Shown here: positions 1-60,247 of the stretch, piece after piece
How the letters are laid out: every line of letters starts with the position of its first letter
How positions within the stretch are numbered: the first letter of the stretch is position 1
Origin: a virus
Taxonomy: Duplodnaviria; Caudoviricetes
Strand: one strand, 5' to 3'
IMG/VR virus record: IMGVR_UViG_3300030380_004437
Span: 1 to 60,247 of that record
Length of the DNA stretch: 60,247 bases
Translations under genes and position numbers: made by a program
The notes under the pieces: generated by a model
The model's database searches: none
What the model saw: the letters and a program-made list of their open reading frames with translations, nothing else
Told to the model about the DNA's origin: nothing

Positions 1-1041
1 TTTAAGTGCCATATCAGAATATGCACCAACATTTCCTGTAGCTGTAAAATTACCACTAGTGTCAATAGTGGCTGTATTACCGTCTGAAGAATTTCTAAAA
101 ATATGACTACCGTCTGCTTTAAAATAAGTTTCGCCACTATTAGCATAGTAAATTCTGTTATCACCTTCGGCAGAATTAATGTAAGCATCATTAGGTATAG
201 CTAAATTTAGTTTAGCACCTAATTGTGTTTGTATAGCAGAAGTCACACCATCTAAATATCCTATTTCTGTAGAAGTGACAGCACTCGCCGATACATCACC
301 GTTAGAGTCAGAAACTAAAGCTCTAGATGCAGTTAGGTCAGCCATTTTACTAAAAGCTATCGCTGCACCAGATGCAACACTTGCGTTTACAACTGCATCA
401 CTAGCTAATTGGTCTGCACCCACTGCGTCATCTGCAACCATAGCTTGTTCTACGGCATCATTCGCTATAGTAATTGCACCACTACTGGCTATAGTCACAT
501 CTCCACTTACAGCCACAGGATTATAACTTGTGCCGTCGGCTACTAATATATGACCACTGGTATTAGTAGCCATTTTTAAATCATCACCACCTATAGTTAG
601 GTCACCACTTATACTTAAATTTTCTAACCCATCGATTACTGCAGCACCAGAACCAGCACCATCTAAAACACAAATTTTAGTAGTACCGTTAGGAACAGTG
701 ACTGTTGCCCCTGACCCTTGTTTAATTATTATTGATTGAGAGCCAGAAGTAGCATTTTCAATAATTTGTACTCTTTTCATAGTGTTTGGAGCTATGGTGA
801 TTGTACAAGTAGAATCTAAAGTACCTGTATATTTTACATACATAGCTCTAGCTGCATCTGTTGAGCCGTCTGCTACTGTTGATACATGGGTATCTGCGTT
901 AGTGACTATGGCTTCTGTACCATAACCTAATGCTTCTCCTATCAGCTCTAAATTAGTGTTAGTGACTGTTCCCCATGTACCAGATTGGTCTCCAGTACCC
1001 ATCTCATTTAATCTAAGATTATTAACGTATGTACTTGCCAT
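1..1041 (-). CDS. Tail fibre 2, N-terminal part (runs off the left end; continues at 60247-59707 on circularisation, about 437 aa in total)
   Basis: Not in the ORF track. Translated by hand from ATG 1041: MASTYVNNLRLNEMGTGDQSGTWGTVTNTNLELIGEALGYG...EIGYLDGVTSAIQTQLG...GNVGAYSDMALK, open to base 1. Its last ~89 codons are homologous to 60247-59980. Confidence 0.85.
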   Translation of the reverse strand, partial: MASTYVNNLRLNEMGTGDQSGTWGTVTNTNLELIGEALGYGTEAIVTNADTHVSTVADGSTDAARAMYVKYTGTLDSTCTITIAPNTMKRVQIIENATSGSQSIIIKQGSGATVTVPNGTTKICVLDGAGSGAAVIDGLENLSISGDLTIGGDDLKMATNTSGHILVADGTSYNPVAVSGDVTIASSGAITIANDAVEQAMVADDAVGADQLASDAVVNASVASGAAIAFSKMADLTASRALVSDSNGDVSASAVTSTEIGYLDGVTSAIQTQLGAKLNLAIPNDAYINSAEGDNRIYYANSGETYFKADGSHIFRNSSDGNTATIDTSGNFTATGNVGAYSDMALK

Positions 1042-1068
1042 TGTAAAATTATAAGTTAATTAACACAA

Positions 1069-2037
1069 TTAAGCTACTTCTTCCCAATTAGGTGTTTGAC
1101 TATCGTCTACATTACTATAGCTAGGTGTTTGACTATCATTTACATTACTATAATTAGGTGTTTGGCTATCACCCACATTACTATAATTAGGTGTTTGACT
1201 ATCATTTACACCACTATAGTTAGGTGTTTGGCTATCGTCTACCATGCCCCAAATTAGTACTCTTGGCTCACCTGTTGTACCTACTTGTCCTATAGGAGTT
1301 ACATTAGCTTTACCAATAAATGATAAAGAGCCTAGTGATGCTGTGCTAGATACACCAGAAATACTAACTTTATTCTGTGTTGTTGTACTGGGGTTATTTA
1401 AAGTAGCTTGTAAAGTTTGTCCTGCTACAGAAACATTCGCTTTACCTGTTATTGAAGATAGCGTACCTAAAGCAGATGTGCTGGTTTGACCACTTACACT
1501 TACATTAGCTTTTGCTTCTAGTGTTATTGAGCCTACTCCACCTGTACCTACTTGACTAGAAGGAACTGTGCTTGCTTTACCTGTAACAGAAAGTGAGCCA
1601 ACTGCCGATGTACTGGTTTGACCTGCAGGACTAACATTAGCTTCTGCATCTGTAGTTACGCTTACAGAACCAACACTCCCTGATACTCCAGGAAGTATAG
1701 CTACAACACTTCCATTTACACCAACTCCTGCAGTTGCTCCAGTACCAGCTTGTCCAGAAGGCACAACATTAGCTTCTGCATCTGTAGAAATGTTGCCCAA
1801 AGAAGTTGTGCTTGATAATCCAGATAATGTAATATTGGCTTCAGCGTCTGTTGTAATAGTACCTAAAGCTGAAGTTCCTACTTGAGATCCAGGAGTTACA
1901 TTTGCCTTACCAATAAAAGTAAGACTACCTACTGCTCCAGTACTTGATTGACCTGTGACATTTACATTTACACTCGCAGAGTCACCTCCAGCTAATGCTG
2001 AAAATGGAGCTTCTGAAAATGCACTTACACCTAACAT
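1069..2037 (-). CDS. G/S/T/V-rich repetitive virion (tail/fibre-associated) protein
   Basis: Approximately 22-aa repeats (ANVxxxGQxxTxAxGxxT) and C-terminal 11-aa repeats; lies in the tail module. Confidence 0.6.
   Translation of the reverse strand: MLGVSAFSEAPFSALAGGDSASVNVNVTGQSSTGAVGSLTFIGKANVTPGSQVGTSALGTITTDAEANITLSGLSSTTSLGNISTDAEANVVPSGQAGTGATAGVGVNGSVVAILPGVSGSVGSVSVTTDAEANVSPAGQTSTSAVGSLSVTGKASTVPSSQVGTGGVGSITLEAKANVSVSGQTSTSALGTLSSITGKANVSVAGQTLQATLNNPSTTTQNKVSISGVSSTASLGSLSFIGKANVTPIGQVGTTGEPRVLIWGMVDDSQTPNYSGVNDSQTPNYSNVGDSQTPNYSNVNDSQTPSYSNVDDSQTPNWEEVA
1085..1240. repeat. Five tandem 33-bp coding repeats (xDSQTPNYSxV)
   Basis: TAGGTGTTTG(A/G)CTATC recurs at 33-bp intervals. 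Confidence 0.9.
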
Positions 2038-2039
2038 AA

Positions 2040-2144
2040 TTAATTATGAAATTTTTTTCTAAATTCTTTGCGTAATTTCTTTTCTTCTTCTACTTTTTTA
2101 TAGAATTTTTTATCTATTTCTTTTGTTTTTAATTTTACAGCCAT
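2040..2144 (-). CDS. Small charged hypothetical protein (34 aa, MAVKLKTKEIDKKFYKK...)
   Basis: Fills the gap between two genes; overlaps the upstream stop. Confidence 0.4.
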   Translation of the reverse strand: MAVKLKTKEIDKKFYKKVEEEKKLRKEFRKKFHN

Positions 2145-3160
2145 TCACCTTCCTCTGTAGGATAACGAACATACCCCTTAACTTGTTTAATTTCTAAAGT
2201 ATTTTTGTCATATACTAAACCATATATCCAGACAAAATCATCTTCCCTAGTTTCTGGCATAGGAAAATCTAAACCTTTTTCTTTGCAAAACTCTTTCATA
2301 ATATCCTTAGTGGTCACAAAGAAAACGTCATACTGGTCTGCTTCTGTACCATCTTCATTAAAAATTTTAGCAAAAAAGAAAGAACGGTATTTAGCAGAAT
2401 ACAAAGGAACTTCTGGTCTAGGTATAAATGTATCTGGGTGTTTTTGATAATTGCTAGTATATTCATTATCAGCAATAACAAGTTTTAATTGTTTTTTACC
2501 TGTCACTGTATTGTATTTTATTGAGTGCCAAACATGGTACTCATATCCAACATCAGGCACTTTAAATTCATCTAATAGTTCTTGAGAAGGATAGTTATAA
2601 ACATTGTACCAACTATAAGTTTTTTCATGTGTATAAGGCGGTCTTAAAGGTGCATCATCATGCGCAGTATAAGTGCCTATAATGTTAAATCTATTTCCTT
2701 TCCATTCTTGATCTTTGCCAAAAACTTTTTCTATTTCTTCTATAAGTGGTTTGGCTTGATGTAGTCCAATATTGTAATCAGTTCTAACTAATTTTTTATT
2801 TACATAAACTTCATCATAAGTGTTAGTGCTTTTTGGTACTGCGAAATTTTTTACACCATCCCCTAAGTCTCCTTCCTCTGCATGTCTCAATGTGCTATTT
2901 TCTAAAAAGAAACTATATTCTGTTGCTTCCCACGATTGTTTTAAATACTTAACATCATCTTCTTCAACATAAGTACCATCTTCTTTTTCTATTAACATAT
3001 CTTTACTGTCAGATTTATTGTACTCCATATATGATTCTTCTTTTGAAACAGGATGTATTACATTAAGCGTTAATTTATTAAAAGGTACGTCTTCATGGTC
3101 AATATCTCTACTAATGCCCACACTCGCTAAAATTGATTTTTCTAATTTAATTTCACTCAT
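2135..3160 (-). CDS. Hypothetical protein (341 aa) in tail module
   Basis: Long ORF, translationally coupled to its neighbour; no motif recognised. Confidence 0.6.
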   Translation of the reverse strand: MSEIKLEKSILASVGISRDIDHEDVPFNKLTLNVIHPVSKEESYMEYNKSDSKDMLIEKEDGTYVEEDDVKYLKQSWEATEYSFFLENSTLRHAEEGDLGDGVKNFAVPKSTNTYDEVYVNKKLVRTDYNIGLHQAKPLIEEIEKVFGKDQEWKGNRFNIIGTYTAHDDAPLRPPYTHEKTYSWYNVYNYPSQELLDEFKVPDVGYEYHVWHSIKYNTVTGKKQLKLVIADNEYTSNYQKHPDTFIPRPEVPLYSAKYRSFFFAKIFNEDGTEADQYDVFFVTTKDIMKEFCKEKGLDFPMPETREDDFVWIYGLVYDKNTLEIKQVKGYVRYPTEEGEWL

Positions 3161-3780
3161 CTTGACCTACGAAAAGTTACTGAAGTAGTGCTACCTGAAG
3201 CAGAAAAAGGGGTCCAAGTACTTGTATTATCAAAAGGAGGGGTGGTAGTAGTTGACCAATACCATTGGCTTCTCCCATTACTTGTTTCATAAGTGGCATC
3301 ACTTCTATTAAAAGTTGTAGAACTTATTAACACACTTTTAAAAGAGGTATCATTATTAGGTATATTTTGTTTTGAGGCTCTAACTCTTACAACACTTGTA
3401 GCAGTGGCTCCTTGGTTTACACTAGTGATACTTAAATCAGAAAAACCCGATGCATTATCTAAATAATCTGCGTCATTTGATACATTTAAACTCCCTATGT
3501 CACCTGCTCCACTAGGCGAACTATTTAAATATCCTCTGTAATAAGTTGTTGTTGTTACATAACCATCAGACGTACTCCTACTTGTTCCACCTGTAGTCAT
3601 TGAAATGGCATAATCTGCAGCCTTGGCATAATAGTCATTCCAAGAAGCTGTCGCACCTGAACTTTTATTAGCGATTAATCGTATATCAGAATCATTTATA
3701 CTACACTCTGTGCCAGAACTACCTCCTGCTTCAACGTGCATTTCATTTAAACTTATAGTACCTGAACTTGGAGTAGCCAT
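3157..3780 (-). CDS. Putative fibre-tip adhesin 1
   Basis: N-terminus SGTISLNEMHVEAGGSSGTECSINDSDIR shared with 59091-59726; follows a chaperone-bearing fibre; S/T/G/aromatic-rich variable C-terminus. Confidence 0.6.
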   Translation of the reverse strand: MATPSSGTISLNEMHVEAGGSSGTECSINDSDIRLIANKSSGATASWNDYYAKAADYAISMTTGGTSRSTSDGYVTTTTYYRGYLNSSPSGAGDIGSLNVSNDADYLDNASGFSDLSITSVNQGATATSVVRVRASKQNIPNNDTSFKSVLISSTTFNRSDATYETSNGRSQWYWSTTTTPPFDNTSTWTPFSASGSTTSVTFRRSR

Positions 3781-5054
3781 TATTTACTCTCTAGTTCTTT
3801 TACTCTGGCTTCTAATTCTTTGATAGCTTCTACTAACAATCCTACTGTGTTGCCATAACGAACTGCTAAGTGTTTATCCTCATCATCTACATCAGAAGTT
3901 TCGTAAACTGCTTCTGGTAATACTTTTTCTAAATCTTGTGCTATTAAACCTGTGCTTTTCTTTCCATCTTTTTTGTAATTAAAAGTAATTCCTTTTAATT
4001 GTTTTACTTTATTAATAGCATCAGGGATAACTTCAACATTTTCTTTCAATCTTATGTCTGATGTATCTCCAAAAGCTGTAATATTGCCCTTACAAATAAA
4101 TGCACCAGCATCTGACATATCTATTCTTGCAGCAACAATACCTGAGCCACCATCATTTCCTAAAAATACAAAATCTTTGTCCTGCTGTGAAACTGTTAAA
4201 TTAAAGTTTGAAGAGCCACTTTCAATGTTTCCCCATTCAGTTCCATCATCTTTAAATCTTATGTGTTCTCCACCAGCATCTAAAATAATGTCTGCAGATA
4301 CATCTAAAGTTAAATCTCCTGTTCTCGTAATGGTTCCACCGCCAATATCCACACCTTTAAATATAATATCTTTATCAGAAACTTTAGACTCAATATTAAA
4401 ATTGCTACTTCCTAAATTTATTACACCTGTCTCTGTCCCAGAACCTAAAAATTGAAACTCTGGTGTACCTGTATTTGAATTAAATTTTATAGCATCATCT
4501 GCTTGAATTTTTCCACCGAAGATTGCTGTAGCTCCATCAGAGTAATCAATAGTTAAACCTGTTTTTAATCCACCACCATCAGAGTCATAACCTTTTAAGA
4601 TGAAATCTTTATCATTTAAATTATTTTGAATAGTGAAATCATTATTGGTGGTTTTAATAAATGCAATCGTATTGGAAGAATTTTTAAAACTAAAATCATC
4701 TCCAGGAGCATTAAATTCTAAGTCTCCTGAGCCATCTATAAATACAGTTTTACTTGCAGGTAATGTACAAAATACATCTTTAGTTCCTGCAGAAAAATTA
4801 ACTCCAGAATCAGAATTAGAACTACTAATAATCGTAGTTCTTGATAATGTGTCTGGTGAAGAATCTGATACTGTGCCTAAACCTACTTCAAACTCATCTG
4901 CTGTTTGATGAACTATCGCATAATAAGTCGTATTAGTATTACCTATGCCTGCTACAAAAGTTTCAAAACCAGTTTCGGCTCCAGCTAGATTAACTGTGCC
5001 TGTACCAGTAGTGGTAGTGGTTTCTTTTACCCTATCGTTAAGGACAAGAGCCAT
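3780..5054 (-). CDS. Tail fibre 1 with C-terminal peptidase S74 intramolecular chaperone
   Basis: MALVLNDRVKETTTTTGTG N-terminus; C-terminal SDIRLKENV...GLIAQDLEKVLPEAV...YGNTVGLLVEAIKEL. Confidence 0.85.
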   Translation of the reverse strand: MALVLNDRVKETTTTTGTGTVNLAGAETGFETFVAGIGNTNTTYYAIVHQTADEFEVGLGTVSDSSPDTLSRTTIISSSNSDSGVNFSAGTKDVFCTLPASKTVFIDGSGDLEFNAPGDDFSFKNSSNTIAFIKTTNNDFTIQNNLNDKDFILKGYDSDGGGLKTGLTIDYSDGATAIFGGKIQADDAIKFNSNTGTPEFQFLGSGTETGVINLGSSNFNIESKVSDKDIIFKGVDIGGGTITRTGDLTLDVSADIILDAGGEHIRFKDDGTEWGNIESGSSNFNLTVSQQDKDFVFLGNDGGSGIVAARIDMSDAGAFICKGNITAFGDTSDIRLKENVEVIPDAINKVKQLKGITFNYKKDGKKSTGLIAQDLEKVLPEAVYETSDVDDEDKHLAVRYGNTVGLLVEAIKELEARVKELESK

Positions 5055-5063
5055 GCTCTCCTC

Positions 5064-5492
5064 CTATGCTATTCTTATAATAGCTGTACTTGCTGCTGCT
5101 GCTGGGAAAACTATTGTAAAATCACCAGCTGTAGAAGTTTTATCTCCACCAAAATCTATAGTAGCTACAGATTTATTTGAATCAGAACTATTATAAATCA
5201 TACAACCTCTAGCTGTAACAGTGGCAGTTCCAAAAGTTAAATCAGCAAAATCAGTGATAGCAGTTGTGCCGTCTAAGGAAGGATCTACTCTTGTTAAGCT
5301 ATTCCCTCCAGAAGTATAGTTAGTTCCACTAGCTTGATTAGTTGTAGTAAAAGCAGTTGTAGTTGCTCCTAAAGTAGCTGAGCTAGTGTATAAAGCTAGT
5401 TTAAAAGTGTCTCCACCTGAGTTTTTAAAATTATGAACTGCCTCTAGCAATTCTTTTTTAAAACTGCTTGTTAATGTAGATGTGATTGCCAT
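5064..5492 (-). CDS. Virion structural protein
   Basis: MAITSTLTSSFKKELL...FKLALYTS pattern typical of tail-module proteins. Confidence 0.6.
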   Translation of the reverse strand: MAITSTLTSSFKKELLEAVHNFKNSGGDTFKLALYTSSATLGATTTAFTTTNQASGTNYTSGGNSLTRVDPSLDGTTAITDFADLTFGTATVTARGCMIYNSSDSNKSVATIDFGGDKTSTAGDFTIVFPAAAASTAIIRIA

Positions 5493-5785
5493 TATTTTAA
5501 CTCCGTTAGTATTTTAGCTAAATCTTTATGTCCTTGCTGTTCAAGTAAATTACGCATAGTGCATCTTTCACTATTGATCCCAGCTTTTATATAATAAAGT
5601 ATTGTGTTGTAAATAGCTACCTTAAATGCCTCTGCCTGTTGTTTAACATGACCTTCTGCGTTTTCAGAAATACCACATATTCTTTCAGTTGCTCTTTCTG
5701 CCCAATATTCAGGTGGATGACCTCTATGTTGTTGTGTTTCTACGGTAATACCACCTAGACCACTTACTGTTTCTATTTCTATCAT
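5492..5785 (-). CDS. Hypothetical protein
   Basis: Coupled ORF (TAATG overlaps). Confidence 0.6.
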   Translation of the reverse strand: MIEIETVSGLGGITVETQQHRGHPPEYWAERATERICGISENAEGHVKQQAEAFKVAIYNTILYYIKAGINSERCTMRNLLEQQGHKDLAKILTELK

Positions 5786-6519
5786 TAATACCTCTTAGCT
5801 TCTGGAACTTCAAGTATTGTTCCTATTTCTTTTACTTTTTGTAGTTGTAACTCTTTCTGTAAAGCTTCATACTCACTTACTTTCATAGTTTTAAACCCTT
5901 GACCCTGTGAATGACCAACTACTATAGGATCATCAAGTCTGTGATAACCATACAGTTTTTCACTCAAAGGTTTATCTGTATCTAATAAACTAGATCTTGG
6001 TGCTATTTTTACATCTATACCAGCACTAATACATTTTGAAAGCCAAAACTCAACACATGCCTTACCTTCTTCTGCAAAATGTAGATTACCTTTATAAGTG
6101 AAATCAATACCAAATAAATTAATTGCTTTCACTTTTTGGTACATTGCGTAAGCTATTGCGTAAGGGATAGTATTATTAAAATACGCACAATCTGTAGCTT
6201 CTACTACTTCTGTTAAAGGATAAAGGACTGCTCCAGGAACTCTTTCATCTAATTCACAGGTGTAAATAGGTCCAGGATGGGTAGGTAGCATCTTTCTCAT
6301 TATGCCTGTCTGTGTCCCTGCATCGTCCGTATCGAAGAATCTTGATGCTGGATCAAGCATAAATACTCTATCCACTTCTTTAATTATGCCTGCCATAGCA
6401 TTTATTGCCCATACTTCATCGTATTTATTGCTGTGTATGAGTGATAAATGGAAGTCTAATTGACTTTCACCCATGGCAACTATTGCTATTTCTTTCCCCT
6501 CTAACTCTGTGGTTTGCAT
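5785..6519 (-). CDS. Maf/DUF115/GT42-like nucleotide-sugar transferase-fold protein
   Basis: IAIVAMGES...VWAIN...NNTIPYAIAYA...INLFGIDF resembles the GxGxS / iylxGxD pattern of this fold. Confidence 0.45.
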   Translation of the reverse strand: MQTTELEGKEIAIVAMGESQLDFHLSLIHSNKYDEVWAINAMAGIIKEVDRVFMLDPASRFFDTDDAGTQTGIMRKMLPTHPGPIYTCELDERVPGAVLYPLTEVVEATDCAYFNNTIPYAIAYAMYQKVKAINLFGIDFTYKGNLHFAEEGKACVEFWLSKCISAGIDVKIAPRSSLLDTDKPLSEKLYGYHRLDDPIVVGHSQGQGFKTMKVSEYEALQKELQLQKVKEIGTILEVPEAKRY

Positions 6520-6520
6520 T

Positions 6521-7168
6521 TTATATTCTTTGTTTTGCTACCTTCCCTGATCTAAATTCGTCAGTGACTGCTTCTGCTTCACCTAAGTTTTTCAAAAGAG
6601 TTATGGCTTCTGCAAACTTGGCTTGATATAAAGCTGTTTCTGCTTCATTTTTTAAATACGTTGCTGCTTCTACTAAACTGCCAAAAAGTAATGCATTAGG
6701 TGCATTTTCAGACAACCAAGTTGTGCCACTATCACCACCTGCTGTTAATGAAGTCGGTCTATAAAAATAATGTACTTCTGCTGTGTAGTTAGAATTAGGT
6801 GTTGGAGCCAACATAAATGTGTTTTGATCAAAGTCTGCATAATACTTAGGTGTTCCTGTAGTTGCTGCAGCTGGTGTATAGTCTCTTATAAAAGAAACAT
6901 CTTTTAATTTTAAGAAAATATAATTGTTGCTACCATCTATTACAGCTACGCTAAATGGTGCTAAAAAATCTGTTGGCTTAGTTAAATAAGTATTAGAGGC
7001 TGTGAGCGTACCTGTGACATTTTTTCTAAAAACATCTAGTTGAACAGCTTTTAGTATTCTTTCTTCTGCTGTTTTAATAAAATCAGGTAGGTGAGTCACA
7101 AAAGTTGTTTCAGTTGACTCTGAATAATCTTGTATTGCTGTTTTTAAGGTAGCGTAGGTAAAACTCAT
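6521..7168 (-). CDS. Head-tail adaptor-like virion protein (start revised to MSFTYATLKTAIQDY)
   Basis: TYATLKTAIQDY...AEERI...GTPKYY...LAPTP...LLFGSLVEA; the upstream extension in the ORF track overlaps the previous gene. Confidence 0.65.
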   Translation of the reverse strand: MSFTYATLKTAIQDYSESTETTFVTHLPDFIKTAEERILKAVQLDVFRKNVTGTLTASNTYLTKPTDFLAPFSVAVIDGSNNYIFLKLKDVSFIRDYTPAAATTGTPKYYADFDQNTFMLAPTPNSNYTAEVHYFYRPTSLTAGGDSGTTWLSENAPNALLFGSLVEAATYLKNEAETALYQAKFAEAITLLKNLGEAEAVTDEFRSGKVAKQRI

Positions 7169-7175
7169 AATTGAA

Positions 7176-8000
7176 TTATATAGTATTTGCCGTCCAACCC
7201 ATACCGCTATGGTTTGAACAATAATAATAAAGTGTTGGTGCTCCTGAGGCAACAGTAATTTGAGTGTATGCCCCAGAACTACCTGGAGTCCCGTTAGTAG
7301 TAACTCCTGTTGTATATTCAGAACCTCCTCCATGTGTGCCATTGGCAGTTGTTGAAAACCTCAACGGATGTCCACTATTACTCGAATCCGATTGGTCAAA
7401 CTTATATGTTTCTCCTTCATTTAAACTCAAAGTTACATCTGCTGTAGCAGTAGAGCCATTGATCGCAAATTTATTTGAAGAACCAAAATTATAATAAGGG
7501 TGATTAGAAGGATTGCCACCCACTACTGTTACTGTAAAAGTTTGCAAAGCATTAGTAACATAAGGACTACCTAGTGCAGATGTACCAGCTTGACCAGTAA
7601 CTGAAACACTTTCCGTTATATTTCCAGATACAGTTATTGTTCCTAAATACGCTGTGATTAGTTGTGAGTCTAAAGTTTGAGAGACGGTATTATCATTTTC
7701 AAGAACACTTAAAGTTCCCACAGAAGAAGCTATCTGAAAACTACTTAATATCCTACCTATAGGATCAGAAGTCGTGACTACTTTACCTAGTCCAACTTCT
7801 TTATCGTTATCTGGTCTTGGTTCTCTTAATGCTTCTGGGTCTATAACATGCCTGATTGGGTCAAGTTGTGGGTGTTTTATTTCATAACAAGTGGGACATG
7901 TTTTTAACCCATTCCACTCAGTTTTTAACTCTGGGTAGTCGTATACAAAACCACATCTATCACATTGTGCTTTTGAAAACTTACCACTTGCGTAAGCCAT
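7176..8000 (-). CDS. Virion protein: N-terminal CxxC...CxxC module plus C-terminal cupredoxin-like domain
   Basis: CDRCG...CPTC; YKFDQSDSSNSGHPLRFS...LYYYCSNHSGMG. Confidence 0.6.
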   Translation of the reverse strand: MAYASGKFSKAQCDRCGFVYDYPELKTEWNGLKTCPTCYEIKHPQLDPIRHVIDPEALREPRPDNDKEVGLGKVVTTSDPIGRILSSFQIASSVGTLSVLENDNTVSQTLDSQLITAYLGTITVSGNITESVSVTGQAGTSALGSPYVTNALQTFTVTVVGGNPSNHPYYNFGSSNKFAINGSTATADVTLSLNEGETYKFDQSDSSNSGHPLRFSTTANGTHGGGSEYTTGVTTNGTPGSSGAYTQITVASGAPTLYYYCSNHSGMGWTANTI

Positions 8001-8677
8001 TAGAAATTACTCCTAGTAGGAGTAAGCATCACAGAAGCTCTGTTCCTATCCTCCTCTGATGCTAATTTAAAATCTTGTTCGTATTGTGCTTTTAACAAAG
8101 TTGCTTTTTCGGGGTTTTTCTTTAACGCTATGTAATAAGCTAACCCACTTGCCATGCACGGCATAAACCTTGATGGTACTTCTGGGTCTTGTGCTGATGC
8201 TGAAACATCATCTATTCTTTGTATTCTGTAAGAAACAAATTTATATGTTGTTGCACTGTCTGGTGTTGGCCAAACACTTAGTACTGGTGTTGTTTGTCTA
8301 TCAATAAAATACTGAGTAGGTCTTCCTGTACTTGCTTTATTAGGTATGTTGAGATATTCTGACCTACCTATATTAGTTATTTGTAGGTCTGTTTGTGTGC
8401 CGTTTGAGGCTACTTGACGTATGACAGCAGAAACTATATCTAAATCATAAGAATTTAGAGTATAACTTGAAGTTCCTGCAACTAAATCTAAACTGACTTG
8501 TTCAATAGTCCAAAGGTTTACACCTCTGTTTGACCAATCAGCAAACATAATGTTGAGAGATCTTCTCGCAGTTTCTGCGTCATAACCTGTTTTGACTTCT
8601 AGTCCTGCTAACTCATATGCCTCTTCTATAGCGTCTGCTATACTGAGGGAAAAAGTTTTAGTTCCAGATGTTGCCAT
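8000..8677 (-). CDS. Head-tail adaptor / tail tubular protein A-like
   Basis: MATSGT..F...IEEAYE...ARRSLN...W.NRG.NLW...GRPTQY...WPTPD. Confidence 0.65.
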   Translation of the reverse strand: MATSGTKTFSLSIADAIEEAYELAGLEVKTGYDAETARRSLNIMFADWSNRGVNLWTIEQVSLDLVAGTSSYTLNSYDLDIVSAVIRQVASNGTQTDLQITNIGRSEYLNIPNKASTGRPTQYFIDRQTTPVLSVWPTPDSATTYKFVSYRIQRIDDVSASAQDPEVPSRFMPCMASGLAYYIALKKNPEKATLLKAQYEQDFKLASEEDRNRASVMLTPTRSNF

Positions 8678-8679
8678 AC

Positions 8680-9090
8680 TTAGCTATATGATTTTATACA
8701 ATGTAAAACAATCATATATGAATCACCACTACTTGCTCCAGTTGTGGTTAGGTTTAAATCACCTGTTTTACCACTACCAGAAGTATTTTGTAATCCACCA
8801 AAAGGGCTAAAGTCTAAAACACCATCAGAACTTGGATTAAGCTCAACACAGAGAGTATCAGTAGAAGCGTCCCACAGTAATCCTATTTTAGTAAAACCTA
8901 AAATACTGTAATACACTCTAAATAATTTTACTCCTGTACATGCAGCTCCATCACTTTTCCTAGCTGTAAGTCCACTTACATCTACTTTAGTCACAGCACT
9001 TTCACCAGTGCTATCACTAACATTGGTAAGTTGTACTATAAAGTCTTTATCGCCGTCTAAGACGGTTTTCGATGTTACGGTATCAGCCAT
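8680..9090 (-). CDS. Virion structural protein
   Basis: Position downstream of MCP; beta-rich composition. Confidence 0.5.
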   Translation of the reverse strand: MADTVTSKTVLDGDKDFIVQLTNVSDSTGESAVTKVDVSGLTARKSDGAACTGVKLFRVYYSILGFTKIGLLWDASTDTLCVELNPSSDGVLDFSPFGGLQNTSGSGKTGDLNLTTTGASSGDSYMIVLHCIKSYS

Positions 9091-9102
9091 AGTTTACTCC
9101 TA

Positions 9103-9609
9103 TTATGCGTCAGCGAATGGAGTGACTAAAGTTCCTGAACCTAAAGTAATACCTTCAACGGCATACTTGGCAGAAGCTAAAGCTGTCACTGTTATTATAC
9201 TTCCTGCAAGACCACCTTTAGTGGAACCGTTTAAAGTAATAACATCATTAGATGCTCCAGATATAAAAGTTTTACCTGTAGCATTATTTACACCTGTGTA
9301 TAAACCACCTACAAACTTATCTGTACCATCTGTTAAGACGTCCATATCAGTTGCAGCAGTGACTACGACAAAAGTAAATGTAGCCCCTAAATTATTTAAT
9401 TGATTAGGGTCGTCATCCGCTCCTGGAGCAGTAGCTACGATACTTGGTAAAGTAAATTTACCGTCAGCATCATTACAAAGTAGAACTTTGCCTGCGTGTG
9501 AATCTACAGTTAAAGTAGTGTCAGCTGTTAAACTAACAACATTAGCATTACCTGCAGATATAAAACCAGCAAGAGATCTTACTGGACCTGAGAATGTTGA
9601 TTTTGCCAT
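9103..9609 (-). CDS. Virion structural protein (possible head decoration)
   Basis: MAKSTFSGPVRS N-terminus, strong RBS, follows MCP. Confidence 0.5.
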   Translation of the reverse strand: MAKSTFSGPVRSLAGFISAGNANVVSLTADTTLTVDSHAGKVLLCNDADGKFTLPSIVATAPGADDDPNQLNNLGATFTFVVVTAATDMDVLTDGTDKFVGGLYTGVNNATGKTFISGASNDVITLNGSTKGGLAGSIITVTALASAKYAVEGITLGSGTLVTPFADA

Positions 9610-9717
9610 AATTTCCCTCCTTAGGAAATATGTTCTATAGTCTCGGCTTGTCTGCTAGGTCAGTCTATAGAACAAGTTAATAACCTAGATACAAGAATTC
9701 TATACTGTTTTTAGACC

Positions 9718-9744
9718 AAAAGAAAGGGAAGCCGAAGCTTCCCT
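9718..9744 (-). terminator. Intrinsic terminator after MCP
   Basis: Minus strand AGGGAAGC-TTCG-GCTTCCCT followed by TTCTTTT. Confidence 0.85.
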
Positions 9745-9774
9745 AACTTTTATCATGGAGATATGATATTAGGA

Positions 9775-10683
9775 TTATGCTCCTGGGGAACCGTACATTC
9801 CTCTCCAGTCACTAAATCCGAAAGAATATCTTTCTCTAGCTTTGTATCGAACATTACCAGTTTCAAAATCACCTTCCATTCCAGTAGTCATTGCAGCTCT
9901 TTCGAAGTGCTTCATACCGTTAGGAGAGTCAGTTTTGATAAAGAATGCGTCAGCATCTGTTAAGTAATGGTTCACTACATAACCTTCAGGTAACATACCC
10001 ATATTTCTCAATGAGTTTATGTCATTGTCAGAAGTACCTACTCTACCAGGAGAGTTTAGTATTCTGTCAGCAACAAACTGTAACTGAGGAGGTATGATTA
10101 ACTTTCTAGCTTGAACGTTGACTTTAATGCCTCTTTCATCTTTAAAAGCAGCAATATCAATCATCGCATTTTCTAGCGAAGTTTCATTCAGGTCAGCAGC
10201 TGTGCTTGGTTCATTAGACTGATCACCTGCACTTAGTGTAGGGTGGTCAGTAGTTAATAATGGTTTTCCGTCGCCTCCTGGGAAGGAAGTTGAGAAAGCA
10301 TTATTAAGAACATTCGCAGCTTTGACTTGTTTAGTAGTCGCCATTGAACGTGCTAAAGCTTTAGTGTATCTTGAAGAAAGAGAATCGTAGAGATTATCTT
10401 CGATTGCTTCTTCTGTCAACGCAAAAGCTAACGCAACAGTTTCGTGAGAGTATCTAGAAGTGAAAGTTTCTTGTGCTGTGTCGTATGTCACTGCTGCACC
10501 TTCTCCTTTAGTCGGAGCTTGTGCGAAACCAGATAACATTACTTCTTCTTCGAAAGCTCTTTCCGAAGTTTCAGTATCGAAAATTTCAGCATGTTCATTT
10601 TCAAATCTGTTATACTCTAAACCAAAAAGTGCATTCAGTCCAGGTTCGAGTTCTTTAACTAATTGAGCTCTGTTTATAGCCAT
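9775..10683 (-). CDS. Major capsid protein (HK97 fold, Mu gpT-like)
   Basis: MAINRAQLVKELEPGLNALFGLEY...LIIPPQL...KARERYSFGFSDWRGMYGSPG; position after scaffold; strong terminator. Confidence 0.9.
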   Translation of the reverse strand: MAINRAQLVKELEPGLNALFGLEYNRFENEHAEIFDTETSERAFEEEVMLSGFAQAPTKGEGAAVTYDTAQETFTSRYSHETVALAFALTEEAIEDNLYDSLSSRYTKALARSMATTKQVKAANVLNNAFSTSFPGGDGKPLLTTDHPTLSAGDQSNEPSTAADLNETSLENAMIDIAAFKDERGIKVNVQARKLIIPPQLQFVADRILNSPGRVGTSDNDINSLRNMGMLPEGYVVNHYLTDADAFFIKTDSPNGMKHFERAAMTTGMEGDFETGNVRYKARERYSFGFSDWRGMYGSPGA

Positions 10684-10695
10684 CTATATCACCTT

Positions 10696-11235
10696 TTAGT
10701 CGTTACCGAACGTTGAAGCAGGGAATACAAAATAACCTCTAGCGTATTGACCAATTGAGTTGTCAGGTCTTTCGACGAAACCAACTTGTTTAGCAATACC
10801 ACTATTAGTAGTAGTAGTCACACCTTCTTTCGAACGGTTGTTGTTAGTATCACCTGCAGTCGTAGAGATTGTATGTACTTTCCCTATATCAGCTTGAGTT
10901 GGAGTACCTGTGTACTGTGCCTCATATGCGATATCAGGGTCTGTATATACAAATGCTTTAGCGTCTGCAGAACCTTGTGTAGCTGTAGTCGATGGCCATT
11001 TTCTTGAGAAAACGATTTCACCGTTTGTAGCTGTATACTCTACACCATAAAATACACCTAGAGGAGCATCAGTAGCCCCACCTTGAAGAACGTATCCAGA
11101 AGCAAGTTTAACAACGTCACCAGCGAAGATGTCGCCAGTTGCACCACTTTGGATAGCAAACTCAGATGGTCTGATAGTCCCCCCAGACATGTGATATGCT
11201 GGAGTAAATCCGTTAGGATCGTTTACATTTGCCAT
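10696..11235 (-). CDS. Capsid cement/decoration protein
   Basis: MANVNDPNGFTP...IFAGDVV...GVFYGVEY; immediately upstream of MCP. Confidence 0.6.
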   Translation of the reverse strand: MANVNDPNGFTPAYHMSGGTIRPSEFAIQSGATGDIFAGDVVKLASGYVLQGGATDAPLGVFYGVEYTATNGEIVFSRKWPSTTATQGSADAKAFVYTDPDIAYEAQYTGTPTQADIGKVHTISTTAGDTNNNRSKEGVTTTTNSGIAKQVGFVERPDNSIGQYARGYFVFPASTFGND

Positions 11236-11281
11236 TTTTTACCTTTATATATGTAAAAATTAAAATTACGGCAATAAAAAA

Positions 11282-11755
11282 TTAACTTTCTTTATTACCA
11301 CTTCCAAAGGTAACTCTGGTTTGTCTATTGGGTTTTTCAATAGGCATTACAGGGTTACTTTCTCGCATTAAATTATGATCAACAGCATTCATTTGATCAG
11401 CAGACATATTTTCATAATACTGCCTTCTTTGATTTACTGTTTCCTCAGGTATTTTAGCGAGGATAAGCCCACCAACACCGATAACACCAGCATGTCTACC
11501 GTCTTCTACAGTTGGAGCTTCAAACTCAGGGTGATCTTCTGCTCTCACAGGTTCAAACCCTTCACGAATACGTTTAGACATATTCGCTTTGTCTTCTTGC
11601 CCTACCATAGATTCACGTATCCATCTGTATACATATCCATCAGGTGGCTCAGGTGCGTCTAATAAAGACGGAGGTCGCCATGGTTTCGCACGAACTGTTT
11701 TTTCTCGTGACTCTGCAGCTCTTGGAGTTCTAGCTGATTTGGTATTTTCTTCCAT
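11282..11755 (-). CDS. Conserved head-module hypothetical protein
   Basis: WRPPSLLDAPEPPDGYVYRWIR...GGLILAKIP. Confidence 0.6.
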   Translation of the reverse strand: MEENTKSARTPRAAESREKTVRAKPWRPPSLLDAPEPPDGYVYRWIRESMVGQEDKANMSKRIREGFEPVRAEDHPEFEAPTVEDGRHAGVIGVGGLILAKIPEETVNQRRQYYENMSADQMNAVDHNLMRESNPVMPIEKPNRQTRVTFGSGNKES

Positions 11756-11763
11756 TTTTACTC

Positions 11764-12651
11764 CTACGTTTTCACGTGTTTAGCGTATTCTTCAGGTGAC
11801 ACACCAAGTCTCTTCGCTATTGAGAGTTGGCTCGGTGTCAACCGAACGGTGCGTGCTTTTTTGGTTGACCTTGCCCCCTTGGAAGACACGGCTACTACAT
11901 CTTGCACGTTCTTTTGTGACGCATTACCATCAAATTTATGAGGGAATGTATCAGCAATTCTTTTATCTAACTCTGAGTAATAATCGTCAGAGTTTGGGTC
12001 AAAACCTTCTTCTCTTATAAGTTGGTTATGAAAAGCGAAAGCAACACTTGTCATAGCGACGTCTTCACCAAACCACTTATTTTTAGAAGCCCAATTAACA
12101 GCTTTAGGATCTGGTTCAGGAATCGGTTCCTGAGAAGGTTGAACAACTTCTTGAGTATTTCCAACAACTGTTTCAGTTTTAGTTTCATCTACTTCTGGTT
12201 TTACCCTATTTAAACTTTCTTGCTCTACTGCCAAAGTGGCTAATGCTTTTTGAGCTTCAACGATTTCTTTTGAATCGTTCATCTCGTAAGCCTGTTTTAA
12301 CCTGTTTTCAGCAGAAGCTAGTTCAGAACCAACTCGAGCATTGTACTCATCATAAAGGTTTTTATCCTTAAGTGAAAGTTTTTCTTTAGTAGTGGATAGC
12401 TCACCTTGAACATTTTGTGCATATTCAATGGCAGCTTTTTCTCTCCTTTCTGCTTCCCTGACCTTATAAGTAAGTTTATTGATACGTTTTTGTACCGATT
12501 CACTATACTCTTCGATCTCATCAGCATCGGATGATGCTTCTTGTGTTTCAGTAGTTTCTACTGATATTTGTTGTTCCTCTTGAACAACATCATTATTTTC
12601 GTCAAGAGTCACTTCCAGTGATTCTTCTTCTGTTTGCACGGTTTCTACCAT
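11764..12651 (-). CDS. Capsid scaffolding protein
   Basis: Acidic coiled coil; C-terminal VRLTPSQLSIAKRLGVSPEEYAK; between portal and MCP. Confidence 0.7.
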   Translation of the reverse strand: MVETVQTEEESLEVTLDENNDVVQEEQQISVETTETQEASSDADEIEEYSESVQKRINKLTYKVREAERREKAAIEYAQNVQGELSTTKEKLSLKDKNLYDEYNARVGSELASAENRLKQAYEMNDSKEIVEAQKALATLAVEQESLNRVKPEVDETKTETVVGNTQEVVQPSQEPIPEPDPKAVNWASKNKWFGEDVAMTSVAFAFHNQLIREEGFDPNSDDYYSELDKRIADTFPHKFDGNASQKNVQDVVAVSSKGARSTKKARTVRLTPSQLSIAKRLGVSPEEYAKHVKT

Positions 12652-12679
12652 GTTATACCTCTTTTGGTTGCGTGATTAT

Positions 12680-13153
12680 TTACGAGCTAGAAAGAATATC
12701 CTCAGGATTTTCTATTCTTGCCAATATTTCATCATCGTTTAATAAACGCAAGTCTCCGCCATCAATTTTGATACGAGCACCTGCGTACCTGCCAAAAATA
12801 ACCCAATCTCTTTCTTGACACCATGGTCCTTCTGGAAATTTATTGCTATCTTTGTATGCATCTGGTCCCAATGATACTACGAAACCAACATTAGTAGCTA
12901 GTCTTTCTTTCTCTAAAGTTTGGTTTGCCAGAATAATGCCACCCTTACTTGTAGTTTTAGGGGTGAACGGTAGTATTAATATCCTATACCCTGTGGGTTT
13001 AGGTAATTTCTCTGTAAGAGATTCATCCTCAGTAATTTTTTCTGCGGTGTACTTCTCTTCTTCAGGTTGTTTCATTTTACCTAAATTATCTACCACATCA
13101 GGTAATACTTTAGGTGTGCCTTCGCCAAATGATTTAGTTTGATCAACTTCCAT
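12680..13153 (-). CDS. groES: GroES-like co-chaperonin
   Basis: PTGYRILI...TSKGGIIL...GFVVSLGP...VIFGRYAG.RIKIDG..LRLLNDDEILA. Confidence 0.85.
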   Translation of the reverse strand: MEVDQTKSFGEGTPKVLPDVVDNLGKMKQPEEEKYTAEKITEDESLTEKLPKPTGYRILILPFTPKTTSKGGIILANQTLEKERLATNVGFVVSLGPDAYKDSNKFPEGPWCQERDWVIFGRYAGARIKIDGGDLRLLNDDEILARIENPEDILSSS

Positions 13154-13343
13154 CTTTTTGCTCCTCTCTGCCTTGCAGGTCTATTATTAAAGATTCAGCG
13201 AAATTAAGACCTGATATTTCGCCTACTATTTTTTTGTAATCTTCCATATTCTTGATTCCACCAGCGATAAGAGTATTTTCTAATTGTTCTCTCCTATCCC
13301 TGAGGTTTCTAAGAAACCTTTCTATGAGTACTATAGCGTCCAA
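13143..13343 (-). CDS. Hypothetical protein
   Basis: Coupled ORF between portal and GroES. Confidence 0.6.
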   Translation of the reverse strand: MDAIVLIERFLRNLRDRREQLENTLIAGGIKNMEDYKKIVGEISGLNFAESLIIDLQGREEQKDGS

Positions 13344-13538
13344 CTATGTACCAACTTTTTTCTGAGCTTTCTTATGTGCTTCTGTAAAAGTAGATCCACG
13401 TTTCATCATATTTGTCATACTGACCATGTGTTTTTTAGTATGATGTTTAGCGTGTTTTTTCATAACATCTTGTTGCCTTTTATTAAGACTCGAGATGTCA
13501 ACTCCCTTTACCGTAACCTTTTTCTTTTTATCTGTCAT
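13344..13538 (-). CDS. Small K/H-rich basic protein (start likely MTDKKK at 13538)
   Basis: TAATG coupling with the upstream stop. Confidence 0.6.
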   Translation of the reverse strand: MTDKKKKVTVKGVDISSLNKRQQDVMKKHAKHHTKKHMVSMTNMMKRGSTFTEAHKKAQKKVGT

Positions 13539-13801
13539 TAACACTTCCACTGTCTTCTAGACCAATAATTTGCCTTAGTTTTATCACTCCCCATACTTTT
13601 GCTCCTGGCACAATAAGATTTTTTTCTTTTCTTATTTCCTGGATGAGCACCTAAGTTTGGATCCCCAAAAGTCACTCTTACTACCCTTCCGTTTGAGTTT
13701 TTCACAAAAACTTCCCTCGTCTTTTTTCCATATCCAGGTTTCCCTTTAGATATTCTTCTGGGTTTATTAAGAGTGACCTTTTTGCCTTTATATTCAGCCA
13801 T
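13538..13801 (-). CDS. Small basic protein
   Basis: VTFGDPNL...RKKSYCARS...ANYWS; coupled. Confidence 0.65.
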   Translation of the reverse strand: MAEYKGKKVTLNKPRRISKGKPGYGKKTREVFVKNSNGRVVRVTFGDPNLGAHPGNKKRKKSYCARSKSMGSDKTKANYWSRRQWKC

Positions 13802-13998
13802 TATTTCTTTTTCTTTTTAGAAGTTTTCTTTTTAGGTTTTTTAGCAGTTTTTGCTGCAGCTTTAAAATCAGAAGCTTTAGGTGCACCTTTAGCCCCTTTC
13901 TTACGCATTTTTTTACCTTCTGCACGTTTTTTATTAATGTTGTAGTAAAGCCCTTTTTTAGCTGTTCTACCATCTTTGGTTTTATGCGTTTTCTTCAT
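13801..13998 (-). CDS. Lysine-rich protamine-like protein
   Basis: GLYYNINKKR...KGAP; very high K content; coupled. Confidence 0.65.
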   Translation of the reverse strand: MKKTHKTKDGRTAKKGLYYNINKKRAEGKKMRKKGAKGAPKASDFKAAAKTAKKPKKKTSKKKKK

Positions 13999-14066
13999 TA
14001 CTTCTTCTTCTTTTTGTTCTTTTTCTTCATTACTGGTTTAGGTTTTCTTCTCATTGAACCTGGCAT
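13998..14066 (-). CDS. 22-aa lysine-rich peptide MPGSMRRKPKPVMKKKNKKKKK
   Basis: TAATG overlaps at both ends (portal stop and next start). Confidence 0.6.
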   Translation of the reverse strand: MPGSMRRKPKPVMKKKNKKKKK

Positions 14067-16417
14067 TATACACCTCTGCTGTCTGTGTCACTTTTTCTAG
14101 TCTCTTCGAGAACTTTTGAAAAAGTTTCGTTTGTTTCTTTTTCTCGATCCCTGGCAATTTTCATTTCAGCGATCGCCTCATTAGACTCTATTTTAGCTAA
14201 ATCTACCTGACTTCGTAAAGCTTCAGATTGTTGTTTCGCTTCTATCTCACGTCCTTTTAACTCGAGAAGAGGATCCATACCTGCATTAGCTTGAGCTTGC
14301 GCCATAGCTTGTGCTTGACCTGTTACTTGTTGAGTAGCTTGAGCTGCCACTAGAGCTAATTCGTTCATCATTTCTGGAGTCATTTGATCCATAGGTGGTA
14401 GTTGTTGACCCATAGCTTGTTCTATTTGTTGTTTATATAGCATAGCTTGATGTTCTTGTATATTTGCACCTATAGCTGACACTGCTGTATTATTGTTAGC
14501 TACCATAGGGTTTTGTAAAAATGCACTGTGTGCTGCGATGTATGCTTCATGGTTTTGAAAATCAAACGCTTTTATAGGTGACCCTGTCATTGCTGCTTGT
14601 TGATCACTAATAGGGTCTCTTGGCGGAACTTCTACAGGTGGTGGTAATATAGCGTCAATGTTTTTTACTTCTAGAGCTTCATACATTCTTTTATATGCTT
14701 CTCTTAAATTATGTATTTGTGGTGCTGCTTGTGCCATTTGTAATTCTTGTTGTGCTAACATAACACGTTGTGACATACTAAATATATTAGGATCACTTAC
14801 AGGAATAATATCAACACGATCATCAAAGTCCATAGCTTTTATTTCTTGTTGACCGCCTTTTACTGCATACGGATATGCTGGTGGTAGAGTTTTAGCGAAT
14901 ATTTCTGCTAATAATCTAAATTCTTTACGCTGTGCATAGTGTAATCTTTTATGTATAGCTGACATTACCTTAGTACCACGCTCTAACATGGCTACAGTTG
15001 TACCTACTGGTAGTTGTTGACTACCTATATCACCAACTTGCATGTCTGCTATACTGGCAAACCTTCTACCAGAGTCAATAAGTACTGTTAGTAACTGACC
15101 TAACACGTTAGATGGCTCTTTATAAGGTAAAGGCATCAATGCGTCACGTATTGCTCCTCCTGGAACGTCAACATCTCTAAATTCTCCTGGACTTAGTGGC
15201 TCATCTTCACCTTGTATCCTCATACCTCTGGCTTTAAACCCAGCTGGTAGGTTTGAGAGAGTTCCAGCGTCAATTAATTGCCTTAAAATAGCTGTGGCGG
15301 ACTTAGTTAGCCCTCCAATCATGTGAATTAGCCCAAAACCGTAAAATCCTAGCCCTGGAAGGAACTTATAGTGTATAAAATACTCTTTTTTCTTAAAATT
15401 AGTGTCTTCAGGGTTCCAATTACGTCTAATAGCGAGCACATCACCTGTATCTTCTAAAATTGTGACGATATATGGTACTGCTATCTCATATTCATCTATA
15501 CCTTCAAGCTCTAAATCTACATGAAACTCTAAAATTGTGTAATTATTGTAGTCAGAAGCAGGTTTTGACAAACCTTGTAACTCATCTATCTTTTCTTGAG
15601 CTTCATTATACTCACTTGGTAAAGCTCCACCGAGTTCAATATCCCTATATACACCTGAAAGTTGCATTTTACGGACATCATTACCTGTCATATTTACGCA
15701 ATGGGTGATTCTAGGGCTGGTTTCTAGGTTAGTTGTATCATAACTTACTACTAAATCCTCTGCTTTTACAAAAACAGCTGAAGGTCTTTCTAAAATTGAG
15801 TCATAATACACTTTTTTGAATGCTGATCCAGATAATGGTAGGTGAAATAACAGCTGATCCATCTCTGGGTCATAGTCTTCCATAACTTCTGTTATCTGGT
15901 AGTTCATAAATTCTTTTACTCTGTTCGCTTGGGCTACGCTCTCTGGCGTCTCTTCCCCCACAACTTTGGTACTCACTGGTCCATTAGGAGGTAATAATTC
16001 CTTATATGCTTGCGCTTGGAACTGTGTTGTCGCTTCGGACAGCAATGGATGAGTGACACCAGAGGCTCCAGCGAACGGCTGATCACGGTCTTCGGCTTTT
16101 ATGCCGAGTAAATCTAAACCTTTAGAAAATCCATCAAGCCACTCCTCTCTGGAAGATTTATCTTCTTCATACGAAGACATTAACTCAGAGGTGAGTTCCC
16201 CTAAGTATCTTTCATCCAAGACTTCGGTTAAATTAACTTCAAAATTAGTTTGAATACTTTCTTGTTCTGTGACCGCGATCATTTGACCGTCTGGTCCCAT
16301 TTGAAAATCTGTGGTAGGTTCTGCTTCCTCCTCCACTATTACATTTATGTCTTCTTCTTCTATCCCTGGTTCCTGTAATTTTGGTGGGTTAGGATATCTT
16401 TGTCTTTCTATTGCCAT
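14066..16417 (-). CDS. Portal protein
   Basis: 783 aa directly after TerL; HPLLSEATTQFQAQAYKEL, LPLSGSAFKKVY, GFYGFGLIH; Q/A-rich C-terminal barrel. Confidence 0.9.
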   Translation of the reverse strand: MAIERQRYPNPPKLQEPGIEEEDINVIVEEEAEPTTDFQMGPDGQMIAVTEQESIQTNFEVNLTEVLDERYLGELTSELMSSYEEDKSSREEWLDGFSKGLDLLGIKAEDRDQPFAGASGVTHPLLSEATTQFQAQAYKELLPPNGPVSTKVVGEETPESVAQANRVKEFMNYQITEVMEDYDPEMDQLLFHLPLSGSAFKKVYYDSILERPSAVFVKAEDLVVSYDTTNLETSPRITHCVNMTGNDVRKMQLSGVYRDIELGGALPSEYNEAQEKIDELQGLSKPASDYNNYTILEFHVDLELEGIDEYEIAVPYIVTILEDTGDVLAIRRNWNPEDTNFKKKEYFIHYKFLPGLGFYGFGLIHMIGGLTKSATAILRQLIDAGTLSNLPAGFKARGMRIQGEDEPLSPGEFRDVDVPGGAIRDALMPLPYKEPSNVLGQLLTVLIDSGRRFASIADMQVGDIGSQQLPVGTTVAMLERGTKVMSAIHKRLHYAQRKEFRLLAEIFAKTLPPAYPYAVKGGQQEIKAMDFDDRVDIIPVSDPNIFSMSQRVMLAQQELQMAQAAPQIHNLREAYKRMYEALEVKNIDAILPPPVEVPPRDPISDQQAAMTGSPIKAFDFQNHEAYIAAHSAFLQNPMVANNNTAVSAIGANIQEHQAMLYKQQIEQAMGQQLPPMDQMTPEMMNELALVAAQATQQVTGQAQAMAQAQANAGMDPLLELKGREIEAKQQSEALRSQVDLAKIESNEAIAEMKIARDREKETNETFSKVLEETRKSDTDSRGV

Positions 16418-16435
16418 GTTTGTAATTTAGAAGCG

Positions 16436-17953
16436 TTAATAATAACTTATTTTCTTACGATATAGTACTTCTTCTTCATAATCTGATGGAAGTTGTACAA
16501 AACCACCTTGCCTAAATCTCATCAATGCTTGTGTTGTTGAGTCTACTAAATCGTCATGGTCACCTGCAGGAAAAGCTGCACATTCTTCTATTACATCAGT
16601 TGCCCATTTAGTATCAGGATGCCACACCATACCACTTTCAAATAATGGGGCACATGCATTTACCCTCGCAACTTTATCATTTCCTTTTGACGGAGTGAAG
16701 TTTTGTACAGGTATACCTATGTTTCTTAATTCTTGGGTAAGAGGTAGTCCACTTGCTTTTGCTTCTATTATGGTTACGTCAGGTTCCCAATGTTTGTATT
16801 GATCAAGTGCTATTGATTTTAATTCAGGGAAAGTATATTTACCTTTCACAACATCTAATAAAATTATGTGTGGGCTATTACCACTATAAACTTCATCACC
16901 ACCTAATCTACCTTCTGGGTAAAATACTCCCCATGTCGTAATAGCTGAGTAGTCACTGAGTTCTCTTTTTAAAAAAGCTGTATCATAACTTTGTATGAGG
17001 TAGTCACATTTAGGTGGTTTAGGGTTTGGCCACTCTTTCCACCATTCTCTTTTTATAAGTGCACCTTCTTCACTTGAAGGATTCTGCATATATTGTGCAT
17101 GCCACTTAGGTCCACCTCGCAAAGATGCTTTTACGCTTTCTAATTCTTCTAGTTGCCAATACTCTGGCCAAAGTGGTTTACCACTCGGTAGAATAGCAGG
17201 TAGCTCAATAACTTCCCATTGATCTGCTTTAGGATCACGAGCTGAGTCTTTTAATAACCTACCTGTTAAATCATTGACGTTCCATCTTGTCATTACTATA
17301 ACGATGGCTCCTCCAGGTTGTAGACGTTGCCTTGGTCCAGAGGTGTACCATTCATAAGTATCTTCTAACGCAACTTTTGATAATGCGTCTTGCTCTGAGT
17401 GAGGGTCATCAATAATAAATAGATCCGCACCACGACCAGCTAACGCACCACCAGTTCCCACTGCATAATATTCTCCACGTTTTTTAGCATCACGAGTATC
17501 TTGAGTTTCCCATTTACCTGCAGCTTTTGAATCTGGGTTTAAGTTCACGTTGGGGAAAACAGTTTTAAAATCATCTGTGTCAATTAAGTCACGAATCTTT
17601 CTACCAAACTTTACTGCTAAGTCTGCCGTGTGGGTTGCTTGTAGTATTTTTAAACTTGGATTACGACCTACTAAGTAAGCAGGAAAAAAATGAGAAGCAA
17701 ACTCTGACTTCGTATGACGAGGTGGCATGTTTATAATTAATCTTTTTATTTTGCCTTTAGCTATACGGTCAAATGCTTCTGCCATTTTTACATGATGAGC
17801 ACCTTCTATAAATCCTGGCCATTGTGATTTTACAAACTCAAGAAAATTATTTTGACAGGAATCTACTCGTTCTATTTCTTTGAGTCTTTCGGTGAGTTGT
17901 AAATGTTCCTTCAGTACATCTTCAGGAAGATCATTTAAATCGTAGTTGCTCAT
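16436..17953 (-). CDS. terL: Terminase large subunit
   Basis: Walker A-like MPPRHTKSE, Walker B FIIDDPH, nuclease SYDTA...HDDLVDS. Confidence 0.95.
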   Translation of the reverse strand: MSNYDLNDLPEDVLKEHLQLTERLKEIERVDSCQNNFLEFVKSQWPGFIEGAHHVKMAEAFDRIAKGKIKRLIINMPPRHTKSEFASHFFPAYLVGRNPSLKILQATHTADLAVKFGRKIRDLIDTDDFKTVFPNVNLNPDSKAAGKWETQDTRDAKKRGEYYAVGTGGALAGRGADLFIIDDPHSEQDALSKVALEDTYEWYTSGPRQRLQPGGAIVIVMTRWNVNDLTGRLLKDSARDPKADQWEVIELPAILPSGKPLWPEYWQLEELESVKASLRGGPKWHAQYMQNPSSEEGALIKREWWKEWPNPKPPKCDYLIQSYDTAFLKRELSDYSAITTWGVFYPEGRLGGDEVYSGNSPHIILLDVVKGKYTFPELKSIALDQYKHWEPDVTIIEAKASGLPLTQELRNIGIPVQNFTPSKGNDKVARVNACAPLFESGMVWHPDTKWATDVIEECAAFPAGDHDDLVDSTTQALMRFRQGGFVQLPSDYEEEVLYRKKISYY

Positions 17954-18330
17954 TTTTCTTTATTGAGTATCTTACGTATCTTTTCTGCTTTTTCATCAGC
18001 TGTGTCTGCGTGTAGTTCGCTATCTACAACTTTCTCTAATTTTAAGTATGGTATTCTCTCATTCGGTACGTACCTCCATGTGTAGCCTTCTTCACCATAT
18101 ACACCAAAGACAGTTTGATTTAAACCTATTTTTATTATCATTGCAGTTTGGTCTTCTAGCAATACTTTATCACCTTCATCAAACGGTGAAAATAATCTAA
18201 AGAATAGACCTTTCATAAAACTTACTGCGTAATCTTTTACAGCTAGACCAAGAAGCATGGTCAGTAAGAAACCGATAAACTGTATATAGAAGTCGTTTAA
18301 CTCTATTTCAAACATGGTCATGTCGTACAT
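17950..18330 (-). CDS. Small membrane protein resembling MscS TM3/beta domain
   Basis: TM helix followed by PFDEGDKVLL...IIKIGLNQTVF...YVPN. Confidence 0.5.
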   Translation of the reverse strand: MYDMTMFEIELNDFYIQFIGFLLTMLLGLAVKDYAVSFMKGLFFRLFSPFDEGDKVLLEDQTAMIIKIGLNQTVFGVYGEEGYTWRYVPNERIPYLKLEKVVDSELHADTADEKAEKIRKILNKEK

Positions 18331-19193
18331 TAGTCATCAGAAAAATACTTTCTCAATCTTTTCAAGTTTTGTTCTAATTTGTACGGATCCATTCTTTCTG
18401 CTACCTCATCAATAATTTTGTCGTCTATTTTTCCCGTAGATTTTCTTATTTTCATGAGATCATCATTTAATACAATCATCCTTTGGATAGGTTGGTCTAC
18501 ACCTGTGCCTTTCGTCATATTGAATATTAAAGAACCTACTCCTTGTTTCTGTAGGGCAGCACTTATTTGAGGATCAAAGTTTTTAGGGAAATACATCATA
18601 TTTGGATTTTCCATAAAATTCGTTATGTCTCTAGCTTGAAACTGTGACGGTGTGACTGATTCTATACGAGCATTTTTCCCAGGTTTCATATTTTTAAGCA
18701 TGGTTGCTATACCAAAGGGTAAGTTTTCTACATCATACATACCTTTAGTGTTGACGTCTACAGTGTACACTTTACCAAATTTTTTGCCTCTGTTTGCATA
18801 TGCAGCTGCATCTGTAAAATCGTCGGTGAGATATACTCCGCCTCTTTGCATTGATGGGTTAAGTACGTTTGGCATGCCTTCTACTTGTTTGGTAAGTTTT
18901 GTTATACCTTGGTTGAGTGAACCATGGAGCATGGGCTTTGCTTCATTCAATATAAATTTACCTGCTCCTTTAATGGGTGCTGCTGCAGGAATAACTTCAA
19001 AACCTGCAAGAACCTGATCGCCTAGCGACGCATCAGGTGATAACGTCATGTATGAATAACCAGGAATGAGAGAAGCCAGACCTTCTAGTTTATTTAATCC
19101 TCTGTATGATTTCCTTGGGTCAATGCCTAAGTATTCTTCAAGTGCTAATGCTACCCTGTCTTTTCTGGTTGGTTTGGTTCCCACTACTGCCAT
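18330..19193 (-). CDS. Hypothetical protein with possible ADP-ribosyltransferase-like (ART-PolyVal-like) domain
   Basis: LHGS...GGVYLTDD...AAAYA...GKVYTVDV pattern. Confidence 0.4.
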   Translation of the reverse strand: MAVVGTKPTRKDRVALALEEYLGIDPRKSYRGLNKLEGLASLIPGYSYMTLSPDASLGDQVLAGFEVIPAAAPIKGAGKFILNEAKPMLHGSLNQGITKLTKQVEGMPNVLNPSMQRGGVYLTDDFTDAAAYANRGKKFGKVYTVDVNTKGMYDVENLPFGIATMLKNMKPGKNARIESVTPSQFQARDITNFMENPNMMYFPKNFDPQISAALQKQGVGSLIFNMTKGTGVDQPIQRMIVLNDDLMKIRKSTGKIDDKIIDEVAERMDPYKLEQNLKRLRKYFSDD

Positions 19194-19251
19194 AATTCAA
19201 AAGTAGAAAAATTTTGCAAAAAAATTTTTACAACATCTTCTATAACGTCGA

Positions 19252-19280
19252 ATGATATAGGGTATATGGGGAAAAGTAAA
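19252..19280 (-). promoter_or_regulatory. Class I promoter for the morphogenesis operon
   Basis: TTTACT-N17-TATCAT upstream of ATG 19193. Confidence 0.5.
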
Positions 19281-19312
19281 TCTGTACTTAAATGTGACTT
19301 AAAATCCTACAT

Positions 19313-19327
19313 GGGTGGGTGGGAGGG
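19313..19327 (+). other. Potential G-quadruplex GGGTGGGTGGGAGGG
   Basis: Four G3 tracts with 1-nt loops in an AT-rich genome; related copy at 19943-19962. Confidence 0.6.
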
Positions 19328-19449
19328 TGCAGGCACGCTATAAGGGGGGTAGCCCCCTAGTATAAGTTAAGTAAAAAGTAAAGGCATTTTTTCCTATATA
19401 ACTATAAGTTATTTACTTATATACTTTTAAATATACTTATTATTTACTA

Positions 19450-19477
19450 TTTACTTTTAAGTTAATAAGCGTATTAT
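19450..19477 (+). promoter_or_regulatory. Class I promoter (TTTACT-N16-TATTAT)
   Basis: Same architecture as 20064-20091; precedes paralogous gene. Confidence 0.7.
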
Positions 19478-19541
19478 AAACGTATTAGCTTAATTATTAA
19501 CCCTTTAAATTTAGCTAATTTAATTAACTAAAGGGCTTACT

Positions 19542-19745
19542 AAGGTACTTAAAATAGCTACTAAGTATAACTTAAACGCTAAAATAGTACTAGGTAATAC
19601 GGCTAAACTAGGCGAGAAAAACTCGGCTAAGTACAAAAGCTGGGTAGGTAAAACGGTTAAAGAAGTTTTTACTACTGGGCAAGGTACGGTTGATATAACC
19701 TATGCTATTAAAGTGGGCGGTATAAAACCTGTCCCTACCGAATAA
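19542..19745 (+). CDS. Small-domain family paralogue 1, no ATG (AAG at the homologous start position, or ATA 19554)
   Basis: KVLKIATKYNLNAKIVLGNTAKLGEKNSAKYKSWVGKTVKEVFTTGQGTVDITYAIKVGGIKPVPTE*; clearly homologous to 20155-20364; in-frame TAA at 19521; AAAGGG RBS, promoter and hairpin retained. Confidence 0.7.
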   Translation, partial: KVLKIATKYNLNAKIVLGNTAKLGEKNSAKYKSWVGKTVKEVFTTGQGTVDITYAIKVGGIKPVPTE

Positions 19746-19760
19746 AACGGTTTTAGTAAC

Positions 19761-19784
19761 GGCTAGGGGGTAAAACCCCTAGCC
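19761..19784 (+). terminator. Hairpin after paralogue 1
   Basis: GGCTAGGGG-GTAAAA-CCCCTAGCC; weak U-tract. Confidence 0.6.
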
Positions 19785-19810
19785 CTATTACTATATAAAG
19801 AACATACGAG

Positions 19811-19929
19811 CATCCGAACAACCATCTTTCTAAGATCTGCTAGCAGATCTGAATTGCGTGGCACATGCTTCATGTATTGGGGGCAGACGTTTTGATCTTT
19901 GTGTGTGTGTCATGCGATCTGATCTGATG
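19811..19929. repeat. SATS-dense block 1
   Basis: 11 GATC/CATG/CATC/GATG tetramers counted, plus (GT)5. Confidence 0.8.
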
Positions 19930-20063
19930 TGTTATCTACTTTGGGTGGGTGGGTGGTGAGGGAGCCGTATTATACCTTACATTTACTTTGGGGTAAAGCT
20001 TTTGATTTACTTATAACTTTTTATTATACCGTATAGCTAGAACTTATATACTTAACTTTCCGC

Positions 20064-20091
20064 TTTACTTTCATATTTATTAGCGTATTAT
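20064..20091 (+). promoter_or_regulatory. Class I promoter (TTTACT-N16-TATTAT)
   Basis: GCTTTACTTTCATATT is identical to the upstream part of the minus-strand promoter at 20915-20943. Confidence 0.75.
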
Positions 20092-20154
20092 ATACCTAAT
20101 GTTTAGTTATTAACCCTTTAAATTAAACATTTCCGACTAATAAAGGGTACTATA

Positions 20155-20364
20155 ATGGTGATTAAAATTAGTACTAAATACGATCTTAACGCTAAAATAG
20201 TTTTAGGTAGTAATATAGGACGCCTTGGTGAAAAAAACTCAGCTAAATACAAAAGCTGGGCTAATAAAACCGTAGCGGAAATATTCAAAACGGGTCAAGG
20301 ATCTGTTGACATTACCTACGCTATTAAGGTAAAAGGTATTCAAGAAGTACCTTCAGCTAAGTAA
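20155..20364 (+). CDS. Small-domain family paralogue 2
   Basis: RBS AAAGGG, own promoter and terminator; homologous to 19542-19745. Confidence 0.8.
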   Translation: MVIKISTKYDLNAKIVLGSNIGRLGEKNSAKYKSWANKTVAEIFKTGQGSVDITYAIKVKGIQEVPSAK

Positions 20365-20375
20365 GGCTGGGAACT

Positions 20376-20407
20376 GAGGGGGTGTAAAGCCCCCTCTCTT
20401 CTTTTTT
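20376..20407 (+). terminator. Intrinsic terminator
   Basis: GAGGGGG-TGTAAAG-CCCCCTC followed by TCTTCTTTTTT. Confidence 0.8.
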
Positions 20408-20419
20408 ACTACCCACGTC

Positions 20420-20576
20420 GATCCGATCGTGGTACGTGGTATTCTCTCTCTCAATGCGATCTGATCTGAAATGGTTATTGTAGTTGTAGTTGTGGTTGTT
20501 GTAATTATATAGGGGGAAGATGTTTTGATCTTGGGGGCACGGATTTTGATTTGACAATCCTTATGCCGATCCGATC
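20420..20576. repeat. SATS-dense block 2 with (TC)n and (TTGTAG)n-like tracts
   Basis: GATC pairs 5 bp apart at 20420/20425, 20458/20463, 20568/20573; lies between two convergent terminators. Confidence 0.75.
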
Positions 20577-20590
20577 TGAAGCAGGTATAT

Positions 20591-20618
20591 AAGAAGAGGG
20601 GCACTCTTCAGCACCCCT
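20591..20618 (-). terminator. Terminator of paralogue 3
   Basis: Minus strand AGGGGTGCT-GAAG-AGTGCCCCT followed by CTTCTT. Confidence 0.6.
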
Positions 20619-20632
20619 AATCTCATTCCCAG

Positions 20633-20866
20633 TTATTTAAAAGTCAGGAATCCACACTTTAGATCATAGACCAAGTCCGCCATTACTACAAGTCTTGGTT
20701 TAAGATCAAGAGCCTCTTGAGGCGTCTTCCCATTAAGTATAGGTTGACGCTCTGCGTTGTGCACAGCTCTTGGCGTTTTACTAGTTGCCACTAGTTCACG
20801 ATCCATATTTTCACGAACATAAGCGTTATTTATAACGATCGGTTTAGTTAAGTTTTTAGTAGTCAC
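20633..20866 (-). CDS. Small-domain family paralogue 3
   Basis: GTG start with AAGGAGG RBS; HNAER...GKTPQEAL...DLVYDLKCGFL. Confidence 0.75.
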   Translation of the reverse strand: MTTKNLTKPIVINNAYVRENMDRELVATSKTPRAVHNAERQPILNGKTPQEALDLKPRLVVMADLVYDLKCGFLTFK

Positions 20867-20914
20867 AATGACCCTCCTTAATTAATAGCTAAAACCATTT
20901 TTAACTATTTATAT

Positions 20915-20943
20915 AGTATAGCTAAGAACAATATGAAAGTAAA
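20915..20943 (-). promoter_or_regulatory. Class I promoter (TTTACT-N17-TATACT)
   Basis: Read directly; upstream of paralogue 3. Confidence 0.8.
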
Positions 20944-20968
20944 GCTAGATGTAAAGTTATTTAACGAA

Positions 20969-21177
20969 GATCACATCGTGTACTACACGTAGATCACAGT
21001 GCCATGGCACATGGTTCATGGGTATGTGTGTGTGTAACCCAGTTCGGATTGTGATGGGGGAAGATGTTTTGACGATGAACTCTGGACCATGGACCTAGAT
21101 CTGATCTGATTTCCGATCGCATGTGGTTCCTGGACCATGGGATTGTGATCGGGTGCCATGATTTGATGATTGTGATC
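20969..21177. repeat. SATS-dense block 3
   Basis: About 19 SATS tetramers, several at 10-11-bp spacing; GATCTGATCTGAT and (TG)n. Confidence 0.8.
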
Positions 21178-21371
21178 CTATTGCCCTATTGACGATTGTC
21201 CATAATTCATGGTTCTTTGTCCTTTCCTCAAGTATTTTGTGCCTTGTGTCAGAGTCCGTGGTTTCCTGGTTTCTTATATAGGGTCTAGAATACCTGTAAA
21301 TCATACTGCAATTATCTTTCCCATGCTTTATCTGCACCATGCACCACGACCCAAACACCACCCATTCTCAC

Positions 21372-21476
21372 CCTATTACCAAGAAACAGCCAATAGGTCG
21401 CTAATAGGGTAGCCAATAGGTCAAGAAAAGCGATGTACATCAGTGCTTCTAGACTCATGCCTATTAGCGTATTAGC
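21372..21476. repeat. GCYAATAGG iteron-like cluster A
   Basis: Direct copies at 21389, 21400, 21412; inverted copies at 21460 and 21469. Confidence 0.65.
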
Positions 21477-21528
21477 AAATCAGAGATATTTTAAGAAAAA
21501 TGTTTTATAAAATTGGTGAGATAATAAT

Positions 21529-21601
21529 AAGAAAGTGGTGTGAGAGAGTATTAACCCTAACTCCCTCACACCGTCACAGACAATTTGGGAGGGTCTGTGA
21601 C
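21529..21601 (-). terminator. Tandem hairpins ending the early minus-strand cluster
   Basis: GTCACAGAC...GTCTGTGAC (21573-21601) and GGTGTGAG...CTCACACC, followed on the minus strand by CTTTCTT. Confidence 0.6.
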
Positions 21602-21614
21602 TAGCTACTAAAAC

Positions 21615-21815
21615 CTATTCATCTTCCCATATTGGCGTGTTGCCACATAATTTAAATACTTCAACAATGGACTTTTGTTCACCAGTCTCACCGTTAGTAA
21701 GTTTCTCAGTCTCGCCACATGGTCGACAGAACTCAATCCAGTCACCACCCAGCACTAACATATTAGTACCTGACGCAGGACGCCTAGTTTCACAAATGCT
21801 ACAATAATTCGCCAT
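21615..21815 (-). CDS. Small CxxC-CxxC protein
   Basis: CSIC...CRPC; GAGGAGG RBS; class II promoter. Confidence 0.7.
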   Translation of the reverse strand: MANYCSICETRRPASGTNMLVLGGDWIEFCRPCGETEKLTNGETGEQKSIVEVFKLCGNTPIWEDE

Positions 21816-21851
21816 AATTTTTTCCTCCTCTTATAACTAATTTATAAATAT

Positions 21852-21880
21852 AGTATAGGTAAGATCCTAAAAGATGCCTA
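21852..21880 (-). promoter_or_regulatory. Class II promoter TAGG-CATC-N6-GATC-N5-TATACT
   Basis: One of 11 copies of a 29-bp motif, each upstream of an RBS and ATG. Confidence 0.85.
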
Positions 21881-21887
21881 TACTTCT

Positions 21888-22157
21888 CTAAGATTCTTGG
21901 CTATCTTCCGCTATAACATCATCCATGATTTCTTCTAGTTCTCCTGGTCCCACTAAACTATAATAATTAGTTTTCGCAATTACCCAAAAACCACCGAAAA
22001 TATCTGACCACTCTTCAGGATAACCCACTTCTTCAGCTTTAGCTTTATTACCAACGAACACAGCACCATATTTATTTTCAAGATGATTAATTAACCATTT
22101 TATAGGTTTAACCTCTTCATCTGTTTTAAAACTATTTAGTACATCAACAATCACCAT
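21888..22157 (-). CDS. Early hypothetical protein
   Basis: AAGGAGG RBS and own promoter. Confidence 0.7.
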   Translation of the reverse strand: MVIVDVLNSFKTDEEVKPIKWLINHLENKYGAVFVGNKAKAEEVGYPEEWSDIFGGFWVIAKTNYYSLVGPGELEEIMDDVIAEDSQES

Positions 22158-22190
22158 AAGTTCCTCCTTCTATAATTAACTTATTAATAA

Positions 22191-22219
22191 AGTATAGGTA
22201 AGATCTTATAAGATCCCTA
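22191..22219 (-). promoter_or_regulatory. Class II promoter (GATC/GATC)
   Basis: TAGGGATCTTATAAGATCTTACCTATACT. Confidence 0.85.
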
Positions 22220-22226
22220 TAGTTCT

Positions 22227-22526
22227 CTAATGATTTTCGTTATTCTCAAGGTAATGAATTTCCGCATCAAATGAGTAAGTCATTAGCTTATAAAGATCTA
22301 AATCCGTAAACTTACCGTTGATCTTAAACATTATATCATTAGCAAAATCACCAGTAGTAGCACCTTCTGCTTGAACGTAAGTATTATGATCACAAACATA
22401 GAAGTAGATGAAATTACCATTACCATTTACCCTAAGTTCATGAGGGATTTGAAATTTAATTTGAAGAGCTTTAGCTAAATGATATTCATTCGGCTGAAGT
22501 TCTATAAATTTAACATCTTCAGTCAT
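22227..22526 (-). CDS. Early hypothetical protein
   Basis: GGAGG RBS and own promoter. Confidence 0.7.
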   Translation of the reverse strand: MTEDVKFIELQPNEYHLAKALQIKFQIPHELRVNGNGNFIYFYVCDHNTYVQAEGATTGDFANDIMFKINGKFTDLDLYKLMTYSFDAEIHYLENNENH

Positions 22527-22561
22527 AAGTTGATCCTCCGTATTAATTAACTTATTAATAA

Positions 22562-22590
22562 AGTATAGCTAGGATCCTAAAGGATGCCTA
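22562..22590 (-). promoter_or_regulatory. Class II promoter (CATC/GATC)
   Basis: TAGGCATCCTTTAGGATCCTAGCTATACT. Confidence 0.85.
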
Positions 22591-22607
22591 TCTTGATGGC
22601 TATATTC

Positions 22608-23006
22608 TTAAGCACCCCATGCCCACTTACTACCCTCAAGAGGAACCTTGAAGTATTCTGTGAGTGCAGACGCACCTAGCGAACCACCGAGGGATAACGC
22701 TAAGTAAAAATGCATGCCACATTTACTATAAGATACCTGTATGATGCTGTATGAGCCACCGTCAGAGACAGGGAAGTAACAACTATCATAGACAGTATGC
22801 CAAGGGGCTAATTGGTCTTTCATGACAAACTTATAATGTTCATCATCATGACCGTCACACTCACCAAAATGGTAGAGTATTTTTTGATCATCATTGAGAT
22901 GATCCAGTATTACATCAAGAATACTTTGAACTCTTGCCTGTTCGGGGTCTGAGTTATCAAAGACGTCTGGATCTAATACGTCTGATTTACTAATAAGATC
23001 TAACAT
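22608..23006 (-). CDS. Early acidic hypothetical protein
   Basis: GGAGG RBS and own promoter. Confidence 0.7.
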   Translation of the reverse strand: MLDLISKSDVLDPDVFDNSDPEQARVQSILDVILDHLNDDQKILYHFGECDGHDDEHYKFVMKDQLAPWHTVYDSCYFPVSDGGSYSIIQVSYSKCGMHFYLALSLGGSLGASALTEYFKVPLEGSKWAWGA

Positions 23007-23035
23007 ATAATCCTCCGTTTTACTTATTAACTACT

Positions 23036-23064
23036 AGTATATAAAGCATCATAAAGGATGCCTA
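23036..23064 (-). promoter_or_regulatory. Class II promoter (CATC/GATG)
   Basis: TAGGCATCCTTTATGATGCTTTATATACT. Confidence 0.85.
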
Positions 23065-23082
23065 TCTTCCCTCGCTATATTC

Positions 23083-23637
23083 TTACTCAGAAGCCCAGTG
23101 AATCAAGTGGTGTTGATCAATATGATCCACTAAGTAATCAAGACCAAACCCATGAGACAAAAAGCTAAACGGACGCACTGTATCAGTGGTGACTATTCCC
23201 CAGCTGTCAGACGCTATAAAACCTGAGTCTTGTTGATAATACTGATGTTCCAGTAATACATAAACAGTATCATCACGAGTTATCTTCCACTCATGTAGAC
23301 ATTCACTAGCCTCTCGATGATACATTCCACTGAATACATCAACGACTTCTTCTGACAACTTTTTACGGTTCTCAGGAGACAGTTCCAGAACTACACGAGC
23401 ACCTGTTTCCTCACCAAAGCTGGCATACGCTAAAGGTATATCACCAGTAAACTCTTCGGGAGTAAACTTGCCACCGAATGGATCCATAAAGTTCACAAGA
23501 TCTTTTGAATCTTGAGCAAACAAATCCTCGGGACTGATCTCATAATAAGTAAGATCATAAAATTGATTATGATTTTCTCTGATAGCTCGCACCACAGGCT
23601 TCACATAATCAACATAGTTTTTTAAATTATTAGTCAT
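23083..23637 (-). CDS. Early hypothetical protein
   Basis: GGAGG RBS and own promoter. Confidence 0.7.
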   Translation of the reverse strand: MTNNLKNYVDYVKPVVRAIRENHNQFYDLTYYEISPEDLFAQDSKDLVNFMDPFGGKFTPEEFTGDIPLAYASFGEETGARVVLELSPENRKKLSEEVVDVFSGMYHREASECLHEWKITRDDTVYVLLEHQYYQQDSGFIASDSWGIVTTDTVRPFSFLSHGFGLDYLVDHIDQHHLIHWASE

Positions 23638-23666
23638 GTTTCCTCCATTAACTAACTTATAACTAA

Positions 23667-23695
23667 AGTATAAGTAAGATGCTAAGCGATCCCTA
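23667..23695 (-). promoter_or_regulatory. Class II promoter (GATC/CATC)
   Basis: TAGGGATCGCTTAGCATCTTACTTATACT. Confidence 0.85.
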
Positions 23696-23713
23696 GCATC
23701 TTCCTTATAATCA

Positions 23714-23941
23714 TTAACCTATTTCGACTTGGTCAAGAGTAAATCTAGGACCGAGTGACTCTTTGATATGTTGTACTAGTGTAGACCAGTTTTTTACGTC
23801 TTCGCTGGTGATAGTAAAGAAGTCTTCTAAACCATTACCTGCTTCATCTTGATAACCGATGCTGACTACATCATCGAGAGCAAATCTCCCGTAACATTCA
23901 ACACCATCGATTTCTTTATAAAAATTATAATTTACATTCAT
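23714..23941 (-). CDS. Early acidic hypothetical protein
   Basis: GGAGG RBS and own promoter. Confidence 0.7.
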   Translation of the reverse strand: MNVNYNFYKEIDGVECYGRFALDDVVSIGYQDEAGNGLEDFFTITSEDVKNWSTLVQHIKESLGPRFTLDQVEIG

Positions 23942-23975
23942 AATTCCTCCGTTGGTAAGTAAATTAATATAATTA

Positions 23976-24004
23976 AGTATAGGTAAGATGCTAAGCGATG
24001 CCTA
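23976..24004 (-). promoter_or_regulatory. Class II promoter (CATC/CATC)
   Basis: TAGGCATCGCTTAGCATCTTACCTATACT. Confidence 0.85.
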
Positions 24005-24031
24005 ACATCTTCCCTATAATGGTTAGTTAAT

Positions 24032-24244
24032 TTATGTTGCTACAAAGTCTTTATCGATGAGATCATCCGTACCTACTCTTCCCCACAGCTCTAGACCTAA
24101 CCTGATGTAAACAGATTCGAGCTTTGCATCGCCGAGAACTTTAGTATAGACTTGCTCTTCAGGTGTTCCTTCTTTGTAGACCAGGAACCTAGTAGCAGGG
24201 TCGATTGACCAACCCTGCTGTTTAAATCGTTCAACCTCTAGCAT
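24032..24244 (-). CDS. Early hypothetical protein
   Basis: Overlaps the upstream gene end. Confidence 0.6.
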   Translation of the reverse strand: MLEVERFKQQGWSIDPATRFLVYKEGTPEEQVYTKVLGDAKLESVYIRLGLELWGRVGTDDLIDKDFVAT

Positions 24245-24455
24245 CTTTCACCTTATTTTCTATGATGTCAATATCATCTAATAGGTCAGACACTCTGTTA
24301 ATACTACTAAGGTCAGACACTGGTAAGTCCCAGCGTTGTACAATAGTCCTAAAATTATCACGAGCATGTAATATGTCGGATATTATTTCTTTTAAATCAG
24401 TACACACTTGTTGCTGTGCATCTTGATTTAAACCTTCTTTAAACTCTTCGTTCAT
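24231..24455 (-). CDS. Early hypothetical protein
   Basis: GGAGG RBS and own promoter. Confidence 0.7.
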   Translation of the reverse strand: MNEEFKEGLNQDAQQQVCTDLKEIISDILHARDNFRTIVQRWDLPVSDLSSINRVSDLLDDIDIIENKVKDARG

Positions 24456-24488
24456 ACTTCCTCCGTTGTACGTTAAGTTAATAATTAA

Positions 24489-24517
24489 AGTATAGTAAAC
24501 ATCATTTTAGATGCCTA
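24489..24517 (-). promoter_or_regulatory. Class II promoter (CATC/GATG)
   Basis: TAGGCATCTAAAATGATGTTTACTATACT; its TAG is the stop codon of the upstream gene. Confidence 0.85.
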
Positions 24518-24859
24518 TACTTCGTCGCTATCTTCTTTTAGGTAAAATTCTACAGTACCGAAGGCACACGTGCCACCGTCATAGACTACTTCCTCACGAG
24601 ACTCAACACATAAGAATTTATACTTATTAGTCTCAAAGATAAGTAGAGTCTTGTTGTCGACACCACCGTGCGGACCGTTATATTCAAACTTACCTAGTTC
24701 ATGAGACATAGTGAGAGTGGCGAGTTCTCGGAGTGCTTCAATGAAACACCCACCGTCCTCGCCATCATAAGCATAAGTTCCGTTATAGCTTAAAGCCGTA
24801 TCACGAGCGAAACATACATCGACATGTTCCTCTAACTGTTCTACATTATCAAACCACAT
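24515..24859 (-). CDS. Early acidic hypothetical protein
   Basis: ORF track; follows the RHH-like gene. Confidence 0.65.
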   Translation of the reverse strand: MWFDNVEQLEEHVDVCFARDTALSYNGTYAYDGEDGGCFIEALRELATLTMSHELGKFEYNGPHGGVDNKTLLIFETNKYKFLCVESREEVVYDGGTCAFGTVEFYLKEDSDEV

Positions 24860-24862
24860 GAC

Positions 24863-25030
24863 TTACCCGTTATTCTCAGTATCAAACCATGCTTTAGTTG
24901 CTGCTCTAATAGCATTCGTTCTACCTATCTTAGCACCTGTTCGTTGGCTAAGCATTTCTGCGATATAGTCTACGTCCTCAGCTAAATCTTCGGGTAGTGC
25001 TACATTTATTCGCTTATCTTGATTATTCAT
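24863..25030 (-). CDS. Ribbon-helix-helix-like DNA-binding protein (55 aa)
   Basis: Not in track. MNNQDKRINVALPEDLAEDVDYIAEMLSQRTGAKIGRTNAIRAATKAWF...; AAGGAG RBS and own promoter. Confidence 0.6.
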   Translation of the reverse strand: MNNQDKRINVALPEDLAEDVDYIAEMLSQRTGAKIGRTNAIRAATKAWFDTENNG

Positions 25031-25056
25031 GATAACTCCTTTATTTAATATAATTA

Positions 25057-25085
25057 AGTATAGTAAGGATCATATACAATCCCTA
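25057..25085 (-). promoter_or_regulatory. Class II promoter (GATT/GATC)
   Basis: TAGGGATTGTATATGATCCTTACTATACT. Confidence 0.8.
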
Positions 25086-25165
25086 TCTTCTTCCTAAATT
25101 TTTTTAAGCTAAATCCAGCCCTTTCGAGCGTAGCAATTTAAAAGGTATAGTTAGGTATTATAAAT

Positions 25166-25199
25166 AAAGAAAGGGCTTAATCGAGCGTTGATTAAGCCC
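25166..25199 (-). terminator. Intrinsic terminator
   Basis: GGGCTTAATC...GATTAAGCCC with minus-strand TTTCTTT tail. Confidence 0.75.
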
Positions 25200-25225
25200 C
25201 ATTCGTACTTGAAGAGTTTAGCTAC

Positions 25226-25627
25226 CTAGTAGCCGTTTAAGAGTCTTTCTAAAGCCATGTCGAATTTAGTAGACATTTTGACTTTATCACCTGTATCTTT
25301 TTCTAACTCACGCACTTCAAAGAGATGTTCGCTTCTTTGACCATCAGTAAGTTTAAGTAGAACAGATTGATATTGCCTATTATTTTCTTCTGACACTTCA
25401 GTGAGTGGGTATAAGTTTACAAGACCATAAGTAAGTTTAGCTAAATCATAACCACTATCTATATAACCCCTTTTGATAAGATGTTCCCGTAAGTTCCTCA
25501 ACTCACTGGCTCTTTCTAAATCTACCTCTGAGTCACGGTGCCAATAATAACTATTAACTTCTTCCGCTACTTTCTGCAAGATACCGTGTACAGCGTTTAT
25601 GTCTGATTGATTATCAAATACTATCAT
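25226..25627 (-). CDS. Early hypothetical protein
   Basis: ATGA coupling to upstream small ORF. Confidence 0.65.
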   Translation of the reverse strand: MIVFDNQSDINAVHGILQKVAEEVNSYYWHRDSEVDLERASELRNLREHLIKRGYIDSGYDLAKLTYGLVNLYPLTEVSEENNRQYQSVLLKLTDGQRSEHLFEVRELEKDTGDKVKMSTKFDMALERLLNGY

Positions 25628-25755
25628 AGCACTTGCCCCAGTTCATGTAGCTCGTTAAGGAGTTTCTTTTGAGCAGTCACTGCTTTTTGTATTTTCTTGA
25701 GGTTTTTACGATTACCTACATGCTCTATATGTTTGATTATAGTTTCTGTTTTCAT
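25624..25755 (-). CDS. Small hypothetical protein (43 aa, MKTETIIKHIEHVG...)
   Basis: GGAG RBS, class II promoter, coupled to next gene. Confidence 0.6.
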   Translation of the reverse strand: MKTETIIKHIEHVGNRKNLKKIQKAVTAQKKLLNELHELGQVL

Positions 25756-25784
25756 ATTATCTCCATAATAAAATTAATATATAA

Positions 25785-25813
25785 AGTATAGTAGGGATCA
25801 CTAACGATCCCTA
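25785..25813 (-). promoter_or_regulatory. Class II promoter (GATC/GATC)
   Basis: TAGGGATCGTTAGTGATCCCTACTATACT. Confidence 0.85.
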
Positions 25814-25822
25814 CCATGATCA

Positions 25823-26026
25823 CTACTTAGTATCTTTCCACGCTATGAATATTTTAAGAGCTTCGCCTTTTGACAAGTCAAAACATTCTCTTAACATCAT
25901 AGGAGCTTGAAACATATTAGAACCACCTGAGTCCATCATGTCGTCCAAAAAGTCGTAGTACTCTTGATTTTGATCAAAGTGATCTTTATCATCAGCTTTG
26001 ATACTTTCATATTTATCTTTACTCAT
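25823..26026 (-). CDS. Small acidic hypothetical protein
   Basis: FLDDMMDSGGSNMFQAP..LRECFDLSKGEA. Confidence 0.65.
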   Translation of the reverse strand: MSKDKYESIKADDKDHFDQNQEYYDFLDDMMDSGGSNMFQAPMMLRECFDLSKGEALKIFIAWKDTK

Positions 26027-26027
26027 A

Positions 26028-26438
26028 TTACCACCATGCCTCCATTACGCAATTATGTTCTGCTGCCACCTCGAACAAAGTTGCTAGGTCTTTGATTTCT
26101 TTAACCCTAAAATCATAAGTGCCTCTACTACTAGGTAAAGACCACTCAAACCTATGGTCATCAGGTAAATCATTTAACCCGTTATCTTCTATATACTCTC
26201 GCAAGAGTAACCCATACACTCGTAACTCATCAGTTTGTATAACTTCGTCTTGATCTAAATGCCAGAAAGCTGGACTTGACGCAGTTAAATGAGCTACGAA
26301 CTCCTCATAGCAACCACCTCTAAACGAGCCATTACCATGACCACTAAACAAACCTCCTACGAGGGTAAGATTATCGAGACGGTCGTCTTTAAATACTTCG
26401 TCACGATTACCTTTCATTACATAACAATCTAAACCCAT
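26028..26438 (-). CDS. MGLD-start hypothetical protein
   Basis: MGLDCY...FRG...WW C-terminus; GGAGG RBS. Confidence 0.7.
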   Translation of the reverse strand: MGLDCYVMKGNRDEVFKDDRLDNLTLVGGLFSGHGNGSFRGGCYEEFVAHLTASSPAFWHLDQDEVIQTDELRVYGLLLREYIEDNGLNDLPDDHRFEWSLPSSRGTYDFRVKEIKDLATLFEVAAEHNCVMEAWW

Positions 26439-26447
26439 GGGTACCTC

Positions 26448-26708
26448 CTACCATTGTTGGCGAACAATCATTGAATGTTCTTTGTTATCTACTATTTTAT
26501 AAGCAAAGATGTCAGTACACTTTTTATCATTGTACACAGCATCCTTTGCACCTTGGTGAGTAAGTGACGACATGTATAAACTCCAAGGTTCATCATCTCT
26601 TGCGTCAATACCCTTATATTGCCTGAAGACCCTAAACCTGAGTACAGTTTCTACATACTCAGTCTCTGGGTCATGTTCAGGGACTTCTATATCATCTATA
26701 TTGATCAT
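26448..26708 (-). CDS. Early hypothetical protein
   Basis: ORF track, tightly packed. Confidence 0.6.
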   Translation of the reverse strand: MINIDDIEVPEHDPETEYVETVLRFRVFRQYKGIDARDDEPWSLYMSSLTHQGAKDAVYNDKKCTDIFAYKIVDNKEHSMIVRQQW

Positions 26709-26709
26709 A

Positions 26710-26838
26710 TTACTTACCTATATATTTGATATCTTTTTTAGGGATCACCTGATAAGCTCCCTTATTATACGCAGGGGCAATAGTGTATTGACTACTGATG
26801 CGCCTACGCTCCTCAGGTGTTAAAGTTTTATTTTTCAT
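26710..26838 (-). CDS. Small protein with TIAPAYNKGAYQVI motif (42 aa)
   Basis: Not in track; GGAG RBS and class II promoter. Confidence 0.6.
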   Translation of the reverse strand: MKNKTLTPEERRRISSQYTIAPAYNKGAYQVIPKKDIKYIGK

Positions 26839-26870
26839 ATATTCTCCGTGTATAAAAAATTAATATATAA

Positions 26871-26899
26871 AGTATATTAATGATCAAGTTTGATGCCTA
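26871..26899 (-). promoter_or_regulatory. Class II promoter (CATC/GATC), inside the 3' end of the upstream gene
   Basis: TAGGCATCAAACTTGATCATTAATATACT. Confidence 0.85.
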
Positions 26900-27140
26900 G
26901 GATATTTCCCTTTGATCTTTTACAACCTTTACAAGTATGCACCACTGATTCTTTATTCCTATCTATAACTGTATAACCACCAACATATTTTATTTTAATT
27001 ACATGAGTCGAGTGATCCATGCTTTCAAGAAAACCGTGTTGGTATTTTGTGCCCATGCGTTTATGACCCTGATACTCACCAAAGTTCACTTCCTGTTTAC
27101 ACAGGTCACACCATTTAAAATTATGTTTTTCTGCTGACAT
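26877..27140 (-). CDS. CxxC-CxxC hypothetical protein
   Basis: CDLC...CKGC; AGGAG RBS. Confidence 0.65.
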   Translation of the reverse strand: MSAEKHNFKWCDLCKQEVNFGEYQGHKRMGTKYQHGFLESMDHSTHVIKIKYVGGYTVIDRNKESVVHTCKGCKRSKGNILGIKLDH

Positions 27141-27251
27141 TTAATTCTCCTATAAGTAGAGTGCTGGACGAGGGAGGAGAATCATCTTTTTAGGGAGAGA
27201 TCGCCCAGCACCTACAAGTAATATAACTCAACGAGTCATATACGACTAGAT

Positions 27252-27569
27252 TTATTTTGAAAGTTTTTCTACTATCTCGATAAATCCACGGTCGACATCG
27301 TATTTGATGTCTTGGTAAGCGTACCTTCGTGACTCAAGTGCTTCACGTACAGTCTTCTTATTGAAGTCTAGTACACGCTCTTGATTATGTGTCACTCTAG
27401 GTATTTTACCAGTTGTGACTATAAAGTGGTCAGGATTATACTTTCCTGGCTTTATAACCTTTTCACCAGACTTAGCAATCTCTGCTAGGTTGGTTGCGAC
27501 AGCTAACTTTATGTTAGCTACCTTTTTAGTTGTGGCAGGTTTAACTACCTTCTTAACACTTTTTTTCAT
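27252..27569 (-). CDS. Small-domain family paralogue 4 with basic N-terminal tail
   Basis: KYNPD...HNQER...KKTVREAL...DIKYDVDRGFIEI; AGGAG RBS. Confidence 0.75.
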   Translation of the reverse strand: MKKSVKKVVKPATTKKVANIKLAVATNLAEIAKSGEKVIKPGKYNPDHFIVTTGKIPRVTHNQERVLDFNKKTVREALESRRYAYQDIKYDVDRGFIEIVEKLSK

Positions 27570-27611
27570 ATCTGCTCCTAAGTTTTGAGTTATTAATTAA
27601 AAAGTTAAGTA

Positions 27612-27640
27612 AGCATAACTTACTAGATATAGAAAGTAAA
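27612..27640 (-). promoter_or_regulatory. Class I promoter (TTTACT-N17-TATGCT)
   Basis: Upstream of paralogue 4; preceded by a class II-like AAGG-CATC-N7-GATC element at 27645-27663. Confidence 0.75.
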
Positions 27641-27751
27641 GCTCGATCATATTATGATGCCTTTCTTGTTAAATTAAATATATCTCTAGATTATATACCA
27701 AGACAATAAGACACATTCCCATGATAAGTATAATAAGATCTCTTATATCTA

Positions 27752-27901
27752 TCATCTTCCTTGTCCTCTATATGCTTTATAAGACCTTCTCTTATTTTTA
27801 TTCATAGTCGAGAAACCTACATTGCCTCGACCTTGAGAAGTTTTCTTACCACGTGATCCGCACTTCGGCACATGGGCAGTAGTTCCTAATCTTATTTTCA
27901 T
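27752..27901 (-). CDS. Small basic protein (49 aa, ...KKTSQGRG...MNKNKRRSYKAYRGQGR)
   Basis: ATGA coupling; not in track. Confidence 0.6.
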   Translation of the reverse strand: MKIRLGTTAHVPKCGSRGKKTSQGRGNVGFSTMNKNKRRSYKAYRGQGR

Positions 27902-28407
27902 AAGTATTTACTCCTTATGGTATCAGTAGCTGTACATTTTTCACATAGAAACAAGCCGTGCTCTTTGACTACGGCTGGTGCGTCACAATTATCACAGTAC
28001 ATTTGGGTATTGTTTATATAGTCCTCAATACGTTTTACAAGTATTTTAGCACGTTTATTACGACCCCACGCTCCAGTTTTAACAGGTAAATCTAAAGCTT
28101 TACATATCTCAGCGAGAAATTCCATATTATTTACGGCTATAACTTCGTCCATAGGTTTATCATCTTTACCATATATTTGACCGTTAAACAACGCAAACAT
28201 ATCGAGAGGATTACTTTTATGAATTTTAGTGACATATTCGACAAACCTATCAGGGACACCTACCTTCCTAAAAAAGCTAGGGTGGAAAAAGCCGTAGCCA
28301 TCAGCTACGACACACTCCTGTGCCCAGTCATAGATAGATCGTTTTACATCACGAGCCATAAAATAATATTCAACATCATCACTAGTATTTAAGTTTTTAT
28401 ATTTCAT
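27898..28407 (-). CDS. Hypothetical protein with C-terminal CxxC-CxxC
   Basis: AAGGAG RBS; CDNC...CEKC. Confidence 0.65.
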   Translation of the reverse strand: MKYKNLNTSDDVEYYFMARDVKRSIYDWAQECVVADGYGFFHPSFFRKVGVPDRFVEYVTKIHKSNPLDMFALFNGQIYGKDDKPMDEVIAVNNMEFLAEICKALDLPVKTGAWGRNKRAKILVKRIEDYINNTQMYCDNCDAPAVVKEHGLFLCEKCTATDTIRSKYL

Positions 28408-28463
28408 ATTACTCCTTATTTATAAACCTTTATTTTAGTAAACATCAAAGTGAGATAAAAGCA

Positions 28464-28652
28464 TCAATCCTTTTTCTTCATTTTTCTTTTATATTCATCA
28501 CGCATTATCATTGTTATTTCTTTCATGTTTTCAGTAGTATAGGGTGCATCGCCTAAGAATTCATAAGACATATCAGGTAGTTCATTAGAGCCTTTGTATT
28601 TGTTGTTCCAGTTTTCCTTTTTATTTTTGTTCCAGTTCTTCCTTTTACTCAT
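28464..28652 (-). CDS. Small basic hypothetical protein
   Basis: ORF track. Confidence 0.5.
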   Translation of the reverse strand: MSKRKNWNKNKKENWNNKYKGSNELPDMSYEFLGDAPYTTENMKEITMIMRDEYKRKMKKKD

Positions 28653-28790
28653 TGGTTGACCTGCTGTGTAAGATTAACTGCCTTATAAAAACCCTTAAAA
28701 ATATAAAGGGTGCGTCTACGCAGTGTCACACACATCTTACTTTGGTTCTCACTCCAGCAGGCAAAAGCAGAGGAGGATTGCAGACGCTTC

Positions 28791-29342
28791 TTAAAAAACA
28801 TTCTTATACCTCTCGTATAGTTCTTCTCTTTCGTTTACCAATTGTTTGTAATCTTTTACTTTGAAATTATCATAGTATTTTGTTTTTTGTAGCTTTCTGC
28901 TTTCATGTACTAAATCACTAAGCTTCTGGACAAAGATCATAGGATACGGTCCAACTTCCTCGTCATTGTATGCATTAGTACCGAACAGCTCAATACCTTC
29001 TTCGGTATCATCAGGGTGGCTACCCATTATAAATATGTCTTTTTTCCATAAGATACATTGATTTTGTTTAGTTATGAAATTATTAAACTCAGTAAATGAC
29101 CTTTCGTTAAAGGTACTGACGAGTATAAGAATATCCTCTTTATGATGATCAAAAGTAGGAATAAATTTTTCGTAGAAAGACTCAGAAAATAAACTTGTAT
29201 TTATTTCTATTCTAGCCCTGTCCTCATGTAATGCTTTAGCAGCATATGGGCACACAGGCAACCAATCTAATAACTCGTTCGGTTTAGCTAAAAATTCGTA
29301 AACCCAACAATGTATATCTTTTTCAATCTTCGATGATAACAT
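28791..29342 (-). CDS. DUF1415-like hypothetical protein
   Basis: WV.EFL.KPN...LPVCPYA.KA...SHPD...PYPMIFVQ. Confidence 0.5.
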   Translation of the reverse strand: MLSSKIEKDIHCWVYEFLAKPNELLDWLPVCPYAAKALHEDRARIEINTSLFSESFYEKFIPTFDHHKEDILILVSTFNERSFTEFNNFITKQNQCILWKKDIFIMGSHPDDTEEGIELFGTNAYNDEEVGPYPMIFVQKLSDLVHESRKLQKTKYYDNFKVKDYKQLVNEREELYERYKNVF

Positions 29343-29604
29343 CCTCGAGTACTCCTTCCTTATTTACTCGTACACTGTGTGAGAAACCTTTTTCTTCAGG
29401 TTTATGCTCTGTCATAGCTTTAGAAAACTCGGGACTTATATAGCCCCTATTTTCTAATTTTTGGTTATTTTGTATTACTTGTGCTATGCGTTTAGCATAA
29501 CTATTGGGGTCAGCTATAAATTGGTAAGACTCTTGATTACCTTGAGAGTCCCAACCTGTTTCAGTATAACCTTCCTCTGTGACTTTAAATTTAAAATATG
29601 TCAT
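29323..29604 (-). CDS. Early hypothetical protein
   Basis: GGAGG RBS and own promoter. Confidence 0.65.
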   Translation of the reverse strand: MTYFKFKVTEEGYTETGWDSQGNQESYQFIADPNSYAKRIAQVIQNNQKLENRGYISPEFSKAMTEHKPEEKGFSHSVRVNKEGVLEDVIIED

Positions 29605-29633
29605 AAGTTCCTCCGTTTAATTATATTTAATTA

Positions 29634-29662
29634 AGTATAGCTAGGATGTATTATCATCACTA
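29634..29662 (-). promoter_or_regulatory. Class II promoter variant (TAGT-GATG/CATC) inside the terS 3' end
   Basis: TAGTGATGATAATACATCCTAGCTATACT. Confidence 0.75.
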
Positions 29663-30159
29663 GCATTTTTCGTTATTATCCTTTGCTCCTCTTCTTCTAG
29701 TTCTTCAGGCTCCACTTCTATTATCTTGCCAGCAGGTAATACACCACCTGTATCATAATATAGTTGCTTCATACGTTCAAGCACTTCTTCTTTTGACATG
29801 GTATCTACTCTGTTTACAGTAAGTTCACTTCTGTTTACATATAGACCTGCAGCTTTACCACGAGCCACCTCTGCTGTTACTGCTGCAGAGAAAGCGTTAT
29901 TACGCATAGCACCGTCACGAATATCTTTTAAATCCTTTAAATGAGTTCCTAAACTAAGTTCTGCCTTATCTGCAGCTTTTTCTTGTAACTCACCTATTCT
30001 CTTTTGAACTAATGGATTATCTTTACTCGTTAGCACTGTACCAGCTTTCCCTGCATTCTTCTCGCTATACCCAGCGTGTTTTGCAGCATCTTTTTTACTC
30101 ATGCCTTTAGCGACATTTTGAGCAAACTTTTCTTGTTTTGGTGTTAGCTTATCCGCCAT
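29641..30159 (-). CDS. terS: Terminase small subunit
   Basis: LTPKQEKFAQNVAKGMSKKDAAKHAGYSEK...ARGKAAGLY pattern. Confidence 0.75.
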   Translation of the reverse strand: MADKLTPKQEKFAQNVAKGMSKKDAAKHAGYSEKNAGKAGTVLTSKDNPLVQKRIGELQEKAADKAELSLGTHLKDLKDIRDGAMRNNAFSAAVTAEVARGKAAGLYVNRSELTVNRVDTMSKEEVLERMKQLYYDTGGVLPAGKIIEVEPEELEEEEQRIITKNASDDNTS

Positions 30160-30380
30160 ACTCTAAACTGTGTCATACCATCTTCAAATACTTTTCTGGT
30201 GGTAAACTTTTTATCGTTTCTTCTACAGTATTGACTTAAAGCCACTCTCATTTTTTGAACTAGTGTTGGCTCAAAAACAACTGCATAACTGTCACCAATG
30301 TCCATCTTATGGTAATTATACTTGTTATTTCTCGGACCATCATAATTTTCAGGTATGGGTACATTCTTTTCAAAGTCCAT
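30144..30380 (-). CDS. Small putative DNA-binding protein (start likely MDFEKNVPIP)
   Basis: EKNVPIP...KY....MDIGDS...FTTR...RVWR motif common in phages. Confidence 0.55.
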   Translation of the reverse strand: MDFEKNVPIPENYDGPRNNKYNYHKMDIGDSYAVVFEPTLVQKMRVALSQYCRRNDKKFTTRKVFEDGMTQFRVWRIS

Positions 30381-30381
30381 A

Positions 30382-30711
30382 CTATGCCTCAACTATGTCA
30401 AGTTTTTCCCAGCTGTTCCAGTCAACATCAATAATAGTTCTTTCCTGACCTGTTCCAGGAATATATATTGACGCTCTAATATGTGGAGCAACTTTTTCAC
30501 CTTGAGCATGCTCATGTATCATAAGGGCAGTCATAGGAAACTTAACCTCATTAATATCCATGTGCATTTTTTCTAGCTCTTTAATTAAGAAAGGTTTGAG
30601 TTTAGTTTCATCGAGTTGTCGATTATACTCGTTCTCTCTACCCTTTTTAATTATATTTTGCAGCTGTTTAAAGGTTGCTACTTTACCTTTTAGAGACATC
30701 GCTCTAGCCAT
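30382..30711 (-). CDS. Hypothetical protein
   Basis: Tightly packed ORF. Confidence 0.6.
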   Translation of the reverse strand: MARAMSLKGKVATFKQLQNIIKKGRENEYNRQLDETKLKPFLIKELEKMHMDINEVKFPMTALMIHEHAQGEKVAPHIRASIYIPGTGQERTIIDVDWNSWEKLDIVEA

Positions 30712-30712
30712 A

Positions 30713-31273
30713 TTACACCTCTTCTGCGTATTTGGATTTTACGTCATACTTTATATCACCTAGTTTTAGATCACTGTGTTTTTCTAACAACTCAGCAACG
30801 GTTAGTTCACCAGTGTAATAAAGTTGTCTGGTTTTATTTTTATCAGATGAAGGAACTTTATCAGTAGCTTTCACCTTACTCTCCATGTTAATGCTTGACA
30901 CACGAACCACTTTCTTCTGCACAGGTTTCCTAAACGTAGGTTTCTTTACTACGTTTGAGTGAAACGCTACAGAGTGTGGGTCAAAGTCAGAGTCATTAGG
31001 CTCTTTAGCCAGTGGTAGAAGTAATTTATAGAGTTTTCTGCATGCGTCTTGTTTATCTTTGTACTTAAACTTTTTCAAGTTATGGCACTCAATAATTTTA
31101 TCTAGATGTTCCACAGTAAACCATGAAGGATAGGCAAATTTATTAGGGTCACCTAATATAAGTGAGCCACCTCTAATTCTACCTGACTTTACACTGTTCA
31201 CACGTACTACTCTTTTGTAAGTATTACTTATTGGTGTATCTAGAACAAATACTATAGCTTCTTCGTCTAACAT
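30713..31273 (-). CDS. Two-domain protein; C-terminus is small-domain family paralogue 5
   Basis: KNKTR...ELTVAELL...GDIKYDVKSKY. Confidence 0.7.
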   Translation of the reverse strand: MLDEEAIVFVLDTPISNTYKRVVRVNSVKSGRIRGGSLILGDPNKFAYPSWFTVEHLDKIIECHNLKKFKYKDKQDACRKLYKLLLPLAKEPNDSDFDPHSVAFHSNVVKKPTFRKPVQKKVVRVSSINMESKVKATDKVPSSDKNKTRQLYYTGELTVAELLEKHSDLKLGDIKYDVKSKYAEEV

Positions 31274-31294
31274 AATTACTTAAAATAAAAGCTA

Positions 31295-31323
31295 AGCATA
31301 TATAACAATAAGTTAAAAGTAAA
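31295..31323 (-). promoter_or_regulatory. Class I promoter (TTTACT-N17-TATGCT)
   Basis: Upstream of paralogue 5. Confidence 0.75.
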
Positions 31324-31353
31324 GGATAATGTAAAATTCTTGTTAAAAAAATT

Positions 31354-31644
31354 TTAGTGAAGACTGTCTTCTTCGTCTCTAAAATCAGTTCCGAAATGAT
31401 AACTCAAAGCAAGATCCATTGCGGAATGCATCACCTCTCTTAAATTATCTTCTTCAAATACATGACCACTTGGTACAGTGGTTTCAAAAAAATCTATAGC
31501 TGATTGAACAGCAGCAAATAAAAATGCTGCAGGCACCACGCTATCTGGTGCTTCTATATTTTCTGATATGTGTTTTGACTCTTCGACAAGAAGCCGAGCT
31601 AACTCTTCAGTTAGCTCAGACATCTCGTCGAAAGTCATAGCCAT
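31354..31644 (-). CDS. Acidic hypothetical protein
   Basis: TAATG coupled. Confidence 0.6.
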   Translation of the reverse strand: MAMTFDEMSELTEELARLLVEESKHISENIEAPDSVVPAAFLFAAVQSAIDFFETTVPSGHVFEEDNLREVMHSAMDLALSYHFGTDFRDEEDSLH

Positions 31645-32672
31645 TATGCAGCTTTGGCATACTCCAGAGCTTTTGATATAGCTTTCTGCTTAAGTGATGC
31701 ACGACTACCAAACCACGCATTATGTAATGCTGCGTCTCTGTCATGACCCCACTTATGATCAACTATAAAAGTGACAGCATTAGCAGCACCCCACCAAGTA
31801 CCCTTAGAGGACTTGAGGTTAGCTCCTGGCTGTTCTTCTAAAGCTTGATGTACCATTGCTGGTACACGCTTAAACTCATCAACCATTGATTGACGTGTTG
31901 CTATAGCTTTTATATCACTCATTTGCTCCATATTCTTTTGCTGTTCCAATAATTCTGGTTGAAATAGCTCAGATATATATGATACTACATTTTGTGACGT
32001 ATAGTTCTTAGAACTTAAGAACTCGGCAGACTCTTTAAAGTCTTTCATACGATCACCAGCGATACCTAGTGCTTCCTCTGCAGACTTAAATACATCCGCA
32101 TCAAGAGCCGTTAAATGAGGCATCTTAAATGAAGGTCTAGTCTTATCTGCTAAAGCATAGGTAAGAGTGTTGTTACAAACTACCCTAATAGGTGTAAACC
32201 TAATCTCGTTAGCTTTGCCCCACTTATGAGATACAGAAACTAGTAAATAACCTAGTACTCTGTCATCTCCAGGAAGCGTAAAACCATCATTGATTTTAGC
32301 TAAGCCCCAGACTTGTTCACCACCTTTTAAGGCACCAGCTGTATCCATCGACATATCGCCTACGCTAGTAAATTTCTCAAAAAATTTAAAAGCGTCAGCA
32401 TTTTGTGACGGTACAAACTTTGGACCACAAGGACCAAAGGTTTTGTTATCACTATCTCTTACTAGAACGTAATAATCATTAACAGGTATAACCTCTTTAC
32501 TATTATCTACGCTTGGCTCAGAGTGTGTGAATAAATGCCTTTTACTTACTGTCCAATCAAGTCCAGCAGCAACAAGCATTTCATCAGGGGTAAGGTTATC
32601 TTCAACCTTAACACCTAATCCGTGCCAGGGAACTTCCCCAGCATAAGCCATTGTTTCTACGGCATGTGCCAT
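31644..32672 (-). CDS. DUF932/DUF945 family protein
   Basis: MAHAVETMAYAGEVPWHGLG...AGLDWTV...TAGALKGG...FTPIRVVCNNTL. Confidence 0.85.
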   Translation of the reverse strand: MAHAVETMAYAGEVPWHGLGVKVEDNLTPDEMLVAAGLDWTVSKRHLFTHSEPSVDNSKEVIPVNDYYVLVRDSDNKTFGPCGPKFVPSQNADAFKFFEKFTSVGDMSMDTAGALKGGEQVWGLAKINDGFTLPGDDRVLGYLLVSVSHKWGKANEIRFTPIRVVCNNTLTYALADKTRPSFKMPHLTALDADVFKSAEEALGIAGDRMKDFKESAEFLSSKNYTSQNVVSYISELFQPELLEQQKNMEQMSDIKAIATRQSMVDEFKRVPAMVHQALEEQPGANLKSSKGTWWGAANAVTFIVDHKWGHDRDAALHNAWFGSRASLKQKAISKALEYAKAA

Positions 32673-32724
32673 AATTACCTCCTTTTAATAAAAGTTAAAA
32701 GTTAGGGGTACTATAAGCTAATGA

Positions 32725-33132
32725 CTACGAGATAATAGCATGTTCTTTAAGAACATTAACAAGTAGATCAAGCCAATGATCAAAAGTCATCACACATTTT
32801 ATGTCAGAATTTTTATACTTATTATTAATATAATTAATAGGTACAACGACTCTTATAGGTTGTCTATCAAACTTATATATAAGTATAGGTATTTGATCGT
32901 CAGCAGATTTTAAAACTTGATTCCACCATGCATCTTTATACCAACTACCTTCTCTATATCTTTTACATTCAATAACGTGTAGAGGAATAGTTAAATCGCC
33001 TTTGTCTTTTTCTTGATACTGTTCAAGGTTTCTTTTACAAACATAATCAATGTTATGCTCACTAAGGAAAGCGTTAAGTTTCTTAGCAATATCACGTTCA
33101 AATGATGCCCCTTTATTCCTTACATTGATCAT
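32725..33132 (-). CDS. PD-(D/E)XK nuclease, Hjc-like Holliday junction resolvase
   Basis: RNKGASFER...GDL...IECKRY...WWNQ. Confidence 0.7.
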   Translation of the reverse strand: MINVRNKGASFERDIAKKLNAFLSEHNIDYVCKRNLEQYQEKDKGDLTIPLHVIECKRYREGSWYKDAWWNQVLKSADDQIPILIYKFDRQPIRVVVPINYINNKYKNSDIKCVMTFDHWLDLLVNVLKEHAIIS

Positions 33133-33355
33133 CTATCACCTCTATATCTGCTGTAGTTTCTATCACAACTCTAGCACCACAGGGCAGGATGGGTTTATCA
33201 TTACCCCCATACCTGACTGTGCTTTCCCCTAAAATTTTAACTGCGTGACAGTAAGTATTGTTCTTTCCTTCTTTTATAGTAATGACTGGCTCGTCAGTGC
33301 CGTGTTTCAAATTAGCTTTTATTTTGTGTTGATTCACGTGAATGTATTTCTTCAT
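33113..33355 (-). CDS. Conserved phage hypothetical protein
   Basis: IHVNQHKIKAN...PVITIK...CGARVVIET. Confidence 0.65.
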   Translation of the reverse strand: MKKYIHVNQHKIKANLKHGTDEPVITIKEGKNNTYCHAVKILGESTVRYGGNDKPILPCGARVVIETTADIEVIDDQCKE

Positions 33356-33578
33356 CTTGTATCATATCTCTCTTTTGTCTGGGCGTGTAACCTAAAGCCC
33401 AGCAATTTATTACTATAAGTTTTTTCTTTGTGTCTGAATAACTGTTCCAATCTCTTATTTCTTCTTCCGTACGACCACAACCTTTACATATACGAGTACC
33501 AAATTGAGTCACTGAACAAGTACCCACACATGGAGAACTAGACAAGCTTGTTGTTCGATGTAGAGATCTCTGAACCAT
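33312..33578 (-). CDS. DUF1289 family cysteine-rich protein
   Basis: SPCVGTCS...CKGCGRTEEEIRDW. Confidence 0.7.
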   Translation of the reverse strand: MVQRSLHRTTSLSSSPCVGTCSVTQFGTRICKGCGRTEEEIRDWNSYSDTKKKLIVINCWALGYTPRQKRDMIQDEEIHSRESTQNKS

Positions 33579-33858
33579 TTTTACTTTTTATGAGTCGTAT
33601 ACCATTTTCCCTGAGCCATCCTCTCAATACATCATTATGTATATCTGGATATCTTTCTTTGACTTTTTTGCAGACCTCATTATATACTCTTAAACCCTTG
33701 TAGTAATCACTATGTCCTAACCTGCACATACGAATTATTTGCCATACCCTCTGTTTTGTAATTTTATATTTCATACCTATCTCCTCTAAAGTAGCATCAG
33801 AATTTTTGTATATCATATAGATATTGAAGTACATTCTTTTTTTATCTTGCCGTTTCAT
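33538..33858 (-). CDS. Stand-alone sigma70 region 4-like HTH protein
   Basis: TLEEIGMKYKITKQRVWQI vs sigma70 r4.2 TLEEVGKQFDVTRERIRQI. Confidence 0.65.
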   Translation of the reverse strand: MKRQDKKRMYFNIYMIYKNSDATLEEIGMKYKITKQRVWQIIRMCRLGHSDYYKGLRVYNEVCKKVKERYPDIHNDVLRGWLRENGIRLIKSKNGSEISTSNNKLV

Positions 33859-34264
33859 TTGTTATGTTCTCCCTCAAAGAAGTGCTAGAAAATTCATGTT
33901 GTCTAGAGTTATAATAAATTTCTTTATTAGAGCATGAGTTATTAAACTCTGTCCAACCAGTAAATGCTTTTCCTTTATATTCCTCCCCTATTATTCTTAT
34001 ATCCCACCTTACCATATTCAGTAGGTTCAATAAATCTTGCTCTGTTTCATAACAAATTATTTCGTCCACATATCTACAACCTTTTAATTGTATTTGTCTT
34101 TCTATCAAACTTTGCACAGGTTTATTTTTATTTGATCTTTCTACGCTAGGGTCAGTGTGTAGTCCTACAATTAAATAGTCACAGACACCTTTAGCTTCTT
34201 CTAACATAGCAACATGTCCTGCGTGCAATAAATCAAAAGCACTAAATGTTATACCTATCTTCAT
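33842..34264 (-). CDS. HIGH-motif cytidylyltransferase (TagD-like glycerol-3-phosphate cytidylyltransferase family)
   Basis: FSAFDLLHAGH...LIVGL...KPVQSLIER...VDEI...SSTSLR. Confidence 0.85.
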   Translation of the reverse strand: MKIGITFSAFDLLHAGHVAMLEEAKGVCDYLIVGLHTDPSVERSNKNKPVQSLIERQIQLKGCRYVDEIICYETEQDLLNLLNMVRWDIRIIGEEYKGKAFTGWTEFNNSCSNKEIYYNSRQHEFSSTSLRENITNETAR

Positions 34265-36132
34265 TTAAAATAATCTTTATAATTTTCTATCTCTCCCCAG
34301 CTCTTACCTATCTCAGCATCTACTTTATTAGGTACATTGATTTTTACACAGTCTCTCATAACCTCTATGACTTTTTCACATTCCTGTTTATCTTTAACAG
34401 ATATATTTAACTCGTCATGCACTTGAGTATGTGCGAGTATGCCTTCTTTGTGTAAATCTAACATAGCTTTTTTAGTCATGTCTGCTGCTGACCCTTGTAT
34501 AAGTCGATTCATAGCTTTATATGTAAAAGCCCTTTTAAGCCCTTTTCCATACGTTTCGAGGGCTTTTTCGTAGGGGTAAGGGGTATCCCTATACGACATA
34601 GGTTCGTAAAGGTTAAAGCGACACTTACGTCCTAGGATAGTCTTTATATAACCCCTATTTGACCCTAACCTAGCACAAGTATCTCGTAGACCACGGATAA
34701 AAGGTACTCGTTCATGATACTGATCAAATAGTATTTGACCCTCTTCTTCACTAATACCTAATTGACGTATGAGTTTATCTTTACCCATACCATAACTCAA
34801 ACCTAGATTTATATTCTTAGCTTCCTTACGACTTATATTAGCCATGTCTGCTACTATCTGATGAAAGTCTGCATCATCTGTGTAAGCATCTGCTGCCTCT
34901 TGTGCACCCTCTTGTTTAGTAAGTAGCGAGTAATGTACTGTAAGTCTAGGCTCTTGTTGAGAGTAATCAAAACAACCCCAGTGACAGTCTTCTTCTGGTA
35001 TAAATAAACTTCTTATCAAACTACCTATTTCTGGATCACGAGCTGGTACTTGTTGTAGGTTAGGATTGCTACAACTAAACCTTCCTGTGACTGTACCTCC
35101 ATCATCTGACCTTAAGGGGTGTAGTTCTCCATGTATTCTACCGTCTACCTCATGGTCTAAAATCATTTTATCTATAAAAGTAGTTCTAGCTTTATTGAAT
35201 TTTCTAGCCCTAGCTATCGCTAATGGTAATTTATGGTCATGTGCCTCTAGCCAAGCAGAAGTAAAACTCGGTGCATTTAGTTTTGGTGATCTAGGATAAT
35301 CTAAACCAGCTCTATCAAATACTTGTGCGACTGATGCTGCTGCCCATAAGTCAGGGGTAATACCATACCAATTTTTTATTTGACTTAATATCTTTTGTTC
35401 TTTACTCTTTAACTCCTGACTAACTCTATCAGCTTTATCTAAATCGACTCTTACACCACGTCTCCTCATCTCTATAAGTACCCTTATTAAAGATGATTCT
35501 AGTTTATATATTTCACTAACCTCTTCTTCTTTTATTTTTTCTTTTAAATTTTGCCATAACCTGTAGGTAAGGTCAGCGTCTTGCTCACCATACATGCCAA
35601 CATATTTAGGCTCTAATTTATACATCTCTGATTTAGGGTTTAGCCCAAATGCTTCTGCTGCCTCTGTTAAAAGTTTTTCATCTTTTAATTCACCCATAAA
35701 CCTTTCGCCTAAACTATTGAGAGAGTATCTCCTTTCATTTTCATTTAATAAAGGTGCAGCAATCATAGTGTCTTGTACAGTACCATTAACAGTAAAGCCC
35801 TCATAAGTAAGCCACCCTAAATCATACTGTGCGTTATGAAATACTTTATCGTTGTCATGCTCTAACTGTTTAGCTAACCATTTATAAACTACTCCTCTAT
35901 CTAGATTAGCCCCATAATGATGAGCCACAGGGAAATAACCTTTCCAACCTTCTGTAGCTATACCTACTCCAATTATTTCTCCTTGCTTACAAGCCCAGCT
36001 CGGACCATGAGTCATGAGTAATGGGTCTCTAGTTTCTAAATCAATAGCTATCTCTTTAGCTTGTGTTAAATCAGGGAAACTATCTGGGGGTGTCCAGTCG
36101 GACTCAGGTGGAAAGAAACTTTTTTGATCCAT
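34261..36132 (-). CDS. polA: Family A DNA polymerase with 3'-5' exonuclease
   Basis: IAIDLET, HNAQYD; TGRFSCSNPNLQQ, DYSQQEPR, KNINLGLSYG, IQGSAAD, VHDE. Confidence 0.95.
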   Translation of the reverse strand: MDQKSFFPPESDWTPPDSFPDLTQAKEIAIDLETRDPLLMTHGPSWACKQGEIIGVGIATEGWKGYFPVAHHYGANLDRGVVYKWLAKQLEHDNDKVFHNAQYDLGWLTYEGFTVNGTVQDTMIAAPLLNENERRYSLNSLGERFMGELKDEKLLTEAAEAFGLNPKSEMYKLEPKYVGMYGEQDADLTYRLWQNLKEKIKEEEVSEIYKLESSLIRVLIEMRRRGVRVDLDKADRVSQELKSKEQKILSQIKNWYGITPDLWAAASVAQVFDRAGLDYPRSPKLNAPSFTSAWLEAHDHKLPLAIARARKFNKARTTFIDKMILDHEVDGRIHGELHPLRSDDGGTVTGRFSCSNPNLQQVPARDPEIGSLIRSLFIPEEDCHWGCFDYSQQEPRLTVHYSLLTKQEGAQEAADAYTDDADFHQIVADMANISRKEAKNINLGLSYGMGKDKLIRQLGISEEEGQILFDQYHERVPFIRGLRDTCARLGSNRGYIKTILGRKCRFNLYEPMSYRDTPYPYEKALETYGKGLKRAFTYKAMNRLIQGSAADMTKKAMLDLHKEGILAHTQVHDELNISVKDKQECEKVIEVMRDCVKINVPNKVDAEIGKSWGEIENYKDYFK

Positions 36133-36437
36133 TACTTACCGATATACTCTTTTCGGTTAGTCATGTGACCTTCTACTAATAACAAGTATCTCCTTAAATC
36201 CTGTATATCATCTAATATACCTGTAGAACTAGGGTCATCTGCTATAGTTTTAAATATGTCGTAGCCGTTCTTTTTACATTGATTTTCTATCCTATCAAAT
36301 TTTCTAGCTAACATCATAAATGCACCAACACCACCACGAGAACGCCAACTATCACCATAACTTATTTGGGCTTCCTCTAGCTTTTCTACATCAGTGTGTG
36401 CTAGTAGTTTTATTAAATTAAAATTAGATCCACTCAT
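36132..36437 (-). CDS. Nmad1/DUF1599-like all-alpha protein (possible nucleotide pyrophosphatase fold)
   Basis: YGDSW...ARKFDRIEN...DDIQDLRRY; located in the modification cluster. Confidence 0.6.
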   Translation of the reverse strand: MSGSNFNLIKLLAHTDVEKLEEAQISYGDSWRSRGGVGAFMMLARKFDRIENQCKKNGYDIFKTIADDPSSTGILDDIQDLRRYLLLVEGHMTNRKEYIGK

Positions 36438-36439
36438 AA

Positions 36440-37126
36440 TTAATACTCCTCATATTTTTCTCTGCACATATTCTGCTTACCGAAATAACACCACTTACAC
36501 TTCCACTTAGAAGGTTTAGCAGGAAACTCTGTAGCTTCTGTCATTTCTACAGCTCTTATGTGTATTTTATCTCTTTTGATATTTATACTCTCTTGAGTAT
36601 AAATGTATCTATCTATCTTACCATGATCTAAATACCACATTTCCGTGATAATTTTTTCTAACTCAGGGTATCTCTTTAAAGCTATTCCTCCATATAATTC
36701 ACATTGTTCTTTATGTGCATCTTGATTACCTTCATATCTACCTGTTTTAAAATCAATGACTCTAGCTTCTGTTGAGTTTCCTTCGTCATAGACGAAAGCA
36801 TCTACTTTAGCCCTGCCCCAAGTATCATTATCAAACCAACCTGTTTGATCCCAATCTTTAGTTATAGCCCAGTCACTCTCACATGTTACCTGACCATATT
36901 CATGTAGTTCTTTTAATTTTACAAACGCTTCTTCAAACTCTTTGAGTTCTTTAGGTAGTTCATCAAACCTACCACGAATATATTCCTCGCATAATTTATG
37001 CATATCTTTACCACGATCCATGGCAGGACTTCCAGGCTCTTTCATTTTCTTTATAAATTTAAACTCAGCTTGTTTAGGACACTTCTCGTAACAACTAAGA
37101 CGACTATACGACCATTGACCAATCAT
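36440..37126 (-). CDS. Cas4/RecB-like PD-(D/E)XK exonuclease
   Basis: WSYSRL..YEKCP...RG..MH...KVD...IDFKTG...Q.ELY...CKWC...C. Confidence 0.85.
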   Translation of the reverse strand: MIGQWSYSRLSCYEKCPKQAEFKFIKKMKEPGSPAMDRGKDMHKLCEEYIRGRFDELPKELKEFEEAFVKLKELHEYGQVTCESDWAITKDWDQTGWFDNDTWGRAKVDAFVYDEGNSTEARVIDFKTGRYEGNQDAHKEQCELYGGIALKRYPELEKIITEMWYLDHGKIDRYIYTQESINIKRDKIHIRAVEMTEATEFPAKPSKWKCKWCYFGKQNMCREKYEEY

Positions 37127-37138
37127 AGATTCTCCTAT

Positions 37139-38188
37139 TTATTTTATTCTTCTAGATAGCCATCTAAAGCAAGCTTCCATCCAATCATCAGCTTTACAAT
37201 GTTGTATTTCTATAAGTGCTTCTTCCTTACTCTCCTCTTTAGAGAGATACCAAGCATCTTGTATAGGTACTGCGACGTCAGTGAAAAATGGATCTTTGAA
37301 TTCCATTTGCTGAAAAGGTTTTCTAGTAAAAAACATAATTAAGTCTGCTTCCCAATCACGAAAGTCTACACTTACCATTGGATAGGGATTTACTTCATCT
37401 AGTTTATACGGATTGTGATTAATTAATAGCTTTATTGTGTAATAATCAAAAGAGTCTATTTGTAGTAATTTTTCTCTCATAGGCTCATATACATTTAAGT
37501 ACGCATGATAATTATTACTCACTTGATAATACTTACCCATTCTTATACCTGTTGCTGCAGCTACGAACTCATGTAACATTGACATGTGTACCACGTTTGC
37601 TCCATATGCACCCCAGATAATATCATTTGACCTATTTGATACTGTCATATCGAGACGAGGACTGTAGCCGTCTATGTGTACAGTTTTAAAGTATATAGTC
37701 GTATTACAGGGTACGTCAGCTCCATCTCGCCCTAAATCGCCCACAGCGTCCCACATTTGTAGGACACAGCGTCTATCGTAAGGGTCGTGTTTAAGTCTAT
37801 CAATAATAATTCTTACTTGGTCTTTACCAGCAAAATCTTTAAATATAGGGTCTTTGAAATAACTTCTCCATCTCCAGCCATACGCTCCCCACAATGTTTC
37901 ACCATCATCACTATATCTACTCATACCTTTATTGTAGTACTCCATGGTAGCTAAGTCATTAAAACCAGCCAGCATCCATAAACCTTCCATAAAATGGAAA
38001 AAGGGGTTAGCGTCTCTATCTGGGTCAAATAAAACTCTCTCGCTAGGGTTAGCATAAACTGTAGTAACTGGTTCTTCTACAGTGATGACTTTACCGTTTC
38101 TAGTATTTTCTATATGACCATTCGAGTCAAGTAAATCCATACCTCTTAAAAAGGCATCGTTTACATTTCTACAGTTTAATGTGTGCAT
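37139..38188 (-). CDS. Thymidylate synthase-fold dUMP hydroxymethylase (5-hmdU synthesis)
   Basis: Catalytic DVPCN; RSNDIIWGAYGAN (Asn implies dUMP specificity); NPFFHFMEGLWMLAG and GAYGWRWR as in YuA/M6-type enzymes; clustered with a 5-hmdU DNA kinase. Confidence 0.8.
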   Translation of the reverse strand: MHTLNCRNVNDAFLRGMDLLDSNGHIENTRNGKVITVEEPVTTVYANPSERVLFDPDRDANPFFHFMEGLWMLAGFNDLATMEYYNKGMSRYSDDGETLWGAYGWRWRSYFKDPIFKDFAGKDQVRIIIDRLKHDPYDRRCVLQMWDAVGDLGRDGADVPCNTTIYFKTVHIDGYSPRLDMTVSNRSNDIIWGAYGANVVHMSMLHEFVAAATGIRMGKYYQVSNNYHAYLNVYEPMREKLLQIDSFDYYTIKLLINHNPYKLDEVNPYPMVSVDFRDWEADLIMFFTRKPFQQMEFKDPFFTDVAVPIQDAWYLSKEESKEEALIEIQHCKADDWMEACFRWLSRRIK

Positions 38189-38964
38189 TATTCTCCTATT
38201 CCTTCTTTATATGCTTTTTTCCAACCTATGATTACATCCTTACGAGGTAATCCGTTCCAAGCAGTTTTAGTTTGTTTCTCTACTACCTTAACGCATGTAG
38301 GGTGTAAAGAGTGTAATCTTTCAGCACCTTCATTATGAACATCAATAGTTCTCCACTCACTACAACCACCGTCAGCGTTAGATGATTTTTGACCTTGTGC
38401 ATAATAAAAACTTACCTTACATGCTTTACCTTTTCTCAATAGTTGTAAAGCTATATCAAAATCTTCCATTACCCTAGTCCTGCCCCACTCTATGTCATCA
38501 GGAAACTCGTTTAAGTTATAAGCGAGTACTCTCATGTATCGAGTATTTTCTACAGATAAATCTTCTACCCTATTATTACCTTCCCTAGCACTTACACCCA
38601 CGTGGGCATAACCTTGACTAAGCCACTCGTCTAATAAACCAAACATAGCAGGATACTCATCTGACTCTAAGTATCGTAAGTGCCAGTCGGTAGGGCTTTT
38701 ACGAATGTAAAAACGTAAATCATCATCTAGCATAACTATATGGGGGTCATCACTATGCTCTATAATATATTTTCGTTTAGCCCCTATGCCTATACAGTCC
38801 TCTGGGACTACCATTTTAGGTGTGTTTTGATATTTAGTGTACAGGTGTTGCTCATCATGATCAATAACTAATGTTACATCACCATTAGCTTGCATCCATT
38901 GGGGAAACCATTTTAAAGTTTCTTGATTAGTGGGTCTACCACGAGTAGGAATATATATTTTCAT
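38188..38964 (-). CDS. GT-A glycosyltransferase, TET-associated (TAGT)/JGT-like
   Basis: IYIPTRGR, MLDDD (DxD), EDFDIALQLL, GGCS motifs. Confidence 0.75.
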   Translation of the reverse strand: MKIYIPTRGRPTNQETLKWFPQWMQANGDVTLVIDHDEQHLYTKYQNTPKMVVPEDCIGIGAKRKYIIEHSDDPHIVMLDDDLRFYIRKSPTDWHLRYLESDEYPAMFGLLDEWLSQGYAHVGVSAREGNNRVEDLSVENTRYMRVLAYNLNEFPDDIEWGRTRVMEDFDIALQLLRKGKACKVSFYYAQGQKSSNADGGCSEWRTIDVHNEGAERLHSLHPTCVKVVEKQTKTAWNGLPRKDVIIGWKKAYKEGIGE

Positions 38965-39821
38965 AGGTATTGTGCCTCATTAAATTTTGGGTATTTATCG
39001 TATTTATATTTTGCTCTAGGTCTACCCTCACCTAACCTAGTTCTCTCATATTTATCAAACTCACATAAACTGTGCTCTATCTCTCTCATCTCTAGCTTTG
39101 GTACATGTGGCTCTAAGTATTTATCTGCTACTTGTAAAAGTTTATACATCTCTGCGTTCCAGTCATGTTTGTGCGAGTCCCAAGTAAGCGTTCTTAAATT
39201 CATTCTATTTAATCCACGCTTTGCTCCTGGACCTGGATTTGCCCAAGTATAAAGATCACGAGCGTTCCTTAATAAATGAGTGTGTCTTAAATCTGTAACA
39301 ACTTCGTATGACATAAATCCACTAAATCCTGCGTAAGGAAGATAATTTTTCCAAGTATCTTCTAAACTACTAGAGACTATCTCTGGGTGGTTATTATATA
39401 AAGGTGTAAGTATTTTGTCTACTGTTTGTTCTATTTTAGTACCACCTAAAGTACCTGTCAACATATAAGCACCTGTGTAAACTTTTTTCCCACTATCCAT
39501 TCTATCCTGCATTATAGCTTTTACCTTTTCTGGTTGCCAATCCTCAGGGAAACCTATCTCTTCTAGGGTGGATGGCCAATTTATTTGACGAGCCACGGAC
39601 ATTGAGAAAGCTAAGTTAGGGTGGTCAAAGTAAGGCTCTCTCCAGTTTGTTCTTACCCATTCTGTGACTGTGTCTAGTTCTCTAAACACATTACAAAAAC
39701 TATAAGTTTTTAATATCTTATCTTCTGTCCACGGTGGATGAAGACCGTTTTTTCTCCTTAAATATATTTGGTGTCTTTCATTTATGTAGTTAAAAAACCC
39801 TTCTACTTTATCTTGTACCAT
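38961..39821 (-). CDS. 5-hmdU DNA kinase (aGPT-Pplase1 family)
   Basis: ERHQIY.RR..G..PPWTEDKIL..YSFCNVFRELD; FMSYEVVTD; GPGAKRGL; IEHSLCEFDKY. Confidence 0.85.
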   Translation of the reverse strand: MVQDKVEGFFNYINERHQIYLRRKNGLHPPWTEDKILKTYSFCNVFRELDTVTEWVRTNWREPYFDHPNLAFSMSVARQINWPSTLEEIGFPEDWQPEKVKAIMQDRMDSGKKVYTGAYMLTGTLGGTKIEQTVDKILTPLYNNHPEIVSSSLEDTWKNYLPYAGFSGFMSYEVVTDLRHTHLLRNARDLYTWANPGPGAKRGLNRMNLRTLTWDSHKHDWNAEMYKLLQVADKYLEPHVPKLEMREIEHSLCEFDKYERTRLGEGRPRAKYKYDKYPKFNEAQYL

Positions 39822-40270
39822 GATGGTTTACCTCGTTTAGTCCATTTCGCAAATACTTTTTCGCCTATATAATAATTTCTATATGCCTCGACTGCATTCC
39901 CCTGAACCTTATATTGATCAGGCATGCATTGTGGATGTTCTTGTAGCCCTTTACTTTTTATCAAAGGGTTAGGCAGTGACATAATAACATCGTATGATTT
40001 ATGACATACGTTTTTATTATATCGCCACATAAATTCTTCATTGAGACAAATTAACAAGTCTTTCAGCCATAGCCAATTATCTAAACTGGCTGCAGACCAT
40101 ATAGTACAAGGGTGTTTCATATGTACAGGTCTGTAAGGTGCTGTTTGATCATGAAGCCAGAAACTTGTACAAAGCATTTGAGCTGACTCTAGAATCATTT
40201 TAGACACATGTTTATCACAGTGCATTTCTGCTGCAGTCTGTATATTATCGTCTAATTTAAATATATTCAC
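39803..40270 (-). CDS. Pyrimidine-dimer DNA glycosylase / DenV-like family protein
   Basis: MNIF.LD...HCDKHV.KMILESAQML...HPCTIW...AYRNYY. Confidence 0.7.
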   Translation of the reverse strand: MNIFKLDDNIQTAAEMHCDKHVSKMILESAQMLCTSFWLHDQTAPYRPVHMKHPCTIWSAASLDNWLWLKDLLICLNEEFMWRYNKNVCHKSYDVIMSLPNPLIKSKGLQEHPQCMPDQYKVQGNAVEAYRNYYIGEKVFAKWTKRGKPSWYKIK

Positions 40271-40315
40271 GTCAATATTTTACTTTACTTGTAAAGTTTA
40301 AGTATAGGGATCTTC

Positions 40316-41809
40316 CTAAAAAATAAACTGTTTTCTAGTTTTAGACCTCACTATGTGTAAGTTTTCTTTAGTTCTAGTCACACCTACATAAAAATTTCTA
40401 CACTCGTTGTCAGGGTTTCTATATAATTCATCGTAAGACTTAGTAGCCATATCAGATAATAAAACTACGTTGTCACACTCACCACCTTTAGAAGCATGTA
40501 TGGTGCTTAGTTTTATTCTTGATGTGTTTAAGTTTTCTTTTCTCCTTAAACAAGATATTAAATACTCTCTTTGAGTTATACCTATAAGGTCAAATGATTC
40601 ATGCCATATGCTATCTACTAATAGACCATAGTCTCTTTTTAAATCACCTATACTTAAAACTGTATCACCTAATAAACTTTTTAATGTTTTATACCCCTTC
40701 TTGACTCCTTTACCAGCCCTCATGTACGAGTAGATTTTTCTTATATTGTCAGCTTCTATTTTCTGACCTTTCCTTAACCTTTCCCAATCTTTTATAGCAT
40801 TAATTAAAGTATCAGACACAGGAGATTTACCAGACCTCTGATAAAATCTACCAGACTTTTTAAGGTAGTCCTCTACTTGATTAAGTAGATAATTATTTCT
40901 AGCTAAAAATAACCACTCACCTTCTGACACATCAATATGTTCAAAATCCATATGTATATTTATTTGACCCTCTTCTTCTCTAGGCTCCCATACCTTTTCC
41001 TTTCTATTACCTATTCTTTTTACTATTCTTAATGCTACATCATGTACTTTTCTTGGTACTCTGTAAGATTGGTTTAAATAAATGTTGTTACCTTTTAAAT
41101 TTATAAAATGATTTACATCTGCACCTGCCCATTTATAGATAGCTTGATCATCATCACCAGCTATATACACATGCTTTACCCCTTCTGCTAATTTTTCTAC
41201 ACACTTCCACTGTAAAGCTGATAAGTCTTGTGCCTCATCTATAATTAATACATCTAGGTTAGGTTTGGTATCGTGATTAATAAACATCTCTAACATATCT
41301 GTAAAATCAATTAAAAAGTTTTGGCTTTTATATTTAGAATAGTTTTTACAAAACCAATTAAAATGCATCCAAGTTATATCTAAATCATTAGCTTTGTTCC
41401 ATATTTCTTTATAGCCCATAGATTGATTACGTGCCATATTTTCTAAGAATAACATTCTATCACCTTTACTAGATAGTGTCATTATATTTTCACCATCCCA
41501 CGCAGAGTTTATTCTCTCACCTATAGTCCTACTAAACTCTCTAAGATTACTCCTAGCTAATACATCGTTCTTAGTAAAACCTAACCAATGATAACAGAGA
41601 GAGTGGAGCGTTCTAAAATAACACAACTCTTGACTTGTGTAAGAAAACTTGCCCATAGCTCTAGCCAGAGCTTCGTTTGCAGCTTTCTTAGTAAACGCAA
41701 GATAACCTAGTTTTTCTGGTGGCGTACCTTTTTCAAAGAAGTCTTCTACCTTATTTAAAAGGTACGTTGTTTTTCCAGTTCCAGGTGGACCAAGAACCAC
41801 GTTATACAT
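40316..41809 (-). CDS. SF1 UvrD/Rep-like helicase
   Basis: GPPGTGKT, FTKKAA, DEAQD, GDDDQAIY, QSYR, TIHASKGGE, YVGVTR. Confidence 0.9.
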   Translation of the reverse strand: MYNVVLGPPGTGKTTYLLNKVEDFFEKGTPPEKLGYLAFTKKAANEALARAMGKFSYTSQELCYFRTLHSLCYHWLGFTKNDVLARSNLREFSRTIGERINSAWDGENIMTLSSKGDRMLFLENMARNQSMGYKEIWNKANDLDITWMHFNWFCKNYSKYKSQNFLIDFTDMLEMFINHDTKPNLDVLIIDEAQDLSALQWKCVEKLAEGVKHVYIAGDDDQAIYKWAGADVNHFINLKGNNIYLNQSYRVPRKVHDVALRIVKRIGNRKEKVWEPREEEGQINIHMDFEHIDVSEGEWLFLARNNYLLNQVEDYLKKSGRFYQRSGKSPVSDTLINAIKDWERLRKGQKIEADNIRKIYSYMRAGKGVKKGYKTLKSLLGDTVLSIGDLKRDYGLLVDSIWHESFDLIGITQREYLISCLRRKENLNTSRIKLSTIHASKGGECDNVVLLSDMATKSYDELYRNPDNECRNFYVGVTRTKENLHIVRSKTRKQFIF

Positions 41810-43323
41810 TATATGTCTGACCCCTCAAAGTTAGTTGGCTCGAGCTCTAAATCATCTGCTCCATATTCAAACTCAGCTATAGACCAAACATTTACTCCCC
41901 TACCTTTTAGGTTTAAAAACTTATGTTCAGCTTTCATATCTCTCAGCTTAGATGCTATTCTGTTAGTATCCATTTCTGTAAACCTGTGTTTTAAAAGATA
42001 CTCTTTTAAATCTTTAATTCTAAAAAAGGTACGGTTATCTTCTGTAAAGGGCTTACCTAAAAGTATCTCATCTCTTGTGTTAGCTTGTGCCATATCTGTG
42101 CAAAAAGATTCGAGTAAATCCATAAACTGCCCCTCTACAGAAATATCATCGCTTACCTCTATAATCTCCATACCATTGTCCATTAAATTTTGTATAAGAG
42201 TTTGCCAACCCCTATCATTCATACGTTGTGGCATTATATTTAAAATCTCCATACACACTCTTTGAAACTTTATTTGATTTTGAAGTTGTTCAGTGCTTAA
42301 CTCTAATCTTTTATCATCAATAGATAAAAACCAGAGAGGTGGGTTACTATCTAACTTAGCTAAACTAGAGAATGTAGGAGCCGTGTTCCCGTTGCCGATG
42401 CCGTACTTACAGCCCCTACATTTACTTACATTACAGTAAGACTTGATTGGTTCATCAGAGCATTTATAGTTATACTCCTTTTTCCTTAATGTACTTATTA
42501 AGGTTAAAACTTCTTGGGCTGGTAAAGGTGGTGTTACATACTTTCTGTTATATTCTTCTATCTCAGTTTCCCAAGTTTCTGGTATAGCTTTCTTTAAATA
42601 TACACCTACATTAAATAAACCATTATTTCTTGTGCCTTCTGGAAAACCTTGTTTAAGTAATACCTGTAAACAAGGTGGTCCATCTTTCATGTCATCTAAT
42701 AAAGGTACTTCTAACTCTAATAATTCTTCTAAACTTAACGACCTCTTTTCTATATGCTCTATAAAACCGTCTATACTTAATGCCTCGCCCTTAGTATCGA
42801 AAGCGTACCTAAGAGAGTTTTCGCCCTCGAAATAAGGCATATTTAACCATGAGCCTAAGTCTCCCCTATCTACTAATACCTCCCTTTGCTTAGGAAATAT
42901 CTCTACTCCACCATACCCTAATCCTGCAGATATCTCTCTTAATTTATCTTGCATATCTCCTGCACTTACTCGCTCTCGAGTAAAACAGTATATGTGAGCT
43001 CCACCACTTTTACTTCTACATACTATAAGTGGTAAGCCAAATTCTTCTACCTTTAATACTAATTTTTTTAAATCTAGTGAGTATTGGTCAACGTCAATGG
43101 CTCCCCACCGTACCATATTTTCTTCGTCTATAGGTATAATACCTAGCCCAGATTTACCACTAAGGTGGTCGTCCCAATGATTTGTAGTAGCCCCTACAGT
43201 TTTTATAGTTTTTGCTTTACCTGATTTTTTCTGACCTGTCGTAGCTATGTCGACAGTAAAAGTACCATGAGCTCTGTTAGAGCCTCTGAATATTTCATTT
43301 AATTTATTTGAATAATTCTCCAA
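41809..43323 (-). CDS. AEP-family primase(-polymerase) with PriCT-like domain
   Basis: WGAIDVD, RSKSGGAHIY, NMPYF; GPPCL...EGTRNNGLF...PPLP..EV. Confidence 0.8.
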   Translation of the reverse strand: MENYSNKLNEIFRGSNRAHGTFTVDIATTGQKKSGKAKTIKTVGATTNHWDDHLSGKSGLGIIPIDEENMVRWGAIDVDQYSLDLKKLVLKVEEFGLPLIVCRSKSGGAHIYCFTRERVSAGDMQDKLREISAGLGYGGVEIFPKQREVLVDRGDLGSWLNMPYFEGENSLRYAFDTKGEALSIDGFIEHIEKRSLSLEELLELEVPLLDDMKDGPPCLQVLLKQGFPEGTRNNGLFNVGVYLKKAIPETWETEIEEYNRKYVTPPLPAQEVLTLISTLRKKEYNYKCSDEPIKSYCNVSKCRGCKYGIGNGNTAPTFSSLAKLDSNPPLWFLSIDDKRLELSTEQLQNQIKFQRVCMEILNIMPQRMNDRGWQTLIQNLMDNGMEIIEVSDDISVEGQFMDLLESFCTDMAQANTRDEILLGKPFTEDNRTFFRIKDLKEYLLKHRFTEMDTNRIASKLRDMKAEHKFLNLKGRGVNVWSIAEFEYGADDLELEPTNFEGSDI

Positions 43324-43341
43324 TCTGTCCTCAAGTCTTAG

Positions 43342-43372
43342 TCTAGGGTAAGTAAATATAACTTACCCTAGA
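43342..43372. terminator. Hairpin between ssb and primase
   Basis: TCTAGGGTAAGT-AAATATA-ACTTACCCTAGA. Confidence 0.55.
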
Positions 43373-43391
43373 ACTGTAATTTAAAAAAGGA

Positions 43392-44207
43392 TTAGAAAGG
43401 AGCTTCGTCGTTAGAAGTAGCCATCACAACATTTTCACTACCTACGGTCTGTGAAAACTGTTTAGCTGCAAGATACATATCTGTTTCTTCTTCTGTGACT
43501 GGACCCACCATGTCTACATTCCAACCGAACCATGTACCACGATCATTTGACTCCTGTACAGTAGTCAATTTATATTTGTGGCTATAGGTAGGAGGAGTAA
43601 AAACACCACCGTCCGCTTTTTTCACTTTTAGACTAGCCATAACTGCATTCCAAGTTCTTGATTTCTTTAACTGTGTTCCAGCCATAGGAATCATAACTTG
43701 TTGAAACGAGTCACCGTCTAGTACTAGGCAATAGTGAGTTGCAGATGTCTGGATATAGTTTCCATTATCTAGGACATCTCTACCATCCCTATCCTTTTTA
43801 GTTTGACGTAGTATTTCAGGGTCAAAGTGTTGCGTCACCAACCCTCCACCTGTCTCGCGTGGCTGCCACTCGAGAAACATACGTCTATACGACACTGGTA
43901 ATACAAAACATCCAACATCTTCCCTAAAGACTTCTTTAGTGACTGTGTTAGTTATATCACCAGCTACTGCACCCTCAATATATTTACCATCCTTCTTATT
44001 TACTTCTGGGCTCATAGCTTGAAGTATTTTAAGACGAGGAATAGTAATATCGTCAGAGGTTACATTTTCCAAACCAGACCCAGCATCTTCCTCAAATAAT
44101 GAGGCAGTGGCTAAAGCCGTGTTTGATTTAGTTGCTACTTCTTTTGATGGCTTAGATTCAGTAGGAGTAGCCTCTACGTCTTCTTTAACAGCTTCGTTAG
44201 TTGTCAT
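43392..44207 (-). CDS. Single-stranded DNA-binding protein (putative)
   Basis: IPRLKILQAMSPE...EW.PR..GGG...TQLKKSR.WN...GTWFGW; acidic tail ending PF. Confidence 0.7.
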   Translation of the reverse strand: MTTNEAVKEDVEATPTESKPSKEVATKSNTALATASLFEEDAGSGLENVTSDDITIPRLKILQAMSPEVNKKDGKYIEGAVAGDITNTVTKEVFREDVGCFVLPVSYRRMFLEWQPRETGGGLVTQHFDPEILRQTKKDRDGRDVLDNGNYIQTSATHYCLVLDGDSFQQVMIPMAGTQLKKSRTWNAVMASLKVKKADGGVFTPPTYSHKYKLTTVQESNDRGTWFGWNVDMVGPVTEEETDMYLAAKQFSQTVGSENVVMATSNDEAPF

Positions 44208-44758
44208 TTTTTCACCTTTATTTTACGACCTACATATACATTAAAGGTGTCTAAAGGGAGGTCGCTACCTTTTTCTACCTGCTCTTTAATGACAGCTTTG
44301 AGAGTCATAGGCTCTACCCATTTTTTCTGCATGAGCGAGTACCCTTCTTTCTCTAAGTTAGTCATAAGAGTTTTTGCACTCTCGTCTTCACCTCTACCGA
44401 AGTTAGCCGAGACAGTGTTCTTTATAATATCACCAAGACCATTTTCTTCAAGCCAATGAAAACATTGATCTCTATTTTCCTCAGTGATACGACCAGAGTA
44501 AAACCTATTTACTGAAATAGAAGTACCGTCGCTAAGTTTAAATTCAGACATACCTACTTCTTCTAATTTAGAAGGTAAGTCCTCTTCACTTATTTGACGG
44601 TATTTATTTTTAAGATTGTTAAGAACATCTTGCTGTTCTTCCATTTGAGCTTCTAGGTCTTTCAGGTCTTTAGCTAAAGCAGAAATACTTTTTAAATCTT
44701 CAGACTTAATTTCTTTCTCCTCTGCATCTTTTTCCATTTGATCTAATATATTTGTCAT
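44204..44758 (-). CDS. Conserved replication-module protein
   Basis: Coiled coil plus WLEENGLGDIIK...VEPMTLKA. Confidence 0.6.
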   Translation of the reverse strand: MTNILDQMEKDAEEKEIKSEDLKSISALAKDLKDLEAQMEEQQDVLNNLKNKYRQISEEDLPSKLEEVGMSEFKLSDGTSISVNRFYSGRITEENRDQCFHWLEENGLGDIIKNTVSANFGRGEDESAKTLMTNLEKEGYSLMQKKWVEPMTLKAVIKEQVEKGSDLPLDTFNVYVGRKIKVKK

Positions 44759-44799
44759 AATTTTTCCTTTGTTATCACTACTTTTGGTAGTGCGTCTCT

Positions 44800-44828
44800 A
44801 TTAAACTATTTTTGGTAATAAAAGTAAA
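44800..44828 (-). promoter_or_regulatory. Class I promoter for the replication operon
   Basis: TTTACT-N17-TTTAAT. Confidence 0.6.
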
Positions 44829-44843
44829 TAGGTTGTTGCGTAT

Positions 44844-45425
44844 TTATACGCCACTTCTGAAGGTAAGGTTGATTCTCTCTCCACAACCTTCCATATCTAA
44901 TACTGCGTGTGTACTTCTCATTTGAGATTTACCATCAAATATAAAAACGTCGCCATCTTCCATTAAATAATGTGTTAAACTTTTTTTAGGAACATACTTA
45001 GTATTTATTTCACTAGTGTCTACTTTTTCTTTTATATCTTTTTCATACTCAAGCCATTCGAAAACTCTAGGTGCACCAAGAGACACGGACAAAACTATAT
45101 CGTTTTTAGTGGGTACTGTATCAGAATGGTGCGGTATGCCTTTACCTTCTGGTCCATAATATCCACACAAACAAAAATTAAACTTCACTTCTTTTTTTAA
45201 TTTATAACTTACCAAATGTTCAGCGTTTGATTTTATTACATACATAGGAGTAGACCACGGCTCAGGCTCATATAGTTTACCAGCATATTCGAAAGGGCTA
45301 TCGCCAAAGCCACGAGTTGGTCTGCCTACTACTTTTTTGCCTTTATACATGCGAACTCTTGGCTCGTCCCAAGTAGTAATACCACAATCAAAACCTGTAA
45401 ATTCTCCTTTTATAAATTCTATCAT
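44844..45425 (-). CDS. alkB: AlkB-family 2OG-Fe(II) dioxygenase
   Basis: FNFCL..YY...HHSD (HxD)...SVSLGAPRVF...THAV...RINLTFR. Confidence 0.85.
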   Translation of the reverse strand: MIEFIKGEFTGFDCGITTWDEPRVRMYKGKKVVGRPTRGFGDSPFEYAGKLYEPEPWSTPMYVIKSNAEHLVSYKLKKEVKFNFCLCGYYGPEGKGIPHHSDTVPTKNDIVLSVSLGAPRVFEWLEYEKDIKEKVDTSEINTKYVPKKSLTHYLMEDGDVFIFDGKSQMRSTHAVLDMEGCGERINLTFRSGV

Positions 45426-45510
45426 AATAAGTGATGGTGTGTCTTGTCAAGTTTTTAGTCTTAGGAGGATCATGGAAAATGACAAAACTTATACGGCACC
45501 ACCATCAGTG

Positions 45511-45686
45511 CCTATTAGTACTATTTACTATTAGTAGTATAGGGAGATTTTATTTTTAGTAAAGGATAAATGTTAATTTCAGCTAATAGGTCAATATGTT
45601 CTTAGGTATATCCTTAAATAAATCAATCACTTAAGCTACCTATTAGCTGATATATTATCACCCTATTAGCTCAATAGTGCTAATAA
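45511..45686. other. Candidate replication origin: CCTATTAGC iterons flanking an IHF consensus
   Basis: Copies at 45511, 45582 (inverted), 45639, 45662; AATCAATCACTTA at 45621-45633 matches WATCAANNNNTTR. Confidence 0.55.
45536..45563 (-). promoter_or_regulatory. Class I promoter (TTTACT-N16-TATACT)
   Basis: Upstream of the alkB leader. Confidence 0.65.
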
Positions 45687-45700
45687 ATCACGAGCAATCA

Positions 45701-45729
45701 TTTACTTTCTGGTTAAGTATAAATATGCT
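45701..45729 (+). promoter_or_regulatory. Class I promoter (TTTACT-N17-TATGCT)
   Basis: Directly upstream of the SNF2 helicase. Confidence 0.7.
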
Positions 45730-45738
45730 ATGCCTTAT

Positions 45739-47181
45739 ATGAGTCAGTATACATATAAAACTACACCCTATACACATCAGGTGGATGCACTTGATATGTC
45801 GTGTGAAAAAGAATCGTTTGCTCTATTTATGGAGATGGGCTGTGGTAAGTCAAAAGTAGTGATTGACAACTTTGTTAAATTGTACATGGATAAAAAACTA
45901 AACGGTGTACTTATAGTTGCACCCAAAGGTGTATATGATAATTGGTTTACATACGAAATACCAACACACTTACCTGACGAAATACCAAAATCAATAGTCA
46001 AATGGTCAAACGCTAACACTAAAAAGAATAAAGAAAACCTAGAAACTCTTTTTGATAAATCAGATGAGCTGAAGATATTTATCATGAACATAGAAGCATT
46101 CAGTACAAAGAGAGGTACTGAGATAGCTTCTAAGTTTTTAATGGAACGTCAATGTATGTTTATCATAGACGAAAGTACAACTATCAAAAATTACAAAGCT
46201 AAGAGAACTGTCAATACTGTAAGACTCGGTAAGTATGCATACTATAAAAGAATACTGACAGGCTCTCCTGTGACAAAAAGTCCATTAGACTTATTTAGTC
46301 AATGTTATTTTCTAGACCCATCACTATTAGGTTTCAGTAGTTATTTTTCATTCAGAGCAAGGTTTGCTGACTTAATAGAACGTTCCATGAACGGTAGAAA
46401 TTTTAAATTAGTTACTGGTTATAAAAACTTGAACGAATTAAATGAATTATTAAAGTCATTCAGCTTCCGTATCTTGAAAAAAGATTGCCTTGACCTTCCT
46501 CCAAAGGTCTATATTAAGCGAAAAATAGAGATGACAGACGACCAAAAACGCGTCTACAAGGATATTCAACGCAATGCTTTAGCGGTATTGTCAGGCGAAA
46601 AGGTCACAATTAACTCAGTAATTACACAAATAGTGAGATTACATCAAATATCTTGTGGTTTTATAAATACTGATAAGGGTACTACGAAAGAGTTAGATTC
46701 AAATAGGTTAGAAGAATTATTACAGATAATAGAAGAAGTTCAAGGCAAAGTTATTATCTGGGCAAACTACAGGCATGATATTAGAAAGATAAATAAAGCC
46801 CTGAGTGAGAAATATGGCTCTGACTCAGTAGGTATGTATTTTGGTGACGTACAACAATCAGAGCGTGAAGGTATAATAAAAGATTTTCAAGACCCTGACA
46901 GTAAGATGAGATTCTTTGTGGGTAATACACAAACAGGTGGTTATGGTATTACTTTGACTGCTGCCAATACAGTTATATATTATTCTAATAACTATGATTT
47001 AGAGAAAAGGTTACAGTCAGAAGATAGAGCTCATCGTATCGGTCAAGACGATAAGGTCACATATATTGATATAGTGTGTGAAAAAACTGTTGATGAAAAA
47101 ATAGTGAAAGCCCTGCGTCAAAAACAAAACATTGCTCAAACTGTGCTTGGTGAAGAAAAATGGAAAGACTGGTTAGTTTAG
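45739..47181 (+). CDS. SNF2/SF2 helicase (start probably ATG 45739 rather than 45730)
   Basis: EMGCGKS, IIDEST, LTGSP, GYGITLT, QSEDRAHRIGQ. Confidence 0.9.
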   Translation: MSQYTYKTTPYTHQVDALDMSCEKESFALFMEMGCGKSKVVIDNFVKLYMDKKLNGVLIVAPKGVYDNWFTYEIPTHLPDEIPKSIVKWSNANTKKNKENLETLFDKSDELKIFIMNIEAFSTKRGTEIASKFLMERQCMFIIDESTTIKNYKAKRTVNTVRLGKYAYYKRILTGSPVTKSPLDLFSQCYFLDPSLLGFSSYFSFRARFADLIERSMNGRNFKLVTGYKNLNELNELLKSFSFRILKKDCLDLPPKVYIKRKIEMTDDQKRVYKDIQRNALAVLSGEKVTINSVITQIVRLHQISCGFINTDKGTTKELDSNRLEELLQIIEEVQGKVIIWANYRHDIRKINKALSEKYGSDSVGMYFGDVQQSEREGIIKDFQDPDSKMRFFVGNTQTGGYGITLTAANTVIYYSNNYDLEKRLQSEDRAHRIGQDDKVTYIDIVCEKTVDEKIVKALRQKQNIAQTVLGEEKWKDWLV

Positions 47182-50100
47182 AAATCGTATTTAAGTTTCA
47201 TTCCTGATTCAATGCCTTCTAACTGATTAATGAGTGCTTGATTTCTCTTACTTTCAATATCTTTTCTCAGTAGATCACTTTGATCAACAGCACCTTCTGG
47301 TCCACCTGTAATTCCAACGTCTGGTTGAAACATAACTTCTCCCATCATATAACCTAAGACTCTCCTTACATAATTAGCTTCTTCAGATTTAACTTTTTTA
47401 CCACTCATCAATATATCGTACATTTTAGTAGGGTTTTTCATGAGTTCAACAGTTCTTTTATTTCTTTTAGCGATATTGAAATAATTTATAGCAGTCAGCA
47501 TTCTTCCAGGTCTAGTAAATAAACCTACATATGCTCTAAGTATTTGGTTTATAGCTTTAAAGAATCCTTGATCTGGTTGGAGAGCAGACGATGCATCAGA
47601 TGGTCTTATCAATTTTAAATCATTATTTAATTTAGTTAAGTTACCTACGAAATCATCCCCTAAGTATATTCCCATAGCATAACCATGATCGTTAATATAA
47701 TCATCAATCAATTTAGAATCAAATACAGGAACACCGTCCACAGTTTTGGATGTTTTACTCATAAAATCATTATACATAGTAAGTTTTACTCTGTCCATCA
47801 ATACAGTATCACCAGCTATGTTATCTGCTCTTGTAATTATGTTATATAATTTTTCTGGTTTCTTTACATTTTTAGATGTAAATATATCCATAAACCATTT
47901 TTCTGGCTCATTGATGTTAGATTTTGTAAGCTCTGGTAAGTCTTGTTCTTTCCTCGCTAAGTCTAGTAAGAAATTTTCTGATTCTAGTTGTCTATTATAG
48001 GAGTTTACCAGTTGGTCGATATTATCGAATTTAGCTAATTCATTAGTACTGAATATTCCATTAGCTGGATCTAAAACACTTTTATTATCACTTTTCCAAG
48101 TATCTAATAATTGTGCACCATTTTCTTTAGGCACTACTCTACCATTTTTAAGTTCAAAAATATTCTCATATAGATTATTTTTTGTAGCTAACCTTATTTT
48201 TTCTCCTAAACTTGAGTTTTTAGGATCTATTAAAATATCCCTTAAAAATGCAGGAGAACTTATTACACCATCCTCAGTTATAGTAGACCCTGAATTGATA
48301 AATCTTAACAACCTATTAGAAGCTGTGATACTATCAGAAGACATAGTCCTAGTGACACTATTACTTAAAGCTGTAATGTCATTTATAACCCCTGATTTAT
48401 ATTGATTTTTAAACACTTTGTATTTTTCTACTGCGTCATCGTATAGTTTAGTGCTTTGTTCTCCACCTTCCCTTAATAAAGTATCGTACCTAGTTTTTTC
48501 GAATGCGTCAACAACTAATTCTAGTCTTTCAATCATATCTTGATCGCCAACTCTGTATGCTTCGTTTAGTCTACCCCTTACTTGAGAATAACTTCTATCA
48601 AAAGCTTCTCTTGACATAAATTTTTTGCCAGTTATTTTATCTGTACCTTCAATCCTAGCCACTGCTGCTTTTGACATACCGTATAGTTCAGCAGGAAATA
48701 AACTTTCACCTTCACTTTTTTCTATAGACTTAAATACATCAAGTACTTCTGACATGTCAAAAGGTTTTTTTCTTTTATCACTAACTACTTTAAATGCTTC
48801 GTTAAATGCTTCATCTACTTCTATATCTTTAGCAACTTTTAAATTGTAAAAACCTTCTTGTATGCCTCTACCTATTTCGGCAGGACTCATGTCAGGTGTG
48901 CCTTCTAAAAACTTTCTAAAATTATCTGAATTAGTGGCTATAAAATCATCTACGTTGCCTCTAGCTATGATTACTTCTGGAGTATTTTCTACAAATTCTT
49001 GTCCCGCAACCCTTAATTCCTCCCCAGTTCTTGTAAGTGCTACGTCTGAACTTTCTTCTAGAGCATCTTTTAAGTTTAAATCTGCTGACTCTTCAAACAG
49101 AGTATCCATTTGTTCTGCTGCTGCTTCTTCTTGTCTTATTTTTTGTTCACGTAATGGTGCACCTACTGTCTCAGATCCTTCAGCTAAGTCGTCTAAACTT
49201 TTTTGTGCACTTTCAATAGGAGAAACTAACCTTGGTCCACCTTGTTGCTCTACGTATTCTGAATATTTCCTCATAATTTGTGGACTTGTTAAAGTGCCCA
49301 CATTAACAAAATTATTATCTTTTAATTCTTTTTGTACAAATTCGTATGCTTCAATAAATTCATCTTCGTCTAATCCTCCAGGCAAAAGTCCTGTTCTCCC
49401 TAATCCAGGAATGACTTTACCTATATTTTGTATGCCACCTATTACAGCATTGGCACCAAAACCAAAACCCATAACCAGACCCATCTCTTTCATAGCTTCT
49501 CTGGTTATATTTACGTCTGCACCTAAAACCCCTCTTTCTTTTAAATCTTCTAATCTTTGGTATTTAATATAAAAACCTGCTAAACCTTCGGCGACTACTG
49601 CCAAGTTTCCAGCTGAAAGTAATCCTTTAGGTACTGCTCTTGGTCCACCTTTACCTCCCTCGGCAATAGCTTTCGCTAAAAACGTACCTCCTCCACCCAA
49701 TATCTCATACGTAAGTTGCTCCATAAAAGCCCCTGCTTCTTGCATCTGTAATCCTGGAGGATTTATTGGTGTGCGTTTGCCGTTATCAAAAGGGTTTTGA
49801 AATGTGTATGCTACTGTACCAGAAGGATCTGGCTTAATATCAAAGTCGTAATCCTCAGGGATTTCAGTCTCGTTTTCTCTAAATTTAACTCTAAGTAATC
49901 TATCAAGCGTAGGTATAGCTTGTTTAGGATCGTTTAACACAGAGTTAGGTATATTTGCATAATCAAATGTTGTTCCGTAAGGCACATTGTTTTCATAATC
50001 AATTCCGTATAACTTACCTAAATTTTCCCCAGATAATCTTTTAGTGTACTTTTGATTCATAAAATATGGATCACCAGATTCTAGCCCACTTAATACTGCA

Positions 50101-50414
50101 TCTTGATATCTTTGTTTATCTGTTCCTGAAAATTGGTCAAAATTTATTCTAGCATCACTATAACTTGGAGGGTTGTATCCTACACCACCCATTACTCCCA
50201 AAGGTGGTTTTCGATTTAATGTAGGATCAAAACCATATTGTTTTAACTTACTTACTTCAAAATCTCTATCTTCTTGAGTATCGGTAAGGGGAATATAAGC
50301 TGGGGATCTTTGAAATTCATAAAATAAGTTTGGGTTATTTACAAAATCAAGAGTTTTTTGAGAAGCTTTTTCAGCAATTAACTTGTCTATATCTATTATA
50401 TCGTTTTGTGCCAT
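47178..50414 (-). CDS. Large internal virion/ejection protein (putative)
   Basis: 1078 aa helical protein, last of four coupled genes after the tail and lysis genes. Confidence 0.55.
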   Translation of the reverse strand: MAQNDIIDIDKLIAEKASQKTLDFVNNPNLFYEFQRSPAYIPLTDTQEDRDFEVSKLKQYGFDPTLNRKPPLGVMGGVGYNPPSYSDARINFDQFSGTDKQRYQDAVLSGLESGDPYFMNQKYTKRLSGENLGKLYGIDYENNVPYGTTFDYANIPNSVLNDPKQAIPTLDRLLRVKFRENETEIPEDYDFDIKPDPSGTVAYTFQNPFDNGKRTPINPPGLQMQEAGAFMEQLTYEILGGGGTFLAKAIAEGGKGGPRAVPKGLLSAGNLAVVAEGLAGFYIKYQRLEDLKERGVLGADVNITREAMKEMGLVMGFGFGANAVIGGIQNIGKVIPGLGRTGLLPGGLDEDEFIEAYEFVQKELKDNNFVNVGTLTSPQIMRKYSEYVEQQGGPRLVSPIESAQKSLDDLAEGSETVGAPLREQKIRQEEAAAEQMDTLFEESADLNLKDALEESSDVALTRTGEELRVAGQEFVENTPEVIIARGNVDDFIATNSDNFRKFLEGTPDMSPAEIGRGIQEGFYNLKVAKDIEVDEAFNEAFKVVSDKRKKPFDMSEVLDVFKSIEKSEGESLFPAELYGMSKAAVARIEGTDKITGKKFMSREAFDRSYSQVRGRLNEAYRVGDQDMIERLELVVDAFEKTRYDTLLREGGEQSTKLYDDAVEKYKVFKNQYKSGVINDITALSNSVTRTMSSDSITASNRLLRFINSGSTITEDGVISSPAFLRDILIDPKNSSLGEKIRLATKNNLYENIFELKNGRVVPKENGAQLLDTWKSDNKSVLDPANGIFSTNELAKFDNIDQLVNSYNRQLESENFLLDLARKEQDLPELTKSNINEPEKWFMDIFTSKNVKKPEKLYNIITRADNIAGDTVLMDRVKLTMYNDFMSKTSKTVDGVPVFDSKLIDDYINDHGYAMGIYLGDDFVGNLTKLNNDLKLIRPSDASSALQPDQGFFKAINQILRAYVGLFTRPGRMLTAINYFNIAKRNKRTVELMKNPTKMYDILMSGKKVKSEEANYVRRVLGYMMGEVMFQPDVGITGGPEGAVDQSDLLRKDIESKRNQALINQLEGIESGMKLKYDF

Positions 50415-52918
50415 CAGTCTGGTGGTGTTGTGCTAGGACTAAATTGTTTAAGTAGTATATCGTAAAGCTCTGAATTACTTTCTTGTAAATCAGTTAAATA
50501 AATAGCCATAGCTTGTTCCATCTCCTTCTGTTTAGATTTGCTCTCACCCCTCATTTCTTTATATTTATTCTGTATTGTACTTATTAGTTTTGATGTGTCA
50601 TCTATACCCCTCAGACTTTTTATAAAACCTTGATAAGAATTGTTTTGTAAAACATTTGGTGCGTCGTCTTGATCTGGCGAAGGTTGATTATTATTGCCAC
50701 TCAGCATATTAACAAAGTCTTGGTGTGTAATTTCGCCACCTAATGCGTCTATAGGTAAATTATATTGATCACTTATTGTTTTTAACGTCTCTTCAGTTAA
50801 ACCCCCGTCTTTCCCATATCTAGCAAAATCAGATGCTACTGGTGCATAAGTCTGTCTTCTCAACCTGTTATGTGCAGCTTCTAGTTGTGTAAGATTACTC
50901 GAGCCATAGCCCACCATCTCTAAAGCAAAAACTAAGTCTTTGTCTGATAAAGCTCTTCCGTCACCTAAACCGAAAGCACTCGCTACAGCTAGAGCTAAGT
51001 TAAACGTCAATGCATTATACTCTCTGTTTGCTGTTGAGACACCTGTTAGGTCTTGAATTTTTCTACTATTTACAAATCTGCCATACATAGCTTCATAAGT
51101 ATCGCCATCAGAGAATTCAATTTTACCTGTTCGAGAAAGACTACCATCTGCAGTATCTGCAAAAGAAAGGTCTGCTGTATTGCCAGTTAATGTACCTATA
51201 AGATTAAAAATTTCTTTTCCTTCATCAAGAAATGTTCTTAACCCAGTCACAGTTCCTCTAACAATACTCGGTAATACAGCATTATTATTTTTTACTTCAT
51301 TTTGTATTTGCTCAGTAATGTTATAAACTTTTGCAGCAGAGCTTAAACTTGCCTGCCATTCTTTTTTAATTTTATTATTGTACCTTTTCTGTTGGGTACC
51401 ACCAGAATTTCCAGTTGAGAATACTACGCCATCTGATTCAAAATAAACTCCACTTTCGTAAGGTTTATCACTAGGTAATACTTGACTTTCTGGTATGTAC
51501 ATAAGTCTATCAACACCGTCTACATCTGTCCTGATCACTTTTTTCAGATTTCTAGGTTTGTTAGTTATTTCTATGCCTGTACCTGAGAGTTGGTTTTCCA
51601 TTTCAGTTATTTCTGCGTCGGATAACTGTAGGTAGTGTCGTCTACCACCTGCTCCATTACTTAAAATAGCTGGTAGATTATCGTTAGTAAAACCCTCTGG
51701 GTAAATTATTGAATACTGTTCTTTATTTTTTAACAGATTACCCTCTGATAATTGTATGTTAGGGTATTTTGTTAATTCGCTTACTTGAAAATCACTAAGA
51801 TGTTCAAGACCTAAATACCCAGTGTCTGGATTTGAAACTGTGTATTCACTTACATCAGAATGAAAGTCAGAGTTATAAGGAACTACTGATGCCCCATTTG
51901 TTTCATACTCTTGTATCTGTCTAGGGCTGATGTGTATGAGTTTTCCGTTTACTACGTGTGGGCTTTTGTCTTTACCTAAAGTAGCATCGTATGAAGCAGA
52001 TAAATCCTGTAAAGCAAGTTTAGAAGCAAAATCATCTATCGTTGCTTGTCTTTGCATTTTGTATTGTAGATATTTATCTTGAAACTCCGTCTCACCTTGC
52101 TTTTTCGTAATTGCGTATTTACTAAAAGCATTACTTAAAGCAGTTACCCAGTCTTCACCTTCTGTACCTGCTTGAGTTAAAGCCATACCTGCTGCCATAT
52201 AAGGTAATGCTTTATCAGGTCTACGAATAAATTTATCTAAGTCATCTCCACCTAACATAGTTTCTGCAGCTTCTCTATAGATGTTCATAGCTTCTTCTCG
52301 AGCTTCTGGAGTTTTTCCTAGATAGTCTAGTATTGAAGCATTTAACAAAGTTAAATTTGTAGCGTCGCTTGTAGCTGCGACTACCGCATTAGGATCGCCA
52401 CTTGCTTGAGCAGACTGTACTTTTTGTGCACTTGCATTTATTTGTGCAGCCACCACACCGTCTACATTGTCAGCTGTGTCTTCATCTTTAGTAAGACCTA
52501 AAAAGTCCATAGTATCAATTAACCCTTCTGTCATTTGATTTGAAAATGCTTCGTCATTGACTATATCTTGTTGAGGCATCATGTTATTTGGCATCTGCAT
52601 CATGTTTGGATCTAAAGTGCTTGCTATTCCACTCGACATGTCAATGTTTTGGGTACTAGAACTATTAGAAAAATCAGGTTGTGGGGACATACTGTAGATG
52701 CCTGTCATATCGTCTATGTTTCTTTTAGTTTGTAGTCTGTTATCTATTTGACCCATCATTAAATCATCTACACCTACACCTGTTTGAAGAGCAACGTCTT
52801 CTACAGGCATACCTTGAGCCAGTAATTCTCTTGCTAAACGCATAGGGTCAGGTTGTGTTAATGCTTCAAGACCACCTAGTTGAAATGGTTGACTGTATGG
52901 GTCATATTGTTCTGCCAT
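50414..52918 (-). CDS. Internal virion/ejection protein (putative)
   Basis: 834 aa; M/Q-rich N-terminus; GRALSDKD motif. Confidence 0.55.
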   Translation of the reverse strand: MAEQYDPYSQPFQLGGLEALTQPDPMRLARELLAQGMPVEDVALQTGVGVDDLMMGQIDNRLQTKRNIDDMTGIYSMSPQPDFSNSSSTQNIDMSSGIASTLDPNMMQMPNNMMPQQDIVNDEAFSNQMTEGLIDTMDFLGLTKDEDTADNVDGVVAAQINASAQKVQSAQASGDPNAVVAATSDATNLTLLNASILDYLGKTPEAREEAMNIYREAAETMLGGDDLDKFIRRPDKALPYMAAGMALTQAGTEGEDWVTALSNAFSKYAITKKQGETEFQDKYLQYKMQRQATIDDFASKLALQDLSASYDATLGKDKSPHVVNGKLIHISPRQIQEYETNGASVVPYNSDFHSDVSEYTVSNPDTGYLGLEHLSDFQVSELTKYPNIQLSEGNLLKNKEQYSIIYPEGFTNDNLPAILSNGAGGRRHYLQLSDAEITEMENQLSGTGIEITNKPRNLKKVIRTDVDGVDRLMYIPESQVLPSDKPYESGVYFESDGVVFSTGNSGGTQQKRYNNKIKKEWQASLSSAAKVYNITEQIQNEVKNNNAVLPSIVRGTVTGLRTFLDEGKEIFNLIGTLTGNTADLSFADTADGSLSRTGKIEFSDGDTYEAMYGRFVNSRKIQDLTGVSTANREYNALTFNLALAVASAFGLGDGRALSDKDLVFALEMVGYGSSNLTQLEAAHNRLRRQTYAPVASDFARYGKDGGLTEETLKTISDQYNLPIDALGGEITHQDFVNMLSGNNNQPSPDQDDAPNVLQNNSYQGFIKSLRGIDDTSKLISTIQNKYKEMRGESKSKQKEMEQAMAIYLTDLQESNSELYDILLKQFSPSTTPPD

Positions 52919-52923
52919 CTTTA

Positions 52924-54003
52924 TTACTTACTAAATAAACTTTCGAGCGAAGAAGTATCTTTATCGTTCATCAATCCATATAATTGTAAACCTGTGCCTG
53001 CTAACTGCATAAATTTATTTGGTGCTGGTTCTGGGTCACTGATGTCTTCTGATTGTTGATATAAATTTCTGCCTAATGTCGGAGCTATACCAGATGCTAT
53101 GCCACCTACATCTCTAATCACATTCATCGGATAATTTAAAGAACCAGCATAGTTAGCATAGTTCATATCTAATCCACGTTGTTGTAGTCCTTGTTGTTGT
53201 GCACCGAGTGAGCTTAATCTGTTTATATCACCACCCATTAAATTATATATGCCTGTGTTTATATTTCCGAGAGCACTTGCTCCTCTGCCCATGGTGTTAA
53301 TTAAATCACCACCACCAGCTATACCTATGTTTGCTAAATTACCTGATAATGAACCTAACCCTCCAGCTACAGTTCCTCTACCTTTAAATGCTGCCTGTGC
53401 ATTAGCCATAGCATCACTAAAACCTTGTCTCCTTATACCACCCACAGCTTCTGCTGCACCTCTGCCAAAACTTTTTGCTAATTCGTCTCCCATTATCCTG
53501 CCCCTTGAACCACCAAAAGCACCAGATTGTATGGCTTGATTATTCAATTGATTTTGAGTCACATCAAATTGATCCTGTAAGTCTGATAGAGTTCGATTAA
53601 CTACAGCATCTTCATAAGGATTGTAAAACCTAGCCGTATCTGTAGGATTAAAACCACCAGACATGTCTCTTAAAATGTTTTGAGCTTCTTGTGTACCACT
53701 TACACCTTGTTGAACACCAGTTTGTATTAAATTACTTCCTTGGTTTAATGAACCACCTAATAAATTTTGAGCTGCAGTCATACCAGGAAGATAACTTCCT
53801 ACCCCACCTCTAGCAAGTTCCATTGCTTGTAGTTGGTCGGGAGTAAAACTTGCTATTCTAGGTTGGTCAAAATTATATGGTGTTTGATCACTAGTTAATA
53901 AATTTTGAAATTCTTGATTAAGAGCAGGAAATACTCCCTTGCTCATTAACTCTCCATAAAATATAGGTGGGGAAACCGTTTGTTGTGTGGTTTGTAAAGC
54001 CAT
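52924..54003 (-). CDS. Internal virion/DNA transfer protein (putative)
   Basis: RIASFTPDQ, NPYEDAVV, GAFGGSR; G/Q/A-rich. Confidence 0.6.
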   Translation of the reverse strand: MALQTTQQTVSPPIFYGELMSKGVFPALNQEFQNLLTSDQTPYNFDQPRIASFTPDQLQAMELARGGVGSYLPGMTAAQNLLGGSLNQGSNLIQTGVQQGVSGTQEAQNILRDMSGGFNPTDTARFYNPYEDAVVNRTLSDLQDQFDVTQNQLNNQAIQSGAFGGSRGRIMGDELAKSFGRGAAEAVGGIRRQGFSDAMANAQAAFKGRGTVAGGLGSLSGNLANIGIAGGGDLINTMGRGASALGNINTGIYNLMGGDINRLSSLGAQQQGLQQRGLDMNYANYAGSLNYPMNVIRDVGGIASGIAPTLGRNLYQQSEDISDPEPAPNKFMQLAGTGLQLYGLMNDKDTSSLESLFSK

Positions 54004-55169
54004 TAAATTGCCTCAAAACTAGGATACATTACAGGAGCTACAGGTCTTTTTCTCATAGATTCTAAATAATTCAATAACGCTGAATTTTCTATTCCTGTGT
54101 CGGTAGGTACTAATCCTGCTGTTTGATTATATGTTGCCCGTGCTCTTTCTGGACCAGAAATGTATCCTTCTAATGATCCAGCTTGACCTGTGCCCATGCC
54201 TTGATTCATGTAATCCATTATTTGTGGGTTTTGTCTTAAAGTTGACTCTTCACGCTCAGGTGTTACTGGGTCTTCAAATGCCCCTAATGAGCTTGCTCCC
54301 ATAAGACCTACAGCACCTTTTCCAAGCATACCTAAATCTTTAAAAGATTCTTTTATAGGTGTACCAGCACTGCCACCTGTAAACAGGTCGCTTGCATTAG
54401 CCCCTATGTTTTGATAAAAATCTCCTATACCACCCATATCACCTGCGTACATATTACCAGCACCAGCATCTCCAAATCCTAAATTAGCACCACCTATACC
54501 ACCACTACCAAATGTACCACCTTGTAGCCCTGCACCTGCTGCCATATTACTTAATTGAAAACCTGTTGCTGCCTGTTTTGCAGCATATCCTATATCACCT
54601 TCTTTTACCATACCACCCACAGCTCCACCGATGGTAGCACCTATAGGTCCACCAAAAGCAAAGCCCACTATATGTCCTATAGTCGGAGCATTTTTCTTAA
54701 TGTCTCCCCATAAATCACTTAAAAATCCATACTCCATAATTCCTGTATTAGGATTTATTGAGTTTGCTGGATTTCCTACAGTAAATTGGTCTATACTTAT
54801 ATCATATCTGCCATAAATATCTTCTAATTTTTTTCTAAACTCTGGGTCACCTGCTATTTTTTTAGGTATTACTACTTCTCCAGGAGCTAAGTGTCCTAAC
54901 ACTTGATCACCATACCTACCTTTATTAGCCAATATTTTTTCTAAATCTGGCTGACCCATTTCCATGTCTAATCCTGGTGCCACACCCATAATACTGTCAG
55001 GTAATACAGCAGACAACTGTCCTGTCACATCATCTCCCATGAGTGGCGAAATAGGTATATCTTTCAATAATCCTAATTGACCTTTATTTAAAAGATTTGA
55101 TATTCCACCAAGTTGCATTATGCCACCTTGCACTTGTCCCATAATTGGTAATTTTTCTAAAAAACTCAT
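54003..55169 (-). CDS. Internal virion/ejection protein (putative)
   Basis: GRYGD..LGHLAPGEVVIP...SINPNTG..EY; glycine-rich hydrophobic hairpin. Confidence 0.6.
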   Translation of the reverse strand: MSFLEKLPIMGQVQGGIMQLGGISNLLNKGQLGLLKDIPISPLMGDDVTGQLSAVLPDSIMGVAPGLDMEMGQPDLEKILANKGRYGDQVLGHLAPGEVVIPKKIAGDPEFRKKLEDIYGRYDISIDQFTVGNPANSINPNTGIMEYGFLSDLWGDIKKNAPTIGHIVGFAFGGPIGATIGGAVGGMVKEGDIGYAAKQAATGFQLSNMAAGAGLQGGTFGSGGIGGANLGFGDAGAGNMYAGDMGGIGDFYQNIGANASDLFTGGSAGTPIKESFKDLGMLGKGAVGLMGASSLGAFEDPVTPEREESTLRQNPQIMDYMNQGMGTGQAGSLEGYISGPERARATYNQTAGLVPTDTGIENSALLNYLESMRKRPVAPVMYPSFEAI

Positions 55170-55552
55170 TTTTCTCTTGAAACTCCTTTCATTTTTTCAT
55201 AAGTTCTAAGACCACCTAATCCGAGCATACCCATAAGTATACTAGATAATTGTGAAAACTCAAAGCTAGGAAGGTCAATTTTTAACCCAGAAACTATAAG
55301 TATAGTCTCTATTATTGGCGATAAAATAAAATGATACGCTAAAGCTACCCCACAAATCCATCCTACGAATGGACGCCAACCAGCTACAAATATATTTTTA
55401 TGTGCAGCTTCTTGTTTGTTTAATTGTATTTGTGCAAGATTAGCGTCATGAAACGCCATAGTCATCTCTTTTTGTAGCTTCATTTTTAGATTTTTATCAG
55501 GTATAAATTTACCTAATACTTTATCTGCTACTTCTATTACTTGACCTATCAT
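55166..55552 (-). CDS. 3TM holin (GTA holin-like)
   Basis: FVAGWRPFVGW...LMGMLGLGGLRTYEKMKG. Confidence 0.8.
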   Translation of the reverse strand: MIGQVIEVADKVLGKFIPDKNLKMKLQKEMTMAFHDANLAQIQLNKQEAAHKNIFVAGWRPFVGWICGVALAYHFILSPIIETILIVSGLKIDLPSFEFSQLSSILMGMLGLGGLRTYEKMKGVSREK

Positions 55553-55553
55553 A

Positions 55554-56009
55554 TTATTTATTTAATATCTTATGACCATAAATCTTATCCACCCAGTCGA
55601 TTAATTCATTTTCTTCTAGGGTATGCTTGAGTAAGTTTACCTTTTTTGCAACTAGTTGTATATTCTTTCTTACATATAAACCTCTGGGTTTTATCCTATC
55701 TATAGAGACGTTTGTGTCCTCTCCACCGTCACTTTTATTAAAAGTCATAGGTATACCAGATAAAGCACATCTACCCTCCTGCTCGTCCCAGAGCTCGTAT
55801 AAGTCCTCTGGTATAAGCGTAAATGTATGCCCTTGTTTTTCCCTCGAATATCTTAGTTGTATAAGTAAATTTTTCATAAACCTATACCTAGAACTAGATA
55901 TATGTAATTTTTTAGCTTTTTGTAAACAAGCACCACATGCTTGAGGTTTATTGTTGTGCCACCTATCAGTAAATTTATTACAGTAAGGGCATCTTTTCTG
56001 TTTTATCAC
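55554..56009 (-). CDS. HNH/His-Me-finger-like endonuclease (GTG start)
   Basis: QEGRCALSG...NVSIDRI...Y...NIQLV...VN..K. Confidence 0.6.
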   Translation of the reverse strand: MIKQKRCPYCNKFTDRWHNNKPQACGACLQKAKKLHISSSRYRFMKNLLIQLRYSREKQGHTFTLIPEDLYELWDEQEGRCALSGIPMTFNKSDGGEDTNVSIDRIKPRGLYVRKNIQLVAKKVNLLKHTLEENELIDWVDKIYGHKILNK

Positions 56010-56356
56010 AAGTGAATACTAGTTGCTCCCTTCGTCAATACTGATACTATACCTAAACTTGCTTGAGCCGATAAGCCATTTTCTGGCGGACCACTAAAGG
56101 AAGAAGTGTCGGTTGTATTGACATTTAACCAATTATCACCATCATAAACTTGTAGTTTATTTAAAGTTGTGTCAAATACTATTGCCCCTTGATTAAATTT
56201 ATTTTCTAATTTTTCTTGAGTTGTTATTTGACGAGTGTTATCTGGGTCAAATTGACCTAAATTAATTTCAAGAATACGAACTAATCTGTTGTATAGATTA
56301 CCGTCTATACTACCATCTACACTTATAGGTAGTTGTGATTGTAGAAGTTTACTCAT
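56006..56356 (-). CDS. Tail-associated structural protein
   Basis: YNRLVRILEINL...GAIVFDTT..KLQVYDG..W. Confidence 0.55.
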   Translation of the reverse strand: MSKLLQSQLPISVDGSIDGNLYNRLVRILEINLGQFDPDNTRQITTQEKLENKFNQGAIVFDTTLNKLQVYDGDNWLNVNTTDTSSFSGPPENGLSAQASLGIVSVLTKGATSIHL

Positions 56357-58257
56357 CTTCTTCCGTTAGGTTTTATCTCTATTCTATTATTACCTAATCG
56401 CCAACCTGTGTCTGTGTTTCCTGGATATGAAGCGTCATCATCAGATTCAAAACGCACAGCTATCTGTCTTGATCTTGACCTTAAATCTACTTTAGCTGTA
56501 TCTCCAGCTACTACATTTGTACTATTTGTAGTTAAAGTTTCTCCTGGAGCATTACGAGTTTTTAACACAAAATTTATTTGACCATCACTAGAGTTGTTTA
56601 AAAACCTAACGTCTGGTATAAGTTTGCTAACAAAACTAAATTGATCACCATCTTCTATGTCCATATCAGAACTTTCTATAAACACATTAGTCATAGGGCT
56701 ACCGTCATTATCGTAACCAAACTCATGTTGATATAAGTAATTACTGCCAGTAGCTCTAGGGTATGGTTCTGTGCCTGCGTCTAACCAAGCTGTTCTACTT
56801 AATTGACCATAAGCCCATGCATTGTTAGCGTAGTTGTAAGAAACATATCTATCTATTTCAGTACCACCACTTGATGTATAAAACCAACCTACTTCATCAA
56901 ACTCTTCGTTTAAAAAAGCATGGAATTTATATGCTTCAGAAATATTCAAATCATTAAACACATAGCTTAAAACAGAACAAGGTATTTTTTGTACTGTTCC
57001 TGTGTATACATAAAAGTTATCAATCGCCATCCAAAAAACACCTTTAGAGGTAACTATTGCTGCATTAGGTCCAATTAATCCTGTTTCTTTATTAATTAAA
57101 TTTACACCAAAAGTAAAAGGTGGTCCAACAAACTGCATACTATATAAAGCAGTATCTGTCCAAACTAGTATTTCTTGCCTAGATTTTTGGGCACCAATAA
57201 TTATACTTCCTTCCGATAGAGTCAAAGAACCAGCAGTGTTGGTACTTTTAGGTTCCCACTCTGTTATATTTTCTTGGTCACAAAATGCTATAAAAAGTGG
57301 ATCTTGTGTGCCTGTTCTTGCTGTTCCTGCAGCATTTAAAGGGTCAGCACCCATAACAATAGCGTGTCTATCTACTTGAGAAACTAAAGTCACCAAACCA
57401 ACAGTTGGAGCTAAGTTAGATCCTGCTAAATCTGTTAAGTTTTTAGCTCTATTATTTGCTGGGTTAGTTGCCCAAGATACTCCTGCGGAACTATCCCAAT
57501 AAAAAACTCCCCCATTTCTTGGATTAATAATTAAATCTTCACCAAAATTATCATGAGACCATAATCTTAATTGATTACCAAAAGCTAGTGGACTAGTGGA
57601 ACCGAAAGTACTTTCTCCCCAAGTACCTGCTCCCCAACCTGTGCCTGACACATAAGCATCAAGACCTATTTGTAATTGATAATAACCTATCACACTACTT
57701 CCGCCATTACCACTGTCAGAAGCATTCGCTGTCACTGGGACAGTAAATGTATAAGTATTGACAGTTGGTACAGAAACTACTTCAAAACCTGATTGATTAA
57801 GTGAAGCACTTTCTTGGTTTAAAACATCGGCAGTCACAAGACCACCTAAACTTGCTGCACCACTAAAACTTACATAATCTCCCACAGATAACCCATGATT
57901 ACTGTCCGTGGCAGTTATTGTACTTGAGCCATTACTTGCAGCAAAAGTGACATCTCCTGCAGAAGTTATTGACCGAAGAGGAGTTATATCATAAAAGCCC
58001 CCACCTTCTTCTACATAGTATTTTACAGTTGTACCTAAACCTAAAAATTTAGTTCCTACTAAATTTGTCCACCCATGTAAAGCTCTACAGTTGCCTTCAA
58101 AAGTATTACTGTTATCTTTTCTCCAGCCACCTATTTTTTCAGGGAGACCTTTAGCAAACCTGATAAGATTTCCGTCAAACCAACCATTCTCATTAGAGTA
58201 ATTTGTATTTTCTCTATTGATTCCTGGTCTGAACTGTATAGTAGTGAGTTTTGTCAT
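56353..58257 (-). CDS. Tail nozzle / DNA stabilisation protein (P22 gp10-like beta-propeller)
   Basis: FRPGINRE...PEKIGGW; ILVWTD; RTAWLD; C-terminal WRLG..R...PNGRR. Confidence 0.65.
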   Translation of the reverse strand: MTKLTTIQFRPGINRENTNYSNENGWFDGNLIRFAKGLPEKIGGWRKDNSNTFEGNCRALHGWTNLVGTKFLGLGTTVKYYVEEGGGFYDITPLRSITSAGDVTFAASNGSSTITATDSNHGLSVGDYVSFSGAASLGGLVTADVLNQESASLNQSGFEVVSVPTVNTYTFTVPVTANASDSGNGGSSVIGYYQLQIGLDAYVSGTGWGAGTWGESTFGSTSPLAFGNQLRLWSHDNFGEDLIINPRNGGVFYWDSSAGVSWATNPANNRAKNLTDLAGSNLAPTVGLVTLVSQVDRHAIVMGADPLNAAGTARTGTQDPLFIAFCDQENITEWEPKSTNTAGSLTLSEGSIIIGAQKSRQEILVWTDTALYSMQFVGPPFTFGVNLINKETGLIGPNAAIVTSKGVFWMAIDNFYVYTGTVQKIPCSVLSYVFNDLNISEAYKFHAFLNEEFDEVGWFYTSSGGTEIDRYVSYNYANNAWAYGQLSRTAWLDAGTEPYPRATGSNYLYQHEFGYDNDGSPMTNVFIESSDMDIEDGDQFSFVSKLIPDVRFLNNSSDGQINFVLKTRNAPGETLTTNSTNVVAGDTAKVDLRSRSRQIAVRFESDDDASYPGNTDTGWRLGNNRIEIKPNGRR

Positions 58258-58724
58258 TCTATTACTCTATATGTTTTACCATCGTAAGAAAAACTATTTT
58301 TTCTATTTTCTTCTGGAGATACATAACTTACGTGTACCCATCCACTATGTGGGTCTACATTATCATAAAATTCTAATATAATTTGATCGTAGTCAAGTTT
58401 TTCTTTAATGTAGTATAAGAGCTCCTCGTTATCTATTCCAGGAAGTTCTATATCTACGGCTTGACCTAGAGTGTGTTGACTAGTGTCACGAGAGCCAAGT
58501 TTTCTATTGAGCTCCAAACAGCGATAGCCAGAATTAGGACTAAAAGGTTTGCCGAAATTATTTCGTATGGGTTCAAGTATTTCCTCACAAAGAGATTTTA
58601 AGTTATTAAATATAGTTTCGTCTTGAACTGTATTATCAATATCATTACGTAGAGCAACTTGAGATTTTTCAAGTTCTCTTAACCTAAAGTGTTCTGATAA
58701 TCTAGTTTCTGAGGAGAACTCCAT
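58254..58724 (-). CDS. Peptidase M15 endolysin (start revised to MEFSSETRLSEHF)
   Basis: SGYR...SQH..GQAVD...WVHVS. Confidence 0.85.
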   Translation of the reverse strand: MEFSSETRLSEHFRLRELEKSQVALRNDIDNTVQDETIFNNLKSLCEEILEPIRNNFGKPFSPNSGYRCLELNRKLGSRDTSQHTLGQAVDIELPGIDNEELLYYIKEKLDYDQIILEFYDNVDPHSGWVHVSYVSPEENRKNSFSYDGKTYRVIE

Positions 58725-58734
58725 TTTCGTTCCC

Positions 58735-58947
58735 CTAAAACAACGCAAATTTTACTAAAAATCCAATAACAGTTAAAGAAATAGTAACAATAAATATCAA
58801 GCTATTCCTTATAGTTCTATTGATTGAAGAAATACCATTTTCTATTGAGTCAAGTCTGCGATAATTTTCTTTCCATCGCTGGTCACATGCTGCTTCATGA
58901 GCACTTAACCTTTTATCTAATTCAGTGACTGTTGCTCTTTTTGCCAT
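58735..58947 (-). CDS. XhlA-like coiled-coil plus TM lysis accessory protein
   Basis: HEAACDQRW coiled coil, C-terminal TM helix. Confidence 0.55.
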   Translation of the reverse strand: MAKRATVTELDKRLSAHEAACDQRWKENYRRLDSIENGISSINRTIRNSLIFIVTISLTVIGFLVKFALF

Positions 58948-58948
58948 T

Positions 58949-59083
58949 TTAAAAATGATTTTTTAAATTTTCCCAGTATTCAACAGCTTTTTTATTTACA
59001 AACCTGTTGATGTCTGGTCTTACTGCTTTAAGTAAAACTTTTCCTAGAATTAAAGCTAAAGCTATCCATATTATAATTTCCAT
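58949..59083 (-). CDS. Small membrane protein (start revised to MEIIIWIAL)
   Basis: GAGG RBS, N-terminal TM helix. Confidence 0.55.
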   Translation of the reverse strand: MEIIIWIALALILGKVLLKAVRPDINRFVNKKAVEYWENLKNHF

Positions 59084-59090
59084 ATTTACC

Positions 59091-59726
59091 TCATGAGAAA
59101 ATGATACCATTATTTGGACCTGCCCCACTATAAGCAAGGTTGTAGAATCCAAGAGTTTGGTAAGTTGTATAACCTGGAGATGTCCATGACCAATTGGTTG
59201 TCCATCCAGAAGGAGCATTAGCGTTTTGTGACTGATAAAAGGTGGCAGCAGTCCTACTAAAACTATTGGTTGAACTATTCCAAGCTGGACCAGAACAGTT
59301 CGTTATTGTTAGAGTGCTCCAATTAGAATTACTCATTTTACCATCAACAACTAAATGGGCTGCTGTATTGCCAAAAAATCCTCCACTGGTGATTCCCAGT
59401 AAAGTTTTACCAGAAATGCCTGTTATAGTAGTTGCGTTGGTTGTGCCCATGACAGTCCCAAAATTAAATGCTTGTTGCCTATACCCCCATGTGACGTACT
59501 GTTGATAATATGAATTTATCGTAATTGTTTGTGCTACTGTTCCTGTTGAAGCTTCTTCTGCCATTGCACCGTAAAAATCTGCAAAATCTGATTGTGCTTC
59601 TGAGGACTTGCCTATTAAACTCCTTATATCTGAATCATTTATGGTACAAGCTGAGGTTGAGGAACCTCCAGCTTCTACGTGGATCTCATTTAAATTTATT
59701 GCTCCACTAGTTGGAAGTTGGGACAT
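59091..59726 (-). CDS. Putative fibre-tip adhesin 2
   Basis: LPTSGAINLNEIHVEAGGSS...INDSDIR shared with 3157-3780. Confidence 0.6.
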   Translation of the reverse strand: MSQLPTSGAINLNEIHVEAGGSSTSACTINDSDIRSLIGKSSEAQSDFADFYGAMAEEASTGTVAQTITINSYYQQYVTWGYRQQAFNFGTVMGTTNATTITGISGKTLLGITSGGFFGNTAAHLVVDGKMSNSNWSTLTITNCSGPAWNSSTNSFSRTAATFYQSQNANAPSGWTTNWSWTSPGYTTYQTLGFYNLAYSGAGPNNGIIFS

Positions 59727-60247
59727 TTTTTAGTTCCTCTACTTGTTTACTTAAATCTTTTACTGCTTCTATAAGTAGCCCAACAGTATTTGCATACTTC
59801 ATGGTTTTTACTGTTCCTAGTTCTTTGTCTTCATGTTCATCTACTAGCTCTGGCACTATTTTCTCCACTTCGTTCGCTACTACTCCTATTTCTTTTGAGT
59901 TGTTTGATTTACGAGTAAAATGTACACCTCTCAATTTATTTACTTTTTCTAAAGCGTTTTCTATTTGATAAATATCTTCTTTGAGTGCTAAGTCAGAATA
60001 TGCACCTACATTACCTGTAGCTGTAAAATTACCACTAGTGTCAGTAGTAAGCATGGTAGTGCCTGAATTATTATCGACACGAAAAACTCCATCAAATTTA
60101 AGTATAGTGTTGCTGTTTGTGGCTAGGTAAATTCTGTTCCTGCCATCAGCAGAACTAATCCAAGCATCATTAGGTAATGCTGCATTTAATTTAGTACCTA
60201 ATTGCGTTTGTATGGCAGAAGTCACACCATCTAAATATCCTATTTCT
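59707..60247 (-). CDS. Tail fibre 2, C-terminal part with S74 chaperone (allele B of the tip)
   Basis: SDLALKEDI...NALEKVNKLRGV...YANTVGLLIEAVKDL; continues the frame of 1-1041. Confidence 0.85.
   Translation of the reverse strand, partial: EIGYLDGVTSAIQTQLGTKLNAALPNDAWISSADGRNRIYLATNSNTILKFDGVFRVDNNSGTTMLTTDTSGNFTATGNVGAYSDLALKEDIYQIENALEKVNKLRGVHFTRKSNNSKEIGVVANEVEKIVPELVDEHEDKELGTVKTMKYANTVGLLIEAVKDLSKQVEELKNVPTSN
59980..60247. repeat. Diverged terminal duplicate of 1-268
   Basis: Collinear at offset 59979; final 33 nt identical to 236-268; centre diverged. Confidence 0.9.

Follow-up and report, generated by a model that had tools for sequence, protein, structure and literature searches.

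An intact phage gene without a canonical start codon: a probable ATA start and a TG/TC-free island that may be kept free of thymidine hypermodification

Results

Two paralogous cassettes between two gene blocks

The DNA analysed here, referred to as the window, is a complete virus record of 60,247 bp. We assign it to the HTVC023P-type marine podoviruses on the strength of its large terminase, which has 61% identity to the protein of Pelagibacter phage HTVC027P and 60% to that of phage 023Pt_psg01; the phage is present in marine metagenomes from 10 studies. The minus strand carries nearly all genes of the window, and a 2.4-kb gap (19194-21614) separating two minus-strand gene blocks holds two small plus-strand cassettes with the paralogous genes P1 and P2 (Table 1). 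P2 lies 613 nt downstream of P1, the two proteins are 74.2% identical over 66 aa, and the window holds no other copies. Searches of the whole window with Rfam (gathering thresholds) and ARAGORN returned no RNA family and no tRNA, and a DNA search of the phage collection with 19200-21500 gave 0 matches.

Table 1. Features of the two cassettes and three thymidine-modification genes (positions in the window)
Feature	Position	Strand	Basis or remark
G-rich tract at the upstream edge of cassette 1; four G3 runs, 1-nt spacers, G-quadruplex-like	19313-19327	+	sequence; kept in related loci
Island with no T-G/T-C on either strand (no TG, TC, CA or GA on the plus strand)	19393-19613		spans promoter, 5' UTR and P1 codons 1-24
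P1 sigma-70-like promoter, TTTACT-16-TATTAT	19450-19477	+	same arrangement before P2
15-nt box, exact in P1 and P2 leaders	19496-19510	+	two exact copies; within the window found only here
P1, paralogue of P2 with AAG at the position of P2's ATG	19542-19745	+	
AAG homologous to P2's ATG; also opens the SD-like AAGGT (19542-19546)	19542-19544	+	sequence and alignment
Most likely translated part of P1: 63 codons from an ATA start, then TAA	19554-19745	+	table-11 ORF; type C ATG; selection
Terminator-like hairpin after P1 (core stem 19761-19784), no clear T run	19754-19793	+	folding
G-quadruplex-like tract before cassette 2, similar to the first	~19937-19956	+	sequence; conserved in relatives
Cassette 2: promoter 20064-20091, P2 CDS, intrinsic terminator 20376-20396	20064-20396	+	sequence
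P2 CDS, 69 aa	20155-20364	+	canonical ATG
TS-like gene (dUMP hydroxymethylase candidate)	37139-38188	-	PF00303 1e-22, phrog_5131 8e-113; activity inferred
TAGT-type glycosyltransferase	38188-38964	-	family match
PF18723 protein	38961-39821	-	6.5e-46; 41-43% identical to the YuA gp14 type of M6-like Pseudomonas phages / Yuavirus proteins

The P1 frame follows a TAA stop (19521-19523) with TTA ACT AAA GGG CTT ACT, reaches AAG, continues through GTA CTT AAA to ATA (19554-19556) and stays open to the TAA at 19743-19745. A preliminary description of this DNA had reported that the ATG of P2 is replaced by AAG in P1 and that no ATG, GTG or TTG lies in frame near the 5' end; direct reading and alignment with P2 bear out both points, the first such codon after the upstream stop being codon 58. 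ORF calling with ATG, GTG and TTG finds nothing of at least 30 aa on this frame, and calling with table-11 starts yields 19554-19745, 63 aa, from ATA. Equally correct were the statements that many of the differences from P2 are synonymous (pS 0.78 versus pN 0.17) and that GAT (Asp) in P2 is AAC (Asn) in P1, at codon 10, where a third type of the family, type C, likewise has Asn.

The promoter-like TTTACT-16-TATTAT occupies an equal relative position ahead of P1 and P2, and across relatives its -10 hexamer reads TATTAT, TATAGT, TATAAT or TATCAT, with TA...T always kept. The hairpin after P1 folds with -24.3 kcal/mol (z -3.7), and 0 of 200 shuffles fold as well. The earlier claim that promoter, frame, hairpin and ribosome-binding site are all intact thus stands for the first three, whereas the supposed binding site, AAAGGG, is probably not the one used by P1. 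Within the 15-nt box, CCCTTTA can pair with TAAAGGG (19529-19535) in a weak predicted 5' UTR hairpin, which for P1 is no better than shuffles and shows no covariation because all copies are identical there. The box also has what we take to be a resemblance to T3-type promoters; as a promoter for a phage single-subunit RNA polymerase it was set aside, Pfam having found no RNA polymerase family among 30 scanned ORFs, including the five largest. Type C genomes have a single cassette, whose 5' flank matches the P1 flank of the window (81%) and whose 3' flank matches the DNA after P2 (72-74%). Thus, one-cassette genomes have an ATG, and two-cassette genomes have an ATG on P2 and a non-canonical start on P1.

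Several further elements were observed around the cassettes. The first gene of the terminase operon (18330-19193, minus strand) has a sub-threshold match to ART-PolyVal, an ADP-ribosyltransferase family (E 0.009, 17 bits, cut-off 31). A 77-aa ORF at 20633-20866 (minus strand), also present in type C loci, has a strong AAGGAGG site, its own terminator-like hairpin (20597-20618) and no Pfam family. A GTT/GTA-rich low-complexity repeat at 20474-20522 reaches a depth of up to ~49,000 in short contigs from RNA runs, which we take to be those of other organisms. Repeats of the type GATCTGATCTGA, and a G5-purine-rich word with GTTTTGA after it, lie near 19877, 20513 and 21057.

An orphan protein family

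P1, P2 and type C form an orphan family of three types restricted to this phage group. P1 and P2 match no Pfam or PHROGs family at a meaningful E-value; sequence searches gave a best E of 1.3 against the PDB and no usable match in the ESM Atlas, Foldseek against the PDB returned nothing at E <= 0.001, and tblastn of the type C protein against the phage collection gave chance-level matches only (E at least 0.02). A profile search of 1.8 billion representatives returned five matches, one of them real: P0004, a further relative from a cluster of 19 members with up to 396 contigs per member and contigs of up to 62.7 kb. Three long proteins among the matches were taken as spurious; two of them were scanned, of which one (P0005) is a PKD-like repeat protein and the other (P0006) has sub-threshold, scattered Pfam matches. 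The AlphaFold model (pLDDT 75.8) consists of a strand, four short helices and a strand, with residues 1-6 below pLDDT 50. The VIA structure matches are weak (best Z 4.7), and many winged-helix domains are among those with Z 2.7-4.7. On the basis of these models, a role for the family as a small DNA-binding regulator is a reasonable guess, and no more.

From a collection of 5.8 billion proteins the P1 type is absent save for one truncated 53-aa call, pointing to a blind spot of gene callers. Two short ENA contigs carry variants. On one of 523 nt, a P1-type protein of 53 aa (P0003) is called from a Met at codon 15, the position of ATA 19584 in the window; this variant seems to have gained a canonical start deeper in the gene. 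On the other, of 573 nt, an 86-aa protein (P0008) has the first 20 residues of P2 followed by unrelated sequence and is a frameshifted or rearranged P2 variant of one assembly.

P1 evolves as an intact gene

The AAG and the ATA at codon 5 are identical in 7 of 7 other P1 contigs (L005, L006, L007, L009, L011, L012 and L013). These came from searches of IMG/VR and metagenome contigs, some may be one sample filed in two collections, and together with the window they represent five distinct haplotypes. A DNA-run contig from another study (X6; Logan) covering 19403-19820 has 4 differences from the window, 0 of them at 19542-19556. Base 19543, which the preliminary description had wanted confirmed, is thus the same in the other contigs. 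The P1 carriers are 95.5-98.5% identical in protein.

Among the five haplotypes, all of which lack a canonical start, 18 codons vary, with 14 synonymous and 5 nonsynonymous nucleotide differences, the latter in 4 codons. With a synonymous share of ~23-30% expected at random, this excess has a binomial p of 5e-6 to 1e-4 (kappa 1-8). Leaving out L011 as possibly recombinant, since its codons 38-41 look type-C-like, the counts are 9 and 3 (p 2e-4 to 2e-3). Pairwise dN/dS is ~0.1, and it is 0.22-0.27 against type C. Indels and stops are absent from P1 in all haplotypes, whereas the non-coding DNA just upstream is full of indels in the same contigs. Recombination with ATG-bearing alleles could have brought in some of the synonymous excess. 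These patterns support the conclusion that P1 is an intact gene under purifying selection despite the loss of its canonical start; the neutral divergence that had been named as the sign of a pseudogene is not seen, neither between P1 and P2 nor among the haplotypes.

ATA 19554 is the favored start

Type C, a sister lineage found in hundreds of contigs, informs the choice of start. In the P1 alignment it has ATA as codon 1 and ATG as codon 5, which aligns with ATA 19554 (L014, L015 and L016), and in the P0004 cluster 15 of the 15 sequences listed start with MATKY. Of the two candidates originally offered, AAG and ATA 19554, the comparison with orthologues thus favors the second and makes the first less likely. 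AAGGT (19542-19546) lies 7 nt before ATA 19554 and AAGG 8 nt before it, and AAGG is found 6-8 nt upstream of the ATG in several genes of the phage, e.g. 9775-10683 and 31644-32672. By parsimony with P2 as the outgroup, the ancestor would have had ATG at codon 1, which was then replaced twice, by ATA in type C and by AAG in the window clade, where the T-to-A change at 19543 gave rise to AAGGT as well. Codons 2-4 of P1 have remained near those of P2 (9/12 nt), GTG to GTA being synonymous and ATT to CTT a conservative change from Ile to Leu.

In E. coli, according to the accessible text of a preprint (10.1101/063800), AUA is one of four near-cognate codons and initiates at 0.02-3% of AUG depending on the construct, and a tested sample of other codons gave 0.01-0.2% of AUG. 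AAG is outside that close sample of 12 codons and belongs to a group of 57 codons at 0.1-1% in the sfGFP screen of all 64 codons (10.1101/063800, same text). Judging from the sequence and its relatives, P1 most likely initiates at ATA 19554 via AAGGT rather than at AAG 19542. Residues 1-6 of the longer frame may be dispensable because the model has pLDDT <50 there. RNA support consists of X17, one low-depth contig from an RNA library (19587-19762) that may be DNA carry-over and says nothing for or against transcription; P1 is outside the coverage of the RNA contigs X16 and X18.

A promoter-centered island without T-G or T-C

No T-G/T-C site starts within 19393-19613, where ~51 are expected. 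The longest site-free gaps in the window are this one of 222 nt and two of 60 and 51 nt, also in cassette 1; outside the cassette the longest is 42 nt. Counting TG/CA alone, the free stretch is 19385-19634 (249 nt), again the longest of the window, the runner-up being 76 nt. In 200-nt windows across the genome, T-G/T-C sites average 45.8 (sd 6.9), and the three lowest windows all fall inside the two cassettes: 0 at 19393-19592, 13 at 20012-20211 (the P2 promoter and start) and 15 at 19594-19793, with 23 as the next value. Over cassette 1 (19340-19800), the strand-symmetric odds are 0.18 for CA/TG and 0.16 for GA/TC, compared with 1.04 and 0.94 for the window, and none of the other dinucleotide pairs is below 0.67. 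In cassette 2 the depletion is merely ~2-fold. The preliminary remarks on the TG in all standard start codons and on the swap of GAT (Asp) for AAC (Asn) therefore pointed at an avoidance that is strong, specific and effective on both strands, but a reading in terms of TG alone was too narrow: 6 TG remain in the 3' half of P1, and the avoided set is TG plus TC. A RIP-like CpA-to-TpA bias was rejected as a cause: T-C/G-A is depleted equally, and the effect is confined to the cassette, neither of which such a bias would account for.

The depletion extends into synonymous sites and the terminator. In a codon simulation that held the protein fixed and drew synonymous codons from phage usage (20,000 draws), codons 2-24 of P1 have 0 sites versus 8.5 expected (0/20,000 draws as low) and the 3' part of P1 has 15 versus 23.9 (17/20,000); the corresponding values are 0 versus 7.5 for type C (1/20,000) and 6 versus 11.1 for P2 (602/20,000). 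Residues 1-24 of P1 include no Asp, Glu, His, Gln, Cys, Trp or Met, and the island stops at Glu25 (GAG), before which every residue has a codon free of such a site. Among the table-11 starts, ATA and ATT alone are free of T-G/T-C, whereas ATG, GTG, TTG, CTG and ATC each contain one. All 10 related loci have the island, although its upstream third is highly divergent between them; in the window clade its runs measure 222-258 nt. The type C locus L015 has a single T-G/T-C site in 227 nt, contributed by the TG of its start codon ATG. Avoidance of ATG is therefore not absolute, since type C keeps this codon inside its island.

Sites for GATC show a different local pattern, with 25 in 19834-21174 (1.34 kb; 18.6 per kb, compared with 2.7 per kb for the window) and 0 in 19017-19833; because GATC has T-C on both strands, the avoided context is unusually frequent in the DNA flanking the bare island.

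Candidate genes for thymidine modification in the window and in other phages

A candidate modification gene set lies at 33842-39821 and 44844-45425. In addition to the TS-like, glycosyltransferase and PF18723 genes of Table 1, it comprises a cytidylyltransferase-like gene, DNA polymerase A, a PD-(D/E)XK nuclease and a 2OG-Fe(II) oxygenase; the TS-like gene and the PF18723 protein adjoin the DNA polymerase. A search of the whole 60-kb record at E <= 1 gave no match to the P-loop 5-hmdU DNA kinase family PF18748, which gp13 of phage YuA matches at 8e-18; a divergent P-loop kinase in the record is conceivable. In place of a detected P-loop kinase the phage has a TAGT-type glycosyltransferase, and its chemistry may therefore differ from that of M6 and ViI.

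Two small controls agree with a link between the island and modification. In the complete relative 023Pt_psg01, base composition and site density equal those of the window; it lacks PF18723, and its 9 kb of syntenic sequence contains no island (minimum 29 per 200 nt). A 36-kb contig of the window clade carries PF18723. Across the first 50 kb of YuA (L017) there is no strong island (minimum 32 per 200 nt, mean 50.9). The poorest T-G/T-C windows in that part of YuA, 506-705 and 33146-33345, adjoin its two annotated sigma-70 promoters, which have clear -35 and -10 elements; this coincidence is only a hint because these are AT-rich intergenic regions in a genome of 64% GC.

Restriction-resistant sites in phages M6, ViI and phiW-14 share TG or TC, and in the text accessible to us the authors propose that the 5-hmdU DNA kinase prefers TG/TC, mentioning unpublished kinase data for TG (PMC6449724). 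From the accessible parts of the two papers, the modification motifs were not known in 2018 (PMC5889632), and TG/TC was inferred indirectly in 2019 (PMC6449724). The pair avoided in the island is exactly the context proposed in that text for M6, ViI and phiW-14 (PMC6449724). In clades V, VIII and IX of HTVC023P-type phages, TS is paired with "aGPT-PPlase1", as stated in the accessible portion of PMC9599517. The excerpts returned by a search of the open-access literature contain no description of a modification-escaping island in a hypermodified phage genome.

Discussion

Our results are consistent with a model in which P1 is a live gene that starts at ATA 19554 and in which its cassette has been selected against T-G/T-C in a way that keeps ~220 bp free of thymine adducts, a reading that we hold with moderate confidence. 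In this model, P1 would encode an orphan-family protein of ~63 aa whose fold weakly resembles a winged helix, and the gene would have a sigma-70-type promoter and a terminating hairpin of its own. The ancestral ATG, kept in P2, would have become AAG, the T-to-A change at the same time making AAGGT 7 nt before ATA 19554, and ribosomes starting at this near-cognate codon would give a low protein level. Selection would minimize T-G/T-C across the whole cassette as far as the protein permits. T-G and T-C are the contexts in which the hypermodification is thought to be installed, and ~220 bp around the promoter and gene start would thereby lack bulky thymine adducts. In genomes with two cassettes, P2 would combine a canonical ATG with a relaxed island and P1 would have the strict one. 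We infer that the ATA is used, which context is modified in this phage and that unmodified DNA is needed, TG/TC being taken as the modified context of the window phage by analogy with the restriction-resistance patterns of other phages. The original suggestion that the ATG was given up so that the gene stays unmodified is supported in its DNA part, by the T-G/T-C depletion and the thymidine-hypermodification genes, and is weakened in its proposal of AAG as the start.

Some observations do not sit easily with this model. The E. coli figures predict that ATA functions at a few % of the ATG level, yet selection on the protein looks strong, and E. coli may not represent the host; the closeness of P1 codons 2-4 to P2 would fit translation from AAG as well. 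Speaking against the link to modification are the failure to detect PF18748, the ATG inside the type C island and the lack of a comparable island in the kinase-bearing YuA.

We weighed three readings in which P1 is not a gene started at ATA. The same bases in seven other contigs and in X6 from another study mean that the AAG is no sequencing error, and an error of sequencing or assembly at 19543 is accordingly exceedingly improbable. P1 could instead be a young pseudogene that lost its start, with P2 covering the function and a decay too recent to show: the canonical start is absent, a redundant ATG-bearing paralogue lies close by, and, because all carriers are closely related, a single inherited lesion is possible. 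Looking for relaxed selection, frame disruptions and signal decay in P1, we found none of these hallmarks. The 14 synonymous versus 5 nonsynonymous differences among carriers, a P1 without indels next to non-coding DNA full of them, a -10 element that varies yet keeps its invariant positions, and a synonymous codon choice that still avoids T-G/T-C make this reading improbable. A start at AAG 19542 with AAAGGG (19530-19535) as the ribosome-binding site, giving a 67-aa protein, would draw on the homology of AAAGGG and its 6-nt spacing to the arrangement in P2 and on codons 2-4 that are still P2-like. We regard it as quite improbable, given that AAG is not one of the four near-cognates and that, in the accessible text (10.1101/063800), the E. 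coli screen of all 64 codons places it in its lowest class, that type C leaves these codons untranslated and has diverged there, that AAAGGG is able to pair with the conserved upstream box and that the N-terminal 6 residues are modeled as disordered.

A further reading accepts the ATA start and regards it as a neutral or dosage change after duplication, with a cause of the island unrelated to DNA modification, such as DNA shape, a protein-binding platform, avoidance of host-nuclease motifs or avoidance of start codons on both strands. The weak start in two-copy genomes and the ATG in one-copy genomes are in agreement with a dosage change, and the absence of a detected kinase and of such islands in YuA fits a cause other than modification. 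Against this stand the specificity of the depletion for the two dinucleotides reported as the modified context, on both strands, and its reach into synonymous sites and the terminator, while start-codon avoidance would leave the depletion of T-C/G-A unexplained. We therefore consider this reading unlikely.

Going beyond the model of a live gene started at ATA, we tentatively view the cassette as a "hypermodification-free island" maintained by selection, the phage equivalent of a CpG island, for the sake of which ATG was traded for ATA; we stop short of regarding this as probable. The T-G/T-C-free state is complete over ~220 bp and goes as far as the protein allows over ~460 bp, and the thymine-decorating machinery of the phage would leave the island bare because no island thymine precedes G or C on either strand. 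If this is true, the T-G/T-C recognition context with which an abundant group of marine phages hypermodifies thymidine can be read from the sequence alone, and unmodified DNA is required for some DNA transaction at this place, for instance use of the promoter on an incoming genome or binding of the winged-helix-like protein encoded there. On the question of which thymines such phages decorate, and whether any DNA must stay bare, the locus gives a prediction from sequence that can be tested by modification mapping. P1 would also be a natural case in which a constraint on the DNA, rather than on the mRNA or the protein, may dictate the choice of initiation codon.

Among known systems, the hypermodification of M6, ViI and phiW-14, as described in the accessible portions of PMC5889632, PMC8989533 and PMC6449724, is similar in that a TS-like gene and a PF18723 gene lie next to the polymerase and that the TG/TC avoided here is the context proposed there; unlike those phages, the window phage has no detected P-loop kinase and has a TAGT-type glycosyltransferase. 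With the HTVC023P-type pelagiphages it shares a gene pair of the TS and aGPT-PPlase1 type (accessible portion of PMC9599517). Pseudogenes that arose by loss of the start codon resemble P1 in lacking a canonical start that a paralogue retains, whereas P1 differs from them in its mainly synonymous polymorphism, intact frame and preserved regulatory signals. The textbook near-cognate start is the AUU of E. coli infC, and AUA, AUU, AUC and CUG are all table-11 starts. As in such genes, P1 is intact and under selection without ATG, GTG or TTG, it has an SD-like site at normal spacing before the AUA, and its orthologues have ATG at the same codon; unlike infC, the proposed reason in P1 is a constraint on the DNA, the avoidance of T-G/T-C, rather than IF3 autoregulation, and the start has been read from the sequence. 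Finally, phage genomes avoid restriction sites and vertebrate genomes have unmethylated CpG islands. The cassette would share with both a local, promoter-centered absence of the context needed by a DNA-modifying or DNA-cutting activity. In contrast to both, the window phage would be avoiding the context of its own protective modification, and the avoided element would be a dinucleotide, with an avoidance limited to a cassette of ~460 bp and strong enough to shape codons, amino acids and the start codon. Thus, by analogy with these systems, the near-cognate start and the motif avoidance of P1 would be of known kinds, and a modification-free island would be the bolder reading.

Follow-up and report, generated by a model that had tools for sequence, protein, structure and literature searches.

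Three non-coding blocks in a marine phage genome, block A (19811..19929), block B (20420..20576) and block C (20969..21177), none of them assigned to a strand, are tentatively interpreted here as clustered docking sites in the early control region for small DNA-binding proteins of the phage, which probably read these sites in combination with DNA modification. They would be cis-acting DNA of this region: arrays around GATC/CATG cores may serve as sites for small phage-encoded winged-helix-like proteins (a 77-aa protein and the products of small ORF2 and small ORF1), binding of these proteins would determine how active or how insulated the small transcription units are, each with a promoter of its own, and hypermodification would be part of what the block-binding proteins read. 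We base these proposals about protein binding, modification state and regulatory outcome on composition, motifs, conservation, synteny and modification genes. The whole stretch of DNA analyzed (60,247 bp) is referred to below as the window.

Genomic setting of the blocks

The three blocks occupy a 2.4-kb gap separating the end of the early/replication operon from the start of the late operon (terminase, portal, head). This gap is the largest non-coding region of the phage genome, the remainder of which is tightly packed. Block A lies between the hairpin that ends small ORF1 (19554..19745, + strand) and the promoter of small ORF2 (20155..20364, + strand). Block B lies between predicted convergent terminators (20376-20396 on the + strand and 20618-20597 on the - strand), and block C immediately precedes, on the upstream side, the promoter from which the 77-aa gene (20633..20866, - strand) would be transcribed. 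The block C region is bounded by a 48-aa hydrophobic ORF (21312..21458, - strand) that is conserved in distant relatives. The initial annotation placed all blocks outside the predicted transcripts; this holds for block B, but for blocks A and C it depends on promoter-like matches only. A DNA search of region 19400-21500 against deposited phages gave no match, and no tRNA was detected.

With the blocks 1.9-3.2 kb upstream of the large terminase gene, which heads the late operon, they could also form a packaging signal (pac or cos) in which the small terminase subunit would bind a series of sites; in P1, pac is itself a cluster of GATC-containing hexamers. We regard this as very improbable. The sole small terminase match (PF03592, E 1.1e-10) lies some 9 kb from the blocks (29641-30159), the six complete related records do not share a start position, and neither a site at the small terminase gene nor fixed ends there was found. 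In addition, DNA contigs from three runs (three studies) bridge all three blocks, although such contigs are also compatible with virion ends.

Sequencing runs were examined as assembled contigs, in which molecule ends, strand and modification are invisible. RNA-library contigs span 19821-21474, with none over 19510-19710 or 21520-22122, an absence to which no meaning is attached. One RNA-library bin (20314-20514) had a depth of 12219; its loose ends are GTTGTA repeats, and it was discarded as unrelated low-complexity contigs. Small non-coding RNA genes would agree with this coverage and with the folding of the + strand of block A, which is better than that of its shuffles (z -2.8, 1 of 200), but they appear extremely unlikely. 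RNA-library contigs do not show transcription, and block B is enclosed by the convergent terminators. Seven of the eight folds have z values of -1.7 to +2.2 against 200 shuffles, the block A hairpin is interrupted by a 96-nt insertion in a close relative (L003), and Rfam yielded only three matches (E 0.29-0.63), all far under gathering scores. These mostly unremarkable folds, the Rfam result and the off-frame indels described below leave neither a protein nor an RNA product to account for the blocks, which had been named at the outset as the finding that would explain them away.

Composition of the blocks

A total of 833 SATS tetramers were found in the window (1.38 per 100 bp). The initial annotation counted 11, 8 and 19 of them in blocks A, B and C, and these counts are exact, with every site at its listed position; 5, 7 and 7 of the sites, respectively, are GATC. 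That such numbers are far above expectation was borne out by tetramer enrichment statistics with two types of shuffles. Mononucleotide shuffles gave 1.8, 2.1 and 3.2 SATS for blocks A, B and C (P = 0, 0.0008 and 0; 5000 shuffles), and dinucleotide-preserving shuffles gave 6.2, 4.8 and 14.0 (P = 0.0005, 0.049 and 0.011). For GATC alone, the shuffles contained 1.2, 1.7 and 2.5 sites (P ≤ 0.004 for each block), and 19 of the 164 genomic GATC sites fall inside the 485 bp of the blocks, which corresponds to a local 14-fold excess. TG/TC dinucleotides on both strands numbered 45, 47 and 81, compared with 29.5, 38.3 and 52.1 after shuffling (P = 0, 0.035 and 0). Among all 150-bp windows of the genome (mean 34.4, sd 5.8), the two richest in TG/TC start at 21027 (60, in block C, the densest of the genome) and at 19808 (53, in block A). 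Of the three, block B, with its (TC)n and (TTGTAG)n runs, clearly shows the weakest enrichment.

Phasing of the sites had been proposed as well. The individual 5-bp and 10-11-bp spacings are present, but a Rayleigh-type scan of periods 4-16 detected no significant overall periodicity in any block (P 0.40-0.94). This lack of helical periodicity was also counted against binding arrays.

Oriented motifs and predicted promoters

The blocks contain repeated sequence-specific motifs that go beyond composition. The earlier observation that the same sequence recurs in all three blocks was reproduced: the 12-mer GATCTGATCTGA occurs exactly at 19916, 20458 and 21098, once per block, and with one mismatch at 20568, always on the + strand (0.21 expected). 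The pattern GGGGN6-7TTTTGAT has four sites within 19879-20550, also all on the + strand (0.07 expected), and exact 12-mers and 17-mers are repeated in the blocks in a single orientation. Each block carries one oriented composite unit leading from the G-motif to the 12-mer (G5-N6-TTTTGA ... GATCYGATCTGA). Copy A (19879..19927, + strand) extends from GGGGGCAGACGTTTTGA to GATCTGATCTGA, copy B (20533..20579, + strand) from GGGGGCACGGATTTTGA to GATCCGATCTGA, with an extra G-motif at 20512 and an extra 12-mer at 20458, and copy C (21056..21109, + strand) from GGGGGAAGATGTTTTGA to GATCTGATCTGA. A perfect 18-bp palindrome, AGATCTGCTAGCAGATCT (19833..19850, no strand), is found inside block A, and the G-run motif TGGGTGGGTGGGAGG (19312..19326, + strand) has a second copy just past block A (19942-19956) and is invariant in relatives L003 and L004. 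An exact scan of 80 terminase-anchored loci detected the G-motif pattern in L004 and L006, and GATCNGATC in L003, L004 and L009, plus L034, L037 and L042. That the 12-mer and the G-motif all face one way is unusual for dimeric operators and counts against binding arrays.

Elsewhere in the genome, SATS is a putative read element in predicted promoters. Eleven aligned early promoters of the form TAGG-SATS-N6-SATS-N5-TATACT were predicted on the - strand within 21817..29666 (-10 ends at 21852, 22191, 22562, 23036, 23667, 23976, 24489, 25057, 25785, 26871 and 29634), with SATS-N6-SATS as their -35 region. Genomic matches to SATS-N6-SATS-N4-6-TATA[CA]T number 10 on the minus strand and none on the plus strand. 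A weight matrix derived from the upstream halves of these 11 promoters placed no block among its 45 best matches; thus, the blocks are not arrays of the promoter element. The oriented, conserved motifs near genes for winged-helix-like proteins, together with the SATS pairs in the 11 promoters, point to protein recognition rather than to mere modification density.

Conservation in related phages

In L003 (~95% identical), block A has an extra tandem expansion of ~96 nt. In L004 (72-81% identical), block B is kept and block C is rearranged by off-frame indels of 45, 11, 10, 1 and 1 nt. For a broader comparison, the 400 nt located 5' of the 77-aa-type gene were collected from the window and 13 relatives, picked from 28 distinct homologue ORFs in related loci after exclusion of seven longer paralogues, two opposite-strand genes, four with a short upstream stretch and two near-duplicates. 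GATCACA, ACCATGG, CATGGTC, ATGGTCC and GATCGCA were each found in all 14 upstream regions, and GATCACA alone has 39 occurrences upstream of 77-aa-type genes, 78-fold over its frequency in the window. Block C, with the GATCACA/TGTGATC and CCATGG motifs common to the relatives, is the local form of this motif array, which precedes the 77-aa-type gene in 14 of 14 genomes. Upstream SATS numbered 8-21 for 15 genes of the 77-aa type, 5-9 for the seven longer paralogues and 2-4 for the two opposite-strand genes (~5-8 expected). A short-word search with 21230-21335 matched only five loci. Only block C shows motifs conserved at the same place relative to a gene; blocks A and B are recognizable only in L003, L004, L006 and L009, and this limitation to close relatives was likewise counted against binding arrays.

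Some of these observations would also suit neutral, fast-evolving repeat DNA, a functionless filler produced by slippage and local duplication. The block region contains a tandem duplication of a 615-bp module (~71% identity between copies), and close strains differ by expansions and deletions. Moreover, contigs of relatives stop at a distance of 2-4.5 kb on the upstream side of the terminase gene in 41 of 68 cases, compared with 26 of 63 on the other side, an excess that fits strain-level variability. Nevertheless, we consider this explanation quite improbable: the motifs persist in relatives whose terminases are 82-86% identical, their statistics are far past chance, and the phage genome is otherwise compact.

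Small proteins encoded beside the blocks

Three paralogous genes beside and between the blocks (the 77-aa gene, ORF2 and ORF1) belong to a family of small proteins predicted, from models of two of them, to be winged-helix-like. The models of the 77-aa protein (pLDDT 89.9) and of the 69-aa product of ORF2 (pLDDT 76.2) have the same order of elements, beta-alpha-alpha-alpha-beta. Profile comparison linked the 77-aa family to the 69-aa family (E 1.4e-4) and to a protein of the TS-free cassette in L053 (E 3.5e-5). Both models gave the same weak structure matches, dominated by winged-helix domains: the YcfD C-terminal domain, PriA WH, RRE, MarR, MecI and a Z-alpha domain; VIA structure scores were weak (Z ≤ 5.1 for the 77-aa and ≤ 4.6 for the 69-aa model), and so was the best Foldseek match of the 77-aa model (E 2.1). 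Because the fold matches are weak and a shared fold as modeled shows no function, this also counts against binding arrays. Neither protein matched a Pfam or PHROG family or an initiator family. A large-database search with the 77-aa protein returned only three near-identical proteins. Leads from a protein atlas suggesting that it is related to an IS3 transposase fragment were at chance level (score 0.91, 135 shared features) and were rejected, and the atlas had no usable matches for the 69-aa protein.

Modification genes and the TS-free zone

A modification gene set is encoded on the - strand at 37139..39821. The product of 37139-38188 (PF00303, E 1.1e-22; phrog_5131, E 8.2e-113) would fit the dUMP hydroxymethylase slot as a thymidylate-synthase homologue, the comparison leaving hydroxymethylase and methylase undistinguished. 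It is followed by a TAGT-like glycosyltransferase (38188-38964) and by a 5-hmdU DNA kinase helical-domain/aGPT-Pplase1-like protein (38961-39821; PF18723, E 6.5e-46), which is 41-43% identical to YuA/M6-type proteins annotated as aGPT-Pplase1 or HMUDK helical domain. The PF18723 component is present as the helical domain, and a separate P-loop kinase was not identified. In hypermodifying phages, only part of the thymidines carry the modification.

Next to the blocks, the genome also shows the opposite extreme. As the initial annotation stated, zones poor in T followed by G or C (TS) adjoin the blocks, and they proved to be real and extreme. The TS-free zone (19393..19614, no strand; GC 23%) is a run of 222 bp without TG, TC, CA or GA (0 vs 39.6 expected from base composition), compared with longest runs of 34-45 bp in twenty Markov simulations. 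It spans the promoter and 5' leader hairpin of small ORF1 together with its initial codons, and is accompanied by TS-free runs of 60 bp (19741-19800) and 51 bp (19335-19385); block A begins 11 bp past the former. Small ORF1 is paralogous to ORF2 and lacks an ATG, GTG or TTG start: ATA occupies the position of ATG in relatives L004 and L009, and the encoded protein contains hardly any D, E, Q, H, M, C or W. The TS-free zone of L053 coincides with an entire transcription unit from promoter to terminator (566 nt, with 7 TS vs 124 expected).

The occurrence of such zones was compared with that of the kinase gene. PF18723 was detected in five of five complete relatives, and only two of them have long TS-free runs. 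YuA has the kinase gene, yet no TS-free zone was found in the 50 of its 58.7 kb examined; two more distant phages without PF18723 also had no such zones in the 15.5 and 39.5 kb examined. A link between the zones and the kinase gene was therefore set aside as inseparable from ancestry.

The low-GC, TS-free stretch raises the question of a replication origin, in which the motifs would be iterons of a small winged-helix initiator, the AT-rich, modification-free zone an unwinding element, and the strong promoters a means of transcriptional activation. Many initiators are winged-helix proteins with sites next to their own gene, GATC clusters mark oriC and P1 oriR, and here the repeat copy number differs between strains, genes for winged-helix-like proteins are adjacent, and the largest non-coding region contains the blocks. 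An origin nonetheless seems distinctly unlikely. The zone of L053 greatly exceeds the length required for unwinding, the proteins, at 69-77 aa, are very small and match no initiator family, and GC skew, dominated by one-strand coding, gave no origin signal.

A second alternative is that dense hypermodified T acts alone, with no sequence-specific protein, so that the blocks are exonuclease or RNA polymerase barriers, insulators of unmodified cassettes, or nuclease decoys. In M6, ViI and phiW-14, T followed by G or C was inferred from restriction data as the likely hypermodified context (2019, PMC6449724, available text). Every SATS has T followed by G or C on both strands. Because each tetramer thus holds the reported target context on both strands, the TS rule of these phages, if applied here, would make the blocks the most densely hypermodified DNA and leave the neighboring ORF1 gene unmodified. 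The available portions of three reports (PMC6449724, PMC5889632, PMC8989533) state that the exact modification motifs are not known and contain no map of modified and unmodified regions, and another, as far as its accessible text goes, describes nucleases sensing hypermodified phage DNA (PMC12191111). The compositional extremes of the genome adjoin each other, with the two top TG/TC windows directly beside the three lowest zones. Block A follows a hairpin and block B is framed by convergent terminators, positions that would suit barriers, and in L053 and L045 a TS-free gene has TCTG and GATC runs on its flanks.

Pure modification density is unlikely, if less starkly so than the previous alternatives. 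SATS and GATC exceed what the dinucleotide content of the blocks predicts, exact 12-mers and 17-mers recur in one orientation, and particular 7-mers persist in all 14 upstream regions amid diverging sequence. For 15 relatives whose TS-free run reaches at least 80 bp, the enrichment is modest: flanking TG/TC density is only 1.2-2.1 sd over the locus mean, and it is the locus maximum within 700 nt in only three of the 15. This modest flank enrichment was also counted against binding arrays. The initial interpretation of the blocks as candidate maximally modified elements stands in part: modification genes, TS context and compositional extremes agree with it, but the oriented, conserved motifs point to protein recognition.

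The favored binding-site arrays could be part of a wider scheme. It is conceivable, though doubtful, that the sequence of the genome itself encodes a map of where it is hypermodified. Whole small transcription units written free of T-G and T-C on both strands would stay canonical DNA, SATS arrays and promoters would be maximally modifiable, and the mark would be read by winged-helix-like proteins timing early versus later transcription, rather than being only a restriction shield.

That thymidine modification in hypermodifying phages is only partial has long been known; as to the rule behind it, the available text of the reports gives the motifs as not known in 2018 and infers TS in 2019. This phage group provides a natural experiment, in which a gene and its promoter avoid TS completely, giving up the usual start codon and a quarter of the amino acids, beside arrays that maximize TS. 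If the proposals are true, the TS rule extends to abundant marine phages, phages place modified and unmodified DNA deliberately, and there are defined DNA sites and candidate reader proteins with which to ask whether hypermodified T acts in gene regulation. Even as ordinary operators or as an origin, the blocks would identify the control region of a phage group that is widespread and uncultured.

Comparison with known systems

The closest known pathway is the 5-hmdU DNA kinase pathway of M6, ViI and phiW-14, with which this phage shares homologous enzymes (the thymidylate-synthase homologue and the PF18723 protein). The modified context inferred there, TG, TC and their complements in the text available, consists of the same dinucleotides that define the blocks and the empty zone here. 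Different from that system, a TAGT-like glycosyltransferase is also encoded in this genome, and the chemistry here is predicted from its genes. YuA differs from this phage in its lack of a TS-free zone over the part examined.

Arrays of operators or iterons next to a gene for a winged-helix regulator or initiator are known, for example, from lambda O/ori and plasmid Rep iterons. The blocks share with them short motifs in several copies, palindromes, copy numbers that vary from strain to strain, and a neighboring gene whose product is small and winged-helix-like. In contrast, the proteins here have only 69-77 aa and belong to no named family, the main repeats face one way, and the sites coincide with the predicted modification context. 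The local GATC excess also resembles the GATC clusters of the P1 pac site and oriC, but the small terminase gene is far from the blocks, and a scan of 44 of the 85 ORFs revealed no Dam-type methylase.

T4 MotA-dependent middle promoters combine a -10 with a phage-specific element in place of the -35 hexamer, on modified DNA. The predicted SATS-N6-SATS promoters parallel this class and differ in that the element is a pair of tetramers 10 bp apart; neither a MotA nor an AsiA homologue was found among the same 44 of 85 ORFs.

Base J (glucosyl-hydroxymethyluracil) of kinetoplastids is a bulky T-derived base located at strand-switch regions and transcription-unit borders, near G-runs. The hmU-pathway genes, the glycosyltransferase and the G-run motifs beside the blocks recall this setting, although organism and enzymes differ, and a comparable base at these sites is hypothetical here. 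Finally, TF1 of SPO1 is an abundant small HU-like phage protein preferring hmU-DNA sites. The models obtained here are winged-helix-like, unlike HU-like TF1, but these proteins would resemble it as small, probably abundant phage proteins that may read modified T at particular sites.

Genomic context

The record is 60,247 bp long and classed as complete, and no end repeats were detected in it. It carries 85 ORFs of at least 50 codons, nearly all on the minus strand, of which 44 were covered by a Pfam or PHROGs scan. The matches include the large terminase subunit (16436-17953), the portal (14066-16417), head, tail-fibre and ejection proteins at both record ends, DNA polymerase A, an exonuclease, a primase and helicases, and a small terminase subunit (29641-30159). 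This sole small-terminase match and the large subunit are separated by about 12 kb, the former being located amid early genes; the annotated small subunits of phages HTVC027P and 023Pt_psg01 are likewise separate from the large one, on the opposite strand. A 33-nt tandem repeat (4.8 copies, 1086-1272) lies within a 322-aa ORF (1069-2037) beside the tail-fibre gene. Based on terminase identity, the closest cultured relatives are the Pelagibacter phages HTVC027P (61.5%) and HTVC023P (56.4%), and a terminase-based search collected 80 related loci (designated L numbers). In the close relatives L003-L009, a stretch of approximately 1.5 kb that is missing from the window (between 17953 and 17945) separates the large terminase gene from an upstream 126-aa gene. 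HTVC027P has a 550-bp intergenic gap (L084 4182-4731, or 17670-18219 of its record) that is far more G+C-rich than its surroundings, looks structured and may be an RNA gene. Contigs of relatives (L003-L082) stop 2-4.5 kb upstream of the terminase gene in 41 of 68 cases and at the same distance downstream in 26 of 63; possible causes of the upstream excess are variation among strains, repeats and inefficient sequencing of modified DNA.

Read along the minus strand, the region comprises the early operon end, a conserved 48-aa hydrophobic ORF, block C (20969-21177), the promoter, gene (20633-20866) and terminator of a 77-aa protein, and block B (20420-20576). These are followed by the terminator, gene (20155-20364) and promoter of the convergent plus-strand ORF2 (69 aa), a G-run motif, block A (19811-19929), the hairpin, gene (19554-19745, plus strand) and promoter of ORF1, which form a TS-free unit (TS, T followed by G or C), a second G-run motif and the late operon start. 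Thus, the blocks fill gaps between small, separately promoted units encoding paralogues of one small-protein family.

Motif content of the blocks

A recount of SATS tetramers (S, G or C) reproduced every number and position in the initial annotation, as well as the claimed excess (5 to 9 per 100 bp in the blocks versus 1.38 genome-wide). SATS was enriched over both mononucleotide and dinucleotide-preserving shuffles, marginally for block B in the latter (P = 0.049). GATC by itself is overrepresented in every block (P ≤ 0.004), with 19 of the genome's 164 copies falling within the blocks' 485 bp. The densest 150-bp TG/TC windows of the genome, counted on both strands, are in block C (60) and block A (53), compared with a mean of 34.4 (sd 5.8). 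A pure modification barrier or decoy, as suggested previously, seems unlikely to account for the blocks.

The recurring 12-mer GATCTGATCTGA has one copy per block and no other exact site in the window. As to the reported phasing, local 5-bp and 10-11-bp spacings do exist, but overall periodicity was not significant. Each block contains one oriented composite unit, in which a G-run motif is followed 20-25 bp on by GATCYGATCTGA, and block A also holds a perfect 18-bp palindrome. Among strains the composite units grow, shrink and shift, and the motifs persist; that the blocks are neutral repeat DNA is considered improbable. Two G-run motifs (TGGGTGGGTGGG...), at 19312-19326 (invariant in L003 and L004) and 19942-19956, each just before an AT-rich promoter region, can in principle form a G-quadruplex. 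A (TTGTAG)n run is present in block B (20478-20499); RNA-library contigs reach a depth of 12,219 over its bin, their loose ends are the same repeat, and they are probably unrelated low-complexity contigs. RNA genes within the blocks are hardly credible, given that no Rfam match came near the gathering score and seven of eight block folds were no better than shuffles. A packaging site is very improbable as well, because the small terminase gene is distant and all blocks are bridged by DNA contigs of three runs.

Eleven intergenic minus-strand sites between 21.8 and 29.7 kb share the arrangement TAGG-SATS-N6-SATS-N5-TATACT followed by a ribosome-binding site, and a search with the SATS-N6-SATS promoter pattern returned ten minus-strand and no plus-strand occurrences. 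GATC in the position proximal to and upstream of TATACT recurs in L013 and L053, and the distal tetramer is lost in L003. This shared pattern and its recurrence in relatives indicate that, in this genome, something reads SATS as an element. A weight matrix derived from the promoters does not detect the blocks, so they are not simply promoter halves stacked together.

Block C and the small-protein family

The promoter of the 77-aa gene is immediately preceded by block C. When the 400 nt preceding genes of this type were compared in the window and 13 relatives, GATCACA, ACCATGG, CATGGTC, ATGGTCC and GATCGCA were present in all 14 stretches, at 29- to 78-fold the window background. Fifteen genes of the 77-aa type had 8-21 SATS upstream, compared with 5-9 for a longer type of paralogue and 2-4 for paralogues on the opposite strand. 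The 77-aa protein gave a high-confidence fold model (pLDDT 89.9), and the 69-aa protein, whose model has the same order of elements, weakly matches the 77-aa family in profile comparison (E 1.4e-4). Both models returned an identical list of weak fold matches, mostly winged-helix domains (Z at most 5.1); this predicted winged-helix-like fold is a lead towards DNA binding, not proof of it.

We tentatively propose that the blocks are candidate binding-site arrays in an early control region, to which the region's small winged-helix-like proteins would bind, with the predicted dense modification probably contributing to the signal. A replication origin is an unlikely alternative reading of the same arrays.

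TS-free zone

Nothing else in the region is as striking as the TpS-poor zones reported next to the blocks: 19393-19614 contains no TG, TC, CA or GA over 222 bp, where 39.6 are expected from base composition, and the longest TS-free runs in twenty simulated genomes were 34-45. Scanning all ten reverse-complement-closed dinucleotide classes revealed abnormal empty runs only for CA/TG (3.4 times the expected longest run) and GA/TC (2.7 times), both here, versus 0.9-1.4 for the remaining classes. Reverse-complementing the avoided set leaves it unchanged, so the constraint operates on double-stranded DNA rather than on the RNA. The zone spans a promoter-like site of ORF1 (TTTACT-16-TATTAT, by sequence match), a hairpin in the leader and the initial codons of the gene. 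TG is present in every canonical start codon, and ORF1 has no in-frame ATG, GTG or TTG start; its ATA at 19554-19556, a state common to the window, L003, L006 and L007, corresponds to ATG in L004 and L009, and the protein sequence is conserved in the three relatives that share the ATA.

TS-free runs of at least 80 bp upstream of the terminase gene were found in 15 of the 80 loci, many of which end short of this region. The related sequence G001 begins within its own TS-free unit. In L053 and L045, whose terminases are about 85% identical to that of the window, a different small plus-strand gene is nearly TS-free from promoter to terminator, with 7 TS in 566 nt versus 124 expected, and 5 versus 69 in its 104-codon ORF. 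Its protein, of the same family as the 77-aa protein (profile comparison, E 3.5e-5), contains only 3.8% D, E, Q, H, M, C and W in sum, versus 26.6% in five large window proteins. The gene for the 5-hmdU DNA kinase helical-domain protein (PF18723; 38961-39821 in the window) was present in all five complete relatives tested, only two of which have long TS-free runs. No such runs were detected in the parts read of two more distant phages, both without this gene; Pseudomonas phage YuA carries the gene and has no TS-free zone in the 50 kb read. The zone is therefore not a universal feature.

Thymidine modification and comparison with known systems

Besides the kinase-domain protein, the thymidine-modification set of the window (Pfam/PHROGs) includes a thymidylate-synthase homologue, a TAGT-like glycosyltransferase and a 2OG-Fe(II) oxygenase. 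Palindromic tetramers lacking T are nearly purged (CCGG 0 versus 20 expected, GGCC 6 versus 48, GCGC 4 versus 31, CGCG 3 versus 16), whereas the twelve containing T occur at 0.68-1.01 of expectation. L053 shows this purge as well, as does L063 for CCGG and GGCC, but the two phages that have no kinase-domain gene do not; the loci without it are L024, L037, L084 (HTVC027P) and L091 (023Pt_psg01). The pattern is consistent with shielding of T-containing sites in the genome, which further supports active T modification. Tetramers that lack TS, GTAC and CTAG among them, are however not purged, so either every T carries some alteration or the hosts do not have those enzymes. In L091 (39.5 kb read), CATG is completely absent versus 103 expected, which points to strong selection by a host enzyme that cuts CATG.

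Thymidine-hypermodification genes are described in some clades of uncultured phages of the HTVC027P/HTVC023P type, in an article whose accessible text does not contain the words intergenic, noncoding or promoter (PMC9599517). Literature searches gave no account of genes free of modification, or of arrays dense in it, in phages with this kind of hypermodification. A 2018 paper describes the modification as sequence-specific, with the exact motifs not known (PMC5889632), and in the passages of a 2021 paper that we consulted no target motif was found (PMC8989533). In DNA of phages M6, ViI and phiW-14, TG or TC is common to the restriction sites that resist cutting; the authors proposed TS as the context converted by the 5-hmdU DNA kinase, and modification of TG in SP8 DNA by the M6 kinase is mentioned in the same text (PMC6449724). 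Should this rule also apply to the window's homologous enzymes, the TS-free zone would lack hypermodified T, and the highest level of modification in the genome would be in the blocks.

What the first reader, a model, noticed from the sequence alone, without database searches (positions are those of the whole stretch)
21852..29662. Eleven class II promoters: TAGG-SATS-N6-SATS-N5-TATACT
Copies are at 21852, 22191, 22562, 23036, 23667, 23976, 24489, 25057, 25785, 26871 and 29634. The 29-bp geometry and TATACT are invariant, and two boxes sit exactly one helical turn apart. The boxes vary among GATC, CATC and GATG (one GATT), with AT fixed and flanks free only between G and C. This degeneracy is odd for base-specific reading but natural if the recognised feature is a pair of modified T's. 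Downstream leaders are AT-rich and nearly TpS-free up to the RBS.
Basis: partly seen in the sequence, partly recalled or inferred. Interest (0 to 1): 0.9.

Follow-up and report, generated by a model that had tools for sequence, protein, structure and literature searches.

The report
Repeated promoter cassettes in marine phage
A marine bacteriophage carries eleven near-identical promoter-like cassettes in front of small genes of unknown function; they look like host-polymerase promoters with an extra two-box element, and nothing found here shows that modified DNA bases are what is being read.

Summary
The exact motif occurs 9 times and a slightly relaxed form 11 times, all on the minus strand, with 0 expected by chance. 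Each copy ends 26-36 nt before the ATG of a small ORF that has a GGAGG ribosome site. The window is a complete 60-kb HTVC023P-type podophage that does carry thymidine-hypermodification genes.

Best reading: these are sigma70-type promoters, with TATACT as the -10 and TAGGSA as a -35-like hexamer 17 bp upstream. They form a cassette array in a hypervariable region of ORFans. Strain variants have insertions and deletions that end at the cassettes, as with T4 PeSL elements. The two SATS boxes are probably an operator-like site for a small phage protein. One candidate, a 55-aa ribbon-helix-helix ORF, lies inside the array.

The modified-T idea is not supported:
- Five relatives with the same hmU kinase have 0 copies of the motif.
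- TpS-poor leaders also occur in a relative that lacks the kinase.
- Restriction to G or C has conventional explanations.

No transcription start data could be obtained. This is a new variant of a known kind, of moderate interest.

The parts
21852..21880 (-). Cassette 1: TAGG CATC-N6-GATC-N5-TATACT. Upstream of ORF 21615-21815 (66 aa, CxxC...CxxC).
22191..22219 (-). Cassette 2 (GATC/GATC). Upstream of ORF 21888-22157 (89 aa). Deleted on its own in one strain variant (joint 22168->22226).
22562..22590 (-). Cassette 3 (CATC/GATC). Upstream of ORF 22227-22526 (99 aa).
23036..23064 (-). Cassette 4 (CATC/GATG). Upstream of ORF 22608-23006 (132 aa).
23667..23695 (-). Cassette 5 (GATC/CATC). Upstream of ORF 23083-23637 (184 aa). 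The orthologous gene in relative G005 has a related promoter without box 1.
23976..24004 (-). Cassette 6 (CATC/CATC). Upstream of ORF 23714-23941 (75 aa). In two DNA runs this is the site of a 366-nt insertion flanked by a 45-bp duplicate.
24489..24517 (-). Cassette 7 (CATC/GATG). Upstream of ORF 24231-24455 (74 aa). Its TAG is the stop codon of ORF 24515-24859.
25057..25085 (-). Cassette 8 (GATT/GATC). Upstream of the 55-aa ribbon-helix-helix-like ORF 24863-25030.
25785..25813 (-). Cassette 9 (GATC/GATC, perfect 8-bp inverted repeat). Upstream of ORF 25624-25755 (43 aa).
26871..26899 (-). Cassette 10 (CATC/GATC). Upstream of ORF 26710-26838 (42 aa). Overlaps the 3' end of ORF 26877-27140.
29634..29662 (-). 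Cassette 11 (TAGT, GATG/CATC). Embedded in the 3' end of the small-terminase ORF 29641-30159. Upstream of ORF 29323-29604 (93 aa).
25172..25200 (-). Terminator-like hairpin plus T-run that splits the array. It lies between ORF 25226-25627 and cassette 8.
24863..25030 (-). 55-aa ribbon-helix-helix-like ORF, a candidate reader of the boxes. Absent from some strains that keep the cassettes.
33538..33858 (-). 106-aa helix-turn-helix protein with a sigma70 region-4.2-like segment. Second, weaker candidate reader.
37139..39821 (-). Thymidine-hypermodification genes: thymidylate-synthase homologue (37139-38188), TAGT glycosyltransferase (38188-38964) and 5-hmdU DNA kinase (38961-39821).

Best explanation
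Each 29-bp cassette is a promoter for the host RNA polymerase with its primary (sigma70-family) sigma factor. TATACT is the -10 hexamer and TAGGSA sits where a -35 hexamer would be, 17 bp upstream. Transcription should start about 7 nt after TATACT, giving a 20-30-nt AT-rich leader with a GGAGG ribosome site.

The eleven cassettes drive a hypervariable array of small, lineage-specific ORFans. These are probably early or host-takeover genes. This phage group has no RNA polymerase of its own.

The cassettes also act as patches of homology at which ORFans are gained, lost and swapped, like the PeSL cassettes of T4-type phages.

The two SATS boxes (about -31 to -28 and -21 to -18, on one face of the helix) are an extra constrained element. 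I think they are most likely an operator for a small phage-encoded DNA-binding protein that times the array, read through ordinary base or shape features. In that picture each box is a pseudo-palindromic GATC-like subsite for one symmetric dimer, with two dimers one turn apart, as with Arc at P22 Pant. The 55-aa ribbon-helix-helix ORF inside the array is the best candidate.

Shown: the motif, its geometry, its position relative to genes, its restriction to this lineage, and indels that end at the cassettes. Inferred: promoter activity, the start site, early timing, and the existence and identity of a box-binding protein.

My odds: promoters about 0.85; boxes read by a dedicated protein about 0.45; that protein being the RHH ORF about 0.15.
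For: Motif and position:
- 11 of 11 copies lie on the coding strand, 0 expected by chance.
- TATACT ends 26-36 nt before an RBS-ATG in 11 of 11.
- The generic sigma70 scan lists the 6 copies whose hexamer is TAGGCA as 9-of-12 matches with a 17-bp spacer.

No phage polymerase:
- No match to Sigma70_r2, and no D-x-D-G-D motif in the ORFs tested.
- The T7-type RNAP family search also found nothing, but its controls did not ring either, so it is uninformative.
- HTVC027P, a cultured member of the group, is stated to lack an RNAP and to have early genes of unknown function only (passages of PMC12753301).

ORFan array:
- 8 of the 11 ORFs directly downstream have no tblastn match (E<=1e-4) in any of 5 related complete genomes.
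- 9 of those 11 were scanned in Pfam; 0 passed a curated cut-off.

Lineage restriction:
- 0 copies in G001-G005.
- 38 distinct single sites and no cluster across the bacterial and archaeal genome collection.
- Multiple copies occur only on two close IMG/VR relatives.

Shuffling at the cassettes:
- Joints in DNA-run contigs include 21880->22599 (cassette 1 to just past cassette 3).
- 22168->22226 and 23633->23711 each remove a single cassette.
- 24018->23974 carries 366 inserted letters.
- 21907->22175 is replaced by 506 letters.
- 24861->25033 excises the RHH ORF precisely. The same RHH-ORF gap is seen in L010.

Boxes are constrained:
- In 23 distinct cassette variants, N6 and N5 vary freely.
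- Outer box positions are G or C, except T at box-1 position 4 in 3 variants. The AT cores were required by that search, but they are also invariant in the unbiased hits.

RHH candidate:
- The sequence begins KRINVALPEDL.
- RHH_5 gives E 5.9e-4, 20 bits, below the 26-bit cut-off.
- The Atlas first hit scores 0.93 to a CopG-like cluster.
- The homodimer model gives ipSAE 0.58 against a best control of 0.02. That mark was reached by 21 of 30 proteins solved as pairs of one chain and 0 of 23 solved as single chains. The runs agree in at least 94% of contacts and partner pLDDT is at least 79. The interface includes strand residues 5-14 pairing with themselves. RHH dimers are solved structures, so this pass may reflect likeness only.
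Against: - No transcription start or expression evidence. The one RNA run was available only as contigs and covers the array sparsely.
- The RHH ORF is absent from G006, a 72%-complete fragment that has 10 cassettes with intact boxes. It is also absent from G005 and from strain variants in three DNA runs. If it reads the boxes, it is dispensable.
- G005 has two related promoters (TAGG-N18-TATACT with GATC-N5-TATACT) that lack box 1, so box 1 is not universally needed.
- GATC-N5-TATACT also occurs behind a TTTACT-type -35 in L065, L067 and L068. Box 2 may therefore belong to the core promoter rather than to an operator.
- The copies are related by descent and recombination, so the conservation statistics overstate independent evidence.
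- The candidate 'ordinary' promoters (TTTAC-N17-19-TAYAHT) are not more frequent than chance: 3 against 1.0 +/- 0.9. The contrast between class I and class II is therefore weak.
Confidence: 0.5

Rival explanations
1. Sigma alone. The cassettes are plain sigma70-type promoters. TAGGSA is simply this host's tolerated -35, and the SATS boxes and other spacer letters are kept by shared descent, gene conversion among cassettes, or direct RNAP-spacer contacts. No dedicated factor is involved.
For: - TAGGCA-N17-TATACT scores 9 of 12 against the E. coli consensus.
- No factor could be tied to the motif.
- The G005 versions work without box 1 and with a spacer 1 bp shorter, which is typical -35 flexibility.
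- GATC-N5-TATACT recurs with another -35 type in L065, L067 and L068.
- Leaders are also near-identical between copies, which suggests recent duplication.
Against: - N6 and N5 have diverged freely while TAGG and both boxes have not.
- Substitutions at outer box positions are almost all G<->C in a genome that is 64% A+T.
- Spacer letters are not normally conserved in sigma70 promoters (established knowledge, recalled).
Confidence: 0.25
2. The boxes are read, by RNAP or by a phage factor, as a pair of hypermodified thymidines. S flanks define the modification context, and unmodified DNA would be inactive.
For: - The phage encodes a dUMP-hydroxymethylase-like thymidylate synthase, a 5-hmdU DNA kinase and a TAGT glycosyltransferase.
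- Hypermodification is partial and sequence-specific, with unknown motifs (passages in PMC8989533 and PMC5889632).
- The AT core is invariant, with S-only flanks.
- Leaders lack TpS.
- There is a precedent, recalled and not seen in any call: SPO1 middle promoters and TF1 prefer hmU-containing DNA.
Against: - 5 of 5 relatives with the kinase have 0 copies and no equivalent repeated motif.
- The leader bias (G or C preceded by A rather than T) is equally present in 023Pt_psg01 (31 vs 5), which has no kinase match (one search used a looser RBS pattern).
- Box position 4 is mostly C, not free S.
- G005's orthologous promoter lacks box 1.
- Nothing in the sequence can show which T's are modified.
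Confidence: 0.07
3. The selected feature is a hairpin. The inverted repeat TAGGSATS...SATSYYTA folds in read-through RNA as a leaky terminator, processing site or stabiliser, or extrudes in DNA. Promoter likeness is secondary or additional.
For: - 10 of 11 cassettes fold into a hairpin that pairs the box regions, and 5 of 11 have z <= -3.6 against shuffles.
- Two are flagged as terminator-like.
- PeSL cassettes combine a promoter with a terminator stem-loop (abstracts and passages of PMC2839356 and PMC4122927).
Against: - Box-to-box pairing is no better than column composition gives: 75.0% of cells paired against 73.5 +/- 1.1 in shuffles, with 85 of 500 shuffles as high. The covariation score is reached by 39 of 500.
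- Changes between orthologous copies break pairs rather than compensate.
- 6 of 11 have z between -0.01 and -1.63.
- Hairpin registers differ between copies.
Confidence: 0.1
4. Not promoters at all. The repeat is only a recombination or mobility scar, or a translational leader module, carried with the ORFan cassettes.
For: Indel end points lie at the cassettes. Single cassettes can be deleted with the downstream gene retained (joints 22168->22226 and 23633->23711).
Against: - The -10 and -35 likeness and 17-bp spacing are invariant in 11 of 11.
- Orientation always matches the genes.
- The conserved letters are exactly those at promoter positions, while the flanks vary.
Confidence: 0.05

Closest known systems
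PeSL (promoter-early stem-loop) cassettes of T4-type phages (Arbiol et al. 2010, PMC2839356; Comeau et al. 2014, PMC4122927; abstracts and passages read)
   Same: Short repeated regulatory cassettes that sit in hyperplastic regions and each precede small ORFans. Insertions, deletions and replacements between related phages end at the cassettes. There is stem-loop potential next to or within the cassette.
   Different: PeSL promoters match the host sigma70 consensus, and the stem-loop is a separate GC-rich terminator upstream. Here the -35 position is TAGGSA, two SATS boxes occupy the -35/spacer region, and the weak hairpin overlaps the promoter. The phage is a roughly 60-kb podovirus-type marine phage, not a T4-like myovirus. 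Terminator and promoter activities were not tested here.
T4 middle promoters (MotA box at -30 with a sigma70 -10; AsiA/MotA sigma appropriation). Recalled, not from a call.
   Same: A sigma70-type -10 is retained. A phage-specific element replaces the canonical -35, and many copies serve one temporal class.
   Different: No MotA or AsiA homologue was searched for or found. The element here has two boxes and reaches into the spacer. TAGGCA still resembles a -35, so an activator may not be needed.
P22 Arc (ribbon-helix-helix) operator between -35 and -10 of Pant, and other RHH repressors such as Mnt and CopG. Recalled, not from a call.
   Same: Two subsites one helical turn apart on one DNA face, lying between the -35 and the -10. 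A small RHH gene sits inside the regulated region under one of the promoters.
   Different: Binding is untested. The RHH ORF is missing from strains that keep the boxes. There are eleven operators rather than one.
SPO1 hmU-dependent middle promoters (gp28 RNAP) and TF1, which prefers hmU DNA. Recalled; the literature search listed 2 papers that I did not open.
   Same: A phage with modified thymine whose transcription machinery distinguishes modified from unmodified templates.
   Different: SPO1 replaces all T by hmU and uses its own sigma factors. Here modification would be partial and hypermodified, no sigma region 2 is encoded, and there is no evidence that modification matters.
T7 class II promoters (phage RNAP). 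Recalled, not from a call.
   Same: The name 'class II', and about ten highly similar promoters in one phage.
   Different: No T7-type RNAP match (though the controls did not ring), and the group is reported to lack one. The motif has a bipartite sigma70-like layout, not a continuous 23-bp T7-type promoter.

Membership tests
sigma70-type bacterial promoter | -10 hexamer close to TATAAT | tested here: met
   TATACT (5 of 6) in 11 of 11
sigma70-type bacterial promoter | -35 hexamer close to TTGACA, 16-18 bp upstream | tested here: inconclusive
   TAGGCA (4 of 6) in 6 copies, TAGGGA (3 of 6) in 4 and TAGTGA in 1, all at 17 bp. The host and its consensus are unknown.
sigma70-type bacterial promoter | Transcripts start 5-9 nt downstream of the -10 | not testable with these tools
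   Only Logan contigs were available; no starts are listed (table 6).
PeSL-like mobile regulatory cassette | Repeated promoter cassettes concentrated in a hypervariable ORFan region | tested here: met
   All 11 lie in 21.8-29.7 kb. 8 of the 11 downstream ORFs have no match in 5 relatives.
PeSL-like mobile regulatory cassette | Indels or replacements between close relatives have end points in the cassettes | tested here: met
   Joints 21880->22599, 22168->22226, 23633->23711, 24018->23974 (+366 nt) and 21907->22175 (506 nt replaced), from metagenome contigs laid at 90% likeness. L010 lacks 24875-25027.
PeSL-like mobile regulatory cassette | Adjacent stem-loop that terminates transcription | tested here: inconclusive
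   Hairpins with z <= -3.6 in 5 of 11. No covariation. Termination not testable.
T4-type middle promoter (MotA/AsiA) | MotA box at -30 and phage MotA and AsiA proteins | not tested
   No search with MotA or AsiA families was run. The motif is not a MotA box (consensus recalled).
T7-type phage-RNAP promoter | Phage-encoded single-subunit RNAP | tested here: not met
   No PF00940 match in six frames, but the control genomes did not ring either. HTVC027P is stated to lack an RNAP.
Modification-dependent promoter (SPO1-like) | Activity requires the modified base in the template | not testable with these tools
   Only the modification genes can be seen. Relatives with the kinase lack the motif.
RHH operator (Arc/CopG-like) | A ribbon-helix-helix protein that dimerises through an antiparallel beta-ribbon | tested here: inconclusive
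   RHH_5 scores 20 bits against a cut-off of 26. Atlas first hit 0.93. Homodimer score 0.58 against best control 0.02; the mark was reached by 21 of 30 proteins solved as pairs of one chain and 0 of 23 solved as single chains; runs agree in at least 94% of contacts; partner pLDDT at least 79. The pass may be from memory of solved RHH dimers.
RHH operator (Arc/CopG-like) | The protein binds the paired subsites | not testable with these tools
   No protein-DNA tool was available. The gene is absent from G006 and G005.

The most novel reading that the evidence does not exclude
Promoter use in this phage depends on thymidine hypermodification. The two SATS boxes mark T's that the phage's kinase pathway modifies (or spares), and RNAP or a phage factor reads that chemical mark. 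Only virion-type DNA would then be transcribed from these eleven promoters. That would be a hypermodified-base analogue of SPO1's hmU-dependent middle promoters, in one of the most abundant marine phage groups.
Probability: 0.07. Interest if true: 0.85.

Novelty: new variant of a known kind. Interest (0 to 1): 0.4.

Why it matters
[quoted passage not shown] In that paper and in the pan-genome paper PMC9599517 the word 'promoter' occurs 0 times in the main text.

A sharply defined promoter family gives a handle on three things: how these phages time their ORFan genes, how accessory genes are shuffled between strains, and how sequence-specific proteins cope with DNA in which a large share of T is hypermodified.

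The cassette is short enough for direct reporter, in-vitro transcription and binding tests on modified against unmodified templates.

Tried and rejected
- **Megablast of the region against GenBank phages:** no match.
- **Rfam, whole window at gathering thresholds:** 0 hits.
- **tRNAs:** none.
- **Same motif upstream of terL in 80 IMG/VR relatives:** one strict copy, in L021. No comparable repeat family in four relatives. No enriched upstream 7-mers apart from TTTAC-type words.
- **Host regulon:** the scan of the bacterial and archaeal genome collection gave 39 loci with one match each. Two of these are the same site, so there are 38 sites and no cluster.
- **RNA evidence:** one metatranscriptome run (X1) held 9% of the sampled words, and it was available only as contigs.
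  - It gave no starts or ends.
  - Its contigs cover 26683-26928 and 28371-29057 within the array. One of them spans cassette 10, which could be read-through or DNA.
  - Parts of the array without cover are not evidence.
- **X1 depth spike:** 6130 in bin 20203-20603 coincides with 308 contigs that are only 90-95% alike and with a TTGTAG tandem repeat. I treat it as probably low-complexity recruitment.
- **Hairpin covariation:** not above shuffles.
- **'Class I' promoters:** the count is not above chance, so I dropped the claim that TTTACT is the group's standard -35.
- **Sigma54-type reading:** rejected by inspection. GG-N10-GC is not met and box 1 varies G/C.
- **Dam/SeqA-type reading:** rejected because only 9 of 22 boxes are GATC. 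GATC is not depleted in the genome (observed/expected 0.94).
- **The 106-aa sigma-r4-like HTH as the class II reader:** its recognition helix is invariant in 6 of 6 phages, while 4 of the 5 relatives have no TAGG-type promoter. This argues against it. The fold search gave only generic HTH hits, none with E <= 0.001.
- **The 69-aa plus-strand ORF 20155-20364:** no Pfam, PHROG or PDB match.
- **Supplements of papers:** closed. Table S3 of PMC12753301 (temporal classes of HTVC027P genes) and the supplements of PMC9599517 might show whether the equivalent ORFan region is early.

Full report
**What the window is.** The window is a whole IMG/VR virus record of 60,247 bp. CheckV estimates 100% completeness and no end repeats were found. 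It is about 36% G+C, and nearly all long ORFs lie on the minus strand.
- The DNA polymerase and portal are about 50% identical to Pelagibacter phages HTVC023P and HTVC027P, phage 023Pt_psg01 and phage DSL-LC04.
- Gene order along the minus strand is: replication and modification genes (45.4-31.6 kb), small terminase (30159-29641), a stretch of small ORFs (29.6-21.6 kb), a largely non-coding repeat region (21.6-19.2 kb), then large terminase, portal, capsid and tail genes.
- The phage does encode a thymidine-hypermodification set: a thymidylate-synthase homologue, a TAGT glycosyltransferase and a 5-hmdU DNA kinase, plus a 2OG-Fe(II) oxygenase.
- Such a set has been described for some HTVC023P-type clades (passages of PMC9599517).

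**The observation.** The exact pattern gives 9 hits and a one-letter-relaxed pattern gives all 11. Every hit is on the minus strand, and no shuffle produced any hit.
- A pattern that leaves the boxes unspecified (TAGG-N19-TATACT) still recovers 10 minus-strand copies, and all of them have the AT cores.
- In 11 of 11, TATACT ends 26-36 nt before an ATG with a GGAG/GAGG site.
- Three cassettes overlap the 3' end of the upstream ORF. Cassette 11 lies inside the end of the small-terminase gene, which may explain its TAGT.
However, outer position 4 is C in 18 of 22, so the consensus is closer to SATC than to SATS, and CATG never occurs.

**Are they promoters?**
- TATACT is a 5-of-6 match to the -10 consensus.
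- TAGGCA (6 copies), TAGGGA (4) or TAGTGA (1) sits 17 bp upstream. The generic scan lists the TAGGCA copies as 9-of-12 sigma70-like sites.
- Orientation, intergenic position and the fixed distance to the ribosome site all fit.
- A terminator-like hairpin at 25200-25172 splits the array.
- The phage has no match to sigma region 2. The T7-type RNAP search found nothing, but its controls did not ring.
- A cultured member of the group is stated to lack an RNAP and to have early genes of unknown function only.
- I could not test start sites. The only RNA run was held as contigs and showed no starts or ends.

**Where the motif occurs.**
- Across IMG/VR, multiple copies occur only on two contigs that are 82-98% identical to the window over the long aligned pieces. 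With a relaxed pattern they carry 11 and 10 copies.
- Five complete relatives (G001-G005, terL 84-86% identical in protein) all have the 5-hmdU kinase, yet have 0 copies. They also have no comparable repeated upstream motif.
- The closest of them, G005, has two related promoters, TAGG-N18-TATACT with GATC-N5-TATACT but no box 1. One lies upstream of the orthologue of ORF 23083-23637, which in the window follows cassette 5.
- GATC-N5-TATACT also occurs behind a TTTACT -35-like hexamer in three other relatives.
- In the bacterial and archaeal genome collection the motif occurs only as 38 scattered single sites. It is therefore not a visible host regulon.

**The array is a hyperplastic region.**
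- 8 of the 11 ORFs directly behind a cassette have no match in any of the five relatives, whereas replication and structural genes are 50-90% identical.
- None of the 9 scanned in Pfam passes a curated cut-off. Of those 9, the 6 scanned in PHROGs gave no family hit.
- Contigs from three DNA runs that hold strain variants show joints at the cassettes:
  - cassette 1 joined to just upstream of cassette 3, which removes two genes;
  - two deletions of a single cassette;
  - a 366-nt insertion flanked by a duplicated cassette 6;
  - a gene replaced by 506 unrelated letters;
  - precise loss of ORF 24863-25030, also seen in L010.
- These come from metagenome contigs laid at 90% likeness, and some have short sides (33-52 letters), so they are good hints rather than proof.
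- The pattern is that of PeSL cassettes in T4-type phages.

**What constrains the boxes?**
- Among 23 distinct cassette variants from the window and its close relatives, N6 and N5 vary freely. Outer box positions are G or C, except for T at box-1 position 4 in 3 variants.
- Orthologous copies differ by G<->C changes at five outer positions, against one C-to-T change.
- The boxes can pair with each other, and 5 of 11 cassettes fold significantly better than shuffles as RNA.
- Pairing is not maintained beyond what column composition gives: 75.0% against 73.5 +/- 1.1, with 85 of 500 shuffles as high. Changes between orthologues break pairs. A selected hairpin is therefore not supported.

**The modified-T model.** Its premise, that the phage modifies T, is sound. 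The literature I read says that modification is partial and context-specific with unknown motifs. The supporting arguments do not hold up.
- Relatives with the same kinase lack the motif.
- The TpS-poor leaders are a general property of AT-rich leaders in this group: G or C is preceded by A 27 times and by T 2 times in the window, and by A 18 and T 1 in G005.
- The same bias appears in 023Pt_psg01 (31 vs 5), which has no match to the kinase family.
- G<->C tolerance with a fixed AT core is what a two-fold symmetric reader of a GATC-like subsite, or a minor-groove or shape reader, would give.
- The model remains possible at low odds.

**Candidate readers.** Two small DNA-binding proteins stand out.
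1. ORF 24863-25030 (55 aa) begins KRINVALPEDL.
   - It gives a sub-threshold RHH_5 hit and a CopG-like Atlas hit of 0.93.
   - Its homodimer model gives ipSAE 0.58 against a best control of 0.02. That mark was reached by 21 of 30 proteins solved as pairs of one chain and 0 of 23 solved as single chains. The runs agree in at least 94% of contacts and pLDDT is at least 79. The N-terminal strands pair with each other. This may be recall of solved RHH dimers.
   - It sits inside the array under cassette 8.
   - Two RHH dimers one turn apart between the -35 and the -10 is the Arc/Pant arrangement (recalled).
   - If the strand residues that face the DNA are Arg7 and Asn9 (inference from the alternation pattern), a G-A/T-C subsite would be a natural target.
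   - Against this candidate: the gene is missing from G006, which keeps 10 intact cassettes, from G005 and from the strain variants.
2. ORF 33538-33858 (106 aa) has a segment that aligns with sigma70 region 4.2.
   - All 22 profile hits in the PDB with E <= 0.1 are RpoD, best E 0.0036. Sigma70_r4 scores 20.4 bits, below the 24.1 cut-off.
   - Its model is confident (mean pLDDT 80) but matches only generic HTH domains.
   - Its recognition helix is invariant across six phages, four of which lack TAGG-type promoters. It is therefore unlikely to be the class II-specific reader.

**Verdict.** The motif family is real and is very probably a set of promoters for host RNA polymerase, arranged as recombination-prone cassettes in an ORFan array. 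That makes it a new variant of a known kind. Who reads the TAGG/SATS half is unresolved. I favour a conventional protein operator (about 0.45) over sigma alone (about 0.25), a hairpin (about 0.1) or modified-T readout (about 0.07).

Noticed in passing
window 19300-20600: A module of about 615 bp is duplicated in tandem (two 110-129-nt repeat pairs about 70% alike). Each unit holds a plus-strand small ORF (20155-20364, 69 aa; the second copy near 19545-19760 has no ATG/GTG/TTG start) followed by a GC-rich hairpin. Each unit also carries a minus-strand sigma70-like site, a CCCACCCACCC run, CAGATCAGATCG repeats and GATCAAAACNTCTNCCCCC repeats. No Rfam, Pfam, PHROG or PDB match. It could be an origin, a packaging region or small-RNA genes.
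   Followed up: partly
window 20203-20603: In the one metatranscriptome run, summed contig depth is 6130 in this bin, against 11 or less in the other bins. It comes from 308 contigs only 90-95% alike and overlaps a TTGTAG tandem repeat (20478-20499). This is probably low-complexity recruitment, but an abundant small RNA is not excluded.
   Followed up: partly
window 33538-33858 (-): A 106-aa protein has a sigma70 region 4.1/4.2-like segment (…TLEEIGMKYKITKQRVWQI…) with no region 2 anywhere in the genome. It is conserved in 5 of 5 relatives with an invariant recognition helix. A free-standing sigma-region-4 mimic next to the DNA polymerase gene would be worth testing for RNAP binding.
   Followed up: partly
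window 16436-30159: The small terminase (29641-30159) and large terminase (16436-17953) are separated by about 11.7 kb of ORFans and non-coding repeats.
   Followed up: no
window 33842-45425: A hypermodification neighbourhood: a thymidylate-synthase homologue, TAGT glycosyltransferase, 5-hmdU kinase, a 155-aa protein matching the first half of PHROG 624 ('DNA binding protein'), a cytidylyltransferase-like protein (33842-34264) and a 2OG-Fe(II) oxygenase (44844-45425). The glycosyltransferase together with a nucleotidyltransferase suggests a sugar-bearing thymidine derivative.
   Followed up: no
window 47178-52918 (-): Two very large ORFs (1078 and 834 aa) have no Pfam or PHROG match and are only 24-40% identical to their counterparts in relatives. 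They may be ejection or internal virion proteins.
   Followed up: no
window 18330-19193 (-): A 287-aa lineage-specific ORF just upstream of the large terminase has a weak, sub-threshold ART-PolyVal (ADP-ribosyltransferase) hit (E 0.009).
   Followed up: no
window 27727-27755 and 40301-40330 (-): Degenerate relatives of the cassette: AGATC-N4-TATACT in the 182-nt gap upstream of ORF 27252-27569, and GAAGATC-N2-TATACT upstream of the modification operon (39803-40270). The latter's counterpart in G001 reads GATC-N5-TATACT.
   Followed up: partly
window 21521-21600 (-): Two hairpins follow the last array gene (21615-21815): GTCACAGAC…GTCTGTGAC and GGTGTGAG…CTCTCACACC. The second is followed by a T-rich run and is a likely terminator of the array. 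The terminator scan did not flag it.
   Followed up: no
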